This document shows, piece by piece, positions 1 to 64,000 of a stretch of 64,000 nucleotides of DNA. The DNA lies in assembly GCA_963819185.1 (NCBI GenBank), contig CAWFVG010000003.1, positions 223,984-287,983 on the forward strand. The letters run 5' to 3'. The position numbers and the translations under genes are program-made. This stretch comes from Bryobacterales bacterium. Lineage in GTDB: Bacteria > Acidobacteriota > Terriglobia > Bryobacterales > Bryobacteraceae. The notes below the pieces were generated by a model, which saw nothing but the letters and a program-made list of their open reading frames with translations, had not been told where the DNA came from and ran no database searches. The stretch's first letter is position 1. Every line of letters begins with the position of its first letter.

Positions 1-166
1 GCGTCTGGCTGCCCAAACTCATCAGCAGCGCAAAGGGAATCAAAAACTTCACCGACGCGACGAACCACAGCCAATACCGCACCTGAGCGCGATTCTTGCG
101 AAACGCCAGCGTCAGCACGCCCGCCGCGAGCGCAAACACAGTCGATTGCCACAGGTGATTGGTCAT
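1..166 (-). CDS. BlaR1-like M56 family peptidase/signal transducer, N-terminal ~55 codons only (runs off window start)
   Basis: Hand translation from ATG at 166: MTNHLWQSTVFALAAGVLTLAFRKNRAQVRYWLWFVASVKFLIPFALLMSLGSQT, a typical M56 N-terminal TM region. ATGA start/stop overlap with the BlaI-family gene upstream. Confidence 0.8.
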   Translation of the reverse strand, partial: MTNHLWQSTVFALAAGVLTLAFRKNRAQVRYWLWFVASVKFLIPFALLMSLGSQT

Positions 167-543
167 TTTTTGCGCTCCTTGTCGAGCCTCTTAATCGTCT
201 TCTCCAACTCGCGCACGTCCTCCAGAGTCAACTTGCCCGCTTCGGCGAGCTGCGCCATCATCGGCTGGGCCTTGCCTCCAAAGAAGCCCAGAATCTCGTC
301 GAGCAGCCGGTGACGAGCCACCTCGCGGGCCACCGTCGGCTCAAAAATGTGCGCGTTGCCGATCTTGCGGACCCGGCGCACGGCTTGCTTCTCTTCCAGG
401 CGGTACACCGTGGTCTGAATCGTCGTGTACGCGGGGCGAGGCTCGGGAAAAGCCTCCTGGATCTCGCGAATCGAGGCCTTGCCCTGGGCCCACAGGATTT
501 CCAGGATTTGAAGTTCCAGCTTGGTTAGTTTGGGTCGCGCCAT
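163..543 (-). CDS. BlaI/MecI/CopY family winged-helix transcriptional repressor
   Basis: 126 aa. wHTH block LELQILEILW..ASIREIQEAF..YTTIQTTVYRLEEK plus a C-terminal helix. Translationally coupled to the M56 gene. Confidence 0.9.
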   Translation of the reverse strand: MARPKLTKLELQILEILWAQGKASIREIQEAFPEPRPAYTTIQTTVYRLEEKQAVRRVRKIGNAHIFEPTVAREVARHRLLDEILGFFGGKAQPMMAQLAEAGKLTLEDVRELEKTIKRLDKERKK

Positions 544-550
544 GACAGTT

Positions 551-587
551 CTACTATGCCGTACCCGATACTACTACGAGATAGTAG
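551..587. promoter_or_regulatory. Candidate operator for the BlaI-family repressor (CTACTA-type inverted 7-mers)
   Basis: CTACTAT (551-557), CTACTAC (571-577) and ATAGTAG (581-587) lie directly upstream of the repressor start codon at 543. Confidence 0.35.
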
Positions 588-604
588 GAGCCTCAAGAAG
601 AAAT

Positions 605-1168
605 TTACTGCCCGCGCGTAGCTTTCCAGATCAGGAAGGCCACGCCAGCCAAATACCCCGCCAGCGCCTCATACTCGCGATTGCGCCGGTACACCGCGTA
701 TTGAAACCGCTTGGCCGGCGCAGTCGTCTGCGCACCCGCCGCCGACACTCGCGGAACCAGCCGTGGCACACGCCTCGCGTACTCCTCGAACTCCGGAAAC
801 AGCCTTCGCAGATGCTGCTCCTCCAGTTCCACCGCCGGCAGATACACCAACCCGAACACCGCCGCGAACAGCACCGCGAGTTCCCATCGCCGCGCCGCGA
901 TCGCCAACCCCGCCGCCACCGTCAGCGTGCCCAAATACAGCGGATTCCGCACCCGCGCGTAAGGACCGCTCTGCGCCAGTTCGCGATTCTTCTCCAAATG
1001 TCCCGCTGCCCACGCCCGCAGCGCCAGCCCCGCTAGCGAAACCGGGATGCCCACAGCCAGCGACGCGCCGTCCGGCTCCGAGAACCACAGGAACGCCGCC
1101 GCCATGACGAAGCCGAATAGCACCCGCAGCCTGGCTACGGCGTCCGCGTAAGGTTTTGGAAAACTCAC
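605..1168 (-). CDS. Isoprenylcysteine carboxyl methyltransferase (ICMT)/phospholipid methyltransferase family membrane protein
   Basis: 187 aa, multi-TM. Contains GPYARVRNPLYLGTL, typical of the ICMT/PEMT family. GTGA overlap with the upstream GT9 gene. Confidence 0.75.
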   Translation of the reverse strand: MSFPKPYADAVARLRVLFGFVMAAAFLWFSEPDGASLAVGIPVSLAGLALRAWAAGHLEKNRELAQSGPYARVRNPLYLGTLTVAAGLAIAARRWELAVLFAAVFGLVYLPAVELEEQHLRRLFPEFEEYARRVPRLVPRVSAAGAQTTAPAKRFQYAVYRRNREYEALAGYLAGVAFLIWKATRGQ

Positions 1169-2127
1169 GCCGGAGCCTTCAGACTCGCCGCCGAATTCGC
1201 CAGCTCCTGCAGCTCCCGCAGAACCATCTCCGGCGTAATCGCCCGCATGCTTTCGTCGGACTCTTCGCGCCTCTTATACGACGTCACCGCGTGCGGCCAT
1301 CGCAGCACCCGCAGCGACCCTCCATACGGCCCGTGCGAAGCCGGATCCGTCGGCCCGAAGATCGCCACGCCCGGCTTGCCCAGCGCCGCCGCCAGATGCA
1401 TCGGCCCGCTGTCCACGCCGATCACCGCGTGCGCTCGCCGCGTCGCGTCAATCAAGCCCGCGATTCCCGATAAATGAATCTGCGCGCCCGGCACGCCGGC
1501 CAGCAAACCCGCCGAGCTGGGTGGACCATTCACCACCAATGGCATGTCCAGCTCCCGCGCCACGTCTTCGTAATATTCGAGCGGCCACTCTTTCGAACCC
1601 CATCCCGCCGCCGGCGACGCCAGCACGAATTTTCCCTCCGGCAGCGTTCCCTCCGGTTTCCCTTCCGGGAGCGAAAACACCCGCAGCACGCTGCTCGCGC
1701 CCGCCGCCGCAGCCAGTTCCAGGTTCATGTCCACGCGATGCGCAGACCGCGTCAGCACCGCGGTCGAATAGAACAGCGCCGCAAATCCCTCCCGCGCCTG
1801 GGAACGATGCAGTCCCACTTTCCGGTTGGCCTTGGCCCACGCCGCCACCACCGCCGATTGAATCAAGCCTTGGAAATCCACCGCAACGTCGAATCGTTCC
1901 CGCCGCAGGCGCCCCGCGACCCTCACCGCGCCCTCCGCCGAACGCTCCAGCTCCACCACTTCGTCGACGAACGGATTGCCTTCCAGCAAGGCCGCCCATT
2001 TCGGCCGGATCACCCACGTGATGGTGCTGTGCGGAAAACTGTGCTTGAGGCTGGCGACGGCCGGCAAAGCGTGAATCACGTCGCCCATCGCGCTCAGCCG
2101 GATGACCAGGATGCGCATCTTTTCCAC
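1165..2127 (-). CDS. Glycosyltransferase family 9 (LPS heptosyltransferase-like)
   Basis: 320 aa. N-terminal MRILVIRLSAMGDVIHALPA and C-terminal IGVDSGPMHLAAALGKP are GT9 hallmarks. Confidence 0.9.
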   Translation of the reverse strand: MEKMRILVIRLSAMGDVIHALPAVASLKHSFPHSTITWVIRPKWAALLEGNPFVDEVVELERSAEGAVRVAGRLRRERFDVAVDFQGLIQSAVVAAWAKANRKVGLHRSQAREGFAALFYSTAVLTRSAHRVDMNLELAAAAGASSVLRVFSLPEGKPEGTLPEGKFVLASPAAGWGSKEWPLEYYEDVARELDMPLVVNGPPSSAGLLAGVPGAQIHLSGIAGLIDATRRAHAVIGVDSGPMHLAAALGKPGVAIFGPTDPASHGPYGGSLRVLRWPHAVTSYKRREESDESMRAITPEMVLRELQELANSAASLKAPA

Positions 2128-2130
2128 TTG

Positions 2131-2475
2131 TTACCTGGCCAGTTGTCGCGCGTGAACGTGCTCGATCAATTCGTCGAGGCGCCGCGTGTCTTCCTCTTCC
2201 AAGCTCACGTTCGCCGTCAATCCCTCGCAGGACTCGACCACGTAGTCCACAACCGCCAGTCCCGCCACCAATTCCGCCCGAGCCCGCGCCGGCAGAATCG
2301 GATCTTGTGGATCGGCGATGGCCACCAGCAGCGGCGCGCCCGCGCGTTTCAATCCGCGCAATCGTTCGGCGTGCCAGGCCAGCAGTGGATCGAAGTAACC
2401 CGTCACCACCATCGCGCCTTCGGCCGCAAGCCGCACGGCTTCTTCCCGAGGGACGATCTTGGTCCTGGTGTCCAT
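2131..2475 (-). CDS. Small cytidylyltransferase-like protein (RfaE domain II-like) with degenerate HxGH motif
   Basis: 114 aa. VVTGYFDPLLAWHAERL aligns by eye to the GCFDxLHxGH nucleotidyltransferase motif, but the first His and the Gly are replaced. Sits between two GT9 genes. Confidence 0.5.
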   Translation of the reverse strand: MDTRTKIVPREEAVRLAAEGAMVVTGYFDPLLAWHAERLRGLKRAGAPLLVAIADPQDPILPARARAELVAGLAVVDYVVESCEGLTANVSLEEEDTRRLDELIEHVHARQLAR

Positions 2476-2487
2476 CCGCAGATCTTC

Positions 2488-2514
2488 CTATTTCAACAGA
2501 CTTTCTATTTCAAC
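2488..2514. repeat. Direct repeat CTATTTCAAC x2 (period 17) in an AT-rich 46-bp intra-operon spacer
   Basis: Copies at 2488-2497 and 2505-2514 are identical. On the coding (minus) strand they read TTGAAATAG twice. Possible internal promoter or RBS context. Confidence 0.6.
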
Positions 2515-2521
2515 GGGTTCT

Positions 2522-3541
2522 CTACTTGAGCAGTTGCAGCGCCGCTTCCGCCACTTGAGCCGTTTCCACGCGAGTCATGCAGCGATGGTCAATCGGGCAT
2601 TCGCGCTTCAAACACGGGCTGCACTCCACCGCCTGCCGCACCACCCGAGCCAAAGGACCGGTTGGGCCCGTGGTTAAATGGTTGGTCGATCCGAACACCG
2701 CCACCGTCGGCACGCCCAGCGCGGAGGCGATGTGCATCGGCCCCGAGTCGTTGGTTAAATACACCCGGCACGCCGCGGCCAGCTCGATGAACTCGGCAAG
2801 ACTCGTCTGGCCCGCAAAATTGCGCACTGGCGCTTCTATGCCCGCCGCGACCTCCTTGCACACCTCGCTCTCAGCTTGCGCTCCGAAGATCGCCACGCTC
2901 GCGTCCAATTCGTGTGCCAGCCGGTTCGCCGTCTCCGCAAAACGCTCCGGCAGCCATCTCTTTGCCGAGCCATACGCAGCTCCGGGGCTCACTCCGATCA
3001 CCGGCCCCTCCATCCCGAGCCTCGCGAATCGCGCCACCCCCTCCTCGCGGGCCTTCCCCGCCCCCTCCAAGCGGATCGCCTCGCACTCCGGAAGCGTCTC
3101 CAGAATGCCCGCCCGCCGCAGCAACTCCAGATAGTAGAACCGCTCATGCTCCGGAATCTCGTGCGGCTTCGGCGTAGGAATCGCGCGCGTCAGCAGCCAA
3201 CTCCGCCCGTCTCTGGCGTACCCGATCCGTTCCGGTATCCGCGCCATCCAGGCGACGGCCGCCGCATCGAACGCGTTCTGCAACAAAATCGCACAATCGA
3301 AATTTCGCGACGCCAGCTCCCGAGCCGCGCGAATCTTCGCACCGGCTCCCTGCGCCGTGTAAGGGATCATCTCATCGCAGAAAGATTCGCGAGCATACAG
3401 ATCCCCCACCCACGGCTTGGCCAGAATCGAAATCTTCGCTTTCGGGAATCTCTCCCGCACCGCCCGCAGCGCGGGCAACGACATCACCGCGTCCCCTACC
3501 CAATTGGTCGCGCGGACTAGAATCGAGCTGTACTCCACCAA
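2522..3541 (-). CDS. Glycosyltransferase family 9, heptosyltransferase II (WaaF)-like
   Basis: 339 aa. ILVRATNWVGDAVMSLPALRAV and YLTNDSGPMHIASALGVPTVAVFG are GT9 signatures. Start is TTG 3541 or GTG 3538. Confidence 0.9.
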   Translation of the reverse strand: MVEYSSILVRATNWVGDAVMSLPALRAVRERFPKAKISILAKPWVGDLYARESFCDEMIPYTAQGAGAKIRAARELASRNFDCAILLQNAFDAAAVAWMARIPERIGYARDGRSWLLTRAIPTPKPHEIPEHERFYYLELLRRAGILETLPECEAIRLEGAGKAREEGVARFARLGMEGPVIGVSPGAAYGSAKRWLPERFAETANRLAHELDASVAIFGAQAESEVCKEVAAGIEAPVRNFAGQTSLAEFIELAAACRVYLTNDSGPMHIASALGVPTVAVFGSTNHLTTGPTGPLARVVRQAVECSPCLKRECPIDHRCMTRVETAQVAEAALQLLK

Positions 3542-3681
3542 TCTTTAGAGTAACGGCCCGCAGTCGCTCGTGGAGTTCGGGGTGATGAAATAGATTTGGT
3601 CGATCCTCTAACGGCCCCTAGGGGCTGGCGGATTCAGAGCATTGATGGCTGATCGGCCACACCTGGACGTTCGCCGCGTGG

Positions 3682-5301
3682 CTATGCGGGGTCGACCTCC
3701 GGAAACTCAGCCAGGAGATCACCAAAATCCGAACCCGCAGTTCCGTCCCCATCCTCCAGGTCTTCGTCGTCCCCGTATTCGAAGGTCGGTCGTTGAGAGG
3801 TTGCTTCCAGTTCATAGAAACTCACGTCGTGTGAGCGGAGAATCCGAAAAAATCGATCAACCTGAACGTAGTCCCCACCCCCGGCGGCTTGGAGCCAGCC
3901 TTTATGAATCGCTTCGTAAGCCAAGAGCCAATGTTCCGAATAGAGATGCTCAGCGCTCATGTACGAACTCCAAAGATCGGTGTCCAGAGTCGGCAACAAT
4001 CCCTCAGACTCTAGGTGCAAGGCCGTCAGCGCTACAAGATCGTCGTCCATTAACGCGATGGCCTCGACCGCTGCTTCCCCGAGGAGGACGTTCTGGCTCT
4101 TCGCGACCCATAAAGCCCAGAGCACCTCATTGCCTTGCTGAAGTTGAGCATGATGAACGCAGACTGCATCCAACGTGGCCTTTAATGCGGAAGCGTTGAT
4201 CGGGCTCGATGAATTGAGCTCTAGAATGTCGAACAGAACCTTGAGCGTTGCCGGCTCTGCAATGACGGATCTAAGCAAAAGAGCTTCACATAAAGGCCAG
4301 TTATCGCCGTCGATAGCAGCGGTGCCGACCATTCGGGCGGCGTATGTTAGAACATTGTCATGCGGAAACTGTCTGGCCAAATCCGAGGCGGCTCCGAACA
4401 ACTCAAGGAGTTGCGTCTCTTGCCTTGTCCCAGCAGCGTTAAGGCCGCGCGACCGAAGTTCAGGTTTCCACTGGGGCTCTAGAGCCTCTGGTAATTGGCT
4501 GATCTCGGTCTTAAAATCGTTAACTTCCAACTCGAGGGAAACGCCGACCTCATGGAGCGCGGCCAGTGCTTTCTCTGCCTCCTGATAGGAGTCAAAGTAC
4601 AGGTGAAAATCATCGATATATCTTGTACCAGAAAGAGGTCCGAGCCGTGATTCGAGTGCGCAATCAACGGCGGTGCCGACGATTTCGCCCACAAGGAAGG
4701 AGGTATCTGGACCGATTGGAATTCCTCCAGTTTGCTTGTCCTGACTTTCCCTTATACGCTCATCGATTCGATTGCCAAAAAGCGTCGCATCTTTCCTGGC
4801 TTGCGCCTTCCCGTGGATCGCCCACGGTATCGCATGAGTGTAGATCGAGGGGTAAAATCGGCTGAAATCAGCCTGTAGAACATAGCGCTTTCCGACAGAT
4901 CGAAGCGCTCGCGCGCGGGGCAGCTCGGATTTTGGGCGCTGGCTCTCAAGCGCGCGGACCGTTCCAATCACGGGGCGGCTAAGGGATATGGTGGAACGAG
5001 CGCAAAACTGGTCTAGACTCTTCCAGTGCTTCGCCAACTCACGGGAAACAAGTACGTGATGAAGCGGATTCGGAAGGGAAAGCAGCCTTCGCGAGAGCTT
5101 CCGCTTGGGCACCGAATGCCGCGCGGTGCGCGCACGCGGAAAATTTGCGCGCTTGCCTTTCTTTACCGGATACTGGCTGCGTATATGAGTGAGAATTTCC
5201 GGATACGCGGCTCGAAGGTTGCTTACGATGAAGGGCGGGGTTAGGTGGTCGGGCAAGTAGCCGAGCTCCAGGAAGTTGAGGGTCAACTCCACGCATTTCA
5301 T
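3682..5301 (-). CDS. Stand-alone reverse transcriptase, UG/Abi (defence-associated) type with C-terminal helical domain and acidic tail
   Basis: 539 aa. Ordered RT motifs are SLPNPLHHV, LQADFSRFYPSIYTHAIPW, GIPIGPDTSFLVGEIV, RYIDDFHLYF and LEVNDFKTEI. About 250 aa of Leu/Ala-rich region follows, then the tail EYGDDEDLEDGDG. AT-richer than its neighbours. Confidence 0.85.
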   Translation of the reverse strand: MKCVELTLNFLELGYLPDHLTPPFIVSNLRAAYPEILTHIRSQYPVKKGKRANFPRARTARHSVPKRKLSRRLLSLPNPLHHVLVSRELAKHWKSLDQFCARSTISLSRPVIGTVRALESQRPKSELPRARALRSVGKRYVLQADFSRFYPSIYTHAIPWAIHGKAQARKDATLFGNRIDERIRESQDKQTGGIPIGPDTSFLVGEIVGTAVDCALESRLGPLSGTRYIDDFHLYFDSYQEAEKALAALHEVGVSLELEVNDFKTEISQLPEALEPQWKPELRSRGLNAAGTRQETQLLELFGAASDLARQFPHDNVLTYAARMVGTAAIDGDNWPLCEALLLRSVIAEPATLKVLFDILELNSSSPINASALKATLDAVCVHHAQLQQGNEVLWALWVAKSQNVLLGEAAVEAIALMDDDLVALTALHLESEGLLPTLDTDLWSSYMSAEHLYSEHWLLAYEAIHKGWLQAAGGGDYVQVDRFFRILRSHDVSFYELEATSQRPTFEYGDDEDLEDGDGTAGSDFGDLLAEFPEVDPA

Positions 5302-5405
5302 CGCATTCTCTCCAAGTTCTGATCCGTCCCACTGTGACTAAGGTATCAATGTAGCACCACAGGGGTAACCCGACCGATGCATTTCTCTGGCTTGATTTGG
5401 CTACC

Positions 5406-5425
5406 GAGCTCGGACAACCGAGCTC
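5406..5425. other. Perfect 8-bp stem/4-nt loop hairpin in the RT-nfeD divergent intergenic region
   Basis: GAGCTCGG-ACAA-CCGAGCTC read directly from the sequence. Lies about 105-125 nt upstream of the RT start codon. Confidence 0.6.
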
Positions 5426-5470
5426 CCACCCCTCGCCAACCCCTCTCCGGCGCGCTACCCTAAAGTCGGA

Positions 5471-6742
5471 ATGCGGTTTTTCTCGATCGCGCTTCTTATC
5501 TGCTCGACGGCGCTCGCCGCCGCGCCCCCTCGCGTCATCGCCGTCGACGTCGACGGCATCATCGCGCCCGTGACGGTCGAGATGATCGGCCACGCGCTGG
5601 AGCAAGCCTCCAATGAGAACGCAGCCGCAGTTCTCATGCGGCTCAACACACCCGGCGGCCTCATGGATTCGAGCCGCGAGATCACGCAGAAAATCGTCGC
5701 CTCCCGCATCCCCGTCATCGCCTACGTCACGCCCAGCGGAGGCCGGGCCGCCAGCGCCGGCTTCTTCCTGCTCGAATCCGCCGACGTCGCCGCCATGGCT
5801 CCCGGCACCAACACCGGAGCCTCTTCGCCGGTCCTGCTCACCGGCGACCTAACCGAAACCGAACGCAAAAAGGTCGAAAACGACGCTTCCGCCTGGCTCC
5901 GCAGCATGGTTTCCAAGCGCGGCCACAACGCCGACCTCGCCGAAACTACCATCCGTGAAGCCAAGGCCTTCACCGAAAAAGAATCGCTGGACGACCATTT
6001 TATTGACGACATCTCCCCCAGCGATCGCCAGTTAATGACCGATCTCGACGGCCGCACCATCAAACGTTTTGATGGACGCTCCGAAGTCCTCCATACCGCC
6101 GGCGCCGACATCGTCGAATATCAGCCCTCCACGCGGGAGCGCATCGTCTCCGCCGTCTCCGATCCCAATACCGGCTTCATTCTTCTCGCGCTCGGCGCGC
6201 TCGGCGTCTATGTCGAATTCTCTTCGCCCGGCCTGATTCTGCCTGGCGTTGCCGGAGGCATCATGTTCCTCCTGGGCCTCTCCTCGCTCTCCGTGCTGCC
6301 CATCAACTGGATCGGAGCCGCGCTGCTGCTGCTCGGCGCGGTGCTGCTGATTCTGGAAGTCAAGTTCACCTCGCACGGAGTGCTCGGCATCGGCGGCACG
6401 GTTTCCATGGTCCTGGGAGCCCTGCTGTTGATCAACGGTCCCCCCGAAGTGCGTATTCACCTCTCCACCGCCGTGGCCGTAACCATCCCCTTCGCGCTCA
6501 TCACCATCTTCCTGGTCACTCTGGTCGTGCGAGCCCGCCGCAACAAAGCCATGATGAGCAACGGCGGCCTGCTCAATCAGCTCGGCCAGGCCCGCACCGC
6601 GCTCGCGCCGGCCGGCACCATCTTCATCCACGGCGAATATTGGGACGCGGTCTCCTCCGCCCCGGTCGAGCCCGGCGGCAACGTTCGCGTAATCTCGGTT
6701 GACGGCTTGAAACTCCGCGTCGAACCGGTCGCCAAGAGCTGA
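5471..6742 (+). CDS. nfeD: NfeD family membrane-bound ClpP-class serine protease
   Basis: 423 aa. Signal peptide, LNTPGGLMDSSREI and GGRAASAGFFL (ClpP-like), a central multi-TM block and a C-terminal OB-like domain. Confidence 0.9.
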   Translation: MRFFSIALLICSTALAAAPPRVIAVDVDGIIAPVTVEMIGHALEQASNENAAAVLMRLNTPGGLMDSSREITQKIVASRIPVIAYVTPSGGRAASAGFFLLESADVAAMAPGTNTGASSPVLLTGDLTETERKKVENDASAWLRSMVSKRGHNADLAETTIREAKAFTEKESLDDHFIDDISPSDRQLMTDLDGRTIKRFDGRSEVLHTAGADIVEYQPSTRERIVSAVSDPNTGFILLALGALGVYVEFSSPGLILPGVAGGIMFLLGLSSLSVLPINWIGAALLLLGAVLLILEVKFTSHGVLGIGGTVSMVLGALLLINGPPEVRIHLSTAVAVTIPFALITIFLVTLVVRARRNKAMMSNGGLLNQLGQARTALAPAGTIFIHGEYWDAVSSAPVEPGGNVRVISVDGLKLRVEPVAKS

Positions 6743-7048
6743 CTCCGCGCGATTTATTTCTCGCCTCCGATCACGCGGTTAGCGGTTCAACTCATCCCCG
6801 CCGAGGCACTTCCCGGATATTTTGTAGCCAAGAGTCCGGTCCCCTCATCGGTTCCGGATCACGCTAGCGCAGGAGAGCAACCGCGGCAACCCTGTGCGAC
6901 CGTCACACGATGAGCCGAGCCGTTGCGGTGCAGCGGCCCCGTTTCCGGTTGGGCGTTACAAACCGGACAAGAGGCCTCTTCGAAATACAAAGGAGTCTGA
7001 GGGAAGCGGAAAAAACTCCCGCCTGAAGCGGATATCATTCTTTATGGG

Positions 7049-7915
7049 ATGAAACCCGCCCAATCCACCTCCGTGGCAGCGCTGAACCGCGATGAGTTCG
7101 CGCGCCTGCGCCAGCTCTCCGTCCAAATCCGCCTGAACGCTCTGCGCATGGTCTCCATCCAGGGCTTCGGCTATCTCGGGCAGGCGTTCTCTTCAGCGGA
7201 AATCTTCGCCGTATTGTTCGGCGGCGATTTCCTTCAATTCGGCGAGGACCGGTTCGTGCTCTCGCCCGGCCACTACGTCGTCTCACTTTACGCCGTGGCC
7301 GCCGAAGTGGGCCTCCTCGATAAGCACGCGCTTTCAACTTACGGCGCCGACGGATCGAAGCTCGAAGCCATCGGCACGGAGCGCACGCCTCTGGTCGACC
7401 TGGTCTGCGGATCGCTGAGCCAGGGCTTATCCGCGGCCATCGGTTTCTCCATCGCATCTAATCTCGCCGGCCAGCATCGAACCACTTGGGCGTTCCTGAG
7501 TGACGGCGAAATGGAAGAAGGGCAAGTTTGGGAGGCAGCCATGTTCGCCTTCCACAATCGCGCCCGCATGGACCCCCTCGTCGTAGTCATCGACGCGAAT
7601 AATTCGCAGGTGGACGGCCCGGTGGCCTCCGTCACCACTCTGGAACCTCTTGCGGAGAAATGGCGAGCCTTCGGCTGGCAAGTCGCCGACGTCGACGGTC
7701 ACGATGTGGAAGCCCTATGCCGCGCGCTAAACGATGCGCTGAACGGCCGCCAGCACAATGCTCCTTTCGTCCTGATCGCCCGAACCGAAACCTCGGGCCG
7801 TCTTCGCTCCATCCCCCAGGATGCCGACGGGCACTTCATCAAACTCGACCCGGCGCTGGTGCGCGCCCTGACCGAGGAATTGCAGGCTCAGCTTGGCACG
7901 CGACGAAATGTTTGA
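7049..7915 (+). CDS. Transketolase, N-terminal (TPP-binding) subunit
   Basis: 288 aa. SPGHYVVSLYA, GSLSQGLSAAIG and LSDGEMEEGQVWEA are typical of split transketolase subunit A. Confidence 0.9.
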   Translation: MKPAQSTSVAALNRDEFARLRQLSVQIRLNALRMVSIQGFGYLGQAFSSAEIFAVLFGGDFLQFGEDRFVLSPGHYVVSLYAVAAEVGLLDKHALSTYGADGSKLEAIGTERTPLVDLVCGSLSQGLSAAIGFSIASNLAGQHRTTWAFLSDGEMEEGQVWEAAMFAFHNRARMDPLVVVIDANNSQVDGPVASVTTLEPLAEKWRAFGWQVADVDGHDVEALCRALNDALNGRQHNAPFVLIARTETSGRLRSIPQDADGHFIKLDPALVRALTEELQAQLGTRRNV

Positions 7916-8915
7916 TCCGCCCTATCGCATCGTAACCAAGCCCTACGGGGCGGCGCTGCTCGAACTGGCTCGCCGCCGCAAGGAGATCGTTTGCCTCGGC
8001 GCGGACCTGACTCGCCAGACCGAGACCGACGCTTTCCGCGACTCGATCCCGGAGCGCTTCTTCAACGCCGGCATGGCCGAGGCGAACATGATCGGCATTG
8101 CCGGCGGACTCGCGCGCGCGGGCCACATCGTCTTCGTCAACTCCTTCGGAGTTTTTTGCACTCGCCGCTGTTATGACCAGATCGCCATGGCGATCGCGTA
8201 TCCTGCGCTGAACGTCAAGATCGTGGGTTTCATGCCAGGGCTCTCCTCGCCCGGCGGCCCCAGCCATCAGGCCATCGAAGACGTCGCCTTGATGCGAGCC
8301 TTGCCCAACATGACCATCGTTGAGCCGGCCGACGCTACTGAAATCGGCCAGGCCGTCGCCGCCATCGCCGATCATCCCGGCCCGGTCTATCTTCGTCTGA
8401 AGCGCGGCGAAACGCCGGTCATTTTTGAGCAAGACCACCGGCTGGAGATTGGCAAAGCGCAGGTTCTTCCGCCCGCGGAACACGGCGAGGTTTGCATCAT
8501 CGCCGCCGGAATGATGATTCCCGCCGCGCTGGCCGCGGCCCGGACTCTGCGCGAGAACGGAGTCACGGCGACGGTGATCAATTCGCCCACCATCAAGCCC
8601 CTCGATTCCAAAACCATCCTCAGCGCCGCTCGCAACAGCCGCATCGTGATTACCGCGGAGAACCATACGGTCATCGGGGGACTGGGTTCGGCGGTCGCGG
8701 AAGCCATGGCCGAGGCGGGATTGGCAGCACCCTTGCGCCGCGTCGGCATCGCGGACCGCTTTGCCGAATCCGGCAGCCGCGAGTTCCTCTTCCGCACTTA
8801 CGGCCTCGGCACCCAAAACATTATCGACGCTGCTTGGAACGGCTTGGGATTCCGCGATCCCGCGCCACAAGCCCCCCTTGTTCAAACTCCGGAAGGCGCT
8901 TACGCTCCCGTCTGA
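7893..8915 (+). CDS. Transketolase, C-terminal (pyrimidine-binding) subunit
   Basis: 340 aa. FFNAGMAEANMIGIAGGLA and SHQAIEDVALMRALPNM. Overlaps the end of subunit A. The true start may be the second Met (MFDPP). Confidence 0.9.
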   Translation: MARDEMFDPPYRIVTKPYGAALLELARRRKEIVCLGADLTRQTETDAFRDSIPERFFNAGMAEANMIGIAGGLARAGHIVFVNSFGVFCTRRCYDQIAMAIAYPALNVKIVGFMPGLSSPGGPSHQAIEDVALMRALPNMTIVEPADATEIGQAVAAIADHPGPVYLRLKRGETPVIFEQDHRLEIGKAQVLPPAEHGEVCIIAAGMMIPAALAAARTLRENGVTATVINSPTIKPLDSKTILSAARNSRIVITAENHTVIGGLGSAVAEAMAEAGLAAPLRRVGIADRFAESGSREFLFRTYGLGTQNIIDAAWNGLGFRDPAPQAPLVQTPEGAYAPV

Positions 8916-8942
8916 CGAATCGAAAACCACGAAAGGACATGC

Positions 8943-9803
8943 ATGTCACTCACCAATTTTCTCCCCACGCCCAACTTCGACGAATACAAGGAGCGGTTCA
9001 AGCACCATTACAAGCTGGACCGCCGCGAAGACGGCGTCCTCCTGGTTCAAGCTCACACCGAGGGCGGGCCCATTCAATTGAGCGTCGAAAATCATCGCTC
9101 CGTCGGCCAGCTCTTCAAAACTGTCGGCGCGGACCCCGATAACGAGATCATGATCTTCACCGGCAGCGGCAAGGAGTTCATGATGGACTCCGATCCCGCC
9201 GGTTTCAAACTGGAAGAACAGGACCTGGATTATTGGGCTTATGAATACGCCTACAAAGACGGGAGAATCAACGTCAGTTCCTTGATTAACGACCTCGAAA
9301 TCCCCACCATTGGCGCGTTAAACGGCCCCGGCTTTCATACCGAGCTGTGTCTTATGTGCGACATCTCCATCTGCACCGAAGACACGGTGATTTTCGATCT
9401 TCACTACGACATTGGCTCGGTGCCCGGCGACGGTATTCATAGTTGTTTCCAGGAACTGCTCGGCGTCAAGCGCGCCGCCTACGCGCTGCTCACCGGCCAG
9501 GCCATCGACGCGAAGACCGCGCTCGAATACGGAATGGTCAACGAAATCGTGCCGAGAGAAAAACTCGTTGAGCGCGCGTATCAAATCGCGGACCACATCA
9601 TGACCCAGCCCCGCACCACCCGCCGCCTCACCACGCAAATCGTGCGCCGCCCGTGGCGCCAGCGCATCACCAACGATCTCGACGGCGGTTTCGGCATCCA
9701 GATGTTCGGCCACCTGGCCAAGAAGAAAGCCATGCACGGCCGCAAGCATATCGGCTCCACGGTCGATTACGTCCGCCAGGGACGCAAGAATAATTTCGAC
9801 TGA
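8943..9803 (+). CDS. Enoyl-CoA hydratase/isomerase (crotonase) superfamily protein
   Basis: 286 aa. Crotonase-like layout (IMIFTGSGKEFM, ALNGPGFHTELCLMCDI, LLTGQAIDAKTALEYGMVNEIV). Confidence 0.75.
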   Translation: MSLTNFLPTPNFDEYKERFKHHYKLDRREDGVLLVQAHTEGGPIQLSVENHRSVGQLFKTVGADPDNEIMIFTGSGKEFMMDSDPAGFKLEEQDLDYWAYEYAYKDGRINVSSLINDLEIPTIGALNGPGFHTELCLMCDISICTEDTVIFDLHYDIGSVPGDGIHSCFQELLGVKRAAYALLTGQAIDAKTALEYGMVNEIVPREKLVERAYQIADHIMTQPRTTRRLTTQIVRRPWRQRITNDLDGGFGIQMFGHLAKKKAMHGRKHIGSTVDYVRQGRKNNFD

Positions 9804-9822
9804 GCCGCTACAACAGCAGCCG

Positions 9823-10983
9823 TCAGAACAATTCTTTGCTGGCCAGCGCGGCGCCCTCCACCAGCGATTCGAACTTCGCCCACATCACCGACATGGGCAC
9901 CCGCTCGATGATGTCCAACTGCGCGAAGCCGCAATCGGTCCCGGCGATCACATTCTCCGGACCCGCGGCCTCCGCGTATTTGACGATCCGGTCCGCGACC
10001 ACGCGGGGATGCTCCACCGTCACCGTATGGTGCGTGATGACTCCCGGAATCAAAATCTTGCCCGCGGGCAAGCGTCCGTTCCGCCACACGCGCCATTCGT
10101 GCTCATGCCGCGGATTGGCGGCCTCAATCGAATAAGCTCCGGCCCGCACTTGAGTGATGAACTCTACCACTTCTTCCATCGGCGCATCCGCCACGTGCGG
10201 CACGTGCCAACTTCCGAAGCACACGTGATAACGCACGCGATCCTCCGGAATGCCGCGCAACGCATGATTCACCGCGTCCACCCGCAACTGCGCCCATTCG
10301 CGATACCGCGCCGGGCTCTGCTGCACCAGATGGTCGTACATGTTCGCGAGCACCGCGTCATCCACTTGCAGCAGCAATCCCGCTTGATAAATCTCCAGAT
10401 ACTCCTGCCGCAGCGCCTCCGCGATCGCAAAGATGTACTCTTTCTCGGAGCCGTAGAACTCGTTCACGCCGTCGTACGCCGTGCTGGCCGGCGCCACCGC
10501 CGTGAGGAACGCCTCTTCCACGTTGACCTCGCCCAGCGCCGACTGAAAATTCTTGATCGCCTGGCGAATCGGCTCCCGGTCCCGGTATTCAATGGGACCG
10601 ACGCAAGCCTCGGTCGGACGGCCTGTCAATGCCATGGGCATGTCCCGCGCGATCGCCTCCGGAAACCGCTCCAGGTCCCGGCCCAGCCACTCCACCGGCC
10701 GCAATTGATCCGGCCGTATTTCGAAGCCGGTGATGCGGTTCAAAACGTAGTTTGACCAGCTCGACTTTCCGTACTCGCCGTCGCTGATAATGTCGATCCC
10801 GACGGCCGCCTGCTTCCTGACCACGTCGGCTGTCGCGCGCTTCACCGCCTCCTCGTCGTGAGTTGTTCTGAGTTCGGGAGGACGCACCAGGCTTCCCACG
10901 TGCGTCGTTAGAATTCGCTTCGTGCTTCGTTTCATGGTTGAGTTTTCGGAATGCTGTTTGGGAAGAATATCACGGCGGCTCAT
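9823..10983 (-). CDS. Cobalamin-independent methionine synthase II (MetE C-terminal-like) family protein
   Basis: 386 aa. RILTTHVGSLVRPPEL, ISDGEYGKSSW and HVCFGSW..H with a C-terminal GTDCGF resemble the MetE catalytic-domain family. Confidence 0.8.
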   Translation of the reverse strand: MSRRDILPKQHSENSTMKRSTKRILTTHVGSLVRPPELRTTHDEEAVKRATADVVRKQAAVGIDIISDGEYGKSSWSNYVLNRITGFEIRPDQLRPVEWLGRDLERFPEAIARDMPMALTGRPTEACVGPIEYRDREPIRQAIKNFQSALGEVNVEEAFLTAVAPASTAYDGVNEFYGSEKEYIFAIAEALRQEYLEIYQAGLLLQVDDAVLANMYDHLVQQSPARYREWAQLRVDAVNHALRGIPEDRVRYHVCFGSWHVPHVADAPMEEVVEFITQVRAGAYSIEAANPRHEHEWRVWRNGRLPAGKILIPGVITHHTVTVEHPRVVADRIVKYAEAAGPENVIAGTDCGFAQLDIIERVPMSVMWAKFESLVEGAALASKELF

Positions 10984-11528
10984 TCCGGCGCGCTGGTCGG
11001 CGGCACCACTCCGTTCAACCGCAGGTAGACCGCCATGTATCCGTACATCTCATTCGAGTGCCGCACCAGGTTATACAGCGTGGCGAGCTTGGTCCGCGTC
11101 GGCTCCGGCGGGAAGGGTCCGCCGAATCGCGAGCTCACCAGCTCCACAGCGGAGGCGTCGGTCAGTGCGTTGAAAACGCCGTCGCAATAAGCGAACGATT
11201 CTTTGAGCGCCGCCACCAGTTCCGCTTTCGTGGTCTTGGACGCGGCGCCAAGCTGCTTTCGCTCCCCGTTGACACCGGCGCAGACGTTCATGTTCGCATC
11301 TGCGATATGAGCGATCCTCCGGGCGAAGGTCTCGACCTCCGGAGTCGGCCGGAAACTGTACTTATCCGCCGGCATCTTGTCTGCAAGTTTCAGCAGATTG
11401 TTCTTGATGGTGCTGTACATCCATCTGACCTCCGAGCTAAGCGTATTCGGCTGCTGCGCCGGCAACCAAGACGCACCCCCCAACAAAACCGATAACCCGA
11501 TTGATAACCGCAGCCACCAGCGCTTCAT
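10980..11528 (-). CDS. DinB family protein (secreted)
   Basis: Internal ATG at 11528 of the long ORF gives 182 aa, MKRWWLRLSIGLSVLLGG.. (signal peptide), with RIAHIADANM and LVRHSNEMYGYMAVYLR. The upstream part of the ORF is antisense shadow of the VOC gene. Confidence 0.8.
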   Translation of the reverse strand: MKRWWLRLSIGLSVLLGGASWLPAQQPNTLSSEVRWMYSTIKNNLLKLADKMPADKYSFRPTPEVETFARRIAHIADANMNVCAGVNGERKQLGAASKTTKAELVAALKESFAYCDGVFNALTDASAVELVSSRFGGPFPPEPTRTKLATLYNLVRHSNEMYGYMAVYLRLNGVVPPTSAPE

Positions 11529-11645
11529 CGCATTTGACCTCCATTCCAGAGGGTAACCATTGCAGAGAGTAACGCGCTCGCCGCGTCGAAGGCGATATAC
11601 TCTCTTAGACTGGCACGTGTTGAAGTTCGCTCTGCAAGGAGGTTT

Positions 11646-12690
11646 ATGAGGATCTCGCTTGGTTCCCGTCTCATCCCGGCGGCGGTTGTGGCCGCCGCGG
11701 CATTCACGTTCGCTTCTCTGGCGCCAACGCACGCCCAAACCCAGTCTCCGGCCAAGCCGCAGATCAAGAGCCTCTCCCACGCGATCCACGCGGTCAACGA
11801 TCTGGACACCACGCTGGCCTTTTACCGCGACGTGTTCGGCCTCAACGGCATGCCTCAGGATTTTCCCAATCCCGCCGTGCCGCTGCTCACCAACGCGCCC
11901 GGCGTCACGCTGCGGATGTCGATGATGCGGCTCCCCGGCGCCATGCAGTTTGAGCTCACCCATTTCAAGGGTGTGGAACGCCAGCCCGCGCAAGCCAAAT
12001 ACACCGACCCCGGCGCCGCCAGCATTGTTCTCCACGTTCGCGACCTGGACGCTGTCATGGCCAATGCCAAGAAGGCAGGTGCGCCGATCGTGACCACCGG
12101 CGGCGAGCCGGTCGAAATCGCCACGGCGAACGGCAAAGCGCGCTCCATCATGCTGCGCGATCCCGACGGCTTCTTCGTTCAAGTGGTCCAGGATGCTCCG
12201 GCCGCGGGTGCTCCGGAAAGCAATGTTCATCGCGTCACGCTCGCCTACACCATGGAGAGCGCCGAGGCGACCACCAAGTTCTATAACGGCATCGTGGGCC
12301 TCAATCTCTCCGGCCCCTCCGCGTTCTCAAAAGATCCGGCGTTTCTTAAGCTCGTGGGCGCGCCGGAGGGAACCGAATTCCGCAAGGTCACCGGCACCAT
12401 GCCCGGCCCGCAACGCTTACGTCGAATTCACCGAGTTCCGAGGCGTGCCGCGCACCAAGTTCCACTTGCGTGTCCGCGATCCCGGCTCACCCGCGATGGC
12501 GATTCAAGTCAACGATCTCAAGGGCATGATCGCCGAAATGAAAGCGGCCGGGACCAACGTGATTTCCGCCAATGGAGAAATCGTGGACTTCGGCGGCGGC
12601 ACCTTCACCATCTTCGTGGAGGACCCCAACGGCATGAACATCGAAGTGTTCGAGCGCAACGGCGCTCCGGGCAAAGGGAAGAAGCAATAG
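11646..12690 (+). pseudogene. Secreted two-module VOC (glyoxalase/bleomycin resistance/dioxygenase) protein interrupted by a +1 frameshift
   Basis: Frame 0 runs 11646 to about 12407 (..KVTGTMPG). It continues as RNAYVEFTEFRGVPRTKF..GKGKKQ in the +1 frame to 12690. The break is in C-run 12407-12409. Strong AAGGAGG SD before the ATG. Confidence 0.7.
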
Positions 12691-12700
12691 CTCGGCGGGA

Positions 12701-13747
12701 TCACCTGGCGGGAGCAGCCCGCGTGTATAACTCCCACACGAATCCGTTCACGTCCCGCACGAAGACGTTGCCCGCTCCGCCCGCACGCTTTACCGGAGCC
12801 CCGCCCGTGCTGACCACCGTACCTCCCGCGGCCTTCCATCGCGCGACCGCCGCATCCAAATCGCGCACCACCATGGTGAACGCGGGCGATCCGGGATCGG
12901 CCGGTCCCATGATGCGCGTCTTCCGCGGCACGCCTTTGTACTCGATCAACCCGAAATCCGCCGTCAAGCCTGGAATCGACCCGTGGGTAATCCGCCATTG
13001 CGCGCCCTGCATGCCGATCAGCTTCAGCACGGTGTCGTTCGTGGCCCACTGCCCGCTCGGCCGCGCACTAAATCCAAATGCCTCGGTGTAAAACTTCACC
13101 GACTTGTCCGTATCTTCGATCGAAAGCTGGATGCTTCCTCCCAGCACATCGCCCTGCGTGGACGCGGCATCTGCGGGAAGCGGGTCCGGCTGCTGAAGCT
13201 CGACAAAGAATCCATCCGGATCGCGCAGCAGCACCTCGCGCATCTTCGAATTCGGATTCCCGCTCGGGTTCAACGCCGCTCCGCCGGTGGTCACCACCTC
13301 CACGCCCGCGGCCTTCAGCTTCGGCCAGATTTTTTCGATGTCCCGGACCCGCAGGACCAGCGTGGCCGCTCCCGGATCCTGCAGCGCGAAGCGGTCCGCC
13401 TTGCGCGCGGTATTGGTGAACTCGGTCAGCTCCCAACCGAAATTGGCGCCTGGGATGCGGAACGTGGCGCCCCGGAAACTTGCGCCTTGCGTGGCCGTGA
13501 AGCGCGACATATCGGCGTCCAGGGCCTGAGGCATCTGCGCCAACGGATCACGCCCGCCGTTCACCGGCAGCCCCAGCAAGTCGCGGTAAAACGGTACGGT
13601 CTTGTCCAGACTCGCAACCGCGTGCGCCAGGTTCCCGAGCCCGATCACCGGCGTCGCGGAGGAATCGGCCGCCGGCTGCGCGAACAGCATCGCCGGAACC
13701 ACGGCAATCAAAAGCAAGTGAGTTCGTCGCAGGCAAGTTCGTCGCAT
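12701..13747 (-). CDS. Secreted two-module VOC family protein (paralog of 11646-12690)
   Basis: 348 aa. Signal peptide and repeated LGLxxxG..RDPDGFFVEL-type VOC modules. Collinear by eye with the frameshifted neighbour. Confidence 0.85.
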   Translation of the reverse strand: MRRTCLRRTHLLLIAVVPAMLFAQPAADSSATPVIGLGNLAHAVASLDKTVPFYRDLLGLPVNGGRDPLAQMPQALDADMSRFTATQGASFRGATFRIPGANFGWELTEFTNTARKADRFALQDPGAATLVLRVRDIEKIWPKLKAAGVEVVTTGGAALNPSGNPNSKMREVLLRDPDGFFVELQQPDPLPADAASTQGDVLGGSIQLSIEDTDKSVKFYTEAFGFSARPSGQWATNDTVLKLIGMQGAQWRITHGSIPGLTADFGLIEYKGVPRKTRIMGPADPGSPAFTMVVRDLDAAVARWKAAGGTVVSTGGAPVKRAGGAGNVFVRDVNGFVWELYTRAAPAR

Positions 13748-13758
13748 TTCCGGCTCCT

Positions 13759-14274
13759 TTACTTCAGCGCGTCGGCGCCGGCCTGCGCGGTGTGGCCGTC
13801 CTGGTCGCTGCTGCCGCCGGATGCGCCGATCGCCCCAATGATTTTTCCGCCCACGATGAGAGGAATCCCGCCTTCCACCGGAACAGCGCCGGTCAGCCCG
13901 AGCATGCGGAGTCCCTGCCCTCCCGCGGCCAGAGTGTCCTGAAACGATTTCGTCGGGCGGCGGAACAGCGCGGCCGACTTCGCTTTCTCAATTGAAATTT
14001 CGACGCTGCCGAGCTGCGTGTCCTGCATCCGCTCGAAGTACACCAGGTAGCCGCCGGTGTCGACCACGGCAACGGCCATGGCCCAATTATTCTTGCGGGC
14101 TTCGGCAATCGCGGCAGCGGCCAGTTTCTTCGCCGCGTCGGGAGTGATCGAAACACCGTAAGGAACGATGGCCGGCGCGGCAGCCTTAGGCGCTTGGCCG
14201 AACGCGGCGGCAGCAATGACGAGTCCCACAGCAGTCAAGGTCGGTTTAATTGACATGGGTCTATTATGGACCAC
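13759..14274 (-). CDS. GlcG/HbpS-like heme-binding protein (DUF336)
   Basis: 171 aa. MAVAVVDTGGYLVYFERMQDTQLGSVEISIEKAKSAALF and GGIPLIVGGKIIGAIGASGG. Confidence 0.85.
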   Translation of the reverse strand: MVHNRPMSIKPTLTAVGLVIAAAAFGQAPKAAAPAIVPYGVSITPDAAKKLAAAAIAEARKNNWAMAVAVVDTGGYLVYFERMQDTQLGSVEISIEKAKSAALFRRPTKSFQDTLAAGGQGLRMLGLTGAVPVEGGIPLIVGGKIIGAIGASGGSSDQDGHTAQAGADALK

Positions 14275-14647
14275 GCGGCCCCGACGCGCTCGCGTCGGTT
14301 ATGTGTCCGCTCGCGCCGTTGCGGATCTCCTCCATCTGCCACCAGTAGCGCTGCAATTGCGAGCGGCCCTCGGGCAGAATGCCTACGGTCGTGATGCTGC
14401 GGTTCTTCTTCAGCGTCTTCTCTACGCGGATCAGGCCCGCGGCCTCGAGCCGGGTTAGTTGCACCCACAAATTGCCTTTGGTCAAACCGGTCGCGGTTTC
14501 GAGGAACGCGAAGTCGGCGCTTTCACAATTGGCGAGCACCGTGAGAATTCCAAGGCGCGCCGGTTCATGCACCACCCGATTCAGATCCGAGAGCGTTGCG
14601 ACCAACGAGCCTTGCTGCGTCTTTCCTGGCGCGGCCGGCTTAGCCAT
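14264..14647 (-). CDS. Winged-helix (ArsR/HTH_34-like) transcriptional regulator
   Basis: 127 aa. VHEPARLGILTVLA..ADFAFLETATGLTKGNLWVQLTRLEAAGLIRVEK. Overlaps both neighbours (operon). Confidence 0.8.
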   Translation of the reverse strand: MAKPAAPGKTQQGSLVATLSDLNRVVHEPARLGILTVLANCESADFAFLETATGLTKGNLWVQLTRLEAAGLIRVEKTLKKNRSITTVGILPEGRSQLQRYWWQMEEIRNGASGHITDASASGPRGP

Positions 14648-15260
14648 GGTGCATCACGGGGTTCGTGATCGCCGCCGGAGGCGCCGAAGACTTTGCCAAA
14701 ATCCGCCGCAACAGCAAAAAATCAAATGTACTCAGCGACAGCCAGACCGCGCCGGCAAGCGAAAAGATGGCGGCTCCTCCATCAACGTCCAAGAGAAATG
14801 GTCCCGCGCCAAACAGAATCACCAGTCCGAGTGCCCACACCATCCTGCGGCTGGCTAGATTGGTGCGGTCGAGTATCGTTATCAGCATGGTGCTGAGGAC
14901 CATTAAGGTGATGTAATTGTCGGCCCACGGCGTATGATGCGCCTGAGAGGAGACCAGGACCACGACCACCGCGAGAGAGAGCAGGATGATCACCGGATGC
15001 CCGCGCATCCGCGAAGCCTCTTTCGTCGATTGTTTGACTGTCCCATAGCGCCGCCGGATGGCGATGGTGCTCCACCAATAGAATCCGCCAACTGTCACGA
15101 GAAAGAGCAACAGACCGGCCCATGCGCCGCCGCGGCTGAGATGCGGCAGCAGATGCCACGCAGGCGCGAGAAGCATCGCGAAGGGGATGGGCGCGAGACG
15201 AATCGTCTGGAGATCGTTGAAGTGGCGCGCGACAAATTCGAGGCGCTGAGGAGTGGTCAT
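14640..15260 (-). CDS. Integral membrane protein of unknown function (about 6 TM)
   Basis: 206 aa, strongly hydrophobic segments. First gene of a 4-gene minus-strand operon. 8-nt overlap with the regulator gene. Confidence 0.6.
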   Translation of the reverse strand: MTTPQRLEFVARHFNDLQTIRLAPIPFAMLLAPAWHLLPHLSRGGAWAGLLLFLVTVGGFYWWSTIAIRRRYGTVKQSTKEASRMRGHPVIILLSLAVVVVLVSSQAHHTPWADNYITLMVLSTMLITILDRTNLASRRMVWALGLVILFGAGPFLLDVDGGAAIFSLAGAVWLSLSTFDFLLLRRILAKSSAPPAAITNPVMHHG

Positions 15261-15270
15261 ACAGGCTCCA

Positions 15271-15310
15271 GGTTTACAGCATAAACCAATCGACGTTTAT
15301 AGCGTAAACC
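15271..15310. promoter_or_regulatory. Two tandem palindromic operator-like sites (GTTTA-N5-TAAAC), 23-bp period
   Basis: GGTTTACAGCATAAACC (15271-15287) and GTTTATAGCGTAAAC (15295-15309), each followed by CAATCG. They begin 11 bp upstream of the operon start codon at 15260. Confidence 0.55.
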
Positions 15311-15328
15311 AATCGCAGCCGTGAAGCA

Positions 15329-15348
15329 ATACCTAAAATTTCAGGTAT
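15329..15348. promoter_or_regulatory. Inverted repeat ATACCT-N8-AGGTAT upstream of the ClC gene
   Basis: Read directly. AT-rich spacer AAAATTTC. Lies 44 bp upstream of the ClC start. Confidence 0.35.
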
Positions 15349-15391
15349 TCCGTTAAGCTCTAAAGAACGGCCGAGGCCGGGTCGCGAATGG

Positions 15392-16711
15392 ATGATACCG
15401 CCTACTTTACGTAGTCCCGGCGCGTTCCGCTTCTGGATCGCGGTTATGCTCACCGCGGCCGGCACGGGCGTAGGCGCCATAGCGCTGACGCGTCTCTTGG
15501 AATTCACGCAGCGCTTGGCCTGGGGAGGCTCGGGCGTCAACCTGCTCGAAGCCGTTTCAGCAACGGCGGCGTCGCGGCGTGTGCTGGTGCTGTTGGGCGC
15601 GGGTGTTCTCACAGTCGCGGGACAGATCGTGCTAAGAAGGCTGGCCAGCGGCAATGGAATCGACATCGCGGAGGCGATCTGGTTCCATGCGGGGCGCCTG
15701 CCCGCTCTGCGGACCCTGGGTAGCGCGGTCCTTTCGGTCATGGTGGTGGGGATGGGCGTGTCGCTCGGGCGCGAAGGAGCGCCCAAGCAAGCGGGCGCGG
15801 TGCTGGCCAACTTCTTTGCGGACCGTTTGCGCCTCTCCGATGAGGCGCGGCAGCTACTGGTGGCGTGCGGCTCGGGTGCGGGCATGGGAGCGGCGTACGG
15901 AGTCCCGCTGGGCGGGGCTGTGTTTTCGTTGGAGGTCGTGCGCGGCGCGCTGGCGCTCCGCTTCGTTCTGCCGGCGCTGGCCACCTCCATCATCGCGACC
16001 GCAGTGTCCTGGCTGGGATTGCGGGACGCGCCGACCTACATCATCCCCGATTTTCACAACTCGGCCTCCGTGCTGATCTGGGCGCTGCTGGCCGGACCGG
16101 TCGCAGGGCTGGCTTCGGTAGGATATGTTCGCGCCGTCGCATGGGCCGATCGCAATCGTCCGGAGGGGTGGCAGCGTTGGGTTGCGCCCATCGTGGGACT
16201 GGCGCTGGCCGGCTTCGTTTCCACGCGGTTCCCGCAGGTGCTGGGCAATGGCAGGGACATCTCGCAACTCGCCTTTATGGGTCAGGCCGCGCCGCTGCTG
16301 CTGCTGGTAATGCTTGCGCTGCGGCCTCTATCGACCACTCTATGCTTGCGGGTCGGGACGCCGGGAGGCCTGTTCACGCCCTCGTTGACCGTCGGCGCCA
16401 TGCTGGGCGGAGTCTTGGGCTACGGCTGGTCCTTGGTCTGGCCCGGCGTTCCCCCCGGGCTCTTCGCGTTGCTCGGCGCCGCGGCGGTATTGGCCGCCAC
16501 GACGCAGGGACCGGTTTCGACCGTGATCCTGATGATGGAGCTCACCGGGCGCGACCGTTCCTTCATCCTTCCGATGCTGGTCGCGGTGGTTACCGCGACG
16601 CTTACCTCACGCACCATCGAATTGCGCTCCGTCTACGAGGCCCGCCTGACCGATGAACAAGTACAGCAGCGGCGCAGGGCTCGGGAGGCCGGCGGAGTCG
16701 TCACCGCTTGA
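15392..16711 (+). CDS. ClC family voltage-gated chloride channel/antiporter
   Basis: 439 aa, multi-TM. GVSLGREGAPKQAG, GSGAGMGAAYGVPLGGAVFSLE and GTPGGLFTPSL are ClC selectivity-filter motifs. Confidence 0.9.
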   Translation: MIPPTLRSPGAFRFWIAVMLTAAGTGVGAIALTRLLEFTQRLAWGGSGVNLLEAVSATAASRRVLVLLGAGVLTVAGQIVLRRLASGNGIDIAEAIWFHAGRLPALRTLGSAVLSVMVVGMGVSLGREGAPKQAGAVLANFFADRLRLSDEARQLLVACGSGAGMGAAYGVPLGGAVFSLEVVRGALALRFVLPALATSIIATAVSWLGLRDAPTYIIPDFHNSASVLIWALLAGPVAGLASVGYVRAVAWADRNRPEGWQRWVAPIVGLALAGFVSTRFPQVLGNGRDISQLAFMGQAAPLLLLVMLALRPLSTTLCLRVGTPGGLFTPSLTVGAMLGGVLGYGWSLVWPGVPPGLFALLGAAAVLAATTQGPVSTVILMMELTGRDRSFILPMLVAVVTATLTSRTIELRSVYEARLTDEQVQQRRRAREAGGVVTA

Positions 16712-17969
16712 CCGCACCCGGAGTAACTCGCACCACGTCTTCGACGAGATCCGCGGCTTTGCGGACGCCTCCGGCCTCCTGAATCGCGGCGGCCATCCGC
16801 TGTGCGGATTTGCGATAGCCGGATTCCTCCAGCACCTCGCGGGCGAGGGCGCGCAAACCGCCCGCGTCCAGCCTTCCTAGCGCCAGGCTCCGCCCCGCTC
16901 CGCAATACTCCACCCGCCGTGCGATGGCGGGCTGCTCATAGGTGATCGGGATGGTGACCATCGGCACGCCATGGGCCAAGGAATCGAGCACCGTGTTCAG
17001 ACCGGCGTGCGTGATGGTCAGTTGCGCTCGAGCCAAGATCTCCCATTGCGGCGCGTACCCGACGACAACGGGATTCCCCGGGAGCGATGCGGTCTGCTGT
17101 TCCGTTAGTCCGCCGCCGTGACTCAGAACCAACTGCACGTCCAATTCCCGGCACGCTTCCGCGATACAGCGGAACACCGGCTCGCGGCGATTCTGAAGGG
17201 TTCCCAACGACGCGTACACCAAAGGTCTTCCATCCAACCTGTCCCAGGGAAACGGAATGACGTTGGGCTGCGGGCGCCGCAAGGGACCCACATAATGGAA
17301 GTTTTTCTGCGGGCCGCAGCGGGGAAAATCGAATTCCCGAGGCAATTGCGAGATCTGCGCCCGTTTCGAAAATGACTCCTCCGCGGACGCAAGCCGCGAT
17401 AGTCCCCACTCCCTCCGGTATCGCGCCACGACGCGCGCAACCGGCCGCAGGGTCCACTCCGACATCGCGTATCCGATCCTGTTCCGCCAGCGCGCCCAAC
17501 CTGTGTCGCGATACCGCCAATCCGTGAACGGCGGCGGGAGGCATGGGTCTCGATTAATCGGCAGCGCGTTTGCAACCGTGATAAAGGGAAGGCCGAGGTG
17601 TTCAGCAATCGCGCCGCCTGCAGGTTCCATCTGATCCACCAGCAGTGCATCTATACCTGCGCTACGAATCGCCGTGGGGCCATCGCGGAGCATCATCTCG
17701 CTGCTCCGTGCGACGGCGCGAATGGTGAAGCGCAGCGCCCTCATACCCTCCAGTTCAGACAGGCGCGCCAGCGATTGCGGCAAGGATCCTGGCGGGTGAT
17801 CGCTCTCTCCAACAACCGCGAACTCGATTCCCTGCGCGAGGATTTGCGCTTCCAGATCCCGCACCTGGAAGCACGTCACGCGATGTCCGCGCGCGATCAG
17901 CTCGCGGCCCAGGGCGCCGAAGGGATGAAGGTGGCCGGCCACCGGCGGGGTGATAATCCCGAAATGCAT
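16701..17969 (-). CDS. GT1-family UDP-glycosyltransferase (MGT/CrtX-like)
   Basis: 422 aa. MHFGIITPPVAGHLHPFGALGRELIARGHRVT at the N-terminus and a THAGLNTVLDSLAHGVPMV..P donor-binding motif. Confidence 0.85.
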   Translation of the reverse strand: MHFGIITPPVAGHLHPFGALGRELIARGHRVTCFQVRDLEAQILAQGIEFAVVGESDHPPGSLPQSLARLSELEGMRALRFTIRAVARSSEMMLRDGPTAIRSAGIDALLVDQMEPAGGAIAEHLGLPFITVANALPINRDPCLPPPFTDWRYRDTGWARWRNRIGYAMSEWTLRPVARVVARYRREWGLSRLASAEESFSKRAQISQLPREFDFPRCGPQKNFHYVGPLRRPQPNVIPFPWDRLDGRPLVYASLGTLQNRREPVFRCIAEACRELDVQLVLSHGGGLTEQQTASLPGNPVVVGYAPQWEILARAQLTITHAGLNTVLDSLAHGVPMVTIPITYEQPAIARRVEYCGAGRSLALGRLDAGGLRALAREVLEESGYRKSAQRMAAAIQEAGGVRKAADLVEDVVRVTPGAVKR

Positions 17970-17975
17970 CCTGAA

Positions 17976-19643
17976 CTAGAGTTCCACGGATCGCAGCCCG
18001 GAAGATGAAGACCCCGCGCGCAGGCCGAGCCCATAGCGGCCCGGCGCCAGGATGCCCGCCGGGTCGGCCAGGTGCTTGATGCCTTCCACGAAGCGTTCGT
18101 ACGCTCCCCCAGTCCGGAGCCCCACCATGGATTGAATCCCCAGCCGGTAGGGAATATAACCTTTCTCGGTGAGCTCTTGGCGGAGCTGTTCGTAACAGGA
18201 AAGCGCGCGCTCGTCTTCTCCGGGCTGGTCGCGATCGAAGGTGATGGAGATCACGCAGATCAGAGCGCGTTCTGTGATCAGCGTTAGGGAGAGCAGCGGC
18301 TCGAAGCCATAATTCAGCATGATCCGGCTGGAAATTTCCGTCATCGCCAGTGCATGCCGTCCCTCGGCGGGCGCCACGGGAGAAAGCCACAGCAGCCCGC
18401 AACGGTCGCGGTCCGGATTCATCTGCGCCGGTGGAGGAGTGCGTTTTCGCCAGTAGGCGCTTTTGAGAGGCTGATCCGTCGGCGCCCCTTTCATCAAGCC
18501 GTAGACCGGCCGCACCAATTCGAGCGCGCGGCTGATGTCCCACCGTGCGAGCAATCCGAACAGGCCGGAGAAGCGGGAGGCCAGCGCCAGCCGCCGGTCG
18601 TCCAGAAACTGAAGCCGGGTGACGTTTCCGTGCAGCGCTTTCCGCACCAGCCGCCGCGCCTCCGCCACCTGCCCACGCGATCCATACAACCCCCCGGAGC
18701 CGTTCCACGCGCCGAAGTTCATCTTCTCCCGGAACCCGCCCATCTGCTCAGGCTTCAAGGGAACCGCGCCACCGGTTTCTTGCCAAGGATACTGTTGAAT
18801 TCCGGCCAGGACCTTGTAATCGTTACCGACGTGAATCGCACTGCGCAGAGTTCCGTTCAGGCGCAGGGGACGGAGTGCGTCGATCAAGGCAGGTAATCCG
18901 GCGGGATCGTCGCAGCGGAAAAAGAACGCCTGGAAGTGCTCCGGAGCCGGCATCAGCCACAGCGTCATGCGCGTGACTACACCGAAGTTGGACTGCGCGA
19001 ACAGGCCATCCAGGCTCGGTCCCAGGCCCCAGCGGAATACCGGCGCGGACAGAGCGCCGGGAAAGCGCGCCGCTCCTGTTTCCAGCATTTCGCCGGTGGA
19101 AAGGACCACCTCAAAGTCGCACGCCTGGGCGATGTGCTCGCCGTAAGGTGTGTGCCCGAACCCTCGCTCCAGCGTGTTGCCTACCAGGCTGCAATCCGGA
19201 CTGGACCCGGTGCCATCGATCCATAACCGCGAGTTTCGCGCGCGCAAAAACTCGAACAACTGCCCTTGCGTTACGCCCGGCTCGACCGTTACGTAGCCCA
19301 GTTCCTCGCTGAAATCCAAAATCCGGCTCATGCGGCTCAAATCCAGCAGCACGCAACCATCAGTCACCGGTACGCCCGAGCCGTATCCCCAGTTCCGGCC
19401 GGAGCTCACTGGGTAAAGGGGAATACCGAAGTGGCTGGCGATGCGCAGCGTTTGCCGGACTTCCTCGCGTGTGGCCGGCCTTAGAATCGCCGGGATGCGT
19501 TGTTTGACCGGAAAGGTGGCAGTAGCGGCGGCGCGTAATTGGTCTTCGGAAGCCACCACGTTCTCTGTGCCGAGAACCAGCTCCCACTGCCGAAGGGCAG
19601 CCTGATCGAGCATGCGTCTACCTTCTTCCCGGTGCGTAGGCAC
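17976..19643 (-). CDS. FAD-binding oxidoreductase (PCMH/VAO-type FAD-linked oxidase)
   Basis: 555 aa. PAILRPATREEVRQTLRIASHFGIPLYPVSSGRNWGYGS and LLDLSRMSRILDFSEELGYVTVEPGVTQGQL are typical of the FAD_binding_4 domain. Confidence 0.85.
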   Translation of the reverse strand: MPTHREEGRRMLDQAALRQWELVLGTENVVASEDQLRAAATATFPVKQRIPAILRPATREEVRQTLRIASHFGIPLYPVSSGRNWGYGSGVPVTDGCVLLDLSRMSRILDFSEELGYVTVEPGVTQGQLFEFLRARNSRLWIDGTGSSPDCSLVGNTLERGFGHTPYGEHIAQACDFEVVLSTGEMLETGAARFPGALSAPVFRWGLGPSLDGLFAQSNFGVVTRMTLWLMPAPEHFQAFFFRCDDPAGLPALIDALRPLRLNGTLRSAIHVGNDYKVLAGIQQYPWQETGGAVPLKPEQMGGFREKMNFGAWNGSGGLYGSRGQVAEARRLVRKALHGNVTRLQFLDDRRLALASRFSGLFGLLARWDISRALELVRPVYGLMKGAPTDQPLKSAYWRKRTPPPAQMNPDRDRCGLLWLSPVAPAEGRHALAMTEISSRIMLNYGFEPLLSLTLITERALICVISITFDRDQPGEDERALSCYEQLRQELTEKGYIPYRLGIQSMVGLRTGGAYERFVEGIKHLADPAGILAPGRYGLGLRAGSSSSGLRSVEL

Positions 19644-19676
19644 CGGGACCAGTGACGGCCCCTGACTGCCGAAAAA

Positions 19677-20525
19677 TTATTGTACAGCGAGCGCCAAATT
19701 TTCTTCAAATCCCAGAGCGCCGCGCATTGCGGAAAGCGCGAATGGCGCCGCGGACGAAGAGTCTCTCCGGATGACCGGCGCTGTGAGCCAGTAGGCGCAC
19801 AGATCGCTGACCCAGGATTCGAAACGCGGGTTGGCGTGGATCGAATCGAAGCGCAGAACTTCCATCTCGCACCGGTATTGAGGATCGTAATAAGGCGGCA
19901 GGTCGGTCCGATTCGCCTGCAACGAAGATCCTCCGATGCGCCGGAGGATCTCCGAGGAGCAATGCCTGCGTGTAGCGGTAGTGATTCCGATGCAGCCTCC
20001 CAGCGCGCGAGCCAACCCGTACGTCGCCAGCGCGATGCGCAAGGCTTCGCGCGACCGCCGCAGTTCCGGCGCCAGGGCCCAGCCGCCCACTTCGACATAG
20101 GAGACCCCGCGCCGCCGGGCTTGCTCGACATCGCGGGCCACAGCGGCGCGAAATGCCATGCCCCATTCGCCCGACGACGCCAGCGCCGCGTTTCGAACCG
20201 ACAGGCGATGGAACCCGATGGTGTTCGGGTGAGCGACATAACGGGAACAGCCGGCCACTTCCCCCTTTTGGTCCAGCGCTACCACATGCCAGGCGTGCTC
20301 ATCGCCGGAAAGCCGGTGACGGCCGTCCGTGCTGAGTTGATTCCCCTCAATGGCCCCGTCCTCCAGATACAGCTTCCCCCGCAAGCGCTGTATGCCGGAC
20401 AGCAGTATTTCGTGGCGGGAGGAATTCGATTGGACGTTTTCGAAACGCCGCGGAACGAAAGCGTCGGGAGGAGCCAGCAAGACGAGCCTCTCGCAACGGA
20501 ACTCCTTCTTATGGCAAGACTTCAT
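19677..20525 (-). CDS. LuxI/FeeM-fold GNAT N-acyl synthase-like protein (resembles the PEP-CTERM/exosortase-associated acyltransferase family)
   Basis: 282 aa. Blocks RLRGKLYLEDGAI, DGRHRL, EVGGWAL, TATRRHCSSEILRRIGG and LPPYYDPQYRCEMEVLRF. About 45% identical by eye to the ORF at 22264-23097. Confidence 0.6.
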   Translation of the reverse strand: MKSCHKKEFRCERLVLLAPPDAFVPRRFENVQSNSSRHEILLSGIQRLRGKLYLEDGAIEGNQLSTDGRHRLSGDEHAWHVVALDQKGEVAGCSRYVAHPNTIGFHRLSVRNAALASSGEWGMAFRAAVARDVEQARRRGVSYVEVGGWALAPELRRSREALRIALATYGLARALGGCIGITTATRRHCSSEILRRIGGSSLQANRTDLPPYYDPQYRCEMEVLRFDSIHANPRFESWVSDLCAYWLTAPVIRRDSSSAAPFALSAMRGALGFEENLALAVQ

Positions 20526-20843
20526 AGCGGACCCGTTCCGGATTCAAAAATCAGACCGGCCGGAACGGCGCGCGTCAGGAAGCTGTTGTTAAGAATGAAT
20601 CGGTCCCTGACTGGGTGGCCTTTAGTTGCGCGGACCTTAGAGGGCCCTGGTACAACCCCGAACCCAGTACTATTTTTCGCTTAAGCCTGTTACCGCACTT
20701 TTCCCAGGCCACCGGCAGGCACGTTTCCGGGTATCGGGGTGCGTGGCGGGCTGGCAAAATTCATCTCGTGGACCGGTTCCAACCACGCGGACACCGGTTC
20801 TGAACGACAAGAAACGGAGGCCCGGAAAGGTAGAACAAACCTG

Positions 20844-21653
20844 ATGAAATATCTAACTCTATTTGCATTTTCTTTAGCCGCGCCGTCCTTGACGATGGCC
20901 TCGCCTCTTTTAGGCGGGTTTGACCTGGACGCCGGCGCCGGCCAGCAAGTCGCAGTAGGGCCTTGCATGGTAGGTGCAACATCCGCCGATTGCATCGACT
21001 TTGACTTTAGCGGCACGAAGAGCATACCAACGCCGCCGAACGCCCCGATCGCCACCAGCGGGACTGTGGACGGAACCGGGGACAGCGCGGTGTTTACGCT
21101 TGCTTCCGCATACATGGGAGATCCCAGCGGAAGTGACGTCACCGTCGCCGACCTCAACAGCATCACCGACCCGACGGGCGGCGCGTCAACCTTGGCAACG
21201 CCCTTCATCACTTTTGCCGGGGAGCCTTGGACCATTACCCTGACCGAGGTCATGCCCGGAAGTTACGGGGCCGCTTCCTGCCTTGCCGGGACCAGCACGT
21301 CTACGGACCAGTGCACGCCGCCTGGCACTCCCTTTAATGAATCGCAGACATCCTGCGCCACCAGCACCATCGGAGTCACAACCTGCGACGTCGCCGTGAA
21401 CTTTAACTTCACAGGCGTCGCCAACGACGGCAGCGGTAACAAGACCTTGGTCTCCGGAACCTTTGGGACCACGTTCACCGGCACGACGTTGCAGCAGGTC
21501 AATGAGGCGATTCTAGCCGGTCACGATGTGGTCACATCGGACAGCGCCACCATAGGGTTCACAGCCGTCCCGGAGCCGGTGACCTTCGCGCTAGTCGCAG
21601 GAGGTTTGTTCTTCCTGGGTCTGGTCGGACGGAAGAATCCTCGACAGCTTTAG
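20844..21653 (+). CDS. PEP-CTERM sorting domain-containing secreted protein
   Basis: Internal ATG gives MKYLTLFAFSLAAPSLTMA (signal peptide). Thr/Gly/Ser-rich body. C-terminus VPEPVTFALVAGGLFFLGLVGRKNPRQL is PEP motif + TM + basic tail. Confidence 0.85.
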   Translation: MKYLTLFAFSLAAPSLTMASPLLGGFDLDAGAGQQVAVGPCMVGATSADCIDFDFSGTKSIPTPPNAPIATSGTVDGTGDSAVFTLASAYMGDPSGSDVTVADLNSITDPTGGASTLATPFITFAGEPWTITLTEVMPGSYGAASCLAGTSTSTDQCTPPGTPFNESQTSCATSTIGVTTCDVAVNFNFTGVANDGSGNKTLVSGTFGTTFTGTTLQQVNEAILAGHDVVTSDSATIGFTAVPEPVTFALVAGGLFFLGLVGRKNPRQL

Positions 21654-21702
21654 CCCAAAAACTCAAATCTCCTATCACGCGTGGTAACCACGACGGCTTT
21701 CA

Positions 21703-21739
21703 GGCCATGCAGCACTTCGGTGCGGTGTGGCCTTTTTTT
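21703..21739 (+). terminator. Rho-independent terminator after the PEP-CTERM gene
   Basis: GGCCA..GCAC-TTCG-GTGC..TGGCC nested stem followed by T7 (21733-21739). Confidence 0.7.
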
Positions 21740-21746
21740 CTTTGAG

Positions 21747-21829
21747 GGCTACTTTGGCCCCGGGGGCTACTTTGGCCCGGGGGGCTACTTTGGCCCGGGG
21801 GGCTGCTTTGGAAGGAGACTTTGGAAGGA
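21747..21829. repeat. Tandem repeat array: 18-bp unit GGCTACTTTGGCCCGGGG x3.6, then CTTTGGAAGGA x2
   Basis: Units at 21747, 21765, 21783 and 21801 (partial). CTTTGG core recurs 5 times (spacing 18, 18, 18, 13). Lies between the terminator and the start at 21858. Confidence 0.9.
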
Positions 21830-21857
21830 CACTTGCACTCGCCAACGTGAAAAGGCT

Positions 21858-22208
21858 ATGCTTGTCGCCGAAACATTGTCTGCCCCCGCCACGCAACGCT
21901 ATCTGTGCATGGACACGTTGCCCGCCACCTTCGCGCGCGGGACTCCGATGGCTGCAGACGTTGCAGACCACGTAATTCTTATCGAAGTGTGGGAAGCGGG
22001 AGGCGTCCTGCAAACCGAATGCGCGCCGGAGCGTGGCTCGCGAGTGCGCCTTTCTACTTCGCAGGGAATTGTCCGGGGCCGGGTCAAGTCGTCCGCCGGC
22101 GATGACTACGGCTATCTGGTGGAATTCTCCGTGGATCCCGCGGAGAATTGGTTTCCGGATTCTTATCGCCCTCCCTATTTGCGCCCCGCAACCGAGAGCC
22201 GGGAGTGA
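21858..22208 (+). CDS. Hypothetical small protein (about 116 aa), possibly beta-barrel/PilZ-like
   Basis: First ATG after the terminator/repeat array within ORF 21681-22208 (MLVAETLSAP..). No diagnostic motif recognised. Start is uncertain. Confidence 0.4.
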   Translation: MLVAETLSAPATQRYLCMDTLPATFARGTPMAADVADHVILIEVWEAGGVLQTECAPERGSRVRLSTSQGIVRGRVKSSAGDDYGYLVEFSVDPAENWFPDSYRPPYLRPATESRE

Positions 22209-22227
22209 CCGGGCCTGAGCTGGCGAG

Positions 22228-22270
22228 CCAGTGCCTAGCCCCCAGTGCTTAGCCCCCCAGTGTTTAGCCC
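22228..22270. repeat. Tandem 14/15-bp repeat CCAGTG(C/T)(C/T)TAGCCC(C) x3
   Basis: Units at 22228-22241, 22242-22256 and 22257-22270, in the convergent gap. The last unit contains the stop codon of the minus-strand gene 22264-23097. Confidence 0.9.
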
Positions 22271-23097
22271 ATGGACGCGACGTGGAACCTTGGGAGTTGG
22301 ACCGTACCCGTGCGTGGCGCCGCGACCCACTCGGGTTCGGCCGCGACGTTGGTTATGACCGCTGCGGTTCGCAGGGTCTCCTTGATCTCTTCGATCCAGA
22401 CGCTATACCGCGGATTCGGAGCCCACGAGTAAAACCGCAACAGCTCCATCTCGCACTCATATTGGGGATCGTAGTAAGCCGGCAGCGCCGAACCGCGCCA
22501 CTCCAGCGGCCGTCCTCCCATCCTCCGCAGGATCGACGCGGAGCCGTGCCGACGCGTCGCGCTGCTCAACCCAATTGCGCCGCCCAACTGCTGCGTTAAG
22601 GCATAGGTTGCCAGCACCATGCGCAAGGCCTCCGCAGTCCCTCGAATTTCCTCATCCAGAGCCCACCCGCCAAGCTCCGAGACCGGACAATCCAGCCGTT
22701 TGGACAGGTCCAGCTCGGCATCGATCGCGCCGCTCAACTTTTCGCTCCATTCCCGTGACAGGGCCAGGGCGGACTGCGCAACGCCTAGCTCGCGGAATGA
22801 TGTTCCGGCCGGATACTCTTTGTAGCGTTTGCAACCGCATACTTGTGCGTTGCCATCGAGGACCAATAAGTGCCAACTGGTTCGATCGCTCTCCAGCCGG
22901 TGACGGCCGTCCACCAAGTGCCAAGGCTTGATCGCCCCGTCTTGCAGATAAACCCGTCCACGAAGCTTTTGTGTTTCCGCCAGCATCTCCGCATGCTGCT
23001 TCGCATCGACACGGACATTGGCGAATCCGTCCGGGACCGCGCGCTGCGATGGAGCCAATAACAATAATTCTCGCGACGTAGACACAGTTGGACTCAT
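22264..23097 (-). CDS. LuxI/FeeM-fold GNAT N-acyl synthase-like protein, paralog of 19677-20525
   Basis: 277 aa. KLRGRVYLQDGAI, DGRHRL, ELGGWAL, SATRRHGSASILRRMGG and LPAYYDPQYECEMELLRF. Confidence 0.6.
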   Translation of the reverse strand: MSPTVSTSRELLLLAPSQRAVPDGFANVRVDAKQHAEMLAETQKLRGRVYLQDGAIKPWHLVDGRHRLESDRTSWHLLVLDGNAQVCGCKRYKEYPAGTSFRELGVAQSALALSREWSEKLSGAIDAELDLSKRLDCPVSELGGWALDEEIRGTAEALRMVLATYALTQQLGGAIGLSSATRRHGSASILRRMGGRPLEWRGSALPAYYDPQYECEMELLRFYSWAPNPRYSVWIEEIKETLRTAAVITNVAAEPEWVAAPRTGTVQLPRFHVASMG

Positions 23098-23504
23098 CTT
23101 CGCGCAGCGTTCCTTTCTTGGGTTGGATACTAAGTGGTTGGCATTGGCAATTTTTTGCCCACAACGGCTAGTCGGGCTAAGTCTGCTATTCTCAGTGACC
23201 GATCCGCTTTCCCTGGCCGTACGTTGGGTCGAAGTGCTTCTTTTCTACCCGACTCTACCCAAGCTGTCTCTGTAAGATTTTCTGCCCGCGTCAGAGCGAG
23301 GCGACGCTGCGGCGCACCTTCTCAAGTGGAAATGTTTGCAGTCACGCTGCACAAACTTATGCATCGCCCGCGACTATACGCGACCACGGTGCGCCCAGTG
23401 CGGTATTCCAATCACGTCTAGTTCTGGGAACAACGCTTACGGGTCTATTGCATGGGAGCGGGCGCGCTCCGGCGTGGCAAGACCACTGAAATACGGAATC
23501 TGGT

Positions 23505-24254
23505 TTGCAACGCGCTTGGAAGATGCACCGAACTGCACACCGGAATTCTCTCCACAAACTACTGCCTGCGGCTCCGCTATTGCGCCGCCCGTCGAATCGA
23601 GCCTCACACGCCAGCATCGCCGCGCAGGTTCTGGTAGCGCAAGAGAGCGAACGCCGCAGAGTCTGCCGCGAGATGCACGACGATCTGGCTCAGCGTGTCG
23701 CTTTGCTTGAGTTCGAAATCGAAAGCATGAAGCGGCGTTTCAATTCCCAGCCGCAGGTGCTTCCGGAGCTCGACTCGCTGCGCGGCAGCGTGGCCATGCT
23801 CGCCGAAGACGTTCATCGCATTTGTGAACGCCTGCACCCGGTGGTGCTGGATAACCTCGGCCTGGTTCGCGGCGTCGAGTTTCTGTGCCAGGACCAGTCC
23901 AGGGCCAGCACTGCCCACGCCGTGTTCTCACACGGAAATATTCCAAAACAGCTTCCCGCCAATGTGTCGCTGTGCATCTACCGGATCGTCCAGGAGGCGC
24001 TCAGCAACGCCACGAAATATTCCGGAGCGGCCGAAGTTAACGTGGCGCTTCGCACAGAGGGCGGTGGAATCCGCGCCATCGTAAGCGATGCCGGCCGCGG
24101 TTTCGACCCCCAAGCGGACGGTCACTCGGGTTTGGGCTTGGTGTTTATGGAGGAGCGGGTCAAGCTGCTGGGCGGACGCTGCCGCATCACATCCGCACCC
24201 GGCAAGGGCACACGGATCTCCGCTTGGGTCCCGATCGGACCTGGTCCGAAATGA
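23505..24254 (+). CDS. HisKA_3-type histidine kinase with no recognisable sensor or TM domain
   Basis: 249 aa at most (first start after an in-frame stop). H-box ESERRRVCREMHDDLAQ about 40 aa from the N-terminus. N-box QEALSNATKYSGA. G-boxes DAGRGFD and GLGLVFMEERV. Confidence 0.85.
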   Translation: MQRAWKMHRTAHRNSLHKLLPAAPLLRRPSNRASHASIAAQVLVAQESERRRVCREMHDDLAQRVALLEFEIESMKRRFNSQPQVLPELDSLRGSVAMLAEDVHRICERLHPVVLDNLGLVRGVEFLCQDQSRASTAHAVFSHGNIPKQLPANVSLCIYRIVQEALSNATKYSGAAEVNVALRTEGGGIRAIVSDAGRGFDPQADGHSGLGLVFMEERVKLLGGRCRITSAPGKGTRISAWVPIGPGPK

Positions 24255-24422
24255 ATGGCTCATGTCCAATGACGGCTAGCGCCATTCGCACTGAAACCAT
24301 GCTTGCGAGCGCCTTGGGCGATTGCGGCAGCACACTCTCCTGAGGAGCCGGGACAGGTGACGGACACTATCCCTGACCGGGTGGACGGAACCGGAACCGG
24401 CTCTTCAGGGCTGTCATCGCGC

Positions 24423-25041
24423 ATGCCGCGCATCGTCATTGCCGACGACCACCTTCTCATGGCCCAAGGCTTGGCGAAGTTGTTGGCGGAGGATTTTTAC
24501 GTGGCGGCGGCGGTAAACAACGGGCGGGACTTGCTGGCGGCCGCGGCCAAGCATACCCCTGACCTGGCTTTGATGGACGTTCTGTATGCCGGAGATGACC
24601 GGCGTGGAGACCGCACGCAAACTCCGCCGCGTCGCGCCGCTCTGCAAGGTCATTCTGATCAGTATGTATGGCCAGGCCGAGTTTGTACGGGAAGCGTTCA
24701 GCGCGGGCGCCTCCGGTTATCTGTTGAAATCTTCCGCTAGCGCGGAACTCCATGGCGCCATCCGCGAAGTAATGGACGGAAACGTCTACGTCAGTTCCAT
24801 GATCGCCAGAGATGTTCTGGCGACCCTGCTGACGCCGCCTCCGGCGGCTCTAAGCCCGCGCGAGCGCGAAATTCTGGCGCTGGTGGCGGAGGGATGCTCC
24901 GCCAAGGAAATTGCCGGGCGTCTGCACATCGCCGTGAAGACCGCCCAATTCCACCGGACCAATATCATGACCAAGCTCGGGATTCACTCCACTGCGGAAT
25001 TGACCAAGTACGCGCTGGGTCACGGCATCGTCTCGTATTAA
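24423..25041 (+). pseudogene. NarL/FixJ-type response regulator (REC + LuxR/GerE HTH) split by a +1 frameshift just after the phospho-acceptor Asp
   Basis: Frame 0 reads MPRIVIADDH..PDLALMDV. The +1 frame from 24586 reads MPEMTGVETARKL..GASGYLLK..LSPREREILALVAEGCSAKEIA. There is one extra nt within CTGT at 24582-24585. Confidence 0.75.
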
Positions 25042-25087
25042 CGATCTGTCTTTAAAGCATTCTCCGCATTAAGACGATCATGCCGTC

Positions 25088-25780
25088 ATGGGGCGAAAGC
25101 TATGCATCGCCATAGCGGTGTGGTTTGCCGCGAGTTCGTTTTCGATGTGGGGTTTTGCGGACCACGCTACAGCCGAGTATGGCTATACGAAACTGCAGGG
25201 GCACAGCGTGTATGTGAGTCCTGAGGCGATGGCGGACAAGGCGCTGATGGATCGGGTTCTGATTAGACTGGACGCCGACCTGAAGAAAATCCATGAGCTG
25301 CTCCCGCCCGCGGCAATGAAGCCGCTGGAAGAGGTCCCCTTCTTTATAGAGCGCGACAATCCAGGGATGACCATGGCCTACCATGGGCGGGCGAACACCG
25401 GAATCAACCCCGATAAGAGGGGTGCAGTCGAAATGAATAATATGCGGCAGTACCTGAACGCGGTTGCGTTCAAGCCGTTCCTGGTGCTGCACGAAATGTC
25501 GCACGCCTATCACGATCGCGTCCTGGGATTCGATAACGGCATCGTGAAGTGGGCCTTCGATCTGGCCGTGGCGAGCCATAAGTATGAAAGTGTAAGCCGC
25601 ATTGGCGGGACGGCGGGCAGAAAGGAACGGGCCTACGCGCTGACCAATTACATGGAATATTTCGCCGAAATCTCGTCATCCTACTGGGGCCGGAATGACT
25701 ACTACCCGTTTACCCGGACGGACTTGGCCGAATTCGACCCATCGGGACTGGCGATGCTTGAGAAGGTGTGGCTGAAGTAG
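25088..25780 (+). CDS. Secreted putative zinc metallopeptidase (HExxH)
   Basis: 230 aa. Signal peptide. LVLHEMSHAYHD contains HExxH. Family not recognised. The stop codon abuts the att repeat. Confidence 0.55.
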   Translation: MGRKLCIAIAVWFAASSFSMWGFADHATAEYGYTKLQGHSVYVSPEAMADKALMDRVLIRLDADLKKIHELLPPAAMKPLEEVPFFIERDNPGMTMAYHGRANTGINPDKRGAVEMNNMRQYLNAVAFKPFLVLHEMSHAYHDRVLGFDNGIVKWAFDLAVASHKYESVSRIGGTAGRKERAYALTNYMEYFAEISSSYWGRNDYYPFTRTDLAEFDPSGLAMLEKVWLK

Positions 25781-25804
25781 TGAGCCGGGCGGGAGTCGAA
25801 CCCG
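25780..25804. repeat. att repeat (distal copy of tRNA-Lys 3' end)
   Basis: GTGAGCCGGGCGGGAGTCGAACCCG is identical to 29283-29307 inside the intact tRNA-Lys. Confidence 0.9.
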
Positions 25805-25938
25805 AAGCGCGCGTTGCAGCAAAGTAAGTTGCTGATTCTCCGAAGCGCCGGAATAGCGCAAAACGTTGGTTTCGGGAATCCGTCGTACGTGTATCGTACA
25901 CGGAGCCGTGTTCAGATTCGCACCCGCCCGTCCCCTTC

Positions 25939-26300
25939 CGCATCGTTCCTACTTTTATCAGATCCGCAAACCCGCTGTAAAATTTCCGAGACGCTTCCCC
26001 CGCCCCTAAAAGTATCGCGTTGCGGTCCCTTGCGATTCATTCCTATGCCAGCGAAGAACGAATTCCAACTCCAGGGGAGAGACATCGAACTTTTGCACTC
26101 CGTGCATCAGCTTCGCATCGCCACCATCGATCACCTGGCCGCCCTCTCCGGCCGCTCTGTCCGCGCCCTCTGGGGCAGGCTGCATAAACTGGCCGAGCGC
26201 CGTTATCTCGGCCCCGTCGCGCGCTTCATGCAGAAGCACGTGTACGCCGTCGGCTCCGCCGGAGTCCCTCTATTAATAGAGGAGGGATTCGCTCCGGCGG
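25939..26300. repeat. Copy 1 of an internal direct duplication of about 345 bp (promoter + 5' part of the Replic_Relax gene)
   Basis: Aligns by eye with 27546-27880. Many mismatches and a roughly 24-nt length difference in the leader. Confidence 0.85.
25955..25983 (+). promoter_or_regulatory. Sigma70-like promoter TTATCA-N17-TAAAAT (copy 1)
   Basis: Hexamers at 25955-25960 and 25978-25983. Same architecture in copy 2. Confidence 0.4.
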
Positions 26301-26332
26301 TAAACATAGCCGAGACAAGGAGCTACTGGTAG
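26045..26332 (+). pseudogene. Truncated Replic_Relax (replication-relaxation) family gene, N-terminal wHTH part only
   Basis: 95 aa (MPAKNEFQLQGRDIELLHSVHQLRIATIDHLAALSGRSVRALW..). Matches residues 1 to about 85 of the 220-aa copy at 27625, then diverges and stops. Confidence 0.7.
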
Positions 26333-26362
26333 TAAGGCAGTCTCCTCGCGACGGCGCGAATG

Positions 26363-26908
26363 CTAACTACTTTTTTTTGACTTCGGAAATAACGCGGCGA
26401 CCTGGAGACCTGCACCCTTTGCGGTGGCAAGGGCCGACTTAAGCATCGCCGGCTGTTCTGCTCGCCACCGCTCGAACCGAGAACTAACAGCCTCTTTGAA
26501 TTGACCAATCTTCACATATCCTGCCCCGTGAACGGCGACCGCCTGGCGGTTGCCTCCTTCAGAAGAGGAAAAGAAGCGTTGGCGTTCGGTTTGTGAGAGG
26601 CTGAGGCGCCGGACGAGCCGTTTATCCTCAAGGCTATTCAGAAGGCGGACGATGTTGGCTTCGCCAAACCCTCGTTTTACCAGCAAGTCCGTAAGATCCT
26701 GCCGAAGCATGATGGTCTCGCCGTTCTCGTTCTGAAGGCCGTTTTGAAACAAGTGCCAGAGGATGATCCACTGACCGATGCTGATGCCGCACTCTTCCGC
26801 GACCCCGTTCAGCGCCGGCAGAAGATACGCCAAGCCGTCGAAGAACACATCCGGCAATACACGGTCTCCTTCTTCCCGGCGAGCCACGCACCTATTGTAG
26901 CGCGACAT
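26363..26908 (-). CDS. MarR-like winged-helix transcriptional regulator
   Basis: 181 aa. ISIGQWIILWHL..LRQDLTDLL..ANIVRLLNSLEDKRLVRR. AT-rich codon usage relative to the core genome. Confidence 0.6.
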   Translation of the reverse strand: MSRYNRCVARREEGDRVLPDVFFDGLAYLLPALNGVAEECGISIGQWIILWHLFQNGLQNENGETIMLRQDLTDLLVKRGFGEANIVRLLNSLEDKRLVRRLSLSQTERQRFFSSSEGGNRQAVAVHGAGYVKIGQFKEAVSSRFERWRAEQPAMLKSALATAKGAGLQVAALFPKSKKSS

Positions 26909-26920
26909 TCAATAGTTCAG

Positions 26921-26948
26921 TTGACTAAAGTCTTTTTAGAGATATACT
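26921..26948 (+). promoter_or_regulatory. Sigma70-like promoter TTGACT-N16-TATACT
   Basis: Hexamers at 26921-26926 and 26943-26948. Divergent from the MarR-like gene start (26908). Confidence 0.5.
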
Positions 26949-27025
26949 ATTCAGGAATGCACACTGCATCCGTTACTGCGAGCCAAGGGATGACTATGCC
27001 AGCGCGAGTCGGCCGTTCGTAGTAT

Positions 27026-27054
27026 AAAGCCCACGAGTCAGATTCGTGGGCTTT
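27026..27054. terminator. Perfect 11-bp stem/7-nt loop hairpin (terminator or attenuator-like)
   Basis: AAAGCCCACGA-GTCAGAT-TCGTGGGCTTT. A/T tracts on both sides. Lies about 75 nt downstream of the TATACT box. Confidence 0.5.
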
Positions 27055-27094
27055 GACGCTCGCTACTGCGAACGGCCGGAAACATGGAGGGCCC

Positions 27095-27313
27095 ATGCGT
27101 CCAGTTGAGGAAGTACCAGCAACCGCTCCGCGGACGCTTTTCGACAGTACGTCCGCTCCCAATCCTTGTCAAATAGACTCCCAGAGCCCTGAGGCTCCTG
27201 ACGCTCAGCAGGGAAATCTTGAGTGGCGAATTCGGAAAGGCCTCATCGTTGTACGCCGCGAAGAGTTGCCCGGGGGCGGTCAACGCCACGCCTTCAAAAA
27301 CTTCTTGCCATGA
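27095..27313 (+). CDS. Hypothetical protein (72 aa)
   Basis: GGAGG SD (27086-27090) 4 nt before the ATG. ATGA overlap with the next ORF suggests a translationally coupled pair. Confidence 0.45.
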   Translation: MRPVEEVPATAPRTLFDSTSAPNPCQIDSQSPEAPDAQQGNLEWRIRKGLIVVRREELPGGGQRHAFKNFLP

Positions 27314-27522
27314 CTACGATAAAAGCGCCCGAGCCCAATGGCCGCCTTAGGCAGCATGACACCGTCGAAATACTTCTCGCGGCGGCGCTGGAACGCGCAA
27401 GATATAGTAGGGACACACAGTTCGTGTATTACTATGAACGCCTCCTTATGGAGTCCGCCACTATACCGCTCTGGCCACCTGAAGAAAACGGCCGCGTTGT
27501 GAAAGCAGCCCCCCTGCGCTGA
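27310..27522 (+). CDS. Hypothetical protein (70 aa)
   Basis: MTTIKAPEPNGRLRQHDTVEILLAAALERARY... Start overlaps the stop of the previous ORF (ATGA). Confidence 0.45.
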   Translation: MTTIKAPEPNGRLRQHDTVEILLAAALERARYSRDTQFVYYYERLLMESATIPLWPPEENGRVVKAAPLR

Positions 27523-27545
27523 TGGCTACGTAGATCTTGGCACTC

Positions 27546-27880
27546 CGCAATTCCGCTCTTATCAGATCCGCAAAGCCGTGGTAGAATCACCGGGACGCTT
27601 CCCCGCCGGTCCTTATGATTCCCCATGCCAGCGAAGAACGGATTCCAACTCCAGAGGAGAGACATCGAACTTTTGCGCTCCGTGCATCAGCTTCGCATCG
27701 CCACCATCGATCACCTGGCTGAACTCTCCGGCCGCTCCGTTCGTGCCCTTTGGAGTAGGCTGCATAAGCTCACCGAGCGGCGCTATCCCGCATCCGTTGC
27801 CCGCTTCATGCAGAAGCACGTTTATGCGATCGGCTCCGCGGGATTCCAGGTATTAATAGGGGAGGGCTGCGCACCGGCGG
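27546..27880. repeat. Copy 2 of the internal direct duplication
   Basis: See 25939-26300. Includes promoter TTATCA-N17-TAGAAT (27559-27587) with TGn extended -10. Confidence 0.85.
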
Positions 27881-28287
27881 ACCTCAGGGAGAAACGCATC
27901 CGGCACTCGCTGTTCATCGCGGACATCCATACACAGCTCTTGCTCCTCACGCGCACGGGGCCTATCACTCTCACCCGCTGGCAGGAAGGATCTGCCTTAT
28001 GGGACTCCGTTCCCGGCCGCGCCGGTGAAGACGCGATCCCGATCCGTCCCGATGTGTACTTCATCCTGGAGCACGCAGGACGGCCAAGGGAGAGAGATAA
28101 ATTTCATAGTTTCTTGGAAGCGGATCGATCGACGATGAACCATGATCGGATGGCAGCGAAGATCGAGGGCTACGTCCAACGGCGGCTGGATGCCCGGAAA
28201 TATCCCGGCCTGCATTCCTTCATCGTGGCCACCGTGACGGCGACCCGAGCCCGCGCCGAAGAGTCCGGAAAGATCTGCTTCCCCTGA
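27625..28287 (+). CDS. Replic_Relax (replication-relaxation) family protein
   Basis: 220 aa. N-terminal wHTH (DIELLRSVHQLRIATIDHLAELSGRS) and IRPDVYFILE..FHSFLEADRSTM nuclease-like core, as I recall for this family. Confidence 0.65.
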   Translation: MPAKNGFQLQRRDIELLRSVHQLRIATIDHLAELSGRSVRALWSRLHKLTERRYPASVARFMQKHVYAIGSAGFQVLIGEGCAPADLREKRIRHSLFIADIHTQLLLLTRTGPITLTRWQEGSALWDSVPGRAGEDAIPIRPDVYFILEHAGRPRERDKFHSFLEADRSTMNHDRMAAKIEGYVQRRLDARKYPGLHSFIVATVTATRARAEESGKICFP

Positions 28288-28411
28288 TCCCCCGTGCCGC
28301 CGCACGCGAGGCCTACCTCTTCATCCCTTCGAGCAGCTTACGCTCGCTACACTCTTGCCGAAAGCCGCGGGCAACGCGGCGCCGTGAACTGTCGCTCTCA
28401 AGCGCGATCCG

Positions 28412-28678
28412 TTACCGGTACGTCTTCTCGGATTTCAGCGCCACCCATGCCACGTCGACAATGCGTTGCTCGCGATGAGGAAAGAAAATAATCCGGTAGT
28501 CGCCCGTGCGCTTGCGATAGTAGCCCTTCCAAGCCTTGCCCTGGAGCGCCTTCACGTCGCCCTGGAACGGGTCGTGCTCCATCTGGCTTATACTCCGTAT
28601 GACTTGCCGCCGAGCCTTTTCAGGAAGGCCATCTATGAAAGCCTGGGCGTCGTCAGCGACCCTAACGACCCAATTCAT
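28412..28678 (-). CDS. Type II toxin, RelE/ParE family
   Basis: 88 aa. ..DPFQGDVKALQGKAWKGYYRKRTGDYRIIFFPHREQRIVDVAWVALKSEKTY is the classic RelE/ParE fold pattern. Confidence 0.8.
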   Translation of the reverse strand: MNWVVRVADDAQAFIDGLPEKARRQVIRSISQMEHDPFQGDVKALQGKAWKGYYRKRTGDYRIIFFPHREQRIVDVAWVALKSEKTYR

Positions 28679-28943
28679 GCTTTACGTCGCGCCACAACTT
28701 GAAGCGACCTTGCTTGATCTGTTTCATGCCGCGTCTCACCATCTTCCCTTCCTGCGGCGTGAGGACCGTGTCATCATCCACCAAACGTTTTGCTTTAATC
28801 AGCACGCCGCCCGGCTTTTGGGTGAAGGCCACGAAATCGCCCTCTTGGATGTTGAGGGTCTCCAGGAACTCGCGAGGGATCACGACCTGCCGCCGCTGCC
28901 CCACGCGCCCGATCTTTTCAGTTGTGGCCGCTTTGCTTGCCAT
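28662..28943 (-). CDS. Type II antitoxin, AbrB/MazE/SpoVT family
   Basis: 93 aa. GQRRQVVIPREFLETLNIQEGDFVAF (swapped-hairpin motif). 17-nt overlap with the toxin gene. Confidence 0.8.
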   Translation of the reverse strand: MASKAATTEKIGRVGQRRQVVIPREFLETLNIQEGDFVAFTQKPGGVLIKAKRLVDDDTVLTPQEGKMVRRGMKQIKQGRFKLWRDVKHELGR

Positions 28944-29082
28944 GCCTTCAGATTATCTGATCGACAGAAATTGTCAAATTGCAAAGGCTTCCGAAACCTT
29001 TGCGGCGACGGTCTCGTTATCTAAGCATGGCATATAGCGTCCGAAAGACCGGGCATTCATGAAGACCATACCCATCCCGCTA

Positions 29083-29196
29083 CTACGCCGCATTTTGAAC
29101 TCCTTCGATCCAAACCGGACACCGGCGCGCGTCCAGTTTGAGGTAGCGGTCCGCGTGCGGACAGGATCTTTTGTGGCGTCGATACAGCGTCAGCAT
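29083..29196 (-). pseudogene. Tyrosine integrase remnant (N-terminal 37 codons only)
   Basis: MLTLYRRHKRSCPHADRYLKLDARRCPVWIEG resembles the Cys-rich N-terminus of tRNA-targeting integrases. No catalytic domain in any frame downstream. Adjacent to tRNA-Lys. Confidence 0.5.
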
Positions 29197-29280
29197 ACTC
29201 CGGCCTTGGCCCGAGTATCGTACCCTATCGTACGCGGCCAAGGGGAGAACCCTATCCTGCTGATTGCGCGTAAAAAACGG

Positions 29281-29356
29281 TGGTGAGCCGGGCGGGAGTC
29301 GAACCCGCGACCACCGCATTAAAAGTGCGATGCTCTACCAACTGAGCTACCGGCCC
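29281..29356 (-). tRNA. tRNA-Lys: tRNA-Lys (anticodon TTT), CCA encoded
   Basis: Reverse complement is GGGCCGGTAGCTCAGTTGGTAGAGCATCGCACTTTTAATGCGGTGGTCGCGGGTTCGACTCCCGCCCGGCTCACCA. Cloverleaf checked by hand (7-bp acceptor with one G-U, CTTTTAA anticodon loop, GGTTCGA T-loop). Confidence 0.93.
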
Positions 29357-29427
29357 GCGTTTGAGGTGTGGTCCTTTATGATAACGGTCCCGCGCGCTCC
29401 GCGTCTCGCTGTTATTGCTCCCGGCGT

Positions 29428-30786
29428 CTATTGTTCCCAACCGCCGCCCAGCGCGTTGTAGATTTGCACCAGCGCGAGCCGCTCATTCAGCCGGGCGCGC
29501 GCGAGGTTCAGTTGAGCCGCGAAATAGTTGGTCTCATTGGTGAGGACTTCGAGGTAACTCGCGGCGCCGCCGCGGTAGCGCACTTCAGAGAGATTCGCGG
29601 CGCCCTGCGCCGCGGTGGTGAGGAGATCCTGGTGCTCGCGGAAATCGCCGGATTTCGTGAAGGTGATGAGCGCATCGGAGACTTGGCGGAAGGCCTGCTG
29701 GATGGTCTCCTGGTAAGTGAGCAAGGCCTGATTCTGTTGCGCCTGCGCCAGCTTCAGATTCGCACGAAGCCTGCCCGCGGTGAAGATCGGCTGGGTGAGG
29801 GGCGCGCTGAAGTTCCATGCGGCGCCGAGAAAAAGGCTGGCCAGGCTGTTGCTCTCCGCGCCGCCACCGCCGGTCAAAGGAAGACTGGGAAAGAATTGCG
29901 CGCGCGCGACCCCGATCTGCGCATTGGCGGCAATGAGCTGCTGTTCGGCTTGCCGGATATCGGGACGGCGCTCGATCAACTCCGACGGTAAGCCGGCCGG
30001 AACAGCTTCGGGCAGCGGCTGCTCCGTGAGGGGAAGTCCGCGCGGGATGTCATGCGGATTCTCGCCCATCAGCGTGCTTAGCAGATCCTCCAGCATCGAG
30101 ATTTGGCGCTCCGTGTCCGGAATCGTCTCCGCGGCGGTCTCGACTAATTGTTCGGCTTGGCGCACGTCGAGCAGGCTGGTGGCGCCGCCGCGCTCCAGCG
30201 TATCGGTGAGCTGGAGTGACTCCTTGCGTGAGGCAAGCGTGCTCTTGGCGATATCCAGTTCCAGATCCAGTTCGCGAAGCTGAAAGTATGCCGTCGCGAC
30301 ATTTTGCACCACGGTGCTCAGCACCAGGTCCCGGTTCCAATCCGTGGCCAGCAGGCTGGCGCGTGCGGCTTCGGTGGCGCGGCGGTACTGTCCCCAAAAA
30401 TCGAGATTCCACGAAAAAGCGCCTTGCAACTCAAACGCCGCGAAACCGAACGCGGGAATTTTTTGGCCGATGCCTCCGGCCACGCCATTGACCTGCGGAA
30501 ACTCCTGGCTTCGCGCCACAGTCACCTGCGCTTGAGCCTGCAAAATGCGGGAGGCCGCGATGCGGACGTCGTAGTTCTGGTCCAGCGCGGTGCGGATCAG
30601 TTTCTGAAGTTCGGTGTCCTGAAAAACGGTCCACCATTTCTGGCTGCCCAGCGACGCCGCAGCGGAGGGCTGTTGATCGCCATTACGAAAGGATTGCGGA
30701 ACGTCGACAGTAGGGCGGCGATAATTCGGGCCGACGGTGCAGCCGGCGAGCAGCACGCTGGCTGCCAGTAGCGCCGGGGCCCTCAT
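29428..30786 (-). CDS. RND efflux outer-membrane factor lipoprotein (NodT/OprM family)
   Basis: Start at internal ATG 30786 (MRAPALLAASVLLAGC lipobox), ATGA-coupled to the RND pump stop. TolC-like repeats. The upstream part of the ORF is shadow. Confidence 0.9.
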   Translation of the reverse strand: MRAPALLAASVLLAGCTVGPNYRRPTVDVPQSFRNGDQQPSAAASLGSQKWWTVFQDTELQKLIRTALDQNYDVRIAASRILQAQAQVTVARSQEFPQVNGVAGGIGQKIPAFGFAAFELQGAFSWNLDFWGQYRRATEAARASLLATDWNRDLVLSTVVQNVATAYFQLRELDLELDIAKSTLASRKESLQLTDTLERGGATSLLDVRQAEQLVETAAETIPDTERQISMLEDLLSTLMGENPHDIPRGLPLTEQPLPEAVPAGLPSELIERRPDIRQAEQQLIAANAQIGVARAQFFPSLPLTGGGGAESNSLASLFLGAAWNFSAPLTQPIFTAGRLRANLKLAQAQQNQALLTYQETIQQAFRQVSDALITFTKSGDFREHQDLLTTAAQGAANLSEVRYRGGAASYLEVLTNETNYFAAQLNLARARLNERLALVQIYNALGGGWEQ

Positions 30787-33700
30787 CGAAGCTGTTCCAC
30801 TTCTTCGTGCGCGGGCTGCGGCGGCTTCTTCGAGAAGCGAAGCGAGAGCCGCTCTATCACGTCGAAAGTGACCGGCACGAAAAAAATGGCGATCAGTGAC
30901 GCGGCCATCATTCCTCCGATGACCGCGGTGCCCAGCACCTGGCGGGAAACCGCTCCGGAGCCGGTGGCGATCCATAGCGGAACGCAGCCCAGGATGAAGG
31001 CGAAAGCGGTCATGAGAATGGGCCTGAGGCGGATGCGTGCGCCGGTAAGCGCGGCGTCGTCCAGCGTGCGGCCTTTTTCGAATTCCGCCTTGGCGAATTC
31101 GACGATCAGAATCGCGTTCTTAGCCGCCAGGCCGATCAGCATAACCAAACCGATCTGCGCGTAGACATTGTTTTCGAACGCGCGCAGCCACAGGGTCAAG
31201 TACGCGCCGAAGACAGCCAGCGGCGTGCCCAGCAGGACGCTAAACGGCAAGGACCAGCTTTCATACAGCGCGGCCAGGATCAGGAAGACGAACAGCAAGG
31301 AGAGGCCGAAAATGGCGGACGGAGGAACTCCCTGGGAGGCTTTCTGCTCTTGAAACGACATGCCGCTATAGTCGAACCCCATTTCGCTTGGCATGGTTTG
31401 CGCGAACGTTTCTTCCAGCGCTTTGGTGGCCTGGCCGGAGCTGTAGCCGGGCGCGGCGGCGGCGTTGATTTGCGCCACGTGATACTCGTTGTAGCGCATG
31501 GTGAACTCCGGACCGGTGATGCTTTTGATAGAGGTTACGGCGCTTAGCGGAACCATCGCGCCGGCGCCGTTCGACACATAGAACTGGTTCATGTTTTCGG
31601 CGCGGGTGCGATACTCGCCTTCGGCTTCCACATAAACCTGCCATTGGCGTCCGAAGCGGTTGAAGTAGTTGACCAGATAACCGCCCATGAAGGTCTGCAA
31701 GGTCTGATACACCTGGCCGATATCGACACCCTCGCTCTCGACCTTGGCGCGGTCAACGTCGACGAATTGCTGCGGAACGCCGGGCAGGAACGTAGACGTG
31801 ACGCCGGTCAGCTCCGGACGCTTGCGCGCCGCGGCGACGAATTTGTCGACGTTTTGGCCGAGAAACTGAAGGTCGCCGCCGGAGCGGTCTTCCAGCATGA
31901 AGGTGACGCCTCCGCTGGTGCCGACACCGGGAATCGCGGGAGGAGCAAAAGAGAACGCCACGCCGTCGCGAATTTTGCTCAGCTCGCGCGTGATGTGATT
32001 ACGAATCGCCACGTACTGCTCCTCGGGCTTCTTGCGCTCATCCCAAGGTTTTTCGGTGACGAAAAAGAAAGCGTTGTAGGTATCCTGAACGCGGCTGAGC
32101 AAACTGAACCCGATCACGGAGGTGCAGCCCTGGACTCCAGGCGTGTTCATAATCACTTTTTCGACTTGTTTGGCGACCTCGCTGGTACGCTCCATGGAGG
32201 ACGCGTTGGGCAATTGCAAACTGACGTAAACGTAGCCGTAGTCTTCCTCGGGAAGAAAGGAGGTGGGGAGTTTGCCGCCAATGTAGAGCGCGGCGGCGGT
32301 GAACGCGGCCAAGGCGAGAAAGCTCAGTGCGGCCTTGCGAATTAGAAAGCCGCACAACCCGACGTAGGTCTCGGTGCCTCGACTGAAAACGCGGTTGAAC
32401 CAGCGGAAGAAGAAGCCGAACGGGCCGCGCGAGCGCGCTTGCTTCGGTTTCAGGAGCAGCGCCGAGAGCGCGGGGCTCAGCGAGAGCGCGTTGAACGCGG
32501 AAAAGATGACCGAAATCGCGATGGTGACGGCGAACTGTTGATACAGGCGGCCGGTGATTCCGGGAATGAAAATCGTGGGAATAAAAACCGCGCTCAGGAT
32601 CAGAGCGATGGCGACGACCGGTCCCGAAACCTCTTCCATGGCTTTGAACGCGGCGTCGCGGGGCGAAAGGCCTTCCTCGATGTGGCGCTGGACAGCTTCC
32701 ACCACGACGATGGCGTCGTCGACCACCAGACCGATCGCCAACACCAACCCGAATAGCGAAAGCGTGTTGATGGAGAAACCGAGCACCGGAAAGACGATGA
32801 ACACTCCGATGAGCGAAACCGGCACGGCCAGCAGCGGGATCAGCGTGGCGCGCCAGTCTTGCAGAAACACGTATACCACGACCACCACCAGCGCGAGGGC
32901 TTCCAGCAGCGTGTAGATGATATCGCGCATGCTGGCCGTGACAGCCGCCGTGGTGTCCAGGCTGACGGTGTAGGCCAGATCGGTGGGAAAGCGCTTGCTC
33001 AACTCCTGGATGCGGGCGCGCAGGCGATTCGCTGCGTCCACGGCGTTGGAGCCTGGAAGCTGATAACAGGCCAGAATCGCGGACGGCTTGCCGTTGTAAC
33101 GGCCCGCCAGGTTGTAAGTCTGCGCACCGAGCTCCAGCCGCGCCACGTCTTTGAGACGCAGCGTCGACCCGTCGGGATTGGCGCGCAGAATGATCTCGCC
33201 GAATTCCTCCGGAGTGATCAGACGGCCCTGAGCGCGCACGGTGTAGGTGAATTGCTGACCCGAAGGAATGGGCTCGCCACCAACTTGGCCCGCGGGGTTC
33301 ACGTTGTTTTGCGTCTGCAATGCCTGGATGATCTGGGGCACGGTGACGTGAAGCTTGGCGAGCTGATCCGGCTTCACCCAGACACGCATGGCGTACTGTC
33401 CCGCGCCGAAAACCTGAATCTTCGCGATTCCGGGCACGCGAGTCAGCTCGTCCACCAGGTTGATGTAGGCATAGTTCGCCAGGAACGTGCTGTCGTAGGA
33501 GCCGTTGGGAGAGCTCAGGGAGATGAGCATCATCGGCGCCGTGAGCGACTTTTGAACCACCAATCCGGCGGTGGTGACTTGAGCGGGCAATTGAGGCTGG
33601 GCTAGGGAGGTGCGGAGCTGGGTCAGCACCTGGTCAATATTCGGGTCAGTCGAGACATCGAAATCGACGGTGATCTGCGTCGATCCGCTGCTGGAGTTCA

Positions 33701-33941
33701 CCGAATACATGTAGCTCATGTTGTCGACGCCGGTGATTTGTTCTTCGAGCGGAGTTGCGACGGATTGCTCCAATGTTTGCGCGTCCGCGCCGGGATAGTT
33801 GGCGTTCACCTGTATTTCCGGCGGGACGATATTGGGAAATTGCGCAACCGGCAAGGCGAGGGCGGAGACCAATCCGATAACCACCATCAGAATGGCGATC
33901 ACCATGGCGACGATCGGACGGTTGATGAAGAATCTCGACAC
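30783..33941 (-). CDS. RND efflux permease (AcrB/MexB-like, HAE1)
   Basis: 1052 aa. MSRFFINRPIVAMVIAILMV.., 12-TM layout with two large periplasmic loops, AKNAILIVEFA motif. Confidence 0.95.
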   Translation of the reverse strand: MSRFFINRPIVAMVIAILMVVIGLVSALALPVAQFPNIVPPEIQVNANYPGADAQTLEQSVATPLEEQITGVDNMSYMYSVNSSSGSTQITVDFDVSTDPNIDQVLTQLRTSLAQPQLPAQVTTAGLVVQKSLTAPMMLISLSSPNGSYDSTFLANYAYINLVDELTRVPGIAKIQVFGAGQYAMRVWVKPDQLAKLHVTVPQIIQALQTQNNVNPAGQVGGEPIPSGQQFTYTVRAQGRLITPEEFGEIILRANPDGSTLRLKDVARLELGAQTYNLAGRYNGKPSAILACYQLPGSNAVDAANRLRARIQELSKRFPTDLAYTVSLDTTAAVTASMRDIIYTLLEALALVVVVVYVFLQDWRATLIPLLAVPVSLIGVFIVFPVLGFSINTLSLFGLVLAIGLVVDDAIVVVEAVQRHIEEGLSPRDAAFKAMEEVSGPVVAIALILSAVFIPTIFIPGITGRLYQQFAVTIAISVIFSAFNALSLSPALSALLLKPKQARSRGPFGFFFRWFNRVFSRGTETYVGLCGFLIRKAALSFLALAAFTAAALYIGGKLPTSFLPEEDYGYVYVSLQLPNASSMERTSEVAKQVEKVIMNTPGVQGCTSVIGFSLLSRVQDTYNAFFFVTEKPWDERKKPEEQYVAIRNHITRELSKIRDGVAFSFAPPAIPGVGTSGGVTFMLEDRSGGDLQFLGQNVDKFVAAARKRPELTGVTSTFLPGVPQQFVDVDRAKVESEGVDIGQVYQTLQTFMGGYLVNYFNRFGRQWQVYVEAEGEYRTRAENMNQFYVSNGAGAMVPLSAVTSIKSITGPEFTMRYNEYHVAQINAAAAPGYSSGQATKALEETFAQTMPSEMGFDYSGMSFQEQKASQGVPPSAIFGLSLLFVFLILAALYESWSLPFSVLLGTPLAVFGAYLTLWLRAFENNVYAQIGLVMLIGLAAKNAILIVEFAKAEFEKGRTLDDAALTGARIRLRPILMTAFAFILGCVPLWIATGSGAVSRQVLGTAVIGGMMAASLIAIFFVPVTFDVIERLSLRFSKKPPQPAHEEVEQLR

Positions 33942-33945
33942 GGCC

Positions 33946-35199
33946 TTAGTGGTTTTCGGTTCCTGAGTCCGGTTTCGGATTCACCATGGCGCCCTCGCCG
34001 ACCTTGGAAGTTCCTTCCGAAACCACGCGATCGCCTGGCTGGAGGCCGCTGGAGATGATCCACATCTCACCGGAGCGTTCGCCGGTCTGGACTTCCCGGA
34101 TGGCGACTTTGTTGTCCGGGCCGACCATGGCGACCTGGCGGCGCCCTTGCAGCTCACTAACAGCGCGCTGAGGCACCAATAGCGCGCCCTTGCGAATACC
34201 GGTCAACGCGCGAATGCGTCCGAATTGCCCGGGCCGGAGGAGATTGCCGGGATTCTCAAAAGCGCCCATAATCCTGATGGTTCCTGTTTGCGGATCCACT
34301 TGACGGTCCGCAAAAATGATGTGGCCTGCATGCGCATAAACGTTTCCGTTGGATAAGGTCATTTGCAAGGGAATTTCATTGGCCTGGTTCAACTTGGCTT
34401 CGTTCAACAGATCCGACGATGTTCCTGAACGGATTTTGCCGGCAAGATCCAGGTACTCCTGCTCGCTGATGGAGAAACTCGCCTTGATGGGATCCAGAGA
34501 GGAGACCGTGGTAAGGACCGTTGTGGGGCCAACCAGATTGCCGATTTGGATGGTGGCGATACCGGCGATGCCATCGATCAGCGAGCGCACCTTAGTGAAG
34601 CCGAGATTCAACTGGGCCTGCTCCACCGCGGCTTGCGCGGCCTGGATGGACGCCTTGCTGGCTTCGATCGCGCCCTGATCGGTTCGGATGAGCGCGTCAT
34701 TCTGAGACTGAGTTTGGATGTCATTATCCAGTTGGCTCTGGGCAATCGCGTGGACCTGCGCGAGCGGCGTATCGCGCTTGACGTTGATCTGCGCCAGAAG
34801 GAGCTGCGCCTGCGCCTGCGCCAATTGGCCTTCGGCCTGCGAAAGCTGCCCCTGCGCTTGGGCCAATTGTCCTTTGGCCTGATCCAGCGCGGCTTGGAAG
34901 GGACGCGGATCGATATCGAACAGGACATCGTCCTTGTGGACCAGAGATCCCTCTTTGTACTCCTGCTTGATCAGATAGCCGCTGACCTGCGGTTGAATAT
35001 TGGCGTTGGTGTAGCCATCCAAGGTCGCCACCCAATCGCCATAAACGGGTACGTCTTTCTGGATAACCGTGCTGACGCCGACCTCCGGTGGAGGCTGCGA
35101 GCCCTGCGCATTGGCGGTCGCGGGCGATTTTCCACAACCGGCCAGCCACAGATTTATACCCAGCGCGGCGGTAACGCCGCATCTCACGAGGCCGGTCAC
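33946..35199 (-). CDS. RND efflux periplasmic adaptor (membrane fusion protein, HlyD family)
   Basis: Lipobox LWLAGCG, coiled-coil hairpin (QAQGQLSQAEGQLAQAQAQL) and beta-barrel domains. GTG 35199 overlaps the TetR stop (GTGA). An ATG at 35241 is the alternative start. Confidence 0.9.
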   Translation of the reverse strand: MTGLVRCGVTAALGINLWLAGCGKSPATANAQGSQPPPEVGVSTVIQKDVPVYGDWVATLDGYTNANIQPQVSGYLIKQEYKEGSLVHKDDVLFDIDPRPFQAALDQAKGQLAQAQGQLSQAEGQLAQAQAQLLLAQINVKRDTPLAQVHAIAQSQLDNDIQTQSQNDALIRTDQGAIEASKASIQAAQAAVEQAQLNLGFTKVRSLIDGIAGIATIQIGNLVGPTTVLTTVSSLDPIKASFSISEQEYLDLAGKIRSGTSSDLLNEAKLNQANEIPLQMTLSNGNVYAHAGHIIFADRQVDPQTGTIRIMGAFENPGNLLRPGQFGRIRALTGIRKGALLVPQRAVSELQGRRQVAMVGPDNKVAIREVQTGERSGEMWIISSGLQPGDRVVSEGTSKVGEGAMVNPKPDSGTENH

Positions 35200-35834
35200 T
35201 TGCGAATCCTCCCACGGGCGCCAGGCTTGAGGCGAGCGCAAAAATAAGAGAGAAGAACCATTTTGAATTCTTGAACCACGCGCTGCCGCTCCAGGCGCGG
35301 AAGCTCCGCATAGAGCTGATTCAGCGTCTTGATGATCTGCAGCGTCACCGTTCCCAGCAGAAGTGCTTTCTCCTTGGGCAAACGCGGATTCTGCGCCAAG
35401 AGAACATTGGCGAAGCGATGCCGCAGCATTCTGCGCATGGCGGAGGGCGCCCGGGTGCTGCGGGGAGCATCGAGCAGGGCCGGCAGCGCGGGATGGGTCT
35501 CGACAAACCGAACCGTCAATTCGATTAGATGACTGGCGAGTGCGTCGGGATTCAGATTCCTTGCCTGCGCCTCGAGTGGCGCATAGACGTCGCTAAAGCG
35601 CTTGGCGTATTCGGTTCGCAACGCTTGGGTGATACTGGCCTTGTTGGGAAAAAACTGGTAGAGCGAACCGATGGCGGCCCCGGCTCGCTCCGCGATGGAG
35701 CTCATGGTGGCGGCTTCATATCCGGTTTCCGCGATTACAATTTCGGCGGCGTCCAGCAGTTCCTCCACGCGACGCTCCCCGCGCTGCTGCTGGGGGATCT
35801 TTCGCTGCGGAGAGGAATGTGAGGCCATACTCAT
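35196..35834 (-). CDS. TetR/AcrR family transcriptional repressor
   Basis: 212 aa. N-terminal HTH RRVEELLDAAEIVIAETGYEAATMSSIAERAGAAIGSLYQFFPNK. Confidence 0.9.
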   Translation of the reverse strand: MSMASHSSPQRKIPQQQRGERRVEELLDAAEIVIAETGYEAATMSSIAERAGAAIGSLYQFFPNKASITQALRTEYAKRFSDVYAPLEAQARNLNPDALASHLIELTVRFVETHPALPALLDAPRSTRAPSAMRRMLRHRFANVLLAQNPRLPKEKALLLGTVTLQIIKTLNQLYAELPRLERQRVVQEFKMVLLSYFCARLKPGARGRIRK

Positions 35835-35850
35835 GTTTCATGATACATGA
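35831..35850. promoter_or_regulatory. Candidate TetR operator, palindrome TCATGT-N8-ACATGA
   Basis: Overlaps the TetR start codon. A second 14-bp palindrome TGAGCCGGGGCTCA lies at 35849-35862. Confidence 0.35.
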
Positions 35851-35993
35851 GCCGGGGCTCACTTTTCAGCGGCGCCGGGATGCACCCGGAGCGCGCGACG
35901 GCCCCGCTCGACGCGCCGCTGAACAGGCCTGCTGAACCGGAGACAGCGTGTAGGTCATGATAGAAGTTAGCGGGCCCTTCTCACAATAGCGCT

Positions 35994-37061
35994 ATGGACG
36001 TAATCCCCAATTTGGTTGGGCTGGAACTCGGCGAGATGGAAAGCCTGCTGGGCGCGGATCAACCCAAGTTCCGCGCGCAGCAGGTCTACGACGCGGTGTA
36101 CCGGCAGCGGGTCCCGGATTTAGACCGGATCACGAATCTGCCCAAGCCGCTGCGCGAGCGTTTGCGCATGGAGACCGCGCTGGGACTGCCGGAGATCGAG
36201 CGGGTTTACGATTCGGCGGACGGCACGCGCCGCTACTTGATGAAGCTGTCCGACGGCAAGACGATCGAGACGGTGTGGATGCCGGAGGCGGAGCGCGCGA
36301 CCGTGTGTATTTCCACGCAGGCCGGCTGTCCGGTGAACTGCGGCTTCTGCCTGACGGCGCTGCTGGGTCTGGAGCGGAATCTGACCGCGGGTGAAATCGC
36401 CGGTCAGGTGCTGCGCGTCGCGTCGGACCGCGGATTCACGCCGAAAGTGGACCGGTTGAACATCGTGATGATGGGCCAAGGCGAGCCGTTACTGAACCTG
36501 TCGAATGTGCTGAAAGCCGCGCGCCTGTTGACCGATCCCAAGGGGATTGCAATTTCGCCGCGCCGCATCACGGTTTCGACGTCGGGCATCATTCCGAAGA
36601 TTGAGGAACTGGGGCAGGCTCCGGATGAGTCGCGGCCGAGGCTCGCGATTTCCTTGAACGCCTCGACCGAGGAGCAGCGGCGGGAGCTGATGCCGATTAC
36701 GCGCAAGTATCACCTGAAGGACTTACTCGATGCCTGCCGCGCCTATCCGCTGCGTCCGTGGGAGAAGCTGAGTTTCGAGTATGTGCTGCTGGGCGGAGTG
36801 AACGATTCGGATGCGGACGCACGCCGCGTGGCAAGAATGCTCGCGAATCTTCCAGCCAAGGTGAACCTGATCGCGCTGAATCCGGGCCCCGGAATTCCCT
36901 ACAAAACGCCAGCACCGGAGCGGGTCACGGCGTTTCAGGCGATCGTCAAAAAGTCGCTGCCGTGCTTCGTGAGGAAGCCGCGAGGATTGGACGTTTACGC
37001 GGCGTGCGGCCAATTGAAACGCATGGAACTCGTTGAGCTGGGCCCGCAAAACGGCGCTTGA
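35994..37061 (+). CDS. rlmN: 23S rRNA/tRNA (adenine-C2)-methyltransferase RlmN (radical SAM)
   Basis: 355 aa. [28 protein letters not shown] (CxxxCxxC) and a C-terminal AACGQL. Confidence 0.93.
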
Positions 37062-37076
37062 GCGCCTTTGTGGGCT

Positions 37077-38111
37077 TTACTCTTTCCAATCCGACGTGAA
37101 CACGTTGAACTCATACTTGCCACTGCCCTGGTAGCTGGAGACGAACACGAGCCGGCTTCCGTCCGGCGAGAATTCCGGGAACGACGTGAAGCCGCCGTAA
37201 TTGGTCACCTGCTGGAGGCCGGTGCCGTCGGTGTTGATCAGGTACAGCTCGAAGTCGCTGCTGTCGCAATGATGCTTGTTGGAGGCGAACAGGATCTGCT
37301 TGCCGTCCGGGGTAAAGGTCGGGGCGAAACTGGCGCAGCCGAAATTGGTGATCTGTTTGGCGCCGGAGCCGTCGGATTTGGCCACGAACAATTCCATCTT
37401 CATCGGAGCGGTCAGATTTTCCTTCAGCAAGGAGCGGTACAAGTCCAGCTTTTCCGGCGCGGTGGGGCGGTACGCGCGCCAAACCATTTTCGAGCCGTCG
37501 CGTGAGAACACGGCGCCGCCATCGTATCCCTCGGTTTTGGTCAACTGCTTCTTGTCCGAGCCATCTTCGTTCATGCTCCACACATCCAGATCCCCGGACG
37601 CCATGGAGGTGTAAATGATCCGGTGATTTTTCCAGTTGATGGTGGCCTCGGCGTCGTAGCCGGGCGTATCCGTGAGTTTTTTGACGATCTTGCCGTTATC
37701 TTCCGCCAGATAGATATCGAAGCCGGGATAAACCGCCCACAGGTAGCCTTTGCTGCGGTCCGGTTTGGCGGGACAGGTGGGGGAGGCTTCGTGTGTGGAG
37801 GCGTAGAGAATGTGTTTGTTGTCGGAGAGGAAGTAGCCGCAAGTGGTGACGCCCATTCCGGTGGAGACCAAATGCTGATCCGATCCGTCGGAGTTCATGA
37901 TGTACTGCTGATCGCAATCATGCCCGTCCCGTGTAGACTGAAAGATAAGCCGTTTGCCATCCGGAGCCCAGTACGCTTCCGCGTTTTCGCCCCCGTGCGT
38001 CAACTGCCGCAGATCCTCGAGCCTCGGAACCGGCGGCACCGGGGTGCAGCCTGCCAGAAGCAGGCACAGCGAAGCGGGCAGAAGTAACGCCGTGCGGGGA
38101 AGCTTCCTCAT
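37077..38111 (-). CDS. TolB-like PD40/WD40 beta-propeller lipoprotein
   Basis: 344 aa. Lipobox LLLAGCTP. Repeated W/F-SPDG-x-I/L-x-F motifs (APDGKRLIF, FSRDGSKMVW, FTPDGKQILF, FSPDGSRLVF). Confidence 0.85.
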   Translation of the reverse strand: MRKLPRTALLLPASLCLLLAGCTPVPPVPRLEDLRQLTHGGENAEAYWAPDGKRLIFQSTRDGHDCDQQYIMNSDGSDQHLVSTGMGVTTCGYFLSDNKHILYASTHEASPTCPAKPDRSKGYLWAVYPGFDIYLAEDNGKIVKKLTDTPGYDAEATINWKNHRIIYTSMASGDLDVWSMNEDGSDKKQLTKTEGYDGGAVFSRDGSKMVWRAYRPTAPEKLDLYRSLLKENLTAPMKMELFVAKSDGSGAKQITNFGCASFAPTFTPDGKQILFASNKHHCDSSDFELYLINTDGTGLQQVTNYGGFTSFPEFSPDGSRLVFVSSYQGSGKYEFNVFTSDWKE

Positions 38112-38146
38112 AGGCGACCATTGTAATTGAAATTGAGATTTGCATC

Positions 38147-39676
38147 ATGAAACTGGGCGTCGACTTCGGAACCACTAGAATCGTTGTCGCGGCGGCTGAC
38201 CGCGGCAATTATCCCCTGGTGCCGTTCGAGACCTTGGATTCTACGTTTGAGTGGTTTCCGCCGCTGGTGGCCTTGCGTGGCGAGGAGCGCCGGTACGGCT
38301 GGGAGGCCTGGCACATGCAGGCGGAATCCGATTGGACCGTGGTGCGCTCACTGAAGCGATATCTGGAGGACGCTGGACCGCAGACCCTGCTGGAAGCCGG
38401 CGGAGTAACGGTCGCGCTGGCCGATCTCATGCACGGATTGCTGGCTGAGATGCACAAGCAAATCCGCGAGCATGTCGGCGCCAGAGAACCGCTCGAAATC
38501 ATGCTGGGAGTGCCCGCCAACGCCAACAGCAATCAAAGATTCCTCACCGTGGATGCGTTCAAGCGCGCGGGATTTTCCGTGCTCGGCCTGTTGAATGAAC
38601 CGTCCGCGGCATCGATTGAATTCGGACATCGTCAGAAATTCGTTGGCCGGCTTCTGGTGTACGACCTGGGAGGAGGAACCTTCGATGCGTCTCTGGTAAA
38701 GCTGGATCAGAAGACCCACACGGTCCTGGCGACCGAGGGAATCTCGACTCTGGGCGGGGACGATTTCGATCGCGTCCTGGCTGAGATGGCCGTGGGTCCG
38801 GAGGAATTGCTTGCGCTCGATCCCAGCGCGAGCTTCCGTCTAGAAGAAGAATGCCGCCGCCAGAAGGAGGCCCTGCACCCGAATTCACGCCGGATGGTGG
38901 TGGATCTGGATTTGATCGAAGAGGGGCGCGGCCAAGTGACGATTTCCGTGTCGGACTATTATGACCGCTGCCGGCCGCTGATTGAAGAGACCATCGCGGC
39001 GACTTCGCGTTTGGCTGGCGATAACGAGATCGACGCGCTGTACGTTACCGGAGGTGGGAGCGAGCTGCCTCTGGTGGCCCGGATGCTGCGGGAGGAGTTT
39101 GGGCGCAAAGTGAAACGCAGCGAGTACACGCGTTCCGCCACGGCCATCGGGCTCGCCATTCAGGCCGGGGAAGCTTCCAGTTATACGCTGCGCGAAGTGT
39201 TCACGCGCAACTTTGGCGTGTGGCGCGAATCTGAATCCGGCCAGCGCATGATCTTCGATCCCATATTTCCGCGAGGAACCCGGCTGCCCTCGGCGGAGGA
39301 GGCTCCGTTGACGGTGTCCCGGCGCTATCAGCCCGTACACAACGTCGGCGACTTCCGCTACTTGGAAGCCGCGGCTGTCGACGAGGAAGGGCAGCCTTCC
39401 GGCGACATCACCGTGTGGGACGAGATTCTGTTCCCGTTCGATCCTTCGCTGGCGGATATGCGGATTCTGGCCGGGGTCACGGTGGAGAAGACGGAAGCGG
39501 CGGAGCGGCAGGAAATCGAAGAAGATTACACCTGCGATTCGACCGGCGTGGTGACCGTGACCATCCAGAACACCGTGTCGCACTACGGGCGCGAGTTCAA
39601 GCTGGGCCGTTGGAGCGGCAAGACCGCGGTGGTCCGGCCGTCGTCGAAGAAGCGCGCACGCAAAGCATCTAACTGA
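38147..39676 (+). CDS. Atypical Hsp70 family protein (actin-like ATPase domain, short non-canonical C-terminus)
   Basis: 509 aa. MKLGVDFGTTRIVVA, VYDLGGGTFDASLV and YVTGGGSELPLV are Hsp70 phosphate/adenosine motifs. No canonical SBD lid. Confidence 0.8.
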   Translation: MKLGVDFGTTRIVVAAADRGNYPLVPFETLDSTFEWFPPLVALRGEERRYGWEAWHMQAESDWTVVRSLKRYLEDAGPQTLLEAGGVTVALADLMHGLLAEMHKQIREHVGAREPLEIMLGVPANANSNQRFLTVDAFKRAGFSVLGLLNEPSAASIEFGHRQKFVGRLLVYDLGGGTFDASLVKLDQKTHTVLATEGISTLGGDDFDRVLAEMAVGPEELLALDPSASFRLEEECRRQKEALHPNSRRMVVDLDLIEEGRGQVTISVSDYYDRCRPLIEETIAATSRLAGDNEIDALYVTGGGSELPLVARMLREEFGRKVKRSEYTRSATAIGLAIQAGEASSYTLREVFTRNFGVWRESESGQRMIFDPIFPRGTRLPSAEEAPLTVSRRYQPVHNVGDFRYLEAAAVDEEGQPSGDITVWDEILFPFDPSLADMRILAGVTVEKTEAAERQEIEEDYTCDSTGVVTVTIQNTVSHYGREFKLGRWSGKTAVVRPSSKKRARKASN

Positions 39677-39694
39677 CCGGCATCAAGAGCCGCG

Positions 39695-41359
39695 ATGTTT
39701 TACCTGTTCCACATCTTCCGTTCGTTCCTGCCACTGCAGAATCCGATCGGATTCGGGGCCAGCGATTTCATCGAGTTTTTCGTCGCGGCGGCGTTGGTCT
39801 TGCTGGTCCTGGCGCGGGAGCACATGCTCCGGCTGGCGCGAGCGCTGGCGCAGAAGACAGTGTGGTCGATGCTGGCGCTCGGTGGATTGACGGTGGCTTT
39901 GCGGCTCGCGCTCTTGCCGCAAGCGGGGGCTCCGATCCCCAGCACCGCCGACGATAACAGTTACCTGCTGCTGGCCGATACTCTGTCGCACTTCCGTCTG
40001 GCCAATCCGCCGCACGCCTTCTCGCGCTTCTTCGAATCGGTTTTCGTGCTGCAACAGCCCAGTTACAGCTCCATCTTCCCGCTGGGGCAAGGCATCGCGC
40101 TGGCGCTGGGCCGGGCGATCTTCGGCCATCCATGGGCAGGAGTTCTTCTCACCGAAGCACTGCTGTGCGCGTTGTGCTACTGGATGCTGCGGGGTTGGGT
40201 TCCGGCGGGCTGGGCTTTGCTCGGCGGGGTGCTGGCGGTGCTTGAGCTCGGGCCGCTGACGTATTGGATGAACTCGTATTGGGGCGGAGCGGTCTCGGGA
40301 ATCGCGGGATGCCTGGTGTTCGGGGCGTTGCCGCGCTTGTGCAAACAGGGCCGGACGCGAGACGCGATCCTTCTGGGCGCGGGGCTGGGATTGGAGCTGC
40401 TGACAAGACCGTACGAATGCGTTTTTTTGGCCGCGATCGTGGCGGTTGCATTTGTATTGCCCCAATGGCGAAAGATGCTGCCCTCCGCTCCGATGGCGAT
40501 CGCGGCAACGCTTCCCGCGATTGCGCTCCTGCTGGCGCAAAACAAGGCCGTCACCGGAAGCTGGACCACTCTTCCCTATATTGCGAGCAGGGCGCAGTAC
40601 GGCATCCCCGCTTCCTTTACGTTCCAGCCCAATCCCCGGCCTGAGCACGAGCTGACTCCGGAACAGAAGCAGGACTTCCAGATTCAATCCGAAGCGCACG
40701 ACCGGGAAAGCGCGCAAAGCTTCTGGCGCCGCTTCCTGGATCGAACCGGCATGATCCGTTTTTACGTCTTCCCTGCCCTGTTGGTGGCCATCCCGGGATT
40801 GCTGCTTGCGTTCCGGCAGAGGCGCATGATCCTGCCGGCCGCGGCGGTAGTGTTGTTTCTTGCCGGATCGGCATTCTATCCGTACTTTTATCCGCATTAC
40901 ATCGCCGCACTATCGTGCGTGTTCTTGTTGCTGGTGGTGGCGTCGCTCGAAAGATTGCCGCGAATGGCGGGTGGCGCGGTGTGCTCCCTCGCCGTGATTC
41001 ATTTTTTGTTTTGGTACGGCATCCACGCAAGCGGCAACCGCGATTTTCTGGCGGAGTTGGGACAATTCGAGACGTTCGACTTCGTCAATCACGGCGATCC
41101 GGAGGGGCGCTTGCCGATCTTCAGGCAGTTGCAGCAGTCTCCCGGCGGCCAACTGGTGTTCGTCCACTACCTGCCGTACCGCCAGCTACGGGAGTGGCTT
41201 TTGAACGACGCGGATATCGACCATTCCAAGGTGGTCTGGGCCCTGGATCTGGGGCCGGAGGAGAACCGCGAGTTGGCGAACTACTATCCGGATCGCAAGG
41301 TTTGGCTGGCGGAGCCGGATATGCGCCCGCCCCGGCTGCGGCCCTACCCGGGATTTTGA
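39695..41359 (+). CDS. Large integral membrane protein, GT-C (ArnT/PMT-like) glycosyltransferase fold suspected
   Basis: 554 aa, about 10+ TM. First periplasmic loop has ADDNSYLLLADTL (DxD/ExD-like). C-terminal soluble domain. Confidence 0.45.
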   Translation: MFYLFHIFRSFLPLQNPIGFGASDFIEFFVAAALVLLVLAREHMLRLARALAQKTVWSMLALGGLTVALRLALLPQAGAPIPSTADDNSYLLLADTLSHFRLANPPHAFSRFFESVFVLQQPSYSSIFPLGQGIALALGRAIFGHPWAGVLLTEALLCALCYWMLRGWVPAGWALLGGVLAVLELGPLTYWMNSYWGGAVSGIAGCLVFGALPRLCKQGRTRDAILLGAGLGLELLTRPYECVFLAAIVAVAFVLPQWRKMLPSAPMAIAATLPAIALLLAQNKAVTGSWTTLPYIASRAQYGIPASFTFQPNPRPEHELTPEQKQDFQIQSEAHDRESAQSFWRRFLDRTGMIRFYVFPALLVAIPGLLLAFRQRRMILPAAAVVLFLAGSAFYPYFYPHYIAALSCVFLLLVVASLERLPRMAGGAVCSLAVIHFLFWYGIHASGNRDFLAELGQFETFDFVNHGDPEGRLPIFRQLQQSPGGQLVFVHYLPYRQLREWLLNDADIDHSKVVWALDLGPEENRELANYYPDRKVWLAEPDMRPPRLRPYPGF

Positions 41360-41856
41360 GCCGGACGCGCCCCGCTCAGGTGCGCGTAAAACCCGAGGTC
41401 CTGGTTGGTGAGCAGCTTGGTCGCGAAAATGATCTGAAACGTGTGGCCTGAGAAATGTTCCACCACGTGGAAGATCGCCTCCATCTTGGTCACGTGGTAG
41501 CCCTGCACGACGATCCGATCCAGCAGCCGCTCGGCCGGAAGATTGCGGATCACCCCGATCGCCTCCGTCACGATTCCGCGCAGCCGCGCGACCATCTCCC
41601 CGGGATCCGCGCCCTCCCGCGCGGCAAATTCCGCATCCCTCGCGCGAATGTCCGGCGCCCCGCCGACGCCCGACAAAATCCACTGGCGCACGTTGCCGGA
41701 CAGGTGCAGCAGCAGATTGCCGACGGCGTTTTGCCGATCGCCGCCGCGCGTCCATACCTGTTCCGGAGTCAGCTTGGCCACGCAGGCTTCGATGCGTCCG
41801 CACAGTTGTTCCAGGGTCGCAATCGTGAATCGGAGGAATTCGGATTCAGCGGTCAT
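41344..41856 (-). CDS. DinB/DUF1572 family protein
   Basis: 170 aa. NAVGNLLLHLSGNVRQW and FHVVEHFSGHTFQI are the His triad of DinB_2-like proteins. Confidence 0.8.
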   Translation of the reverse strand: MTAESEFLRFTIATLEQLCGRIEACVAKLTPEQVWTRGGDRQNAVGNLLLHLSGNVRQWILSGVGGAPDIRARDAEFAAREGADPGEMVARLRGIVTEAIGVIRNLPAERLLDRIVVQGYHVTKMEAIFHVVEHFSGHTFQIIFATKLLTNQDLGFYAHLSGARPAQNPG

Positions 41857-41859
41857 GTC

Positions 41860-42660
41860 TCATATTTGCATTTCCGGCAGCCGCCGCTCGATGCCTTCGC
41901 GCGCCGGTTCCAGCCATGGCGGCAGACACAATCGTTCCCCTAAGCGCTCGCGCGGCTCGTCAATCAGGAAGCCTGGACCCTCCGTGGCGATTTCCAGCAG
42001 CACGCCTCCGGGTTCGCGGAAATAGATGGAATGAAAATAGAGGCGGTCGCGGACGGCGCTGACCCGGACTCCGGCGCGAAGCAACTTGTCGCGCCACTCC
42101 CGTTGCTCCTGCTCATCCGCCACTCGAAACGCCACGTGATGAATAATTCCGGCGCCCATCTTGCCGCGCGGCCTTTCAGCTGACTGCTGGACATCGATCC
42201 AAGCGCCATCGGCGAGTTCCACGCGGTTAGACAAAGAAGGACGCAGGCCGAGCACGTCGCGCAGGAACGCGACGGTTGGTCCGGCGTCGGCTTCGCACAA
42301 CGTCACGGATTGAAGCCGCGGAGCAGCGGCGCGGACAAACTGGATGGCGATGTCATCGGGGTCCCGCAGAGACACTGGCGCGCCGGCCGCAAGGCCCATC
42401 GTAACGGCGGAGATCTGCCCGGAGCCGGGGACGCCGCGCCGTCCTTCGGGATGGGCCGGCGTGGCCCAAGGGAAGAAGGTCAGCAGCGTGCCCGGTTCAC
42501 CCGCAGCGGCGCCGAAATAGAGGTGGTAAGACCCGGGATCGTCGAAATTGACCGTGCGCTTGACGCAACGCAATCCGGGAAGACGGCCATAGAAATCGAG
42601 ATTCCGTTGTGCGCTGCCGGCCAGAGCCGTCACATGGTGCAGCGTCAAAGATGGGGTCAT
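41860..42660 (-). CDS. Ring-cleaving dioxygenase, VOC superfamily (MhqO/YfiE-like)
   Basis: 266 aa. LHHVTALAGSAQRNLDFY..VNFDDPGSYHLYFG and IHHVAFRV..HSIYFREPGGVLLEIAT. Confidence 0.85.
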   Translation of the reverse strand: MTPSLTLHHVTALAGSAQRNLDFYGRLPGLRCVKRTVNFDDPGSYHLYFGAAAGEPGTLLTFFPWATPAHPEGRRGVPGSGQISAVTMGLAAGAPVSLRDPDDIAIQFVRAAAPRLQSVTLCEADAGPTVAFLRDVLGLRPSLSNRVELADGAWIDVQQSAERPRGKMGAGIIHHVAFRVADEQEQREWRDKLLRAGVRVSAVRDRLYFHSIYFREPGGVLLEIATEGPGFLIDEPRERLGERLCLPPWLEPAREGIERRLPEMQI

Positions 42661-43634
42661 TATTGGCTAGGCGCGTAGTAGCCGGTCTTCCAATGCGCGG
42701 AGAGCTTGCCCAGTCCCTTAGGCGGCAGGAGCTTCACCTCCAGGCGATGGTATTTGCCGTCCTTGGCGGCGTTGGTGGGCTGAAAACCGAGCATGTAACG
42801 ATTTCGCAGGTCGATCACCACCTTGTCCGCGAATTCCCGCAGAGGGAGCCCGTTCATGGGGAACATGCGTCCGCCGCTGGTTTTGGTGAGATCTTTCATC
42901 AGCACCTGATCGCTGTAGTTCGAACCCGCGCCGGTGCCGAATGCGCCGATGCCGTAGATCAGCACATCGCTCTCTTTGATCGCGCTGAGGACTTCCCCTT
43001 CGGTATAGCGGCTGTTGTTTTCGCCGCCGTCGGAGATGATGATCAGCGCTTTGCGCAACTTGGTCGACTTCCTGACTTCGTTGAGCCCCAGATAAATTCC
43101 ATCCAGCAGCGCCGTCGACCCGCCGCCTTTGCTGAACATGATCTGGTTTTCGATACTGCCCACTTCGGCGGTCAGCGGCACCACCAACTGAGCCTCGCTG
43201 GAGAGCGTCACCAGACAAAATTCGTCGCCGGGATTGGCGGTCTTGAAGAAGTAGCTGGCGGCGGTGCGGGTCTGCTGGACATTGCCGCCCATGCTTCCGC
43301 TGACGTCGAACACCAGCCCGATCGCGATGGGATCGTCCTCCATGGCGAAGGAGACGATCTTCTGCTCCACTTTATCGTCGAAGACTTTGAAGCTCTCTTT
43401 TTCGAGGCCGGTGATGGGCCGGTTCAACTCATCGCTGACTTCCACGGGCACCAGCACCAGAGTTGTCTCAGCGCGCAGGTTGACGCGCGATTCGTCAATC
43501 GGCGGCGGCGCCTGCTTGGACTGCGGAGTGGGCTTCTGCCGGGGCTCGATGGGGCCCTGGCCGCGAAACGCCAGCGGGGCGGCAAGCGCCGCCAAGATCG
43601 CCAATCCGCCGATGTTGCGCGAGGTCATCCGCAA
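42660..43634 (-). CDS. VWA domain-containing secreted protein (acidobacterial VWFA-related type)
   Basis: 324 aa. Signal peptide. MIDAS DVSGSM and IIISDGGEN. Confidence 0.85.
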   Translation of the reverse strand: MRMTSRNIGGLAILAALAAPLAFRGQGPIEPRQKPTPQSKQAPPPIDESRVNLRAETTLVLVPVEVSDELNRPITGLEKESFKVFDDKVEQKIVSFAMEDDPIAIGLVFDVSGSMGGNVQQTRTAASYFFKTANPGDEFCLVTLSSEAQLVVPLTAEVGSIENQIMFSKGGGSTALLDGIYLGLNEVRKSTKLRKALIIISDGGENNSRYTEGEVLSAIKESDVLIYGIGAFGTGAGSNYSDQVLMKDLTKTSGGRMFPMNGLPLREFADKVVIDLRNRYMLGFQPTNAAKDGKYHRLEVKLLPPKGLGKLSAHWKTGYYAPSQ

Positions 43635-43670
43635 ACAATTTTACCCGACGCTGCGCGCCGAGGGGCGGTT

Positions 43671-46313
43671 TCACTCTTCTCGAAGGATTTCGAGTGGTTT
43701 TTGTTTCAGAATGCGGAAACTGGCCAGCCATCCGGAGAGATTCGCCAGCACCGTGGTTCCCAGGATCGCCACGGCAGCAGCGGGGAAATCGACCTCGAAG
43801 CTGGCATTCAGCAGGCGCTTGAGCACCAGGCTGGAGAACCCCGACGCCAGCAGCGCCCCCAGCAATCCGGCGACCCCGCCCAGGGCCGTGAACTCGATCG
43901 AGAACACGCGCCGGACCTGGCGTCTGGTGGCTCCCAGAGTTTTGAGAATCACCACTTCGCGAACGCGGCGGAAGCGCGTGCCGGCCACGCTCGCGGCCAG
44001 GATGATCGCTCCGGCCAGAATCGCGAAACCGGATATGAAGCGGATGACCAGCGCGATTTGATCCACCACCTGCTGCGCGATCGCCAGCGCGTCGGCGATG
44101 TTCACCACGGTGACGGTGGGAAATTTGGCGAAGACCGCGCGTTGCAACCCTCCCACGGCCGAGGGCTGCATCCGGACGCCGCCGTAAAAGACCACCGGCA
44201 GCCCGGCCAGAGCCTCCGGATTAAACACGAATTCGGCGGACGGCGTGGGGCGCATCGCGTCAACCCGATGGATCGCGACTACGCGGGCGTGGACCGTTCG
44301 TCCGCTGGCCTCCAGCTCCAACCGTGAGCCGGGGTGAATCTCCAGAATCTTAGCGGCTTCCTCTTCAATCGAAACCACCGGCTCCTTGGTTCCCTTGCTC
44401 CACCAGGAGCCTTCCAGCACGGTCACATCCGATGGCTGTCCTTCTTCCCAGGTAACGGACCGCGTGTTGGTGAAGCGGCGTCGAATACCCGCGCCCTGCT
44501 GCTGCCCCGATGGTTGCTCCGGTTGCCGCCCCGCGCCTTGCTCCGGCGCGGCGCTGTCTTGCCGGTCCGCGCCTTCTTGATGCTGCTGCGCCAGGGGAAC
44601 TCCGTCAATGCTGACTAATCGCGCGGCCACGGCCGGGCCGAGAACCGCGGGCGCGAGAACGCCGGGCTGCGCGGCGATCAATTCCTTCAGAGGAGCGGTC
44701 TGCTCCGCGGTCACTCCGACCAGAAAAACATTGGGCATCTCCGGCGGCGCGGTCGCGACGATCTCCTTCACCAGCGAGTTCTGCACCAGGTACACGGTCA
44801 GCGTGAACATCACGCCCAATCCCAGCGCGACCAAAATCGCCTGCGCCTGATTGCCTTGCCGGTAAAGATTCGCGAACCCCTGGCGCACCAGCGCGGGAAG
44901 CTTCACCGGAGTTTTGCCGACAAACATTCGGATGCCGCGCAGCAACACGGCTGCGACCGCGGCCAAAAGCAACAGGCTTACGCACAGTGCTCCCGCGAAG
45001 TAGCCGCCGACGCGCGGAGAATCGGATAACCAGGCGGCCAACAATCCAATGCCGGTCAGAATGAACCCGGCAGCGGCAATAGCGGCCTTGGTCTGGCCGA
45101 TGCGCTTGTTCCAGGGGGGCCGTGCATCGGGCATATCGCGGCGCAGAATCAGCGCGGGCCGGATGCCCCGAATGGCGAGCAGCGGAGGCACCGTAAATAG
45201 AAGCGTGGTCAAGATCCCGGCTGCGATTCCCTGCACGGCGGCCGTCACATGCCACGTCACGGGAGCGTCGATGGCGAAGAGTTTGTTGATGAGAGAAGGA
45301 AACGCCTGCTCCACGCCGCGGCCCACCAGCACGCCGCCGAGCCCTCCAGCGATTCCCAGGATGAGCGTTTGAATCGTGAAAATGCGGATGATTTCGCCCG
45401 AGGTCGCGCCCAGCGATTTCATCACCGCAATGTTGTCCATCTTCTGTTGCAGGTGCGCGTGCATCGCCATGCCCACGCCGATCGCGCCCACGATCAACGC
45501 GATCAAACTCACCAGGCTGAGAAACACCGTCGCGCGGTTGAGACCCGCGGTGATGATGGGATGGGACTGGCGGAAATCGGCAACCGTGGACTCCGGCAAA
45601 GCCTGCTTGATCGCCGCACGCACCTCTTTGACCGGCGGAGCGCCGGGCCCCAGCTTGAACAGGAACCGTTGCGCGGAACGGCTGCCAATCTGTATCAGCC
45701 CGGTGCGCTCCAGCGCCTCGCGCGACATCATCATGCGGAGGCCGATGTTGAGACTGCCGGACAGGCGGTCCGGTTCGGACAGCACCGCCGCGGCGACAGT
45801 AAAGTCCTGCCCGCCGACGCGAATCTTCTCTCCCACCTTGACACCCACGCGGATCAACAGATCCTCGCCCGCAACTACCGTGTCAGGCGAAAGCGCCTGG
45901 CGAAGCGGCATCTCGGGCTGCAGCTTCACTTCGCCGTAATAGGGATAGCGCGCCGGATCGACCGCCTTAATCGAGATCAAAACGGGCGCCGCATCCGGCG
46001 CGGGCGCCGCGGAGGACGCCATGGTCACGGTCTCGGTGATCAGTGTCCGTTCCACCCCGCGAGCCGCCAGCGCATCGAGCTGCGCGGTCTGCTCCGGATC
46101 CGGGAGCATAAATTGCCGGGCCGTCAAATCCGCGGCCATCACGGTGCGAGCCTCGCGCGTCAGCATTCCTTCGAAACTCTGGCTGAAGCCGCGCACGCCG
46201 CTCAAAGCCCCCACGCCCGCCGCCACGCCCAGAACGACGAAGGTGAACTTAACCATCGAGGAGCGGGTCTCGCGCCAGGCGATGCGCGCGGCGGTGCGAA
46301 AGGAAAGGTTCAT
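43671..46313 (-). CDS. ABC transporter permease with two FtsX domains (YbbP-like)
   Basis: 880 aa. Two 4-TM FtsX modules, each preceded by a large periplasmic domain. ATGA overlap with the ATPase gene. Confidence 0.9.
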   Translation of the reverse strand: MNLSFRTAARIAWRETRSSMVKFTFVVLGVAAGVGALSGVRGFSQSFEGMLTREARTVMAADLTARQFMLPDPEQTAQLDALAARGVERTLITETVTMASSAAPAPDAAPVLISIKAVDPARYPYYGEVKLQPEMPLRQALSPDTVVAGEDLLIRVGVKVGEKIRVGGQDFTVAAAVLSEPDRLSGSLNIGLRMMMSREALERTGLIQIGSRSAQRFLFKLGPGAPPVKEVRAAIKQALPESTVADFRQSHPIITAGLNRATVFLSLVSLIALIVGAIGVGMAMHAHLQQKMDNIAVMKSLGATSGEIIRIFTIQTLILGIAGGLGGVLVGRGVEQAFPSLINKLFAIDAPVTWHVTAAVQGIAAGILTTLLFTVPPLLAIRGIRPALILRRDMPDARPPWNKRIGQTKAAIAAAGFILTGIGLLAAWLSDSPRVGGYFAGALCVSLLLLAAVAAVLLRGIRMFVGKTPVKLPALVRQGFANLYRQGNQAQAILVALGLGVMFTLTVYLVQNSLVKEIVATAPPEMPNVFLVGVTAEQTAPLKELIAAQPGVLAPAVLGPAVAARLVSIDGVPLAQQHQEGADRQDSAAPEQGAGRQPEQPSGQQQGAGIRRRFTNTRSVTWEEGQPSDVTVLEGSWWSKGTKEPVVSIEEEAAKILEIHPGSRLELEASGRTVHARVVAIHRVDAMRPTPSAEFVFNPEALAGLPVVFYGGVRMQPSAVGGLQRAVFAKFPTVTVVNIADALAIAQQVVDQIALVIRFISGFAILAGAIILAASVAGTRFRRVREVVILKTLGATRRQVRRVFSIEFTALGGVAGLLGALLASGFSSLVLKRLLNASFEVDFPAAAVAILGTTVLANLSGWLASFRILKQKPLEILREE

Positions 46314-47017
46314 GCGCGAGAGACTCCCGCGGGTTCGCGAATCTCATCCGCCACCACGCGGCCATCCTTTAGCGTCACGATCCGGTCCGCCCGCGAAGCC
46401 AGCGCCTGATCGTGAGTCACCAGAATGAGCGTGGTGCGCTCGCGTCGATTCAGCTCCAGGAGCAGTTGCAAAACGTGCTGGCCGTTGACGCTGTCCAGAT
46501 TGCCGGTGGGCTCGTCGGCCATCAAAATGGGAGGCTTGACCATGAACGCGCGAGCTAGAGCAACGCGCTGCTGCTCGCCGCCGGAAAGCTGAATGGGATA
46601 GTGATCCAAACGGTCGGCGAGACCCACCCGCTCCAGAAGCTCGCGCGCCCGCGCTACGCCCGAAGCAACGTCGCCTCCCAAAAGCTCATGCGGAAGCAGG
46701 ACATTCTCCTCGGCCGTCAAAGTGGGGATCAACTGGTAGCTCTGGAACACGAAACCGATCTTGCGCCCGCGAACCACCGCCAGCTGGTCTTCCTTCAAAC
46801 CCGTGATATCCGCGCCGTCCAGCACAATGCGGCCTTCGGTTGCGGTGTCCAGCCCGGCCAGCAATCCCAGCAGCGTGCTCTTGCCGCTGCCGGACGCTCC
46901 CATAATCGCCACAAACTGCCCCGCGGGGACATCCAGGTCGATGCCTTTTAGGATCTCGACGCGATGCGTGCCGGTATCGATCGTCTTGGTGAGGTTGCGG
47001 GCTTCCAGAATCGCCAT
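46310..47017 (-). CDS. ABC transporter ATP-binding protein (YbbA/LolD-like)
   Basis: 235 aa. Walker A GASGSGKST, signature LSGGEQQRVALARA, Walker B ILMADEPTGNLD. Confidence 0.95.
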   Translation of the reverse strand: MAILEARNLTKTIDTGTHRVEILKGIDLDVPAGQFVAIMGASGSGKSTLLGLLAGLDTATEGRIVLDGADITGLKEDQLAVVRGRKIGFVFQSYQLIPTLTAEENVLLPHELLGGDVASGVARARELLERVGLADRLDHYPIQLSGGEQQRVALARAFMVKPPILMADEPTGNLDSVNGQHVLQLLLELNRRERTTLILVTHDQALASRADRIVTLKDGRVVADEIREPAGVSRA

Positions 47018-47081
47018 CTGCTTTTATTATGCTGGTTGTTAGCGCACTGCCGCCGCGTTCCGTTGTGCGCGCTCTTAAATC

Positions 47082-47801
47082 GTGAAGCTGCTCTGGTATA
47101 CGCTGCTGCTGCTTGGTTTGTTCGGATGTTCCTCCAAACCCAAGCCCGACGCTCGTGAGGCCGAGTCGTCAGCGCCTCAAGCGAATCCGCCGCCTACCTC
47201 GCGGCGTCCCTTGGAGGGGCCCGAGGACAATCGAAAGGTTCTGGTCGTGTTTGGCGACAGCCTCAGCGCCGGCTTCGGACTCGAACCGGGCCAAAGTTAC
47301 CCGGACGATTTGCGGAAGAAGCTGGACGCGCAGGGTTACGCCTGGCGCGTGGTGAACCTGGGCATCAGCGGCGACACCACCGAGGGCGGGGTTTCGCGCA
47401 TGGAATCGGCCACGTCCCTGAAGCCGGCGATCGTGCTTCTGGAACTGGGCGGCAATGACGGCCTGCGTGGCCTGCCGCTGACGGGAACGCGCAAGAATCT
47501 CGACACCATGATCCAGACCTTTCAGGACGCCGGAGCGAAGGTGGTCCTGGCGGGTATGACTCTTCCGCCGAACTACGGCCCCGATTATATTAAGGGCTTC
47601 CAGAAGATCTATAAGGACTTGGCTTCTCAATACCGCTTGACCTTTATCCCATTCTTGCTGGCCGATATCATTACGCCTGATCTGCGCTATTTACAGCGAG
47701 ACGGCATACACCCCACCGCGGAAGGGGCCGTGATCGTGTCGGAAACCGTGTTCCGGGCGGTGAAACCGCTGCTCGGCGCACCGGGCCCCGGACCGCATTA
47801 A
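47082..47801 (+). CDS. SGNH/GDSL arylesterase (TesA-like), secreted
   Basis: 239 aa. VVFGDSLSAGFG, ELGGNDGL and DGIHPT are catalytic blocks I, II and V. Divergent from the ybbA/ybbP-like genes as in E. coli. GTG start. Confidence 0.88.
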   Translation: MKLLWYTLLLLGLFGCSSKPKPDAREAESSAPQANPPPTSRRPLEGPEDNRKVLVVFGDSLSAGFGLEPGQSYPDDLRKKLDAQGYAWRVVNLGISGDTTEGGVSRMESATSLKPAIVLLELGGNDGLRGLPLTGTRKNLDTMIQTFQDAGAKVVLAGMTLPPNYGPDYIKGFQKIYKDLASQYRLTFIPFLLADIITPDLRYLQRDGIHPTAEGAVIVSETVFRAVKPLLGAPGPGPH

Positions 47802-47919
47802 GATCAGCCCGAAAACGTACCAGGGAGCGGTACTACAACTTTATATGGAACAAGTTAGCCCCTGTGCTATCTTCTAGAAAACGGTACCCGCGCGCCGTTC
47901 GGAGAGGCCTTTACCCAAA

Positions 47920-50900
47920 ATGAAGAGAATAGTCTACGCGATCCTCGTCGCCGCCGCGCCTTTGATGGGCCAGGGCTGCAACACCAGTCTTCTATCCCAA
48001 GGCTTGCCCTGCGTCAACACTCTGCCTACGCGGGAATTCGGGCAGCCAAATCTGCTCACCCCGCTCAACTCCAACTCGCCCAACCTGGTGATAGGTCAGG
48101 AGCTTTTTAATCCGTCGGGAATCGCATTCGATACCAGCGTCACGCCTCCGCGGGTGTATGTGGTCGATACCGGCAACAATCGCGTGCTGGGCTGGAGCAA
48201 CGCCAATAACGTCAGCCAGGGGACTTTTGCCGACATGGTGCTGGGCCAACCGGCCGCCGTGACCGGTGGCCTTGACTTCACCGCAACCGCGCCGTGGGTT
48301 CCGGGATCAGCCGACAACCTTGGACTTGACGCACCTACCGGTGTTGCGGTGGACGCGGCCGGAAATGTGTACGTGGCCGACTCCGGCAACAACCGCATCC
48401 TCCGCTTTCCCACGCCCTACAAGCAGCAGCCCGGGAACTTCGTCTCCGATCTGGTGATCGGGCAAAAGAGCGCCTCCTCAGGAAATTCGCAGAACATGGG
48501 CCAATCGATCCCGAGCGCAAGCAGCCTCTATCTCACGGTCGGGAGCTCCAGCCAAGCGATCGTACCCGCCGGTCTCGCCATCGACTCGGCTGGTAATCTG
48601 TGGGTCGCGGACCCCGGCAACAACCGCGTGCTCATGTTCCCGGCGTCGAATCTGTCCGCGAACACGCAATTGCCGCAAGCTACGCTGGTGTTGGGTCAGA
48701 CGGGTTTCACCAGCAACCAGGTGAGTAACGGGTCGCAGACCAATGCGTCCATCCTTGCCAACCCCAACAGCGTGGCGGTGGACGCGCAAGGGAACGTTTA
48801 TGTCACGGATGGATACGCGCGCGCCCTGGTGTTTGCCGGGCCAACCTCCACCGGCCAGCCCGCCAAGACCATACTGGGAGTGCCACCGACCCCCACGCAG
48901 GGCCAGCCCCCCACCTACCCGAGCCAATCCACTTTAGGCGCGATCGGCACCGGCGGGCAGCTCACGACGGCGGTAGGAATCTTCCTCGCGAATACGGGAA
49001 GCGGGGTCTCCGTTTTTGTGTGCGACTCGCCGCAAAACCGCGTGGTGGTCTACAACTCCCTGACGGTGCCGGGCAACGCCAATTCTCCCCAGCAGAGCAT
49101 CGTGATCGGGCAGAACGGTTTCACATTAGGCCAGACTAACCAGGGTTTTGCGTCCCCCACCAATCAAACCTTTGCTTTTCCCGTAGCCGGGGCCATCCGG
49201 CCGGATAACAACGAAATGTGGATCGTCGATCAGGGCAATCACCGCGTGGTTGCGTTCCCCACCCAGGTCCAGGGAGCGACGGCGTCCCGAGTACTGGGGC
49301 AGAAGGACTTCATCTACAACGGAGCCAACCTGCTGGAGGGCCGCGAGCTGTGGCTCAGCACGGCCTTCTGTCCTCAATCTATTCCGCAGTGCGGCGGGAG
49401 CATCGCCGTGGATCCAAACGGCTGCACCGCGTCAAGCTGCTCCAGCAATCCGTACCTGTACATCGCGGACACCCTAAACAATCGGGTGCTGGGTTTCAAG
49501 AACGCCCTCAAGGTGGGAACCGATATTCACAGCGTGCTGAACCAGACGGCCGACCTGGTCATCGGCCAGCCGGATCTCCTGCACAACATCATCAACTACA
49601 ACAGCAACAACCCCAACGGCAGTTCGCCGACCTCGCCAGCGGCCACCGGGTTGTTTCATCCCATCGCCGTGACTGTCGATCAAAACGGGAACCTGTGGGT
49701 GGCCGATTCGGGCAACAGCCGCGTGGTTCGCTTCCCCGCCCCCTTCGCGCAGGCGCCCAACGCGGTGCAAACCGCCAACGTAGTATTAGGGCAGGCGAGC
49801 CTGACCAGCCTGGTTCCAGGCGTGAGCCAATTCAACATGGAGGAGCCTTACGGATTGGCGCTCTTCCCCGATACCGGAAATCTGGCGGTTTCCGATCCCG
49901 CGGCAAACCGCGTCCTCATCTTCGCGCGGCCGTCCGGAGCGGATTTTACCAGCGGGCAGTCCGCGGAGTATGTAATCGGCCAGACCAACTTCAACACCTC
50001 GAGCCCTGGAAACGGCACTAGCATCACGGAGCTGCGCGCCCCGCTCCACTTGGCCATCGACAGCTCCGATCGCCTGTACGTCTGCGATTTCGCCGACAAC
50101 CGTTTGGCGGTGTTCGCCAAGCCCACGGGGAGCAACCCGTCTGCTTTACTCACCACGGCCGTGGGTGGACCAATCGGGATCGCCGTGAGTCAAACTACCG
50201 GCTTAATCTGGATCACGAACGGCAACAACCTATTCCAACTGCCCGAATACTCGACGCTCCAAACCTCCGGATTTCAGGCCACCCAGCAGTTGCAACCGTT
50301 GCAGCTCGCCGACGGACTGACGCCGGTAGCCCTGGCGCTGGCGCTGGATCCGTTCGACAATCCTATCGTCGCCGACGGCGCCAATCGCGTGACGTTTTTC
50401 TTTAACCAGTTGTTCTACAGGAATACGGCCAACTACTCCACCGGAATGGACTCCACCACATCCACTTTCGTCGCGGGGCCGACCCCGACTATGCTGGCGG
50501 AACTGCACCAGTGGAACGCCCCCTTCAACTTCACGTCGACCTATAGCGGATCGCCGGCGAATCTTTCCCCTCCGTTCCCGCTAACGGTCAACAACAATAC
50601 TCTTCAGGTAACGGTCAACGGGCTTCCGGCGCCTATCTTCCGCGTCGACACCCCGAGCGTGAACGATGGCGACGTTCTCATTGAGATCCCCAACCAGGCT
50701 CCTACGTCCGGTCCGGCCGACTTCGTCATCAGCAACCCCACCACCGGCCAGATTTACGCTACGGCGACGCTCAACATGGTGGCCGCCTCGCCGGGAATTT
50801 ATGCCGCGAATGCGGGCGGAACCGGACCGGCGGCAGCCTTGAGCTTGGATTCCAAGGGGAACTACCTCGGCATCAACACTCAGGTTCCGGTCTCGCGCGG

Positions 50901-51252
50901 CGGCATTATCGATTTGTGGTTGACGGGGGCGGGCTACATTCCCGGCTTACCCGCCGACGGTACGGCGCCAGGCGGAGCCATCTATACACCCGTCAATCCC
51001 ACCGTCTTAATCAATGGCACGCAAGCGCAGATATCCGGCTCGGCCATGTCGCCGCAATTCCCGGGAGTCTGGCAGATTAACGCGGTGGTTCCCTCGAACG
51101 CGCCGCCGGGAGCGGTTTCGGTGGTGGTTCTGATGAACAGCTACGAAAGCAATGTCGGTGGAGGCCCAGGGCCGACAAGCGACCTCGACCCGCTCGTAGA
51201 CTATAACTTGACCGTGGCGAATGGAGCCATCACAACCATCAACATCAAGTAG
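47920..51252 (+). CDS. Giant secreted NHL-repeat protein with Solibacter-type C-terminal domain
   Basis: 1110 aa. Many GNNRVL / ADSGNNR / DQGNHRVV beta-propeller blades. The C-terminal approx 250 aa (..ASPGIYAANAGGTGPAAA..PGVWQINAVVPSNAPPGAVSV) resembles the Solibacter uncharacterised C-terminal domain. Confidence 0.8.
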   Translation: MKRIVYAILVAAAPLMGQGCNTSLLSQGLPCVNTLPTREFGQPNLLTPLNSNSPNLVIGQELFNPSGIAFDTSVTPPRVYVVDTGNNRVLGWSNANNVSQGTFADMVLGQPAAVTGGLDFTATAPWVPGSADNLGLDAPTGVAVDAAGNVYVADSGNNRILRFPTPYKQQPGNFVSDLVIGQKSASSGNSQNMGQSIPSASSLYLTVGSSSQAIVPAGLAIDSAGNLWVADPGNNRVLMFPASNLSANTQLPQATLVLGQTGFTSNQVSNGSQTNASILANPNSVAVDAQGNVYVTDGYARALVFAGPTSTGQPAKTILGVPPTPTQGQPPTYPSQSTLGAIGTGGQLTTAVGIFLANTGSGVSVFVCDSPQNRVVVYNSLTVPGNANSPQQSIVIGQNGFTLGQTNQGFASPTNQTFAFPVAGAIRPDNNEMWIVDQGNHRVVAFPTQVQGATASRVLGQKDFIYNGANLLEGRELWLSTAFCPQSIPQCGGSIAVDPNGCTASSCSSNPYLYIADTLNNRVLGFKNALKVGTDIHSVLNQTADLVIGQPDLLHNIINYNSNNPNGSSPTSPAATGLFHPIAVTVDQNGNLWVADSGNSRVVRFPAPFAQAPNAVQTANVVLGQASLTSLVPGVSQFNMEEPYGLALFPDTGNLAVSDPAANRVLIFARPSGADFTSGQSAEYVIGQTNFNTSSPGNGTSITELRAPLHLAIDSSDRLYVCDFADNRLAVFAKPTGSNPSALLTTAVGGPIGIAVSQTTGLIWITNGNNLFQLPEYSTLQTSGFQATQQLQPLQLADGLTPVALALALDPFDNPIVADGANRVTFFFNQLFYRNTANYSTGMDSTTSTFVAGPTPTMLAELHQWNAPFNFTSTYSGSPANLSPPFPLTVNNNTLQVTVNGLPAPIFRVDTPSVNDGDVLIEIPNQAPTSGPADFVISNPTTGQIYATATLNMVAASPGIYAANAGGTGPAAALSLDSKGNYLGINTQVPVSRGGIIDLWLTGAGYIPGLPADGTAPGGAIYTPVNPTVLINGTQAQISGSAMSPQFPGVWQINAVVPSNAPPGAVSVVVLMNSYESNVGGGPGPTSDLDPLVDYNLTVANGAITTINIK

Positions 51253-51255
51253 GGC

Positions 51256-52359
51256 TTACTGCGGCTTGGTAGCCAGCGCCCAATACCCTTCGCGCGTATA
51301 GACCTTCAAATTGGGCTGGTCAACACTCACCTTGATAGTGTGGTAGCCCGGCTCACTCTCATTGTTGGGTTGGTAGGTCAGGAGGTATTGGTTGTGGAGT
51401 TCCTGGCCGATATCCGCGATCGCGTTCTCCAGACCCTTCTGGTTGTAGAACGGGAACTGGCGGGCGCCGGTATAGCGCGAGTAGATGTCCAGGGGGTTGG
51501 GCACAATCAGTCCCTTCACCGCAATGAAAATATCCTTCAGCACCGGGAACCAATCGCCATTGTTGTTCAATTGCTGATCGAGCGTCGGGGTCATCACCTG
51601 GCTGTTAGGAAGGTAGCGGCCTCCTGGAGGAATCGGATCGGGACGCGCCTGAGTGGGCGCGGCGGTCAACTGCGAAAGCATCTGCGAAACGTCGACCGAG
51701 TACATCACGATGTTGTTGAACTCCGCCGCTTCCAGAACATCGCGCACGTGCAGGCCGCTGCCCTGGTCGCGATTTTCGGCGATCGTGATCAGGATCCGCT
51801 TGCGGCGCGGATCGCGATTCTTCAGCAGGTTGATTCCAGCCATCTCGGCATCGTTCAGAGCGCTGGTCAAGCTGCCGGGTTTGAGTTTGTCCTTGCCAAA
51901 CGCAGCGTGGATCTTCTCGGGGTCGGAGGTGAAGTTGGTCAGAGTTTGAATGCGGTGATCGAAAGCGATTACCGCGATCTCGCCATCTTCACCGATCACC
52001 AGGCCGTCGAACAGGCTCCCGATTTTATTGATCTTGGGGAGAAAACCCTCCATCCCGTGATTGGCCTGTACCGCAACCACAACCGAGATCGGGTGCGCAG
52101 ACAAGTCCTCCACGATATTTTGCGGCTTGCCGTTGTCCAGCAGCGTGAAGTCCAGGGCATTCAGGCCGTTTACGACCCGCCCATCGCGATCGAGCACCGT
52201 TACCGGCGCTTGGACGGCGTGGACTTGGAGAGGGGGAATGACGAACGCGCCTTGATCGCCTTGGCCGTTCGACGCGGGCGGCTGCGCGCCCTGCTGCGCC
52301 ACCAACAAGGCCGCTCCCGTGAAGGCGGCCAGCGGCAATCCAAACACGAAGATCCTCAT
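51256..52359 (-). CDS. VWA domain-containing secreted protein (acidobacterial VWFA-related type)
   Basis: Start chosen at MRIFVFGLPLAAFTGAALLVAQQ (ATG 52359). The ORF extends to 52398. Same architecture as 42660-43634. Confidence 0.8.
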   Translation of the reverse strand: MRIFVFGLPLAAFTGAALLVAQQGAQPPASNGQGDQGAFVIPPLQVHAVQAPVTVLDRDGRVVNGLNALDFTLLDNGKPQNIVEDLSAHPISVVVAVQANHGMEGFLPKINKIGSLFDGLVIGEDGEIAVIAFDHRIQTLTNFTSDPEKIHAAFGKDKLKPGSLTSALNDAEMAGINLLKNRDPRRKRILITIAENRDQGSGLHVRDVLEAAEFNNIVMYSVDVSQMLSQLTAAPTQARPDPIPPGGRYLPNSQVMTPTLDQQLNNNGDWFPVLKDIFIAVKGLIVPNPLDIYSRYTGARQFPFYNQKGLENAIADIGQELHNQYLLTYQPNNESEPGYHTIKVSVDQPNLKVYTREGYWALATKPQ

Positions 52360-52378
52360 GTTGCTGCAGATGATTCGC

Positions 52379-52876
52379 TTAGGCTGAAGGTTGCGCATGA
52401 TGCTCCGTTTTCCCGTGTAACAGGTTGACAGCGTGCGGGATCAGGTCCGCCACGGCCTCTAATGACTCTACCGCACCGCGCGGCGATCCGGGGAAGGTCA
52501 GAATCAGCACGGACCCGCGGGTGTAGCCGCCGCTGCGCGAAAGCGCGGCCATGGGTGTGGAAGCGCGGCCCTTTGCACGCATCACTTCGCCGAAGCCCGG
52601 CGCCTCCCTATCCGCAATGGAACGAGCGGCTTCCGGAGTAACATCTCGCGGGGCCAGGCCAGTTCCACCGGTGGACAGAATGACGTCCACTTGCTCCGAT
52701 TGAGCCAGTCCGGCCATCGCCTCCGCGATTTGATGCAACTCGTCCCTCACCAACCGTGTCTGAGCAACTTGCCAGCCAAACTGCCGCGCCCGCTCGGCTA
52801 AGGCCGGTCCGGAGCGGTCCTCCCGAGTTCCCTCCGCCGCCGAGTCGCTGATAGTTAGAATCGCGACGCGAATCAC
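52379..52876 (-). CDS. mogA: Molybdenum cofactor biosynthesis protein MogA/MoaB (molybdopterin adenylyltransferase)
   Basis: 165 aa. [27 protein letters not shown] and LPGSP-like FPGSPRG. Confidence 0.85.
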
Positions 52877-53346
52877 CTTTTGTAGTCCCCGCTTTTCCCC
52901 CCGGTCTTTTCGAGCAGGTACACATCCTGGATCTCGATGCCTTTATCGAGAGCCTTGGTCATGTCGTAAACCGTGAGCGCGGCCACCGAGGCCGCTGTCA
53001 GCGCCTCCATTTCGACACCTGTCTGCGCGGTGGTCGCCGCGGTTGCGGTGATACGGACGCCGCGCGATTCAACCTTGGCCGTGACATCGACGTGGGTCAA
53101 GAGCAAAGGATGGCACATCGGAATCAGCTCCCAAGTACGCTTGGCCGCCGCGATACCGGCGATCCGCGCGACTTCCAGCGGATCGCCCTTGGGATTGGAG
53201 GGAAGCTTCTTCAGCACACTGGGCCGAATGCGCACGAACGCGTGCGCCGTAGCCGAGCGCCGCGTCTCCGCCTTTTGCGAAACATCCACCATGCGCGCAC
53301 GGCCTTGCGCGTCGTAGTGCGATAGCTTCTTACCAGCTGCGTTCAT
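52873..53346 (-). CDS. moaC: Cyclic pyranopterin monophosphate synthase MoaC
   Basis: 157 aa. [33 protein letters not shown] and VYDMTKA. Confidence 0.93.
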
Positions 53347-54554
53347 CGCTGGAGCACCCGAATGTCCTCACCCGCGGCCCAGTGTTCGCGATCCGCGTCC
53401 GCGACCAGAAACGCATTGGCGCGAGCAAGCGACGGAATGTCGCCCGAGCCATGCCAGGGCTCCGGCGTGATTGCCGCGCCGTCCGGGCTCAGGACCGCGG
53501 GAAGAAATCGCGTCAAACCCGGCTTGTGATTGAAGTCGCGCGTGAGCCGGGCGCGCAATAGCGGCAGAGGCGCGGCCTGGGCGCCGCTCAAGAGTTCGAC
53601 CGCCGCGCGGGCAAACACTTCGAACGTCACCATGGTTGAGGCGGGATTTCCGGGCAGCCCGAAGAACTGCTTTCCTTGAGCCGGGCCATCGTTGATCACG
53701 CCGAAAACCAGCGGCTGGCCGGGTTGGATCTTCACGCGATCGAAGTAAAACGACGCGCCCAGATCGGCCAGGACGCTTTCGACCAAGTCGTACTTTCCGG
53801 CCGAGACTCCGCCGGAGAGGACCAAGAGATCGGCTTCGAGGCCGCGCGCGATCATCCAGCGCAGCGATTCCTCGTTATCGCGAGCAATGGGAAAGATCAC
53901 CGCCGTCCCACCGGCGCGCTCGACCTGCGCCGCCAGAGACCACGCGTTGGAATTACGGATTTGAAATTGCCTCGGCTGACCGCTGACTCCGACAATTTCA
54001 TCGCCGGTGGGGACGATCGCCACCCGTGGCTTTCGAAACGCTTGTACGCATTCTTGTCCGGCCATGGCCAGCGCGGCGATCTCGGCGTAACCCAGACGCC
54101 GCCCAGCCTCCACGATCACGGCCCCGCCGGCAGCTTCCGACCCGCGATGGCTGATATTGTCCCCCGATAGCTGCGCACGATCGATCTTCACGCGGTTTCC
54201 ATTACGCGTGGAATGCTCTATCATCACCACGGCGTCGGCGCCTTCGGGCAGCGGCGCGCCGGTCATGATCTCGACAGTTTCGCCATTGCTCACCGAACCT
54301 TCGAAGACCTGGCCCGCCCTAACCTCGCCGATGATCGCCAATTCCCCCGGCAAATCCACCGCGCGAACCGCGAATCCGTCGCGAGCCGAACGGTCGAAGG
54401 GAGGATAGTCCCGGTCCGCCGGAACATTTTCCGCAATCACGCGTCCAAGTGCCTGTAGCGTTCGCACCGGTTCGGTCGCATTGGATTGTTTGGGATCGGC
54501 CCGGCGAGCGTTTTGTAACACGCAGGATCGGGCTTCTTCGAATGTCAGCGCCAC
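53343..54554 (-). CDS. moeA: Molybdopterin molybdenumtransferase MoeA
   Basis: 403 aa. [31 protein letters not shown]-like [13 protein letters not shown] and [11 protein letters not shown]. Confidence 0.92.
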
Positions 54555-54632
54555 CCTTTCAGCTTACGCGAACGCCATGTATACTATGGGCAGCCCGACG
54601 CATAGGACCCGATTCACGGAGGTAAATCGTCC

Positions 54633-56603
54633 ATGAAGCGCTCCCTACTTATACTTGCGGTAGCCGGATGGGCCGCCGCCAGCGGGCCCTACGACCAAAA
54701 GCTTTCTCCCGACCAGCAGATCATTCACGCGCTCAATCGCCTGACCTTCGGCCCCCGCCCGGGCGATGTCGAAGAGGTGCGGCGCATCGGCCTGAATAAA
54801 TGGATCGAATTACAACTTCATCCGGACCAAATTCCTGAAAATCCGGTGCTGGAGGCGAAACTCAAGCCGCTGGCCAGCTTGAACCTGCCTCTGGCCGATG
54901 TGGTCCGCGATTACACTCCTCCGCCGCAATCACCAGCCATGATGATGACGCCGATCAATCGGCCAAATCCGGCACTGATGAACCTGATTCAAACCGATAC
55001 GCCGGAGGAGCGCGTTACGCTGCTCAAGTCGCTGGATCCGGAGAAGCGGCGCCAGCTTCTGGGAGCCTTGGCGCCCAACATAATCGCGACCATGCCGGAG
55101 TTCAAAGATGAGGCGGACGAAGCCCGGCGCATGCAGCAAGAGGAACAGCAGAAGCGGTTTCGCATGCTGAATCCGCAACTGACCGACTTGCTGAATCCGG
55201 ACCAGGTAGCGGCGGCGCGATCCGGCAACAAGGATCAAATCCTGGCGCTGATGGCGTATCTCGATCCGGAAAAGCGCCCGCAGGTGGCCAGCCTGCTGCC
55301 GGACCAAAGCCTTGCCGATCTTCCGGATTTGCGGCGCGAGGGGCACATGAAGCGCCAGCCCAGGCAGGTGGCGAGCGACGACGTAAAAGAGGCCAAGGTT
55401 TTCCGCGCGATCTACTCCAACCGGCAATTGGAAGAGGTGCTGGTGGACTTCTGGTACAACCACTTCAACGTGGACGTCAATAAAACCGTAGCTCAGTCCA
55501 ATGGGCCGCAGGTGCAAAACCTCATGCACCTGTTGATCGGCAGCTATGAGCGCGACGCGATCCGCCCCCATGTGCTCGGGCACTTTAAGGATCTCTTGCT
55601 GGCAACCGCGCGTCATCCCGCGATGCTGTACTACCTGGACAATTGGGAATCGATGGCGAACGGAGGCGTCGATGTCGGTCCGTTCGCCCCCAATCGCGGC
55701 ACCGTAAACGGCGTGCCAAACTCGATTGTTCCGTCGCCCATATCGCGCCTGGCGCATGGCCTCAACGAAAACTACGGGCGCGAGGTGATGGAGTTGCACA
55801 CGCTCGGGGTGAAGGCGGGATATACCCAGGATGACGTGATTGCGGTCGCGCGCTGCTTCACCGGATGGACCGTGCGGAGCATGGAGAATCCCGAGTTCGT
55901 CTTCGCGCCCTTCATGCACGATTTCGGCGAGAAGACGGTGCTAGGCCATAAGATTCCGGCGGGCGGCGGGGAGCAGGACGGTCTGCAAGTGATCGACATT
56001 CTGGTCCATCAGCCTGCGACCGCCAAGTTTATCTCGCGCGAATTGGCCCAGCGCTTCGTCGCCGACGATCCTCCGCAGGCGTTGGTCGACCGAATGGCGC
56101 AAACCTTCAGCAAGACCGATGGCGACCTGCGGGCGGTGATGGAGACAATGTTCACCTCACCCGAGTTCTTCTCAGAAGGCGCCTGGCTGTCTAAGATCAA
56201 ATCGCCACTGGAGACGGTGGTGAGCGCCGCACGGGCGATGCCGGGCGAAGTAACGGATACCTATTCTCTGGTGCAGAAGATTGCCGATCTGGGCCAACCC
56301 CTTTACGGAAAACTCGAGCCCACAGGCTATCCCAACACCGGCGATGGTTGGCTGAGCAGCGCGGGCGTGATGGGGCGCATGAACCTTGCGGCGGCGATGG
56401 CCTCCGGTCTCACTCCCGGGTTCAAATTGGACCCATCCCGGCTGACTGCAAAGGATGCGGCGGGCATCGCGCGGGAACTGTTGGCGCGCGAACCATCTAC
56501 ACAAACCTCCGCCGCGCTGGCGGAGGGTGTGGAAGGCAAGGATCTTTCACCGCCGTTCCTGGCGTCTTTAGTGATCGGTTCACCGGATTTCCAAAGGAGG
56601 TAA
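54633..56603 (+). CDS. DUF1800 domain-containing protein
   Basis: 656 aa. HALNRLTFGPRPGD, FWYNHFNV, LDNW.S and NENYGREVMELHTLGV are characteristic of DUF1800. Followed by its usual DUF1501 partner. Confidence 0.85.
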   Translation: MKRSLLILAVAGWAAASGPYDQKLSPDQQIIHALNRLTFGPRPGDVEEVRRIGLNKWIELQLHPDQIPENPVLEAKLKPLASLNLPLADVVRDYTPPPQSPAMMMTPINRPNPALMNLIQTDTPEERVTLLKSLDPEKRRQLLGALAPNIIATMPEFKDEADEARRMQQEEQQKRFRMLNPQLTDLLNPDQVAAARSGNKDQILALMAYLDPEKRPQVASLLPDQSLADLPDLRREGHMKRQPRQVASDDVKEAKVFRAIYSNRQLEEVLVDFWYNHFNVDVNKTVAQSNGPQVQNLMHLLIGSYERDAIRPHVLGHFKDLLLATARHPAMLYYLDNWESMANGGVDVGPFAPNRGTVNGVPNSIVPSPISRLAHGLNENYGREVMELHTLGVKAGYTQDDVIAVARCFTGWTVRSMENPEFVFAPFMHDFGEKTVLGHKIPAGGGEQDGLQVIDILVHQPATAKFISRELAQRFVADDPPQALVDRMAQTFSKTDGDLRAVMETMFTSPEFFSEGAWLSKIKSPLETVVSAARAMPGEVTDTYSLVQKIADLGQPLYGKLEPTGYPNTGDGWLSSAGVMGRMNLAAAMASGLTPGFKLDPSRLTAKDAAGIARELLAREPSTQTSAALAEGVEGKDLSPPFLASLVIGSPDFQRR

Positions 56604-56611
56604 CCGCCCCC

Positions 56612-57853
56612 ATGTACAAATCAATGTTGACGCGGCGATTTTTCTTACGCGGTTCTGCAATCGTAATGGCTGGAATGGGCCGGGCGCCGGGGTGGCTGGC
56701 GCGTGCCGCCTCGGTTGAAGGCAAAAAGCGCAAAATCCTGGTGGCGATTTTTCAGCGTGGCGCGGCCGACGGTTTGAATATCGTGATCCCGTTCGCCGAA
56801 ACACGCTACCGGGAATTACGGCCAAACCTCGGGCTCGCCGCGCCGACGCGCGAGAACAACGGGACCAATGCGCCGAATGGCGCCATCGATCTGGATGGAC
56901 AGTTCGCATTGAATCCCGCGCTGCGCCCGCTGAAAGCGCTGTGGGACAAGCGGCAGTTGGCTATCGTAGAGGCGACCGGCTCGCCCGATTCCTCGCGCTC
57001 GCACTTCGACGCGCAGGATTACATGGAGTCCGGCACGGCCAGCAAGACGCTGGGAGACGGGTGGCTGAATCGCGCGCTTCCCTCGGGCGGTGAGGCTAAC
57101 TCGCCGCTGCGCGCCGTCTCCATGACCACTCAACTTCCTCGAATCCTGCGTGGCGAACGGAACGCCATCGCCATCGGCGATTCCCAGCAGTTCAATCTCG
57201 GAAACCAAAACGCGACAGCGATCCTGCAGAAAATGTATAGCGCCTCGCCCGACGCGCAGGTGGGCCGCACCGGCAAAGACACTTTCGAAGCGATGAAGCT
57301 GATCGCGTCCATCAATCAAGGCTCGTTTCCGAACGGATTCAATGGGGGAGGTCCCGGCGGCGAGCTCGATGGCGAGCTCCGCCAGCTCGCCAGATTGATT
57401 AAAGCCGACGCAGGTGTCGAGGTTGCATTTGCCGAAATCGGCGGCTGGGATCATCACGGCTCCGAGAACCAACAACTGAACCAGTTGCTCAACCGCTTCT
57501 CCAACGCGATCTCAGCGTTCACCCAGGAAATGGGCGATCGCATGGAGGATGTGGTGCTGGTGACCATGTCCGAATTCGGCCGCACCGCCGCGGAAAACGG
57601 CGACGCGGGTACCGACCATGGCCACGGCAGTCTCATGTTCGTGCTGGGTGGTCCGGTCCAAGGAGGCAAGGTCTACGGTAAGTGGCCTGGGTTAGAGAAG
57701 GAGCAGCTTTTCGAAGGCCGCGACCTGGCGGTCACCACCGACTACCGGTCGGTGCTGAGCGAACTCGTGCGTGGGCACCTCGGGCAGCAGGACTTGAGCC
57801 GCGTGTTCCCCGGATTCACTCCGGGCGATCCGCTCGGGTTGTTGAAAGCGTAG
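56612..57853 (+). CDS. DUF1501 domain-containing protein (Tat-signal, sulfatase-like)
   Basis: Start at ATG 56612 after AAGGAGG. MYKSMLTRRFFLRGSAIVMAG twin-arginine signal. TMSEFGRT and GTDHGHG motifs. Confidence 0.88.
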   Translation: MYKSMLTRRFFLRGSAIVMAGMGRAPGWLARAASVEGKKRKILVAIFQRGAADGLNIVIPFAETRYRELRPNLGLAAPTRENNGTNAPNGAIDLDGQFALNPALRPLKALWDKRQLAIVEATGSPDSSRSHFDAQDYMESGTASKTLGDGWLNRALPSGGEANSPLRAVSMTTQLPRILRGERNAIAIGDSQQFNLGNQNATAILQKMYSASPDAQVGRTGKDTFEAMKLIASINQGSFPNGFNGGGPGGELDGELRQLARLIKADAGVEVAFAEIGGWDHHGSENQQLNQLLNRFSNAISAFTQEMGDRMEDVVLVTMSEFGRTAAENGDAGTDHGHGSLMFVLGGPVQGGKVYGKWPGLEKEQLFEGRDLAVTTDYRSVLSELVRGHLGQQDLSRVFPGFTPGDPLGLLKA

Positions 57854-57915
57854 CGGATCGGCACAAGGCCGCGCGGATTCCGCGAGAACTTCCCCAGCAT
57901 CCCCGCACTTTCGTA

Positions 57916-58221
57916 ATGTCCCCATGGGACAATGAAGGAAGCTTGCCGGTGAACGATTTCCAGCTTTATCTTGCGATAGGCGTGCCGACCATCGCGGTGC
58001 TCGCCAGTCTGACCGTGAGCCTCGTCCAGATCAGCGCAATCCGCCAGGACATGGCAGAGAACCTGCGCGAGATCCGCGCGGATATTCGGGAACTCCGTGC
58101 CGACATGCGGGGCATCCGCGCCGAGATGCTCGAAATCCGCAACGACATCAAGATCATCGTTAGTAAACTCGTTGAACTCGACAATCGCGTCACGCGCATT
58201 GAGGACCGGCTCGCGCACTAG
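57916..58221 (+). CDS. Small N-terminally anchored coiled-coil protein with four perfect heptad repeats
   Basis: 101 aa from internal ATG. TM LAIGVPTIAVLASLTVSLV, then REIRADI/RELRADM/RGIRAEM/LEIRNDI. Confidence 0.5.
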   Translation: MSPWDNEGSLPVNDFQLYLAIGVPTIAVLASLTVSLVQISAIRQDMAENLREIRADIRELRADMRGIRAEMLEIRNDIKIIVSKLVELDNRVTRIEDRLAH

Positions 58222-58225
58222 CCGG

Positions 58226-58564
58226 CTACTGCGGGATCCTGGGAACCTCCAGGTGGAACAACTTCATGGGAGCGTCGCCCGCGCGGATCGATGCGCTATC
58301 CTCCGGCGCGAGATACACGCCTGAGCCCTTGCGCACCTGGTAATCCTTCCCTTCCAGCTGAATCACGCCTGAGCCATCCATCAGATACAGAAGCTGATGC
58401 TTGCCATTGGCCGCCGCATCGAAAGACTCGCCCGATTCGAGCCAGCGCAAGGTTCCCAACACGTTCTTGGCTCCTACCAGCGGTCCATTGAGAATCTCGG
58501 TGAACTTGCCGCCGGGGGAATCGATCTTGGGAAGGTTGTTGGTGTCGATGAAAGTAGTCGTCAT
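58226..58564 (-). CDS. Cupin domain protein (metal-binding His motif degenerate)
   Basis: 112 aa. Cupin beta-barrel pattern (HQLLYLMDGSGVIQLEG..GSGVYLAPE) but no HxH..E. Confidence 0.65.
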   Translation of the reverse strand: MTTTFIDTNNLPKIDSPGGKFTEILNGPLVGAKNVLGTLRWLESGESFDAAANGKHQLLYLMDGSGVIQLEGKDYQVRKGSGVYLAPEDSASIRAGDAPMKLFHLEVPRIPQ

Positions 58565-58987
58565 TTATGTCTGCACCCATACGCGCCCGTCCACGCGGTT
58601 CCAGCGAAGATCGTCAGGCGTGCCGTCAAGAATCGTAGTCTTAAACCGGTTCGGAGCCTGGAACTCGAAGTAGAACAGCGGCGTTTCCGGCGCGCGCAGC
58701 CGGTGCTTGGCTTCCGCCGGAATAAACACCAAATCGCCCGGCCCCACGTCGCGCGATCCCTCCGGCGTATCGACAATCGCCTTGCCTTCGATGATGAAGT
58801 AGAAGTGCTCGCAATTGACGTGATAGTGATAGGGCGACGATCCGCCTTTGGCGTAGTGCATCACGCCGGCCAGCATGTCATCGATCTCCGCCAGCTCCTG
58901 GTTGACAAAGAATATCCGTTCGCGGCCCGGAACCACTGAGACCAGCTTGGGAAGATCGTCCTCGTGAAAGATATAAGCCATCGGCAA
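58565..58987 (-). CDS. Cupin_2 domain protein
   Basis: 140 aa. G..SPYHYHVNCEHFYFIIEG and GDLVFIPAEAKHRL are canonical cupin motifs 1 and 2. Confidence 0.8.
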   Translation of the reverse strand: MPMAYIFHEDDLPKLVSVVPGRERIFFVNQELAEIDDMLAGVMHYAKGGSSPYHYHVNCEHFYFIIEGKAIVDTPEGSRDVGPGDLVFIPAEAKHRLRAPETPLFYFEFQAPNRFKTTILDGTPDDLRWNRVDGRVWVQT

Positions 58988-58998
58988 TGCTCCAAAAT

Positions 58999-60373
58999 TT
59001 AATGCGGGCGATACGCCACACGCGCAATTTCCGCGTAGGGCGCGGCAGCGACCGTGGCCCGAATCTCCCGCTGCTCATGCCGCTCCACCGTCGGCTTGGA
59101 AGAGCCACGCGCCTCTTCACCCCAGATCAGCGTGACCTGGGCGCCGGGCTCGCTATGCTCCACGTCAATCACCGCCAGCGAAATCATCGCCCGTTCATTG
59201 TACGTGTAGCCGGTATAGGTAGAGAGCCCCACGGTTTTTCCGTCTTTCAACACTTTGTCGTAGGGCAGAGTCGCATAATTGGCGAGAGGCACGTCCAGAA
59301 ACTTGGCGGGATCGGCGCGACCATGCACCAGGGAGCCCCAGACATGCTCCACATCGTCACCGTTCCAGACCAGCGTCACTTTCTTACGCCGTTGGTTGGA
59401 CGCGATTTTCTTCGAGCGCTTCACGCCCAACGAAATCGTGATCGAACTTGACAAACTGTCCGTAGCCGAGATCGTAGGGAGTGAAATAATAGCCGGCGAT
59501 ATTGTTCGAGTAAAAGCTCCCGCCGAGCGAAGCCATGGCTTCGTAAGCCGAAGGCTTCAGCCACTCGCGATAAGATTTCATTGCATCGCCGGTATAGATG
59601 GCCGGCATCGGCGAGGGAATCCATCCGGATTCAAGGCACGTGGTCGGATACGTCCGCGCGCCCACTTGCCGCAGTCCAAACTCCTGCCCCGCCGCGACGA
59701 TCGCGTCGCGAACCGCTTCCCCATCTTCCCAGGGGCCGAACAATTCCCACCCCGGTTGCCCCACCATGCCGTGGCGCAGAGCACGCACCGCGCGGCCGGC
59801 GACCAGCATCGTATCCATATTGAAGAAGCGGATGTCCGGCGCGGGCTTGCCGGTGACCTTCTCCATCACGTGCAGCGCGTGAGGACCTTGAATCTGATAG
59901 CGGTATGTGAGCCGCCGGCCTTGATTGGCCGCCGTTCGCTCGTCCCGGGTTACTCTCGCGTTGTACTTCCCGGTCTCAACCTGATACTGCACCCAGTTTT
60001 CCGCCGGAGGCCGGCCCACCAGGTTGAAGCGGTTTTCGCCGAGGTAGAACAGAATCGCGTCGCCGATCACATAGCCATCGTGATTGCAGGCCACGAACTG
60101 CTTGGCTTGATTGACGCGGAAAGTCTTGAACGAATTGACGGCGAGGTCCGAAAACACCTTGAGCGCATCGGGACCCTCCACGTACAAATCCGTCATATGA
60201 TGCGACTGATCGAAGAGCGCGCAGGTTTCGCGCCACGCGCGCTGTTCATCGCGCCAGTTGGTGAATTCGTAGCGCACCACGGGGAATGCGTAAGGGCCGA
60301 TCTGTGAATTGCGCAACAACTCCACCGGGCTCGCGGCGGCTTGTAGAATTTCTTCGAGGTTCTTGGGGCTCAT
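58999..60373 (-). pseudogene. LigM-like tetrahydrofolate-dependent O-demethylase (GcvT/aminomethyltransferase family) with a +1 frameshift
   Basis: ORF 59384-60373 ends ..FVKFDHDFVGREALEE. ORF 58999-59454 continues ..IASNQRRKKVTLVWNGDDV.. in the +1 frame. The break is in the A4/T4 run 59406-59409. Collinear with my recollection of Sphingobium LigM. Confidence 0.75.
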
Positions 60374-61554
60374 ACTTGCGGTTGTGCGAGAGCGTCCGCC
60401 AGATCGTTCAGGAAGCGGGCGGCCTGCGCGCCGTCCACCACGCGGTGATCGCTGGAAAGGGTCAGCGTCAGCATCGGGCGGATGGCTGGCGCGCCGTTCA
60501 CCGGAACCACCCTGTCCGCGATCCGGCCGACCGCCAGGATCGCGGCTTGCCCTTGCGTGATGATCGCCTGAAACGCGTCCACCTGGAACATGCCGAGGTT
60601 GCTGATGGTGAAGGTGCCGCCGGCGACATCGGAGGGACGCAGGCGGCCCGCTCGAGCGCGCTCGGCAAGCTGCTTGCGTTGAACGGCGATGTCGGGGAGG
60701 GCGAGTGAGTCCGCCTTCGGAATCACTGCGGCCACCACTCCGTCCTCGACCGCGATCGCCAGCGAGATATTCACCTCGGGATTGAGATGAACGCCCTGGC
60801 CGCTCCAGTTCGCGTTCATCTTAGGGTGCCGGGCGAGCACCCGCGCCGTGATCGAGATCAGCACATCGCTGATGGTAAACCCCTCGCCGGCGCATTTGCG
60901 AGCCTCCATCAATCCGCTGGCGTCGACCTCGCGAACCAAAAAGAAATGCGGCGTCTGCGTCCAGCTTTGCGTGGTGCGCTCCGCCATCAGGCGCGCCACC
61001 GCGCTCAGCGCAGGAACTGCGGGCGCCGCCGGTAGAGGAACCGGAGCCGCTTTGGGCGCGGCCGCCGCCGCCAGCACGTCCTCGCTGGTGATCGAGCCGT
61101 CGGGCCCCGTGCCGCGGATGTGCGAAAGATCCAGACCGTGCTGCTCGGCGATGCGCCGCGCCTTCGGCGAGATGCGGGGCCCCTTGGCCGCCGTCGAGCC
61201 GCCCACCGCGCTCGGAGCCGGCGCAGGCATCGAAACCGCGGGAGCGCCCGTCGACCGCGCTTGCTGCTGCATGGCCCGCGTCGCCGCGTCTTCCCCCTCC
61301 GCCGGAGGCTGCTCGCCTCGCGCCACAATCCAGGCGATGGTCTGACCCACCGGCACCACATCGCCGGCACTCGATTTCACCCCGGCCAGCACGCCTTCCG
61401 CCGGAGCCTCCAGTTCGAACACAGCCTTGTCCGTCTCGATCTCCGCGATCATCTCGCCCTTGGCCACGGCGTCGCCTTCGCCCTTCAACCAAGCCAGCAG
61501 CTTTCCCGATTCCTGCGCCAGCTCCAGCGCCGGCATCACCACACTGACCGCCAT
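60370..61554 (-). CDS. 2-oxoacid dehydrogenase E2 component (dihydrolipoamide acyltransferase)
   Basis: 394 aa. Lipoyl domain (IAEIETDKAVFELEAP), Ala/Pro linker, E3/E1-binding domain (ISPKARRIAEQHGLDLSHIRGTGPDG) and catalytic SSDHRVVDGA. Confidence 0.9.
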   Translation of the reverse strand: MAVSVVMPALELAQESGKLLAWLKGEGDAVAKGEMIAEIETDKAVFELEAPAEGVLAGVKSSAGDVVPVGQTIAWIVARGEQPPAEGEDAATRAMQQQARSTGAPAVSMPAPAPSAVGGSTAAKGPRISPKARRIAEQHGLDLSHIRGTGPDGSITSEDVLAAAAAPKAAPVPLPAAPAVPALSAVARLMAERTTQSWTQTPHFFLVREVDASGLMEARKCAGEGFTISDVLISITARVLARHPKMNANWSGQGVHLNPEVNISLAIAVEDGVVAAVIPKADSLALPDIAVQRKQLAERARAGRLRPSDVAGGTFTISNLGMFQVDAFQAIITQGQAAILAVGRIADRVVPVNGAPAIRPMLTLTLSSDHRVVDGAQAARFLNDLADALAQPQV

Positions 61555-62921
61555 TAGTCTCCCACCCCGACCCTTTCGTTTTGCGCGCTGGCTTCGATCA
61601 TGTCAATCACTAGCTGATTTGGCTCGGGTTCGGTCTCCCGCGTCGCCGCGAGCGGTCCGCTCGACGTGTAGTAGCGCTGCCCAGCCACCAGCAACTGCTC
61701 GGCCGGGAAGCGCGTGATGATTTCATGGCCGGTTTCCGTCACCACGATTTCCTCTTCAATGCGCGCCGCGCTCCAACCGTCCTTCGACGGCCAGAAGGTC
61801 TCCAGCGCAAACACCATGCCCGGTTTGATTTCGTAGGAATGCTCCAGCGAAACCAGGCGGCTGATCACCGGTTTCTCCCAGATCGCGAGGCCGATGCCGT
61901 GGCCGTACTGCAGCCCGAAGCAGGCTTCCTCATTGGGAAACCCGAACTCCTGAGCCTTCGGCCATACCGATGCGATCTCACCCGTGGTTCGTCCCGCCCG
62001 CACCAGCGAAATCGCCGCGTCCAGATACTCGCGGCAGCGCTTATACGCATCCACCAAAGCGTGCGAGGCAAAGCCCACAGAAAACGTCCGGTAATAACAC
62101 GTCCGGTATCCCATATACGAGTGCAGAATGTCGAAATACGCCGGATCCCCCGGCCGCAGCACCCGGTCCGAAAACACATGCGGATGCGGATTGCAGCGCT
62201 CGCCCGAGATGGCGTTGACGCCTTCCACATATTCCGAGCCGAGATCGTACAGCACCTTGCTCGCCAGGCCGACACACTGGTTCTCGCTCATCCCCGGCTT
62301 CATCGCCCGGTACAGCTCATCGTAAGCCGCGTCCACCATCATCGCGGCGGTGTTGAGGAGCGTGATCTCGTCTTCGGTCTTGATGGCGCGCGCGTCCGAC
62401 ATCAACTGCTGTCCGTCCACTACCGTGATGCCTTCGCGTTGCAGCGCGAACAGCACCGGCGGCTCAATCACGTCGATGCCCACCGGCTCCTTATGCAGCC
62501 CGCGCATCTCCAGCTCGATTTTGATCTTGCGAGCCACGTCTTCGGCCCGCCCCATTTCCGGCGACATCGCCCCGCGCAGCAGCGAAATCCCCGCGCGCGA
62601 GCGCTCCCCCATCCACGGACAATGCAGTTGGTGATGCTTGGCGGCCGAGCCGAAGTCCCACATAATCGGCTCGCCCATGGCTGAATCGGCGCCGCCGCTC
62701 TGCGGCAGCAACGTGAACCGGCTGACCTTGTCCTGCGCCCACGTGCCGATGTGCGTGGCCGTGATGTAGCGCACGTTGTTCATGTCGAAGCACAGCAGCG
62801 AACCCAGCTCCGACTTGGCCAGAAACGACTTAATCCGTTCCAGCCGCTGCCTGCGCAGCCGGTCCATGTCGACCCGCTGCTCCCAATCCACCGCCATCGT
62901 GCCGTAGGTTTTTAATGCCAT
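61554..62921 (-). CDS. M24 family metallopeptidase-fold protein (creatinase/prolidase/DddP-like)
   Basis: 455 aa. N-terminal creatinase-like domain (LLCFDMNNVRYITA) and pita-bread domain (FDILHSYMGYRTCYYRT, YGHGIGLAIWE, VFALETF, RIEEEIVVTETG). Confidence 0.8.
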   Translation of the reverse strand: MALKTYGTMAVDWEQRVDMDRLRRQRLERIKSFLAKSELGSLLCFDMNNVRYITATHIGTWAQDKVSRFTLLPQSGGADSAMGEPIMWDFGSAAKHHQLHCPWMGERSRAGISLLRGAMSPEMGRAEDVARKIKIELEMRGLHKEPVGIDVIEPPVLFALQREGITVVDGQQLMSDARAIKTEDEITLLNTAAMMVDAAYDELYRAMKPGMSENQCVGLASKVLYDLGSEYVEGVNAISGERCNPHPHVFSDRVLRPGDPAYFDILHSYMGYRTCYYRTFSVGFASHALVDAYKRCREYLDAAISLVRAGRTTGEIASVWPKAQEFGFPNEEACFGLQYGHGIGLAIWEKPVISRLVSLEHSYEIKPGMVFALETFWPSKDGWSAARIEEEIVVTETGHEIITRFPAEQLLVAGQRYYTSSGPLAATRETEPEPNQLVIDMIEASAQNERVGVGD

Positions 62922-62943
62922 GACAAAACCCTCCCACCCAAAG

Positions 62944-63285
62944 TCAACCCTTAATCTCTACCATCGCCTCGCCCGAAGTCAAGAGCTCGCAAGCCGCGGC
63001 GAAAGTGCGGCCGAGCACGCTGCGCATCTCCCGGTTCGAGGTGTTGCCGCAAGTGACCCAGATCACCCGCGGAGGCCCCCCATGACGGCGCAGCAGATCC
63101 ACGAAATCGCGATCCTTCGTCAGAACCACCGCATCCGCATTCCGGGCGCGGAAAAAGATTTCCGTGTCGGAAGCGTGCACCAAATCCAAATCCCTCAGGG
63201 CACACGCCTCGACGCTAAACTGGGCCGCCAGCCACAGTGCGAGCTCCGGTGAAATCTGCGCGTCTATCCAAACTGTCACGGCCAA
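62944..63285 (-). CDS. DUF5615 family PIN-like putative toxin
   Basis: 113 aa. WIDAQISPELALWL..DTEIFFRARNADAVVLTKDRDF. TTG 63285 or GTG 63279 start, inside the tandem repeat. Confidence 0.7.
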   Translation of the reverse strand: MAVTVWIDAQISPELALWLAAQFSVEACALRDLDLVHASDTEIFFRARNADAVVLTKDRDFVDLLRRHGGPPRVIWVTCGNTSNREMRSVLGRTFAAACELLTSGEAMVEIKG

Positions 63286-63337
63286 ACTGTCACGGCCAAA
63301 CTGTCACGGGCAAATTGTCAGCGCCAAACCGTCACCG
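63268..63337. repeat. Five tandem 14-bp repeats (CCAAACTGTCACGG x3 perfect + 2 degenerate)
   Basis: Units at 63268, 63282, 63296 (identical), 63310 (GCAAATTGTCAGCG) and 63324 (CCAAACCGTCACCG). They span the DUF433 stop to the DUF5615 start. Confidence 0.95.
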
Positions 63338-63559
63338 CGAGATCAGAACTGGGTGACCGATCTCACGAGCCGCGTACTGGAGGCAGGCTTGCAAATCCTC
63401 TTGCTCCAGGTACGGAAATTCCTGGAGGATCTCCGGCCCGCTCAACCCCGCGGCGAAAAGATCGAGCACGTCGGAAACGCGCACCCGCATGCCCCGAATA
63501 CAGGGCCGGCCGCCGCACTGTTCCGCGTTGACGGTGATTCGCGATGTCAGGTCCGGCAC
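63332..63559 (-). CDS. DUF433 domain protein (putative antitoxin/HTH partner of DUF5615)
   Basis: 75 aa. ITVNAEQCGGRPCIRGMRVRVSDVLDLFAAGLSGPEILQEFPYLEQEDLQACLQYA is the DUF433 signature. Confidence 0.8.
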   Translation of the reverse strand: MPDLTSRITVNAEQCGGRPCIRGMRVRVSDVLDLFAAGLSGPEILQEFPYLEQEDLQACLQYAAREIGHPVLISR

Positions 63560-63579
63560 GCTCTCAGTGTACCCTACCG

Positions 63580-64000
63580 TTACACGCGCGCCTCAGTTGG
63601 CGTCTTCACCCAGCGCGGCGCGGAGCCGGTGTTCTGCCGCAACAGCAGGTTGAGCTGTCCCGCGTGGTGCTGGACGTGGCGCATGACGTAGAGGAGCAGC
63701 TCAGCGCGGCTCAGTTCCTGGAAACCGCTCTGGCGGCGAGCCTGCTCCGCCGTCAGGTCCTGAATCGCCGCGCGAGCCTTAGCGCGGCTGTATTCGAGAT
63801 AATTCAGCATCTCCTCTTTCGTGTACGGCCGATCCGGAAGCAGCCCGGCCGGATCGAGTTCCTCCAGCGTAAACGGAGGCGGCGGGGCAAACGTCCGTGG
63901 CGAGTCGGACATATAGTAGTCGAGGAAGAACAGCGTGTGATACACGACGTACCAGAAGCCAACGACGTCATTGTCCTTCCATGCGGGCTTCTCCGAAGGA
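63580..64000 (-). CDS. DinB family protein, 5' end beyond the window
   Basis: Hand translation shows the frame stays open upstream of the listed start (..PSEKPAWKDNDVVGFWYVVYHTLFFLDYY..). C-terminal LLLYVMRHVQHHAGQL. Confidence 0.75.
   Translation of the reverse strand, partial: PSEKPAWKDNDVVGFWYVVYHTLFFLDYYMSDSPRTFAPPPPFTLEELDPAGLLPDRPYTKEEMLNYLEYSRAKARAAIQDLTAEQARRQSGFQELSRAELLLYVMRHVQHHAGQLNLLLRQNTGSAPRWVKTPTEARV

Follow-up and report, generated by a model that had tools for sequence, protein, structure and literature searches.

The window analysed here, a stretch of 64,000 nucleotides from a Bryobacteraceae-like acidobacterium, very probably carries a single-gene anti-phage reverse transcriptase (RT) of the DRT6 (UG12) type, a class-1 UG/Abi RT encoded on a ~1.9-kb insert between the LPS-core gene waaF and nfeD. 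DRT6/UG12 is already known as a family of single-gene bacterial anti-phage RTs that was named in 2022 and biochemically characterised in 2025. A preliminary description of the locus had proposed a stand-alone UG/Abi defence-type RT, and the gene is indeed class-1, with an RT core joined to an alpha-repeat (aRep) domain and neither a partner gene nor a non-coding RNA (ncRNA) found at the locus. The same description had held its class to be unassignable and had suggested an undescribed subgroup of Acidobacteriota; neither view stands, as profile, pairwise and structural comparisons all lead to DRT6/UG12. The gene and its parts are the following:

3682..5301, minus strand: reverse transcriptase gene assigned to the DRT6 (UG12) family (ORF of 539 aa plus stop; PADLOC, PDB and Foldseek matches; pN/pS)
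4432..5301, minus strand: RT fingers/palm domain, aa 1-290 (motif positions, AF2 secondary structure, RVT_1)
3814..4425, minus strand: C-terminal all-helical aRep domain, aa 293-496 (AF2 helices; alignment with DRT6 and DRT4)
3685..3813, minus strand: flexible C-terminal tail, aa 497-539 (AF2 pLDDT, conservation, residue counts)
5302..5450, minus strand: upstream region with ribosome-binding site and hairpin (sequence reading)

The ORF begins with an ATG, and all of the motifs from which an ordered RT set and an acidic tail had been recognised were located in the order originally given: SLPNPLHHV (aa 75-83), VLQADFSRFYPSIYTHAIPWAIHG (141-164), GIPIGPDTSFLVGEIV (193-208), TRYIDDFHLYF (226-236, with YIDD at 228-231), LELEVNDFKTEI (256-267) and the acidic tail (507-530). 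The fingers/palm domain holds the motif A aspartate, Asp145, and the motif C YIDD (nt 4609-4620); residues D145, D230, D231 and K264 are invariant among 110 homologues, and the protein keeps every family-invariant residue. Pfam RVT_1 spans aa 109-268 at 26.6 bits, under its gathering score. Motifs and AF2 secondary structure reveal no thumb, maturase or endonuclease domain in the protein, and the place of the thumb is taken by the aRep domain (described in PMC12783706), which aligns with the aRep domains of DRT6 and DRT4. The AF2 monomer model (pLDDT 90.4, pTM 0.90) places helices at 293-490 with pLDDT above 90, in agreement with the helical C-terminal region first read from the sequence.

Membership of DRT6/UG12 is established by profile, by pairwise sequence and by predicted structure. 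The profile search proposed in the preliminary description returned PADLOC Drt6 (PDLC03748) as the top match, at 511 bits (E=1e-153) and practically end to end (profile positions 6-484 of 511). A sequence search of the PDB placed the Sphingopyxis sp. DRT6 (UG12; PHR10625.1; PDB 9wy8) first at 1.2e-86, with DRT4 at about 5e-19, and a search with the family profile gave 2e-122 and 1e-47, respectively; by BLASTP the two DRT6-type proteins are 36% identical over 508 aa. The structure prediction and comparison that had likewise been proposed agree, the top Foldseek match being 9wy8, entitled 'Cryo-EM structure of the hexameric DRT6' (E 1.9e-33, TM 0.85/0.92, rmsd 2.3), ahead of DRT4 (TM 0.76/0.82), AbiK and Abi-P2 (about 0.5-0.65), and group II and DRT9 RTs (below 0.4). 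The Sphingopyxis enzyme is thus the best match by every measure, and the two proteins have in common thumb-less RT fingers and palm, an aRep domain and a disordered acidic tail, as well as being encoded by a single gene without ncRNA. They differ at 64% of residues, in the aromatic residue about 13 aa past the aRep domain (Tyr in the window, Phe in Sphingopyxis), in the tail, which is shorter and less extreme in the window than the poly-Asp/Glu run of the Sphingopyxis protein, and in host phylum, Acidobacteriota as opposed to Pseudomonadota.

A new, Acidobacteriota-specific subgroup of UG/Abi RTs, perhaps differing in product or mechanism, is very unlikely, although identity to the tested DRT6 is no higher than 36%, the nearest named relatives are mostly Acidobacteriota metagenome-assembled genomes (MAGs), no NCBIfam model is reached at its cutoff and RVT_1 stays below its own. 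The RT belongs to a set of about 980 clusters (50% identity, E<=1e-30), a count that probably takes in neighbouring class-1 UG/Abi groups, and many of these clusters come from Acidobacteriota; because hundreds of them sit at the same 35-40% distance, an identity of 36% is normal inside the family. Moreover, existing DRT6-type PADLOC models match over the full length at 500 bits, the predicted fold is nearly superposable on that of DRT6, and the two have their domain plan, tail and invariant residues in common.

The locus itself points to acquisition of a bare gene. The insert and the elements that border it are the following:

3560..5450 approximately, no strand: ~1.9-kb lower-GC insert between the divergent waaF and nfeD promoter regions (empty-site relatives, GC)
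3543..3556, minus strand: native waaF-proximal promoter-like element, CCGTTACTCTAAAG (conserved in RT-less relatives)
5452..5465, plus strand: native nfeD-proximal promoter-like element, GCGCTACCCTAAAG (similar element in L001)

The comparison of the waaF-nfeD junction among relatives, also suggested at the outset, was made in four related Bryobacterales genomes (L001, L003, L004 and L005), and in all four waaF and nfeD adjoin without RT or remnant; a 528-bp spacer at this site in L004 was tested as an RT remnant and rejected. Because the site is empty in these four genomes, the RT is regarded as a single-gene acquisition of ~1.9 kb. Its left boundary is good to about +/-10 bp, homology with L003 stopping near 3558, and the right one is less certain. 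The CCGTTACTCTAAAG element is kept directly upstream of waaF in the RT-less L001, L003 and L005 and lies outside the insert, and RT-less L001 carries a similar element, CGATACTCTGGAAG, upstream of nfeD, so that GCGCTACCCTAAAG is no part of the insert either. A 'CGCTACTCTAGAAG'-like motif on both sides was considered as a duplication and rejected, as it is native upstream of both genes in RT-less relatives too, and a 24-nt imperfect direct repeat (3551-3574 / 3609-3632, 75%) is confined to one flank and probably due to chance. The insert shows neither target-site duplication nor terminal inverted repeats, and the search revealed no long or significant boundary inverted repeats around the RT.

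That the gene forms an AT-richer islet, as the preliminary description had remarked, is borne out by base composition. The GC content is 0.550 for the RT gene and 0.554 for 3561-5445, whereas waaF has 0.643, nfeD has 0.639 and the window averages 0.614 +/- 0.022. No other 1620-bp stretch of the 64-kb window has a lower GC content than the gene, and only 0.3% of them are as low; GC3 is 0.59 in the gene, and the neighbours have 0.78 and 0.81. The flanking genes encode GT9 heptosyltransferases and NfeD, native housekeeping genes that adjoin in RT-less relatives as well. None of ten flanking proteins gave a significant defence-model match, and the gene lies outside any defence island at its locus. 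No integrase, transposase or cas gene occurs within about 7 kb of it inside the window, as had been noted before; on the source contig, beyond the window, an IS110 transposase lies ~5.5 kb past the RT stop. Elsewhere, homologues of the RT adjoin HNH genes, type III CRISPR genes, DUF4365, PemK/HipA/BrnTA toxin systems, IS elements and integrases, and such neighbourhoods are those of an accessory gene.

The flanks agree with a stand-alone gene, for which no partner gene or ncRNA was found at the locus. The upstream region contains a GGAG ribosome-binding site (Shine-Dalgarno) at 5310-5313 and an 8-bp hairpin (5406-5413 / 5418-5425), its RNA fold is not significant (z = -1.53), and shuffled sequences fold as well as the flanks on either side of the gene. 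A search of 2500-7200 against Rfam, with permissive E-values, yielded no match to an intron, msr/msd or other RNA, a terminator scan around the RT gave nothing useful, and the flanks have no DNA similarity with the contig of the closest homologue.

Isolation from other defence genes, foreign base composition and a sigma-70 scan that recognised no promoter upstream (0 sites, in a scan that acidobacterial promoters fit poorly) could also describe a silent or decaying passenger gene without current defence function in its host. Such a gene is improbable, in view of the intact frame, the full set of family-invariant residues and the good ribosome-binding site. It is further opposed by the strong purifying selection under which the gene stands relative to its closest homologue (78% identical; pN 0.14, pS 0.77), and by the recovery of the identical protein in three further sequencing runs.

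Scarcely probable, too, is that the intact DRT6-type gene is instead a DRT4 (UG15) system, which is the label that a PADLOC run might give. Two PADLOC models labelled 'Drt4' (PDLC02177 and PDLC02179) score 504 and 477 bits on it, and DRT4 (E. coli WP_031606642.1; PDB 9vdo, 9vdv, 9l9s, 21ou), a single-gene, protein-primed and template-independent ssDNA polymerase whose overall mechanism is thought common with DRT6, is the second-best fold match and has the same domain plan. However, in a calibration with the genuine Sphingopyxis DRT6 these two models gave 509 and 729 bits, and the true DRT4 models about 205-253. As this is the score pattern of the window's RT, to which the true DRT4 models give 190-230 bits, both high-scoring models are really DRT6-type, and automated DRT4/DRT6 calls can consequently be swapped, since two Drt4-labelled models of PADLOC v2 are affected. 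Furthermore, identity to DRT4 is about 21%, the NCBIfam Drt4 equivalog reaches 216 bits against a cutoff of 450, and the priming Tyr125 of DRT4, which lies in the palm and is absolutely conserved in 174 DRT4 systems (PMC12783706), aligns, by pairwise and profile alignment alike, with Arg122, which lies in a variable column.

More distant are the lactococcal and P2 abortive-infection RTs AbiK, Abi-P2 and AbiA (PDB 7r06-7r08, 8oz7), a class that performs protein-primed random ssDNA synthesis. They have in common with the window's enzyme a class-1 RT plus aRep, a likeness that includes the FYPSIYTH-type block following motif A, but sequence alignment is confined to the RT core (about 130 bits), the aRep domains are divergent and TM reaches 0.5-0.65. 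Identity as AbiK was rejected accordingly (profile 131 bits, RT core only; no conserved counterpart of the priming Tyr in the N-terminal fingers loop). The reading as the RT of a retron, group II intron or DGR with overlooked remaining components can practically be dismissed: RT-core similarity is weak, the NCBIfam models for group II and retron St85 RTs giving 36 and 27.6 bits where 300 and 235 are required, query-normalised TM stays below 0.4 for RTs of all three kinds (about 0.3 for the DGR RT), the C-terminus is an aRep domain without maturase or endonuclease, the Rfam scan recovered no intron or msr/msd, and, as previously noticed, long inverted repeats, TR/VR-like direct repeats and an Avd-like neighbour were not found.

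For the DRT6 family, UG12 protects against T5 and ZL-19 in a manner that requires the RT active site, and DRT6 has been described as acting by abortive infection, as oligomeric, as producing template-independent protein-linked DNA, as triggered by ORF55 and as toxic without sbcB. Within the family, anti-phage protection and hexameric protein-primed ssDNA synthesis are known for the Sphingopyxis DRT6 only, and with 36% identity to this tested protein the product type, oligomeric state and trigger of the window's RT are therefore extrapolated. The mechanism likely follows that of Sphingopyxis DRT6 and E. coli DRT4 (PMC12783706), to judge from homology. By this analogy, the protein would form a hexamer arranged as a dimer of trimers, which would constitutively make random-sequence ssDNA without template, with one of the protein's own hydroxyl residues as the starting point, so that the DNA would remain covalently bound to it. 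A host 3'-5' exonuclease of the ExoI type would keep the attached ssDNA short, until, upon infection, a phage ssDNA-binding protein similar to T5 ORF55 would shield the 3' end and allow ssDNA to accumulate; the build-up would then lead the infected cell to die or arrest, as in abortive infection.

The residue from which synthesis would start is probably different from that of DRT4. As primers, a DRT4-like Tyr125 was rejected on account of the Arg122 in its place, and so was an AbiK-like Tyr44, the Tyr44 of the present protein not being conserved in the family; the priming positions of AbiK (Tyr44) and Abi-P2 (Tyr61) are thus without a conserved counterpart. The best candidate, as judged by conservation, is Tyr509 (nt 3775-3777), which is followed by a 30-aa acidic stretch. 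The tail in which it sits has 15 D/E and 1 K/R among the last 43 residues of the protein, and AF2 assigns residues 511-535 a pLDDT below 50, consistent with disorder. Y509 is kept in 106 of the 110 homologues (96%) though the region is otherwise unalignable, and in 26 of the 110 the protein ends at, or <=2 residues from, this position. In many relatives the acidic tail ends in an SSB-like hydrophobic tip, which in some closely reproduces the C-terminal tip of SSB (e.g. ...DDDDLPF).

Priming from tyrosines of a C-terminal tail has a precedent in DRT9 (UG28), which uses Y496/Y498, is restrained by ExoI and is triggered by the same T5 protein; DRT9, however, belongs to class 2 and depends on an ncRNA template for its synthesis of poly-dA, whereas the RT of the window lacks a detected ncRNA and its TM to DRT9 is 0.3. 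In favour of Tyr509 as primer are its high conservation and the precedent of DRT9. Against it, the aligned residue in the validated Sphingopyxis DRT6 is Phe, and many tails in the wider family end in Phe rather than Tyr; because of these Phe residues, an aromatic anchor fits better than a hydroxyl donor. Tentatively, and with rather low expectation, the disordered C-terminal tail of the DRT6 family is put forward as an undescribed functional module with two candidate roles. Tyr509 may act as a tethered protein primer, mirroring the tail tyrosines of DRT9 and replacing the palm Tyr125, and the acidic extension, by resembling ssDNA or the tail of SSB, may attract exonucleases of the ExoI type or compete for them. 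As far as checked, both the lack of conservation of DRT4's Tyr125 in the DRT6 family and the 96%-conserved tail tyrosine, followed by an acidic tail that often bears an SSB-like hydrophobic tip, are new; a search of the literature available to the analysis found no dedicated DRT6 structure paper and no mention of the acidic tail.

A gene listed in databases only as 'RNA-directed DNA polymerase', or left unnamed, is therefore very probably a DRT6 anti-phage system, which places DRT6 in Acidobacteriota, a little-studied soil phylum, and indicates that such defence systems can enter housekeeping loci as bare single genes, outside defence islands. A DRT6 family without the priming tyrosine of DRT4, and with a conserved tail tyrosine and SSB-tip-like tails, offers a concrete hypothesis on the priming site and on the control of ssDNA; if the acidic extension does act as such a mimic, the switch that sets a host exonuclease against a phage ssDNA-binding protein would be built into the enzyme itself.

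The 539-aa reverse transcriptase (RT) gene lies at 3682..5301 on the minus strand, with an ATG start and a GGAG at 7-nt spacing, and all of the motifs quoted in the preliminary description were found in its product in the same order:

aa 75-83, RT motif SLPNPLHHV
aa 141-164, RT motif VLQADFSRFYPSIYTHAIPWAIHG
aa 193-208, RT motif GIPIGPDTSFLVGEIV
aa 226-236, RT motif TRYIDDFHLYF
aa 256-267, RT motif LELEVNDFKTEI
aa 507-530, acidic tail

The protein keeps 45/45 family-invariant residues, including D145, D230, D231, and K264, and comparison of the gene with a 78%-identical homologue gives a pN of 0.14 against a saturated pS of 0.77, so that the gene is under purifying selection. The reading of the gene as an AT-richer islet also stands, as its GC of 0.550 (flanking genes, 0.643 and 0.639; mean of 1620-bp stretches across the window, 0.614 +/- 0.022) is the lowest found at that length anywhere in the 64 kb, and its GC3 of 0.59 is likewise below that of its neighbours (0.78 and 0.81).

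The general nature of the gene as an anti-phage-type RT had been read correctly from the sequence, while its class, thought unassignable by eye and perhaps undescribed, proved to be a known one, DRT6 (UG12), with defence-system profiles being decisive. The PADLOC Drt6 (UG12) model, searched as had been proposed, matches the window protein at 511 bits (E = 1e-153) over profile positions 6-484 of 511. Pfam RVT_1 reaches 26.6 bits, under its cutoff of 29.6, which explains why relatives are publicly labelled 'RNA-directed DNA polymerase' or 'hypothetical protein'. The best PDB sequence match is 9wy8, the cryo-EM hexamer of DRT6 (1.2e-86 for the single sequence and 2e-122 for the family profile), followed by DRT4/UG15 (5e-19 and 1e-47, respectively) and then AbiK and Abi-P2; a pairwise alignment of 508 residues gives 36% identity to the Sphingopyxis DRT6 that was tested experimentally. 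We consider membership of the DRT6/UG12 family highly probable.

The structural comparison points the same way. The protein was modelled with AlphaFold2 from 110 homologues (mean pLDDT 90.4, pTM 0.90); in the model a mixed alpha/beta RT region extends to residue ~290, residues 293-490 form an all-helical domain, and the tail is disordered from 511 onwards. In a Foldseek search of the PDB, 9wy8_A ('Cryo-EM structure of the hexameric DRT6') comes first (TM 0.85 / 0.92, E 1.9e-33, rmsd 2.3 A), ahead of DRT4/UG15 (TM 0.76 / 0.82), AbiK and Abi-P2 (TM about 0.5-0.65), and group II, DGR, retron, and DRT9 RTs (query-normalised TM below 0.4). The helical C-terminal domain noted from the sequence is present in the model, and DRT6 outranks AbiK, Abi-P2, and DRT9, all of which had been proposed as comparators. 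DRT4 and DRT6 consist of fingers and palm with an alpha-repeat domain in place of the thumb (PMC12783706), a plan that the window protein is predicted to share.

DRT4 identity, to which two PADLOC models labelled 'Drt4' might seem to point with 504 and 477 bits, was rejected, as the NCBIfam Drt4 equivalog gives only 216 bits against a cutoff of 450. For calibration, the Sphingopyxis DRT6 sequence, rebuilt from the PDB-search alignment, was scored on the same models, giving 603 bits on the Drt6 model, 509 on PDLC02177 and 729 on PDLC02179 (PADLOC models both labelled 'Drt4'), and about 205-253 on the remaining Drt4 models. Because this genuine DRT6 shares its score pattern with the window protein and four homologues, PDLC02177 and PDLC02179 are DRT6/UG12-type, and through this mislabelling in PADLOC-DB v2 DRT6 genes may come out as DRT4 in automated runs. 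A group II or retron RT can be dismissed, both models scoring far under their cutoffs.

A word-indexed search returned >300 homologues (one at 78% identity, about ten at 55-60%, and the remainder at 43-50%), the named ones coming from Bryobacteraceae, Alloacidobacterium dinghuense, Candidatus Acidoferrum, and other Acidobacteriota. When 1.84 billion representatives of 50%-identity clusters were searched exhaustively with HMMER, 981 matched at E <= 1e-30, a count that probably takes in neighbouring class-1 UG/Abi groups. At 35-40% identity, the distance of the characterised DRT6, there are hundreds of them, so the window protein's subgroup is one of many in a large known family and no outlier, and the suggestion of an undescribed Acidobacteriota subgroup falls away. 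The surroundings of individual homologues include HNH and type III CRISPR genes; DUF4365; a PemK toxin-antitoxin pair; IS110, a Mu-type transposase, an integrase, HipA, and a group II intron; and IS481, a Y1 transposase, patatin, and BrnT/BrnA. Such varied accessory-type contexts are what a mobile defence gene would be expected to show.

The window is a segment of a 547-kb metagenomic contig (ENA ERZ25039458). On the waaF side the RT is neighboured by two GT9 heptosyltransferases, a small conserved ORF, a PEMT-like methyltransferase, and a BlaI-type repressor, and on the other side by NfeD, a split transketolase, and an enoyl-CoA hydratase; at the position right after nfeD, no SPFH/stomatin partner gene was observed. 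With NfeD as anchor, 78 related loci were collected from species-representative genomes; those nearest to the window (NfeD 80-85% identical) belong to Bryobacterales/Bryobacteraceae MAGs of the phylum Acidobacteriota. The proposed presence/absence check was informative, as in four of these relatives (L001, L003, L004, and L005) waaF and nfeD are adjacent, divergent, and ~0-530 bp apart without the RT, and even permissive tblastn found no RT remnant at the junction. The corresponding distance in the window is 1929 bp. Homology to the relatives ends just past a conserved promoter-like element upstream of waaF and of nfeD, and these breakpoints place the insert at about 3560-5450. Given the four RT-less relatives and the drop in composition, the pattern is more parsimoniously explained by a gain of the RT in this lineage than by four clean losses.

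The insert shows neither a target-site duplication nor a terminal inverted repeat, and no tRNA, integrase, or transposase was found with it. The nearest transposase, an IS110 element (DEDD_Tnp_IS110 + Transposase_20) at 17112-18251 of L079, the source contig around the window, lies about 1.8 kb past the window's left end; some 5.5 kb, including the LPS-core genes and the BlaI-like repressor, separate it from the RT's stop. At this distance, and with native genes in between, it cannot explain the insertion. On the nfeD side synteny is also broken, since the transketolase (6743-7048) has no counterpart downstream of nfeD in the four relatives (tblastn, 1e-10). At the L004 junction, a 528-bp spacer (9416-9943, GC 0.585; other relatives, about 0-120 bp) contains neither a convincing ORF nor anything resembling the RT insert, and small insertions may recur at this junction.

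The elements bordering the insert are as follows:

3543-3556, minus strand, 'CGCTACTCTAGAAG'-like element on the waaF side, also in RT-less relatives
5452-5465, plus strand, 'CGCTACTCTAGAAG'-like element on the nfeD side, also in RT-less relatives
L001 9841-9856 and 9912-9926, L003 9981-9996, and L005 2829-2844, the element in relatives

They lie 5-22 nt upstream of the waaF and nfeD start codons, contain a TAnnnT hexamer, and may be -10-type promoter elements of near-leaderless transcripts; the RT cassette sits exactly between the two, leaving both intact. A perfect 8-bp hairpin, GAGCTCGG-acaa-CCGAGCTC, containing two SacI-type palindromes, occurs inside the insert at 5406-5425, some 105 nt ahead of the RT start; it could serve as an operator or as insulation from nfeD transcription, or it may have arisen by chance.

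The description of a stand-alone RT was borne out. Rfam at permissive thresholds gave no match in 2500-7200, the flanks fold no better than shuffled controls (169-nt upstream, z = -1.53; 149-nt downstream, z = +0.77), and PADLOC found no meaningful match among the ten proteins flanking the RT. DNA similarity to the closest homologue's contig starts 12 nt before the ATG and stops about 60 nt before the stop codon. DRT4 and DRT6 do not require an ncRNA, and, as for these, no RNA partner was detected at the locus. The window RT is a bare single-gene insertion in an acidobacterial housekeeping locus, a new member of a known family.

Elsewhere in the window, a second lower-GC patch (24900-29360, GC about 0.565) was observed:

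25088-25780 (plus), 25814-26332 (plus), and 26363-26908 (minus), ORFs without Pfam match
27625-28287, plus strand, Replic_Relax family protein (5.7e-17)
29281-29356, minus strand, tRNA-Lys(ttt), the window's only tRNA
29428-30975, OEP efflux protein ORF adjoining the tRNA

No integrase lies beside the tRNA, the adjoining ORF encoding the efflux protein; the patch may represent a small mobile element, integrated or degraded, at tRNA-Lys.

UG12 received the name DRT6 once it had been found to give moderate protection against T5 and ZL-19 that depended on the RT (PMC9226505). Abortive infection is the mode of action of Sphingopyxis DRT6, an oligomeric enzyme that makes DNA without a template as a covalently protein-bound product and becomes toxic upon T5 ORF55 co-expression or sbcB deletion (PMC12783706). 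In the model proposed for DRT4/DRT6, constitutive protein-primed random ssDNA synthesis is kept in check by ExoI until a phage DNA-binding protein shields the 3' end, ssDNA builds up, and the cell is killed (PMC12783706). By homology, the window protein would likewise synthesize random, protein-primed ssDNA constitutively under restraint by ExoI, and protection of its 3' end by a phage DNA-binding protein would lead to accumulation and cell death; we are less confident of this mechanism, at each step and in an acidobacterial host, than of family membership.

The priming residue was sought by comparison. DRT4 primes from palm Tyr125, which is absolutely conserved in DRT4 (PMC12783706). This position aligns, in pairwise and profile alignments, to Arg122 of the window protein in a column variable across the DRT6-like family, and an AbiK-like Tyr44 is not conserved in the family either; both candidates were rejected. 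No DRT6 priming residue is reported in the DRT4/DRT6 literature found. In the flexible C-terminal tail (aa 497-539, window 3685-3813, family alignment A3), disordered and otherwise unalignable, Tyr509 is kept in 106/110 close homologues. The tail stops at Tyr509 or <=2 residues past it in 26 of that set, and most others carry a highly acidic extension (median 42% D/E). The last residue is hydrophobic in 44/82 extended tails (22 Ile, 12 Phe), compared with a background frequency of 18% within tails, a difference whose nominal p-value overstates the evidence because the sequences are related. Among more distant cluster representatives (P0130-P0276), tails are mostly non-acidic and 42/103 end in Tyr or Phe. 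The C-terminal tip of E. coli SSB reads '...DFDDDIPF', and some distant tails copy it closely, such as '...WNDDDDLPF' in P0140.

Sphingopyxis DRT6 has a long poly-Asp/Glu tail that includes a Tyr, but Phe where the window protein has Tyr509. DRT9 primes from tyrosines of its own C-terminal tail, DRT4 no longer confers immunity without its last 38 residues, and SSB C-tips mediate SbcB binding, according to a DRT10 preprint. The acidic tail is not mentioned in the DRT4/DRT6 paper (PMC12783706) or the UG/Abi survey. We therefore hypothesize that Tyr509 serves either as a primer tethered to the enzyme or as an aromatic anchor, the anchor being favoured because Phe substitutions are frequent, and that the acidic tail, with its tip, acts as a mimic of SSB or ssDNA in contact with host exonucleases. 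The window RT has in this way helped to expose features of the tail at the level of the family, namely a near-invariant aromatic residue and, in many relatives, an acidic extension whose hydrophobic tip resembles that of SSB.

Follow-up and report, generated by a model that had tools for sequence, protein, structure and literature searches.

Three genes follow one another closely on the minus strand of the window, by which we mean the whole stretch of 64,000 nucleotides that was analysed. Gene A (19677..20525, 282 aa) codes for an acyltransferase with the LuxI/FeeM fold, proposed here as an N-acyl-tyrosine synthase; gene B (17976..19643, 555 aa) for a VAO/PCMH flavoenzyme of the 4-phenol-oxidising type, proposed as an N-acyl-tyrosine oxidase (oxidative decarboxylase or dehydrogenase); and gene C (16701..17969, 422 aa) for a GT1 UDP-glycosyltransferase of the MGT/OleD/YjiC type, a candidate phenol O-glycosyltransferase. 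The ORF check found the three genes, with gaps of 33 bp and 6 bp between them, exactly where the earlier note had placed them. Gene prediction carried out independently on the source contig gave the same three genes, but with B starting at Met11 (545 aa), which would widen the A-B gap to 63 bp. The arrangement is that of an operon, with short gaps at both junctions and no terminator-like site at either the A-B or the B-C junction. An antisense ORF of 334 aa opposite A had no family match, and codon-position GC backs the minus-strand frame of A (GC3 of 0.72 vs. 0.64 for the antisense ORF). The 9-bp inverted repeat described upstream of A (20533..20568, without strand) is indeed present, as CCGTTCCGG at 20533-20541 and CCGGAACGG at 20560-20568, but carries no signal above chance level: the window as a whole has 95 such repeats (9 nt or longer, within 40 nt), and the hairpin has a z of -1.32, with 23 of 200 shuffles folding equally well. 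It is missing before A in the closest loci and has no match in Rfam, so that a role as a regulatory element was ruled out.

The surroundings of these genes belong to the picture. Divergent from A, on the plus strand, stands U1 (20844..21653), a secreted protein whose C-terminal tail, read directly (VPEPVTFALVAGGLFFLGLVGRKNPRQL), bears the P-E-P motif, transmembrane helix and basic cluster of a PEP-CTERM sorting signal. The same PEP-TM-basic tail is found in 62 of the 64 members of the U1 family; matches of U1 to the models are sub-threshold (5.8e-5 for the PEP-CTERM models of NCBIfam; 13.9 for PF07589 of Pfam, under its cut-off of 20.7). The structural model of U1 is all-beta (pLDDT 83.7), and a fold search with it against the PDB gave no significant match. 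Downstream on the same strand lies U2 (21858..22208), a small protein conserved in 14 loci (tblastn) with no Pfam or NCBIfam match, followed by A' (22264..23097, minus strand), a paralog of A (ca. 46% identity) that has no oxidase behind it. A sensor histidine kinase (HisKA_3; 23493..24254, plus strand) is conserved next to the locus among the closest relatives too, and adjoining it is a NarL/LuxR-type response regulator (REC+GerE; 24357..25041, plus strand), split by a frameshift near 24581-24586. In close relatives this NarL-type two-component system was counted as a member of the locus. The description of the region as a minimal three-gene cassette therefore stands as to A, B and C themselves but not as to its being self-contained, since the PEP-CTERM gene, the paralog of A and the two-component system are part of the locus.

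For B, a PCMH/VAO-type FAD oxidase had been proposed and is now confirmed. It matches FAD_binding_4 (PF01565) with 94.1 bits (E=7.7e-27, Pfam), and its best solved relative is PchF (PDB 1DII/1WVE; 2e-83), matched over both the N- and the C-terminal domains; eugenol oxidase and VAO follow at 1e-55 to 1e-66. Beyond the FAD domain, B has in common with PchF the Tyr/Tyr/Arg set that binds the phenolate: Tyr87 (in GRNWGYG) and the pair Tyr499-Arg500 align to the phenolate-binding motifs of PchF and are unchanged across 52 orthologs of B. In PCMH the corresponding residues are Tyr95, Tyr473 and Arg474. Judged by sequence, B is thus a VAO/PCMH flavoprotein of the 4-phenol-oxidising subgroup. The environment of the flavin is different (residues were called from the PchF alignment, ortholog counts and Table 1 of PMC7617285). 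Leu417 occupies the place of the His to which oxidases attach FAD, and Asp/Asn409 that of the covalent Tyr384 of PchF, the latter equivalence being less certain as the region 333-414, where the cap domain of B has an insertion of ca. 30 residues, aligns only partly to PchF. At flavin N5 the pair Gly146-Ser/Ala147, in place of Ala154-Pro155 of PchF, matches the signature of neither oxidases nor dehydrogenases (PMC7617285, Table 1). We predict that the FAD of B is bound non-covalently, and B would mark a clade of 4-phenol-oxidising flavoenzymes with this predicted mode of binding and an unusual N5 environment. Unlike PchF, it has no adjoining gene for a cytochrome subunit and no recognisable signal peptide.

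Gene A passes no curated model of Pfam or NCBIfam. The match to the FeeM model of Pfam (PF21926) covers only residues 120-174, with 18.2 bits (E=0.0022) against a gathering threshold of 27 bits; there is no match to Autoind_synth (PF00765) at E<=1, and neither A nor A' matches any NCBIfam family at E<=1, TIGR03694 (the PEP-CTERM/exosortase-associated acyltransferase) included. Within the A family, FeeM matches at E<=0.1 in 16 of 30 members (best 3.2e-5, Pfam) and sub-threshold matches are restricted to FeeM, Autoind_synth and Acetyltransf_5. The AF2 model of A (pLDDT 87.9, pTM 0.83) retrieved with Foldseek, as top PDB matches, BjaI, RpaI, TofI, MesI, LasI and FeeM, with E values from 4.6e-7 (BjaI, TM of 0.64 on the target) to 6.7e-5 (FeeM). 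By fold match, A is a member of the LuxI/FeeM structural superfamily (GNAT-like acyltransferase fold), so that the affiliation claimed in the earlier note holds by structure but is not borne out by the curated models. An exhaustive profile search in 1.84e9 proteins delimited the A family to 825 representatives at 50% identity, and the HMMER profile stays within these, with no bridge to the LuxI or FeeM families. Since the profile does not reach either of them, acyl transfer and specificity for tyrosine are suggested by fold and context. Searched against PDB sequences, the profile gave only MHC matches, dismissed as spurious. Longer, possibly fused members showed no informative partner domains, and the family members that bear a name are, among the ones listed, all "hypothetical". 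The family is isolated in sequence and confined to Acidobacteriota, the origin of all 79 genome loci retrieved.

The structural neighbours of A suggest another activity, that of a synthase of acyl- or aryl-homoserine lactones acting on SAM and acyl-CoA, with B and C tailoring or inactivating a phenolic (p-coumaroyl-like) signal. The top matches BjaI and RpaI are CoA-dependent AHL synthases (RpaI makes p-coumaroyl-HSL), one member of the A family matches Autoind_synth at 0.0024, and a regulator of the LuxR family (GerE) is encoded nearby. We nevertheless consider this quite unlikely. A itself does not qualify as a LuxI-type AHL synthase: it has no Autoind_synth match at E<=1, and the neighbouring regulator has no reported autoinducer-binding domain, is a response regulator (REC+GerE) with a partner kinase, and recurs in only 11 of 80 clustered sequences (the 79 loci and the window). 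No receptor family appears among the recurrent neighbours, and the pairing of A with B is directly accounted for by the precedent of FeeM and FeeG.

For gene C, the proposed GT1 assignment was corroborated by a match to UDPGT (67.3 bits, E=1.5e-18, above the cut-off of 19.5, Pfam) and by one to the MGT model TIGR01426 along its full length (residues 9-413; 198 bits, E=2.4e-58, under the 260-bit cut-off). Its matches in the PDB are YojK-type GT1, OleI/OleD and YjiC. These similarities identify C as a GT1 member, an MGT-type UDP-glycosyltransferase, akin to enzymes that glycosylate phenols and macrolides.

A way to judge whether these enzymes work together is to look at their conservation in the 79 related loci, 56 of them full-size and 71 of them suitable for testing the adjacency of A and B. 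B directly follows A on the same strand in 51 of the 71, from three acidobacterial classes, and is present somewhere in the locus in 59. C is found in 23 of the 56 full loci (41%) and missing from 59%; it is usually parted from B by a gene for a fatty-acid-desaturase-like protein (order A-B-desaturase-C in 15 loci) that the window does not have. The expected co-conservation of the triad thus holds for A and B, which are tightly linked, but C is accessory. Some ORFs that had clustered with B ("B2") are FA_desaturase proteins brought in by single linkage and were discarded. The most constant neighbour of A is U1 (49 of the 56 full loci, 88%), and A, B, C and U1 occur together in 22. MacB-type exporter and methyltransferase families recur near the locus in relatives. 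These patterns bear on the possibility that no pathway is shared at all: B would act on aromatics from lignin as a catabolic oxidase of 4-alkylphenols or p-cresol, C would be a glycosyltransferase for detoxification, and A a GNAT-like protein with no relation to them. The best solved relatives of B (PCMH, eugenol oxidase and VAO) are catabolic, and MGT enzymes like C are often promiscuous; the conserved same-strand adjacency of A and B, the absence from the recurrent neighbours of any family for aromatic catabolism or of a conserved cytochrome c subunit, and the lack in B of the covalent-FAD residues and N5 signatures of the catabolic clades make it, in our judgement, very improbable.

Taken together, these observations lead us to favour, with moderate confidence, a pathway for a tyrosine-derived lipid in which A would make an N-acyl-tyrosine, B would oxidise it and C would glycosylate it. 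With B assigned as a 4-phenol oxidase, the choice of amino acid comes down to tyrosine or a similar phenol. Synthesis of this small molecule would take place in the cytoplasm. A would acylate the amino group of L-tyrosine, with acyl-ACP or acyl-CoA as the donor of the fatty acyl chain. In the reaction of B, FAD would then receive the hydride of the benzylic carbon, giving a p-quinone methide; here the enzyme class comes from the comparisons above and it is the substrate that we infer. The quinone methide would most likely lose CO2 to yield an (E)-N-acyl-4-hydroxystyrylamine enamide, as with FeeG and CndG, an N-acyl-dehydrotyrosine or a beta-hydroxy product being less likely outcomes. As no cytochrome partner is conserved among the recurrent neighbours, oxygen is the likely acceptor. 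Finally, C would transfer the sugar of a UDP-sugar to the phenolic OH (as proposed for HyeH in hyellamide) to form an amphiphilic glycolipid, and in relatives the pathway may extend to the membrane desaturase-like enzyme, methyltransferases and MacB-type exporter. The idea that the genes form a cassette for a metabolite of N-acyl type, oxidised and glycosylated, is supported in this form by how A folds, by the subfamily and the type to which B and C belong, respectively, and by the conservation of the genes together.

Conservation of a PEP-CTERM protein along with the enzymes suggests a role at the cell surface or in biofilms. A closer connection is conceivable, in which the enzymes serve U1 itself, either by making a lipid that is bound by or attached to U1 after exosortase processing or through modification of U1 by A and B. 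Besides the constancy of U1 and its sorting signal, a linkage between genes for N-acyl amino acid synthases and PEP-CTERM/exosortase genes has been noted (Craig et al., 2011, via PMC7293339), and a PEP-CTERM gene is also present in the stieleriacine cluster (PMC7293339). However, U1 has no invariant tyrosine that could be the target of B, A, B and C have no signal peptides recognisable by eye while U1 is exported, no exosortase or EPS genes were found among the window genes scanned, and the fold search with U1 gave no lipid-binding match. We regard such service to U1 as unlikely, and just as doubtful that the product of A and B (with or without C) is a dedicated lipid partner of the PEP-CTERM protein, joined to it after processing or carried by it. 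If true, the latter would explain mechanistically why NAS genes and PEP-CTERM/exosortase genes are linked, as has been noted since 2011.

This linkage takes here a very compact form that renders the old question testable, its minimal version of two genes plus substrate being present in 43 of the 56 full-size acidobacterial loci. Acidobacteriota count as some of the commonest bacteria in soil, and next to nothing is known of the small-molecule chemistry they carry out. The locus defines the A family, an unannotated enzyme family that is probably the entry to a tyrosine-derived (glyco)lipid; three genes could be enough for the production and identification of this lipid.

The earlier note had recognised no described pathway in this combination, a statement to be corrected, as analogues are known in FeeM and FeeG of the fee cluster from eDNA, in CndG and in hyellamide (PMC11350588, PMC11959600). 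The fee cluster, from soil eDNA, combines an acyltransferase of the LuxI/FeeM fold with a VAO/PCMH flavoenzyme of the 4-phenol-oxidising type, in the same way as A and B. As described by Brady et al. in 2002, it is said to comprise 13 genes, among them its own ACP and acyl-activating enzymes, and reportedly has no glycosyltransferase. A dedicated ACP or activating enzyme is mentioned elsewhere as well (PMC11959600); no ACP or acyl-activating gene was found in the cluster studied here. The chemistry predicted here, from N-acyl-tyrosine through a quinone methide to an enamide, is that of fee as well (PMC11350588), and B is likened to FeeG by subgroup. The differences are that A is distant from FeeM in sequence (sub-threshold) and that our locus adds a glycosyltransferase, a PEP-CTERM protein and a paralog of A. 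FeeG and CndG belong to the same VAO/PCMH subgroup and decarboxylate N-acyl-tyrosine oxidatively via a quinone methide; no structure has been solved for FeeG, CndG or HyeB (PMC11350588, section 5.2.1 for the former statement). CndG, to which B is again likened by subgroup, turns an N-acylated tyrosine into a styryl enamide by decarboxylation (PMC11350588) within the PKS/NRPS pathway of chondrochloren, whereas our locus has no PKS/NRPS. The N-acyl-dehydrotyrosine pathways (stieleriacines, thalassotalic and kyonggic acids, tyrazolones) use NasY/TyzA with the ThiF-like TyzB and the nitroreductase-family TyzC; the stieleriacine cluster likewise includes genes for a PEP-CTERM protein and for a fatty-acid desaturase (PMC7293339, PMC12479983), but the oxidase of these pathways is not of the VAO/PCMH type and no ThiF-like gene is found among the recurrent neighbours here. 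Hyellamide, an O-glycosylated enamide derived from N-acyl-tyrosine, has the same proposed logic of N-acylation of tyrosine, oxidative decarboxylation by a FeeG homolog and glycosylation of the phenol, and the authors found no other cluster of the hye type carrying a glycosyltransferase (PMC11959600). The hye cluster of Hyella patelloides is cyanobacterial, from a different phylum, has an acyltransferase of the SGNH/GDSL family, not of the LuxI fold, and includes a sugar O-acetyltransferase. By analogy with these systems, the A-B-C locus is most likely a new variant of the chemistry known from the fee cluster and hyellamide.

The earlier note had proposed a minus-strand cassette of three genes for an oxidised, glycosylated N-acyl metabolite. 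The three ORFs were recovered at its coordinates: gene A (19677-20525, 282 aa), gene B (17976-19643, 555 aa, GTG start) and gene C (16701-17969, 422 aa), with the same gaps of 33 bp (A-B) and 6 bp (B-C). The stored gene calls of the source contig (ENA ERZ25039458 contig_59887, 547 kb) differ only in the start of B, which they place at Met11, leaving an A-B gap of 63 bp. No terminator-like sites were found at the two junctions, and C is the last gene of the transcription unit, since a convergent ClC channel gene (15392-16711, plus strand) overlaps its end. An antisense ORF of 334 aa spans A; its third-position GC is below that of A and no family match was found for it. The 9-bp inverted repeat reported upstream of A is present (20533-20568), but its value as a signal had to be discarded as chance-level: 95 comparable repeats occur in the window, the stability of its hairpin is not unusual (z=-1.32), the closest relatives do not carry it upstream of A, and the region gave zero matches to Rfam families.

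The LuxI/FeeM assignment of A held for the fold and failed for curated family membership. The Pfam FeeM model scored 18.2 bits (E=0.0022; cut-off 27 bits) and no NCBIfam family, TIGR03694 included, was matched. The AlphaFold model (30 sequences) is confident (pLDDT 87.9), with the AHL synthases BjaI, RpaI, TofI, MesI and LasI and the N-acyl-tyrosine synthase FeeM as best PDB matches (E 5e-7 to 7e-5). The sub-threshold matches of family members were to FeeM (16/30), Acetyltransf_5 and Autoind_synth, and to nothing else. The top structural matches could suggest that A is an AHL-type signal synthase, a quite improbable reading given that A has no model match and no cognate receptor. Homologs of A number at least 1434 at 90% clustering, and all those named among the ones listed are "hypothetical". 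Since a profile search run exhaustively against 1.84 billion representatives stayed at 825 relatives, without reaching the LuxI and FeeM families, we assign A to a self-contained family. A genome scan found 79 loci, all in Acidobacteriota MAGs (Bryobacterales, other Terriglobia and Vicinamibacteria). At the C-terminus of A (19677-19760, minus strand) the family conserves a tail, L..AVQ, behind a variable low-confidence linker (residues 260-282 of A have pLDDT<50); this tail may be partner-binding or autoregulatory.

For B, the PCMH/VAO-type call is borne out by an N-terminal FAD_binding_4 domain and by a match to the flavoprotein subunit of p-cresol methylhydroxylase (PchF) that covers both domains (E=2e-83); eugenol oxidase and vanillyl-alcohol oxidase are the next matches. 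By its sequence, B falls in the 4-phenol-oxidising subgroup. In the alignment, the phenolate-binding positions of PchF fall on the motif GRNWGY87G and on Tyr499-Arg500, a site conserved to the point that Tyr87, Tyr499 and Arg500 are invariant in 52 B orthologs. The flavin environment was read with Table 1 of PMC7617285 as key. Leu417 occupies the covalent-histidine site of the oxidases, Asp/Asn409 stands at the PCMH covalent Tyr384 site and the flavin-N5 pair is Gly146-Ser/Ala147; on these residues B seems to hold its flavin non-covalently, and its signature sets it apart from oxidase and dehydrogenase clades alike. The absence of both known covalent-FAD residues is common to B and its 52 orthologs, as is the Gly-Ser/Ala pair at the flavin N5 site, which differs from published signatures of either kind. 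B has a cap-domain insertion of ~30 residues, no recognisable signal peptide and no adjoining cytochrome gene.

The MGT-type GT1 call for C also stands: Pfam UDPGT passes its threshold and TIGR01426 (MGT) matches over the full length, though with 198 bits it remains below the cut-off of 260. We classify C as a GT1 enzyme on this basis. Its solved relatives are YojK-type GT1, OleI/OleD, YjiC and CalG enzymes, whose acceptors are small lipophilic molecules.

A way to approach the joint role of these genes is through FeeG (of the eDNA fee cluster, with the synthase FeeM) and CndG (chondrochloren), 4-phenol-oxidising VAO/PCMH enzymes that convert N-acyl-tyrosine to a p-quinone methide and, with loss of CO2, to a 4-hydroxystyryl enamide (PMC11350588). 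We regard this literature as a direct precedent for the A-B pairing. Hyellamide is such an enamide with a phenol-linked sugar, and its proposed cluster combines an acyltransferase, a FeeG homolog and a glycosyltransferase (PMC11959600). From this chemistry and this cluster we propose three steps: A would transfer an acyl group from its putative donor to tyrosine, the presumed acceptor; B would oxidise the N-acyl-tyrosine, with the quinone methide most likely decarboxylating to the enamide (dehydrotyrosine or beta-hydroxylation being alternatives); and C would put a sugar on the phenol. We consider this general scheme somewhat probable, and are less confident of the exact product.

The gene linkage was assessed in the 79 loci, all from MAGs, by clustering their ORFs and re-scoring with tblastn. 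Downstream of A, 71 loci extend for 2.5 kb or more; in 51 of them B is the next gene on the same strand (median gap 139 bp by tblastn), and 59 carry B at some position. This conserved adjacency contradicts the idea of unrelated neighbours with a catabolic B, which we hold to be very unlikely. The cassette presupposes co-conservation, which was found for A-B and only by half for C: the 56 full-size loci contain B in 46, the gene for a PEP-CTERM protein (U1) in 49, C in 23 and a fatty-acid-desaturase-like gene (PF00487) in 23, with A, B, C and U1 together in 22. The commonest extended order is A-B-desaturase-C, seen in 15 loci (L015, L022, L024, L030, L041, L044, L045, L048, L050, L052, L058, L070, L073, L076 and L078), where the inserted gene is of membrane type (~350 aa). 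It is absent from the window and from its closest relative, L001, the only locus in which the direct B-C junction recurs. Also recurrent in the neighbourhood are a MacB/FtsX/HlyD exporter and two methyltransferases, one PEMT-like and one of class I.

U1 (20844-21653, plus strand) is divergent from A across 318 bp; its product has a signal peptide and ends in a textbook PEP-CTERM tail, a tail that 62/64 family members share. Its confident AlphaFold model (pLDDT 83.7) is all-beta, with no significant PDB fold match (best E 0.039, TM about 0.1). U1 shows the tightest co-occurrence in our data, and a linkage of N-acyl amino acid synthases with PEP-CTERM has been published, still unexplained (Craig 2011, as cited in PMC7293339); a function of A, B and C bound up with this protein is nevertheless unlikely, as the U1 family has no invariant tyrosine and the enzymes appear cytoplasmic. 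No exosortase or EPS genes were found among the window genes scanned. The small conserved protein U2 (21858-22208, plus strand, 116 aa; no Pfam or NCBIfam family) lies between U1 and A' in 14 related loci. A' (22264-23097, minus strand, 277 aa), a paralog about 46% identical to A, is monocistronic and convergent on U2, and B never follows its clear orthologs (>=50% identical to A'). Upstream of A' is a two-component system, recurrent among the closest relatives, with a HisKA_3 kinase and a NarL-type response regulator (24357-25041, plus strand) split between frame 3 (REC part, 24357-24581) and frame 1 (24586-25035), either by a frameshift or by an assembly error. Directly after it, at about 25900-31000, integrase, HipA/HipB, Fic and Replic_Relax-like genes suggest a mobile element that has integrated at the edge of the cluster. 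Elsewhere in the window, a 539-aa ORF (3682-5301, minus strand) matches RVT_1 (reverse transcriptase) weakly, at E=5.7e-6 and short of the gathering score.

Compared with known systems, the fee cluster lacks a glycosyltransferase whereas this locus has C, and the hye acyltransferase is SGNH while A has the LuxI/FeeM fold. The known pathways to N-acyl-dehydrotyrosines rely on a ThiF-like enzyme and on a desaturase of the nitroreductase family (PMC12479983), in contrast to the VAO-type B. The hye authors found no further cluster of their type including a glycosyltransferase (PMC11959600), and in the literature collection searched no paper connects Acidobacteria with chemistry of this kind. The logic of the chemistry is familiar; the synthase family that carries it is unannotated, the oxidase clade is atypical, and the locus type, coupled to a PEP-CTERM protein, has been seen so far in Acidobacteriota only (79/79 genome loci).

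Follow-up and report, generated by a model that had tools for sequence, protein, structure and literature searches.

On balance, our analysis favours the view that the locus described here is a lipid biosynthetic cluster, specific to the Acidobacteriota (Bryobacterales and relatives), that is genetically coupled to a dedicated PEP-CTERM surface protein. It lies in a 64,000-nucleotide stretch of Bryobacterales DNA (the window) and comprises the following features.

16701..17969, minus strand: GT1 glycosyltransferase, macrolide-glycosyltransferase (MGT) type
17976..19643, minus strand: FAD-dependent 4-phenol oxidase/dehydrogenase, VAO/PCMH family
19677..20525, minus strand: ORF-A, type-A N-acyl synthase-like acyltransferase of predicted LuxI/FeeM fold, 282 aa
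20844..21653, plus strand: PEP-CTERM protein of a dedicated family
21702..21740, plus strand: intrinsic-terminator-like hairpin and U7
21746..21811, no strand: tandem array, 18 bp x 3.7, unit GGCTACTTTGGCCCGGGG
21858..22208, plus strand: small conserved gene, 116 aa, cytoplasmic, weakly PilZ-like
22228..22271, no strand: second tandem array, 14/15 bp x 3, overlapping the ORF-B stop codon
22264..23097, minus strand: ORF-B, type-B paralog of ORF-A, acyltransferase of predicted LuxI/FeeM fold, 277 aa
23505..24254, plus strand: short sensor-less histidine kinase, HisKA_3 and HATPase only (Pfam)
24357..25041, plus strand: NarL/LuxR-type response regulator, REC and GerE (Pfam), frameshifted

Organisation of the locus

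ORF-A, the oxidase and the glycosyltransferase form a minus-strand operon in that order, with 33-63 nt between the ORF-A stop and the oxidase start (probably ATG 19613 or GTG 19643) and 6 nt between the oxidase stop and the start of the glycosyltransferase, the last gene. No ACP or acyl-activating gene was found in the window cluster. The preliminary description stopped at position 19677, missing this operon. What it reported beyond that point is confirmed: the two minus-strand ORFs of 282 and 277 aa, judged about 45% identical, have exactly the coordinates it gave and are 46% identical, with 63% positives, across 239 aa (BLASTP, E 2e-74), a similarity far beyond chance. Its shared blocks, RLRG.LYL.DGAI, DGRHRL, E(V/L)GGWAL, ATRRH.S.ILRR.GG and YYDPQY.CEME.LRF, correspond to invariant or near-invariant columns of our 40-sequence family alignment, and the PEP-CTERM gene, terminator, tandem array and 116-aa ORF are indeed flanked by the two paralogs and lie on the plus strand. 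Its interpretation is partly supported.

A separate family of LuxI/FeeM-like acyltransferases

The AF2 model of ORF-A (pLDDT 89.3, pTM 0.84) predicts a GNAT fold of the LuxI/FeeM type, as had been supposed. Foldseek searches against the PDB placed BjaI first (4.9e-7), followed by RpaI, TofI, LasI and then FeeM (2g0b, 6.6e-5), with the LuxI-type matches, including BjaI, RpaI and MesI, at E 5e-7 to 1e-5 and target-normalised TM 0.62-0.68. Judged by this model, the SAM-using AHL synthases would be about as near to ORF-A as FeeM is, and BjaI and RpaI slightly nearer.

Neither ORF-A nor ORF-B reached threshold against LuxI models or Pfam FeeM (for the latter, 18 bits against a 27-bit cutoff for ORF-A and no match for ORF-B). 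Weak sequence links occur among the 40 homologs, 20 of which match Pfam FeeM and 12 TraI AHL-synthase models at ~1e-3; LasI is the top, albeit weak, PDB profile match of the family.

One reading of these likenesses is that the paralogs are divergent LuxI-type synthases of aryl- or acyl-homoserine-lactone-like quorum signals. The oxidase would then tailor a 4-hydroxyphenyl acyl group, for instance by turning dihydro-p-coumaroyl into p-coumaroyl, on the pattern of RpaI-type signals, and the histidine kinase, NarL-type response regulator and PEP-CTERM protein would be the response arm. The CoA-dependent synthases BjaI and RpaI do outrank FeeM in the fold search, the TraI matches point the same way, and the N-terminal Arg, Phe and Arg of LasI align, in the weak profile alignment, with family residues R49, Y53 and R95. 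However, the family column aligned to the conserved Trp of LasI is not conserved, and in the window proteins and the 40 homologs Pfam Autoind_synth has no match and the AHL-model matches all fall under their cutoffs.

Membership of the exosortase-associated, LuxI-related family to which the preliminary description had appealed is not borne out either: neither window protein matches TIGR03694 at E<0.01, and the three matches among the 40 homologs all have E-values of at least 0.045. ORF-A and ORF-B instead belong to a separate, unannotated family, so far found in Acidobacteriota only (843 clusters at 50% identity), whose hosts are soil Acidobacteria. ORF-A falls in clade A, which is oxidase-linked. 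ORF-B falls in a separate, old clade with 19 members, of which 12 adjoin the small 116-aa gene, and retains every one of the 57 positions with strong conservation in the two clades. The duplicated synthase noted earlier is no recent duplication: the two paralogs represent anciently diverged clades, A being oxidase-linked and B small-gene-linked; that ORF-A and ORF-B make two different products is plausible.

The oxidase and glycosyltransferase partners

The ORF-A operon partners, a 4-phenol oxidase and a GT1 enzyme, indicate a small-molecule pathway. The oxidase carries a Pfam FAD_binding_4 domain (7.7e-27), and among proteins of solved structure it is closest to PchF (1dii/1wve, E 2e-83), with eugenol oxidase and VAO next. 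Tyr95 and Tyr473-Arg474 of PchF, which we take to be its phenolate-binding residues, align with conserved GYG and YR motifs of the oxidase. We assign it to the 4-phenol-oxidising VAO/PCMH flavoenzymes, with the Tyr/Tyr/Arg triad retained; it could instead act as a PCMH- or VAO-like hydroxylase or dehydrogenase.

We surveyed 77 related loci from 77 species-level genomes. An oxidase homolog is present in 54 of them and lies immediately 3' of the synthase in 46; in two further loci, synthase and oxidase are fused in a single ORF (878 aa in L072, 866 aa in L076). The glycosyltransferase matches Pfam UDPGT (1.5e-18) and EryCIII-like_C, as well as the NCBIfam MGT model TIGR01426 (2.4e-58), where its 198 bits fall short of the 260-bit cutoff. 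Its homologs (at least 30% identity over at least 60% of the length) occur in 17/77 loci and a second glycosyltransferase family in 9/77; such enzymes being confined to roughly a quarter to a third of the loci, glycosylation would not be universal.

Linkage to one PEP-CTERM family

The most conserved partner of the acyltransferase module is the PEP-CTERM protein. Family alignment A2 supports ATG 20844 as the true start of its gene. The protein begins with a signal peptide and ends in a VPEP-TM-RK sorting tail, and its all-beta body is rich in T/G/S and contains a conserved Cys pair; the alignment shows the motifs IDFDF.G, TVDGTGD, NFITF, W.ITLTE and C..C.P.G.PFN and an invariant P-E-P. NCBIfam matches of the family are confined to the sorting tail (TIGR02595 in 22/37 homologs), and the AF2 model (pLDDT 82) has no fold match in the PDB.

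The linkage of homologs to PEP-CTERM genes, proposed in the preliminary description, is borne out by our census: a member of the dedicated family lies within 10 kb of the synthase in 64/77 loci and occupies the adjacent slot in 38, compared with ~4.7 expected (P≈5e-22), 23 of these placements being divergent-upstream and 15 same-strand downstream of the oxidase. Of the 70 nearby PEP-CTERM ORFs, 63 form one homologous family, and the acyltransferase module is almost always tied genetically to one dedicated PEP-CTERM family. The two other linkages proposed fared less well, with no exosortase found near the synthase module in the window or in the neighbourhoods of related loci, and two-component genes in only ~8/77 loci.

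This census effectively refutes the reading that the genes are unrelated neighbours, in which the oxidase would be a catabolic p-cresol or 4-alkylphenol enzyme and the PEP-CTERM gene would have no more significance than the many others in these genomes. PEP-CTERM genes are plentiful in Bryobacterales genomes and the nearest solved relative of the oxidase, PchF, is catabolic; but the adjacency is kept across the 77 genomes, two of which carry fusion ORFs, the nearby PEP-CTERM ORFs are nearly all of one family, and no PchC-like cytochrome c partner was found beside the oxidase among the window ORFs (Pfam). We regard it as the least credible of the explanations considered.

That ORF-A and ORF-B directly acylate the PEP-CTERM protein, one of the earlier proposals, is very unlikely. 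Gene adjacency is the one argument for it. It is disfavoured because inspection of the protein sequences revealed no signal peptide in the synthases, oxidase or glycosyltransferase, whereas the cargo is Sec-exported; because alignment A2 contains no invariant Tyr or Lys in the cargo family; and because genes for desaturase, methyltransferase and MacB/HlyD export are found in related loci. A small phenolic substrate is likewise suggested by the fusion of synthase to oxidase and by the phenol-oxidase class of the latter, and the characterised relatives in the LuxI/FeeM fold class all act on small amines (PDB match descriptions).

A further reading holds that the lipid made by the pathway is the acceptor or anchor when exosortase cleaves the PEP-CTERM tail, leaving the cargo covalently lipid- or glycolipid-anchored, comparable to archaeosortase-dependent attachment. 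The exceptionally tight co-inheritance of one PEP-CTERM family in 64/77 loci, operon-like on the same strand in 15, fits this reading, but there is no local exosortase, and an N-acyl enamide would have no evident free nucleophile except perhaps one contributed by the sugar. To our knowledge, exosortase-mediated lipid attachment has been shown for no system, and we consider this reading improbable, even though another N-acyl synthase family has long been linked to PEP-CTERM/exosortase systems (Craig et al. 2011, cited in PMC7293339 and PMC4897644).

Accessory genes and intergenic elements

Related loci also contain tailoring genes (fatty-acid desaturase in 15 of the 77, PEMT/ICMT methyltransferase in 10) and export genes (ABC ATPase in 17, MacB permease in 11, HlyD in 9). 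Together with the glycosyltransferase, these neighbours look like the tailoring and export genes of a lipid natural product, which argues against the quorum-signal reading.

Beside ORF-B, the 116-aa ORF is a genuine conserved gene, with homologs in 13 related loci, always next to a type-B paralog, and invariant residues C17, D19, E43, D82, G85 and W98-F-P..Y..P. One of the 13 family members matches Pfam PilZ (3.8e-4); the protein has no sequence match in the PDB. The histidine kinase gene is divergent from ORF-B; its homologs adjoin type B in L001, L002, L004 and L006, and homologs of the two-component genes are those counted in ~8/77 loci above. The response regulator is frameshifted near 24575-24585 in the window genome, with intact orthologs in the same four loci. 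That a GerE-type regulator and a histidine kinase adjoin ORF-B would suit quorum sensing, but this regulator has a receiver domain, is sparsely distributed and is broken in the window, and a LuxR-type regulator carrying an autoinducer-binding domain was not found in the neighbourhood. All in all, we judge a quorum-signal function unlikely.

The hairpin at 21702-21733, followed by U7 3' of the PEP-CTERM gene, has a dG of -21.4 kcal/mol (z -3.81), and none of 200 shuffled sequences folds as well. The syntenic loci L001 and L004 lack both tandem arrays, which are unique to the window lineage; the 18-bp array is probably not a functional part. The 14/15-bp array was not mentioned in the preliminary description.

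Discussion

An operon that joins a phenol-oxidising flavoenzyme to a sugar transferase indicates a tyrosine-derived lipid. In the lipid pathway that we favour, ORF-A would N-acylate an amine bearing a 4-hydroxyphenyl group, most likely L-tyrosine, with acyl-ACP or acyl-CoA as donor; it is the class of the partner enzyme alone that suggests this substrate. The flavoenzyme would then oxidise the product via a p-quinone methide and, if it behaves like FeeG, CndG and HyeB, would most likely decarboxylate it oxidatively to give an N-acyl-4-hydroxystyryl enamide, with benzylic hydroxylation or alpha,beta-dehydrogenation as alternatives. The glycosyltransferase may glycosylate the phenol, as proposed for hyellamide, and in related loci the desaturase, methyltransferases and MacB/HlyD ABC exporter may tailor and export the lipid.

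One of the closest precedents is the fee cluster from eDNA, in which a LuxI-like GNAT N-acyl synthase, the N-acyl-tyrosine synthase FeeM, is likewise paired with a 4-phenol VAO/PCMH flavoenzyme, FeeG. FeeG and CndG (chondrochloren biosynthesis), both of the 4-phenol-oxidising VAO/PCMH subgroup, oxidatively decarboxylate N-acyl- or N-substituted tyrosines (PMC11350588); their likeness to the window oxidase is one of enzyme subgroup. The window cluster differs from fee in its sub-threshold (ORF-A) or absent (ORF-B) Pfam FeeM match, in lacking a dedicated ACP or acyl-activating gene, in its coupling to a PEP-CTERM protein and in the synthase-oxidase fusions of two related genomes. Compared with LuxI and FeeM, the window proteins are ~80-100 aa longer, with N- and C-terminal additions. 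LuxI-type AHL synthases (the CoA-dependent BjaI, RpaI and MesI) are the best structural matches of ORF-A, and differ from it in the Autoind_synth, Trp, receptor and gene-context features discussed above.

The hye cluster of Hyella patelloides encodes an acyltransferase, HyeC, a FeeG homolog, HyeB, and a glycosyltransferase, HyeH (PMC11959600). Its logic of tyrosine N-acylation, flavin-dependent oxidative decarboxylation and phenol glycosylation fits the ORF-A operon; however, HyeC is an SGNH/GDSL-type acyltransferase and not a LuxI/FeeM-fold enzyme, no PEP-CTERM partner is reported for the cluster, and the phylum is a different one.

The preliminary description held both product and role of the exosortase-associated family (TIGR03694, 'NasY') to be unknown. 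This is true of the physiological role alone: according to Craig et al. 2011 (cited in PMC7293339 and PMC4897644), long-chain N-acyl amino acids are the products of members expressed from eDNA. The stieleriacine (N-acyl-tyrosine) cluster of Stieleria has several NAS paralogs, a PEP-CTERM gene inside and a fatty-acid desaturase (PMC7293339). Like the window, these systems link a LuxI/FeeM-related acyltransferase to PEP-CTERM proteins; unlike TIGR03694 members, the window proteins fail the model and are linked to one cargo family, not to an exosortase/EPS locus. The oxidising partners proposed for stieleriacine-type pathways are an adenylyltransferase/cyclase and a nitroreductase (PMC12479983), in contrast to the VAO/PCMH enzyme here; similarly, the OxzAB oxazolone synthetase operon combines an N-acyltransferase, OxzA, with a ThiF-nitroreductase, OxzB, and yields an oxazolone where we would expect an enamide.

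ORF-B, the small PilZ-like protein and the sensor-less histidine kinase/NarL-type response regulator may constitute an accessory module of one sub-lineage, in which ORF-B, having kept all family-conserved residues, would probably give a second N-acyl product that is not processed by the oxidase. Finally, the PEP-CTERM protein would be exported and then sorted by an exosortase whose gene lies elsewhere, and would have a functional tie to the lipid; we would guess that the protein serves to bind or present this lipid in the matrix or at the outer surface, or that the two are deployed together.

Two paralogous acyltransferase genes bracket a PEP-CTERM gene

The preliminary description had placed two paralogous minus-strand acyltransferase genes, here called ORF-A and ORF-B, on either side of a PEP-CTERM gene (its product is the 'cargo' below), and had listed the motif blocks that they share. 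Both the pair and its motifs hold up: pairwise alignment gives 46% identity across 239 residues (E 2e-74), and the listed blocks correspond to invariant or near-invariant columns of A1, our alignment of 40 members of the synthase family. The elements of the cluster are as follows.

Genes and sequence elements of the cluster
16701-17969, minus strand: GT1 glycosyltransferase (GT) of the macrolide-GT type, 6 nt past the oxidase
17976-19643, minus strand: FAD_binding_4 flavoprotein (the oxidase), 545-555 aa, 33-63 nt past the ORF-A stop
19677-20525, minus strand: ORF-A, 282 aa, first gene of the minus-strand operon
20844-21653, plus strand: PEP-CTERM gene, between ORF-A and ORF-B, start set by family alignment
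21702-21740, plus strand: strong hairpin followed by U7, dG -21.4 kcal/mol, z -3.8
21746-21811: tandem array, 18 bp x3.7
21858-22208, plus strand: 116-aa ORF
22228-22271: second tandem array, 14/15 bp x3, overlapping the ORF-B stop
22264-23097, minus strand: ORF-B, 277 aa
23505-24254, plus strand: histidine kinase, HisKA_3 and HATPase after about 40 N-terminal residues
24357-25041, plus strand: NarL/LuxR-type response regulator, REC and GerE, with a frameshift near 24575-24585

ORF-A heads a tight minus-strand operon in which the oxidase and the GT follow it. The two tandem arrays flank the 116-aa gene, and each repeat unit is found nowhere else in the window. Since no arrays are present at the equivalent places in L001 or L004, two syntenic loci from related genomes, we treat both as specific to this lineage, which rules them out as conserved regulatory elements.

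ORF-A and ORF-B form a distinct family with a predicted LuxI/FeeM fold

The preliminary description had pointed to a LuxI-related acyltransferase family associated with PEP-CTERM/exosortase systems; this corresponds to TIGR03694 (NasY-type), and membership of the two ORFs in it did not survive profile searches. An NCBIfam scan returned no match for either ORF-A or ORF-B, TIGR03694 itself giving none at E<0.01, and of the 40 homologues three matched this model at E<=10, the best at 0.045. Pfam Autoind_synth matched neither the two ORFs nor any of the 40 homologues, while NCBIfam models for TraI-type AHL synthases matched 12 of the 40, at best at about 1e-3 and under the cutoffs of the models. 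With Pfam FeeM (PF21926), ORF-A remained sub-threshold (18.2 bits versus the 27-bit gathering cutoff) and ORF-B had no match; 20 of the 40 homologues matched at E<0.1 (best 3.2e-5), and a few database homologues carry a precomputed PF21926 assignment. With the ORFs and all 40 homologues below threshold in these scans, identity as TIGR03694, LuxI or Pfam FeeM proteins is ruled out.

The fold tells us more. An AlphaFold model of ORF-A built on A1 (pLDDT 89.3, pTM 0.84) shows the LuxI/GNAT alpha-beta-alpha fold, with Foldseek matches to BjaI (4.9e-7), RpaI (1.4e-6), TofI (2.6e-6) and LasI (2.1e-5), and with MesI also among its best PDB fold matches of the LuxI type. The model is FeeM-like as well, matching chains of 2g0b at E 6.6e-5 to 2.4e-4 with a target-normalised TM of about 0.63, so that the matches run from LuxI-type synthases through FeeM to generic GNATs. 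When the family profile was cut to residues 1-205, LasI and MesI were the sole PDB sequence matches, both weak. The conserved N-terminal SAM-site residues of LuxI proteins are Arg, Phe, Trp, Asp, Asp and Arg; in the weak LasI profile alignment (E 0.099), R49, Y53 and R95 of the family lie opposite Arg, Phe and Arg of LasI, and the column opposite its conserved Trp is not conserved. These matches could be read to mean that the paralogues are divergent members of the LuxI type of signal synthase, producing aryl- or acyl-HSL-like signals. Among the conserved neighbours of the related loci there is no LuxR-type receptor with an autoinducer-binding domain, the adjoining regulator consisting of REC and GerE only, and we consider such a signalling role improbable.

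Searched at full length against the PDB, the family profile is swamped by weak matches to MHC class I heavy-chain alpha1 domains (E 0.05-1). The matching region is the conserved segment 'P.YYDPQY.CEMEVLRFDS..PNPRF' (ORF-A residues about 207-262), and chance similarity in composition or motif almost certainly explains the matches.

A profile search run exhaustively against 1.84 billion representatives retrieved 843 clusters at E<=1e-3, 672 of them at E<=1e-10 (the best 150 of the 843 being listed), a count far below that expected had the profile reached the LuxI or FeeM families. Database names of the homologues are all 'hypothetical protein', and their sources are metagenome-assembled genomes (MAGs) of Bryobacteraceae and other Acidobacteriota. 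We conclude that ORF-A and ORF-B belong to a distinct, unannotated family that has, on the evidence of the model, a LuxI/FeeM fold and lies outside TIGR03694, LuxI and Pfam FeeM as delimited by their models.

The synthase is paired with a 4-phenol-oxidising flavoenzyme

The oxidase has a FAD_binding_4 domain (PF01565, 7.7e-27) and full-length homology to PchF, the flavoprotein of p-cresol methylhydroxylase (PCMH; 2e-83), of which it is a close relative, as well as to eugenol oxidase (EUGO; 1e-65) and vanillyl-alcohol oxidase (VAO; 1e-55). Alignment to 1dii shows that Tyr95, Tyr473 and Arg474 of PchF, the phenolate-binding residues of PCMH/VAO enzymes, are all conserved. The homology and the retained Tyr/Tyr/Arg triad therefore place the oxidase in the 4-phenol-oxidising VAO/PCMH subgroup, members of which act on para-substituted phenols via a p-quinone methide. 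The same subgroup includes CndG and also FeeG, which works with FeeM in the fee cluster; both turn N-substituted tyrosine into a hydroxystyryl enamide by oxidative decarboxylation, and neither these two enzymes nor HyeB has a solved structure (PMC11350588). A FeeG-type pathway partner is thus present beside ORF-A, the likeness being drawn via the subgroup assignment in PMC11350588.

A single scan of species-representative genomes yielded a census of 77 related loci; every one comes from Acidobacteriota, most of them from Bryobacterales. The oxidase family is present in 54 of them, and in 46 of the 77 the gene lies directly downstream of the synthase on the same strand. In two independent Acidobacteriota MAG assemblies, synthase and oxidase are fused into a single ORF (L072, 9890-12526, 878 aa; L076, 9890-12490, 866 aa), and no other observation argues as strongly that both enzymes work consecutively on the same small molecule. 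Also recurring in the neighbourhood are genes for a fatty-acid desaturase (15 loci), GT1 glycosyltransferases (17 plus 9), methyltransferases (PEMT/ICMT-like in 10, SAM in 6), ABC ATPases (17), MacB-type permeases (11) and HlyD adaptors (9), a typical tailoring-and-export kit for a lipid natural product. An AI-2E family transporter lies near the synthase in 4 of the 77 loci, including L043 (14395-15459).

In the window, an RND efflux system (OEP, AcrB-type pump and HlyD-type adaptor) and a MacB/FtsX-type permease are encoded on the minus strand at 29431-35241 and 43674-46313, 8-25 kb from the cluster. Because related loci often carry MacB/HlyD genes beside the synthase, a distant export partner in the window is possible.

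A dedicated PEP-CTERM family accompanies the synthase

The cargo carries an N-terminal signal peptide, MKYLTLFAFSLAAPSLTMA, its start at ATG 20844 being supported by the family alignment, and a sorting tail, VPEPVTFALVAGGLFFLGLVGRKNPRQL, in which VPEP is followed by a hydrophobic helix and RK. The public gene call (P0270, 228 aa) begins at an internal Met and loses the signal peptide. The family alignment has an invariant P-E-P, strongly conserved motifs and a Cys pair that is likewise conserved. TIGR02595 matches 22 of 37 homologues, NCBIfam recognising the sorting tail only. The body is modelled as all-beta (pLDDT 82), with no significant match among PDB folds (best E 0.04, TM<0.2).

A motif scan, cross-checked by homology clustering, found 70 PEP-CTERM ORFs in the loci and the window, 63 of which form one homologous cluster. 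By homology clustering, 64 of the 77 loci have a member of this dedicated family no more than 10 kb from the synthase, and 7 of the 13 loci that lack one are contigs shorter than 10 kb. Two placements are usual: in 23 loci the gene lies just upstream of the synthase and points away from it, the arrangement seen in the window, and in 15 it follows the oxidase directly in the same orientation. Adjacent copies are thus found in 38 loci versus about 4.7 expected from how densely PEP-CTERM genes occur in the remainder of these loci (Poisson P 5e-22), a conservative background because the copies there mostly belong to the same family. The specific link between synthase and PEP-CTERM substrate proposed in the preliminary description is therefore borne out statistically, and that these genes are merely coincidental neighbours is scarcely credible.

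What the link consists of is a separate matter. That the acyltransferases acylate the cargo directly would agree with this proximity; the family alignment contains no invariant Tyr or Lys, and we regard direct acylation as very improbable. A Tyr of the cargo as substrate of the oxidase is ruled out, since no Tyr is invariant in the family and the oxidase resides in the cytoplasm. The lipid made by the pathway might instead serve as an anchor or acceptor for exosortase processing of its dedicated cargo, whose sorting tail is of the PEP-CTERM type. In the 64-kb window, the multi-TM ORFs encode a CLC channel, an RND pump, a MacB-like permease and an unassigned protein of 554 aa, and the multi-TM neighbours that recur in the 77 loci are AI-2E, ABC, SSF and similar transporters. 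An exosortase is not among them, and we rate this role for the lipid as unlikely.

ORF-B lies in a separate clade with its own neighbours

In a neighbour-joining tree of 102 synthase copies, ORF-A groups with oxidase-linked copies and ORF-B falls into a separate, old clade of 19 members, 12 of which adjoin a homologue of the 116-aa gene. Strongly conserved and identical in both clades are 57 positions, and none is conserved in both yet different; judged from this pattern, ORF-B is probably catalytically competent, with a specificity that may differ from that of ORF-A. The 116-aa protein belongs to a genuine gene family marked by C, D, E, D and G residues that never vary and by a WFP..Y.P motif, its homologues having been recovered by tblastn in related loci; a word-index search of a 5.8-billion-protein database retrieved the protein itself alone, which reflects the limit of the word index. 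A link to PilZ rests on a weak match (3.8e-4) in one of 13 family members.

The histidine kinase (23505-24254) has no TM segment or sensor domain. On the near-identical contig the public call for this kinase (193 aa) starts past the H-box and is probably wrong. Kinase and NarL/LuxR-type regulator are divergent from ORF-B in the window, L001, L002, L004 and L006, and homologues of the two occur in only about 8 of the 77 loci. In the window the regulator is split, the N-terminal half of the receiver being read in frame with the 24303 ORF and the remainder in frame with the 24586 ORF; the orthologues in L001, L002, L004 and L006 are intact single ORFs. As the identical frameshift is present in L078, a contig from a 99.65%-identical strain, either the gene is a true pseudogene or both sequences carry the same sequencing error.

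Beyond the regulator, a 230-aa secreted protein with a HEMSH (HExxH-like) motif is encoded on the plus strand (25088-25780); it has no Pfam or NCBIfam match and is not conserved in the 77 related loci. A variable island follows just beyond the cluster (window 25804-29280 versus L078 14832-20165), of about 3.5 kb with a Replic_Relax gene (27625-28287) in the window and of about 5.3 kb with a phage-type integrase, HipA/HipB and Fic in L078. A 77-bp sequence common to the island junctions suggests an integration hot spot.

Discussion

In this study we describe a module consisting of a synthase, a VAO/PCMH phenol oxidase and a dedicated PEP-CTERM family. The best-supported model, which we hold with moderate confidence, is a lipid pathway of ORF-A, oxidase and GT with a PEP-CTERM partner and an ORF-B accessory module. 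ORF-A would N-acylate tyrosine or a closely related 4-hydroxyphenyl amine. Oxidation of its product by the flavoenzyme would pass through a quinone methide and would most likely be decarboxylating, giving an enamide as in the case of FeeG, CndG and HyeB. The GT would then glycosylate the phenol, and in related genomes desaturation, methylation and MacB-type export may be added. The PEP-CTERM protein would act as an extracytoplasmic partner, and ORF-B, the small 116-aa protein and the two-component system may together form an accessory module.

In its chemistry the predicted pathway most closely resembles FeeM/FeeG and hyellamide. The hyellamide cluster has been proposed to combine an acyltransferase, the FeeG homologue HyeB (WP_144872799) and a phenol-decorating glycosyltransferase (PMC11959600), and the window operon has the three corresponding functions. 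In its genetics, the PEP-CTERM link resembles that of the TIGR03694 family of N-acyl amino acid synthases (NAS) and the stieleriacine cluster (PMC7293339). The PEP-CTERM association is common to TIGR03694 and the window family (64 of 77 loci), whereas the exosortase/EPS-locus association of TIGR03694 was not found in the window or among the recurrent neighbours in the 77 loci. In the stieleriacine-type pathway, oxidation has been proposed to depend on an adenylyltransferase/cyclase and a nitroreductase (PMC12479983). OxzB is a ThiF-nitroreductase, and the N-acyltransferase OxzA is separate. What is new here is that the synthases form a separate family, that they are systematically paired, and occasionally fused, with a VAO/PCMH enzyme, and that they are tied one-to-one to a dedicated, uncurated PEP-CTERM family. 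We found no paper describing the module in a literature search of incomplete coverage. We know of no mechanism for the NAS link to PEP-CTERM/exosortase systems. The genetic link itself dates from 2011 (Craig 2011, as cited in PMC7293339).

A more far-reaching version of the lipid pathway model sees a conserved, Acidobacteriota-specific module in which one dedicated PEP-CTERM protein depends mechanistically on the tyrosine-derived enamide (glyco)lipid that synthase and FeeG-like oxidase produce. The lipid would be its obligate ligand or, during exosortase processing, its covalent anchor or acceptor. We regard this as a tentative and rather doubtful extension; if true, the module would be the first compact one-cargo, one-lipid system, and would make the NAS-exosortase link directly testable.

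The practical appeal of the module lies in its being a small, portable gene set for heterologous expression, with an N-acyl-tyrosine-derived enamide, glycosylated in this genome, as the predicted product and with a defined protein partner available for binding or modification tests. More generally, where an orphan LuxI/FeeM-like enzyme has a VAO/PCMH partner, its substrate class can be inferred from that partner. Acidobacteria are a poorly studied phylum with very little characterised chemistry. As we show here, the same kind of PEP-CTERM link arises in a separate, unannotated synthase family that is widespread in soil Acidobacteria, and it is unusually sharp: one synthase, one phenol-oxidising flavoenzyme, sometimes fused to it, and one dedicated cargo family.
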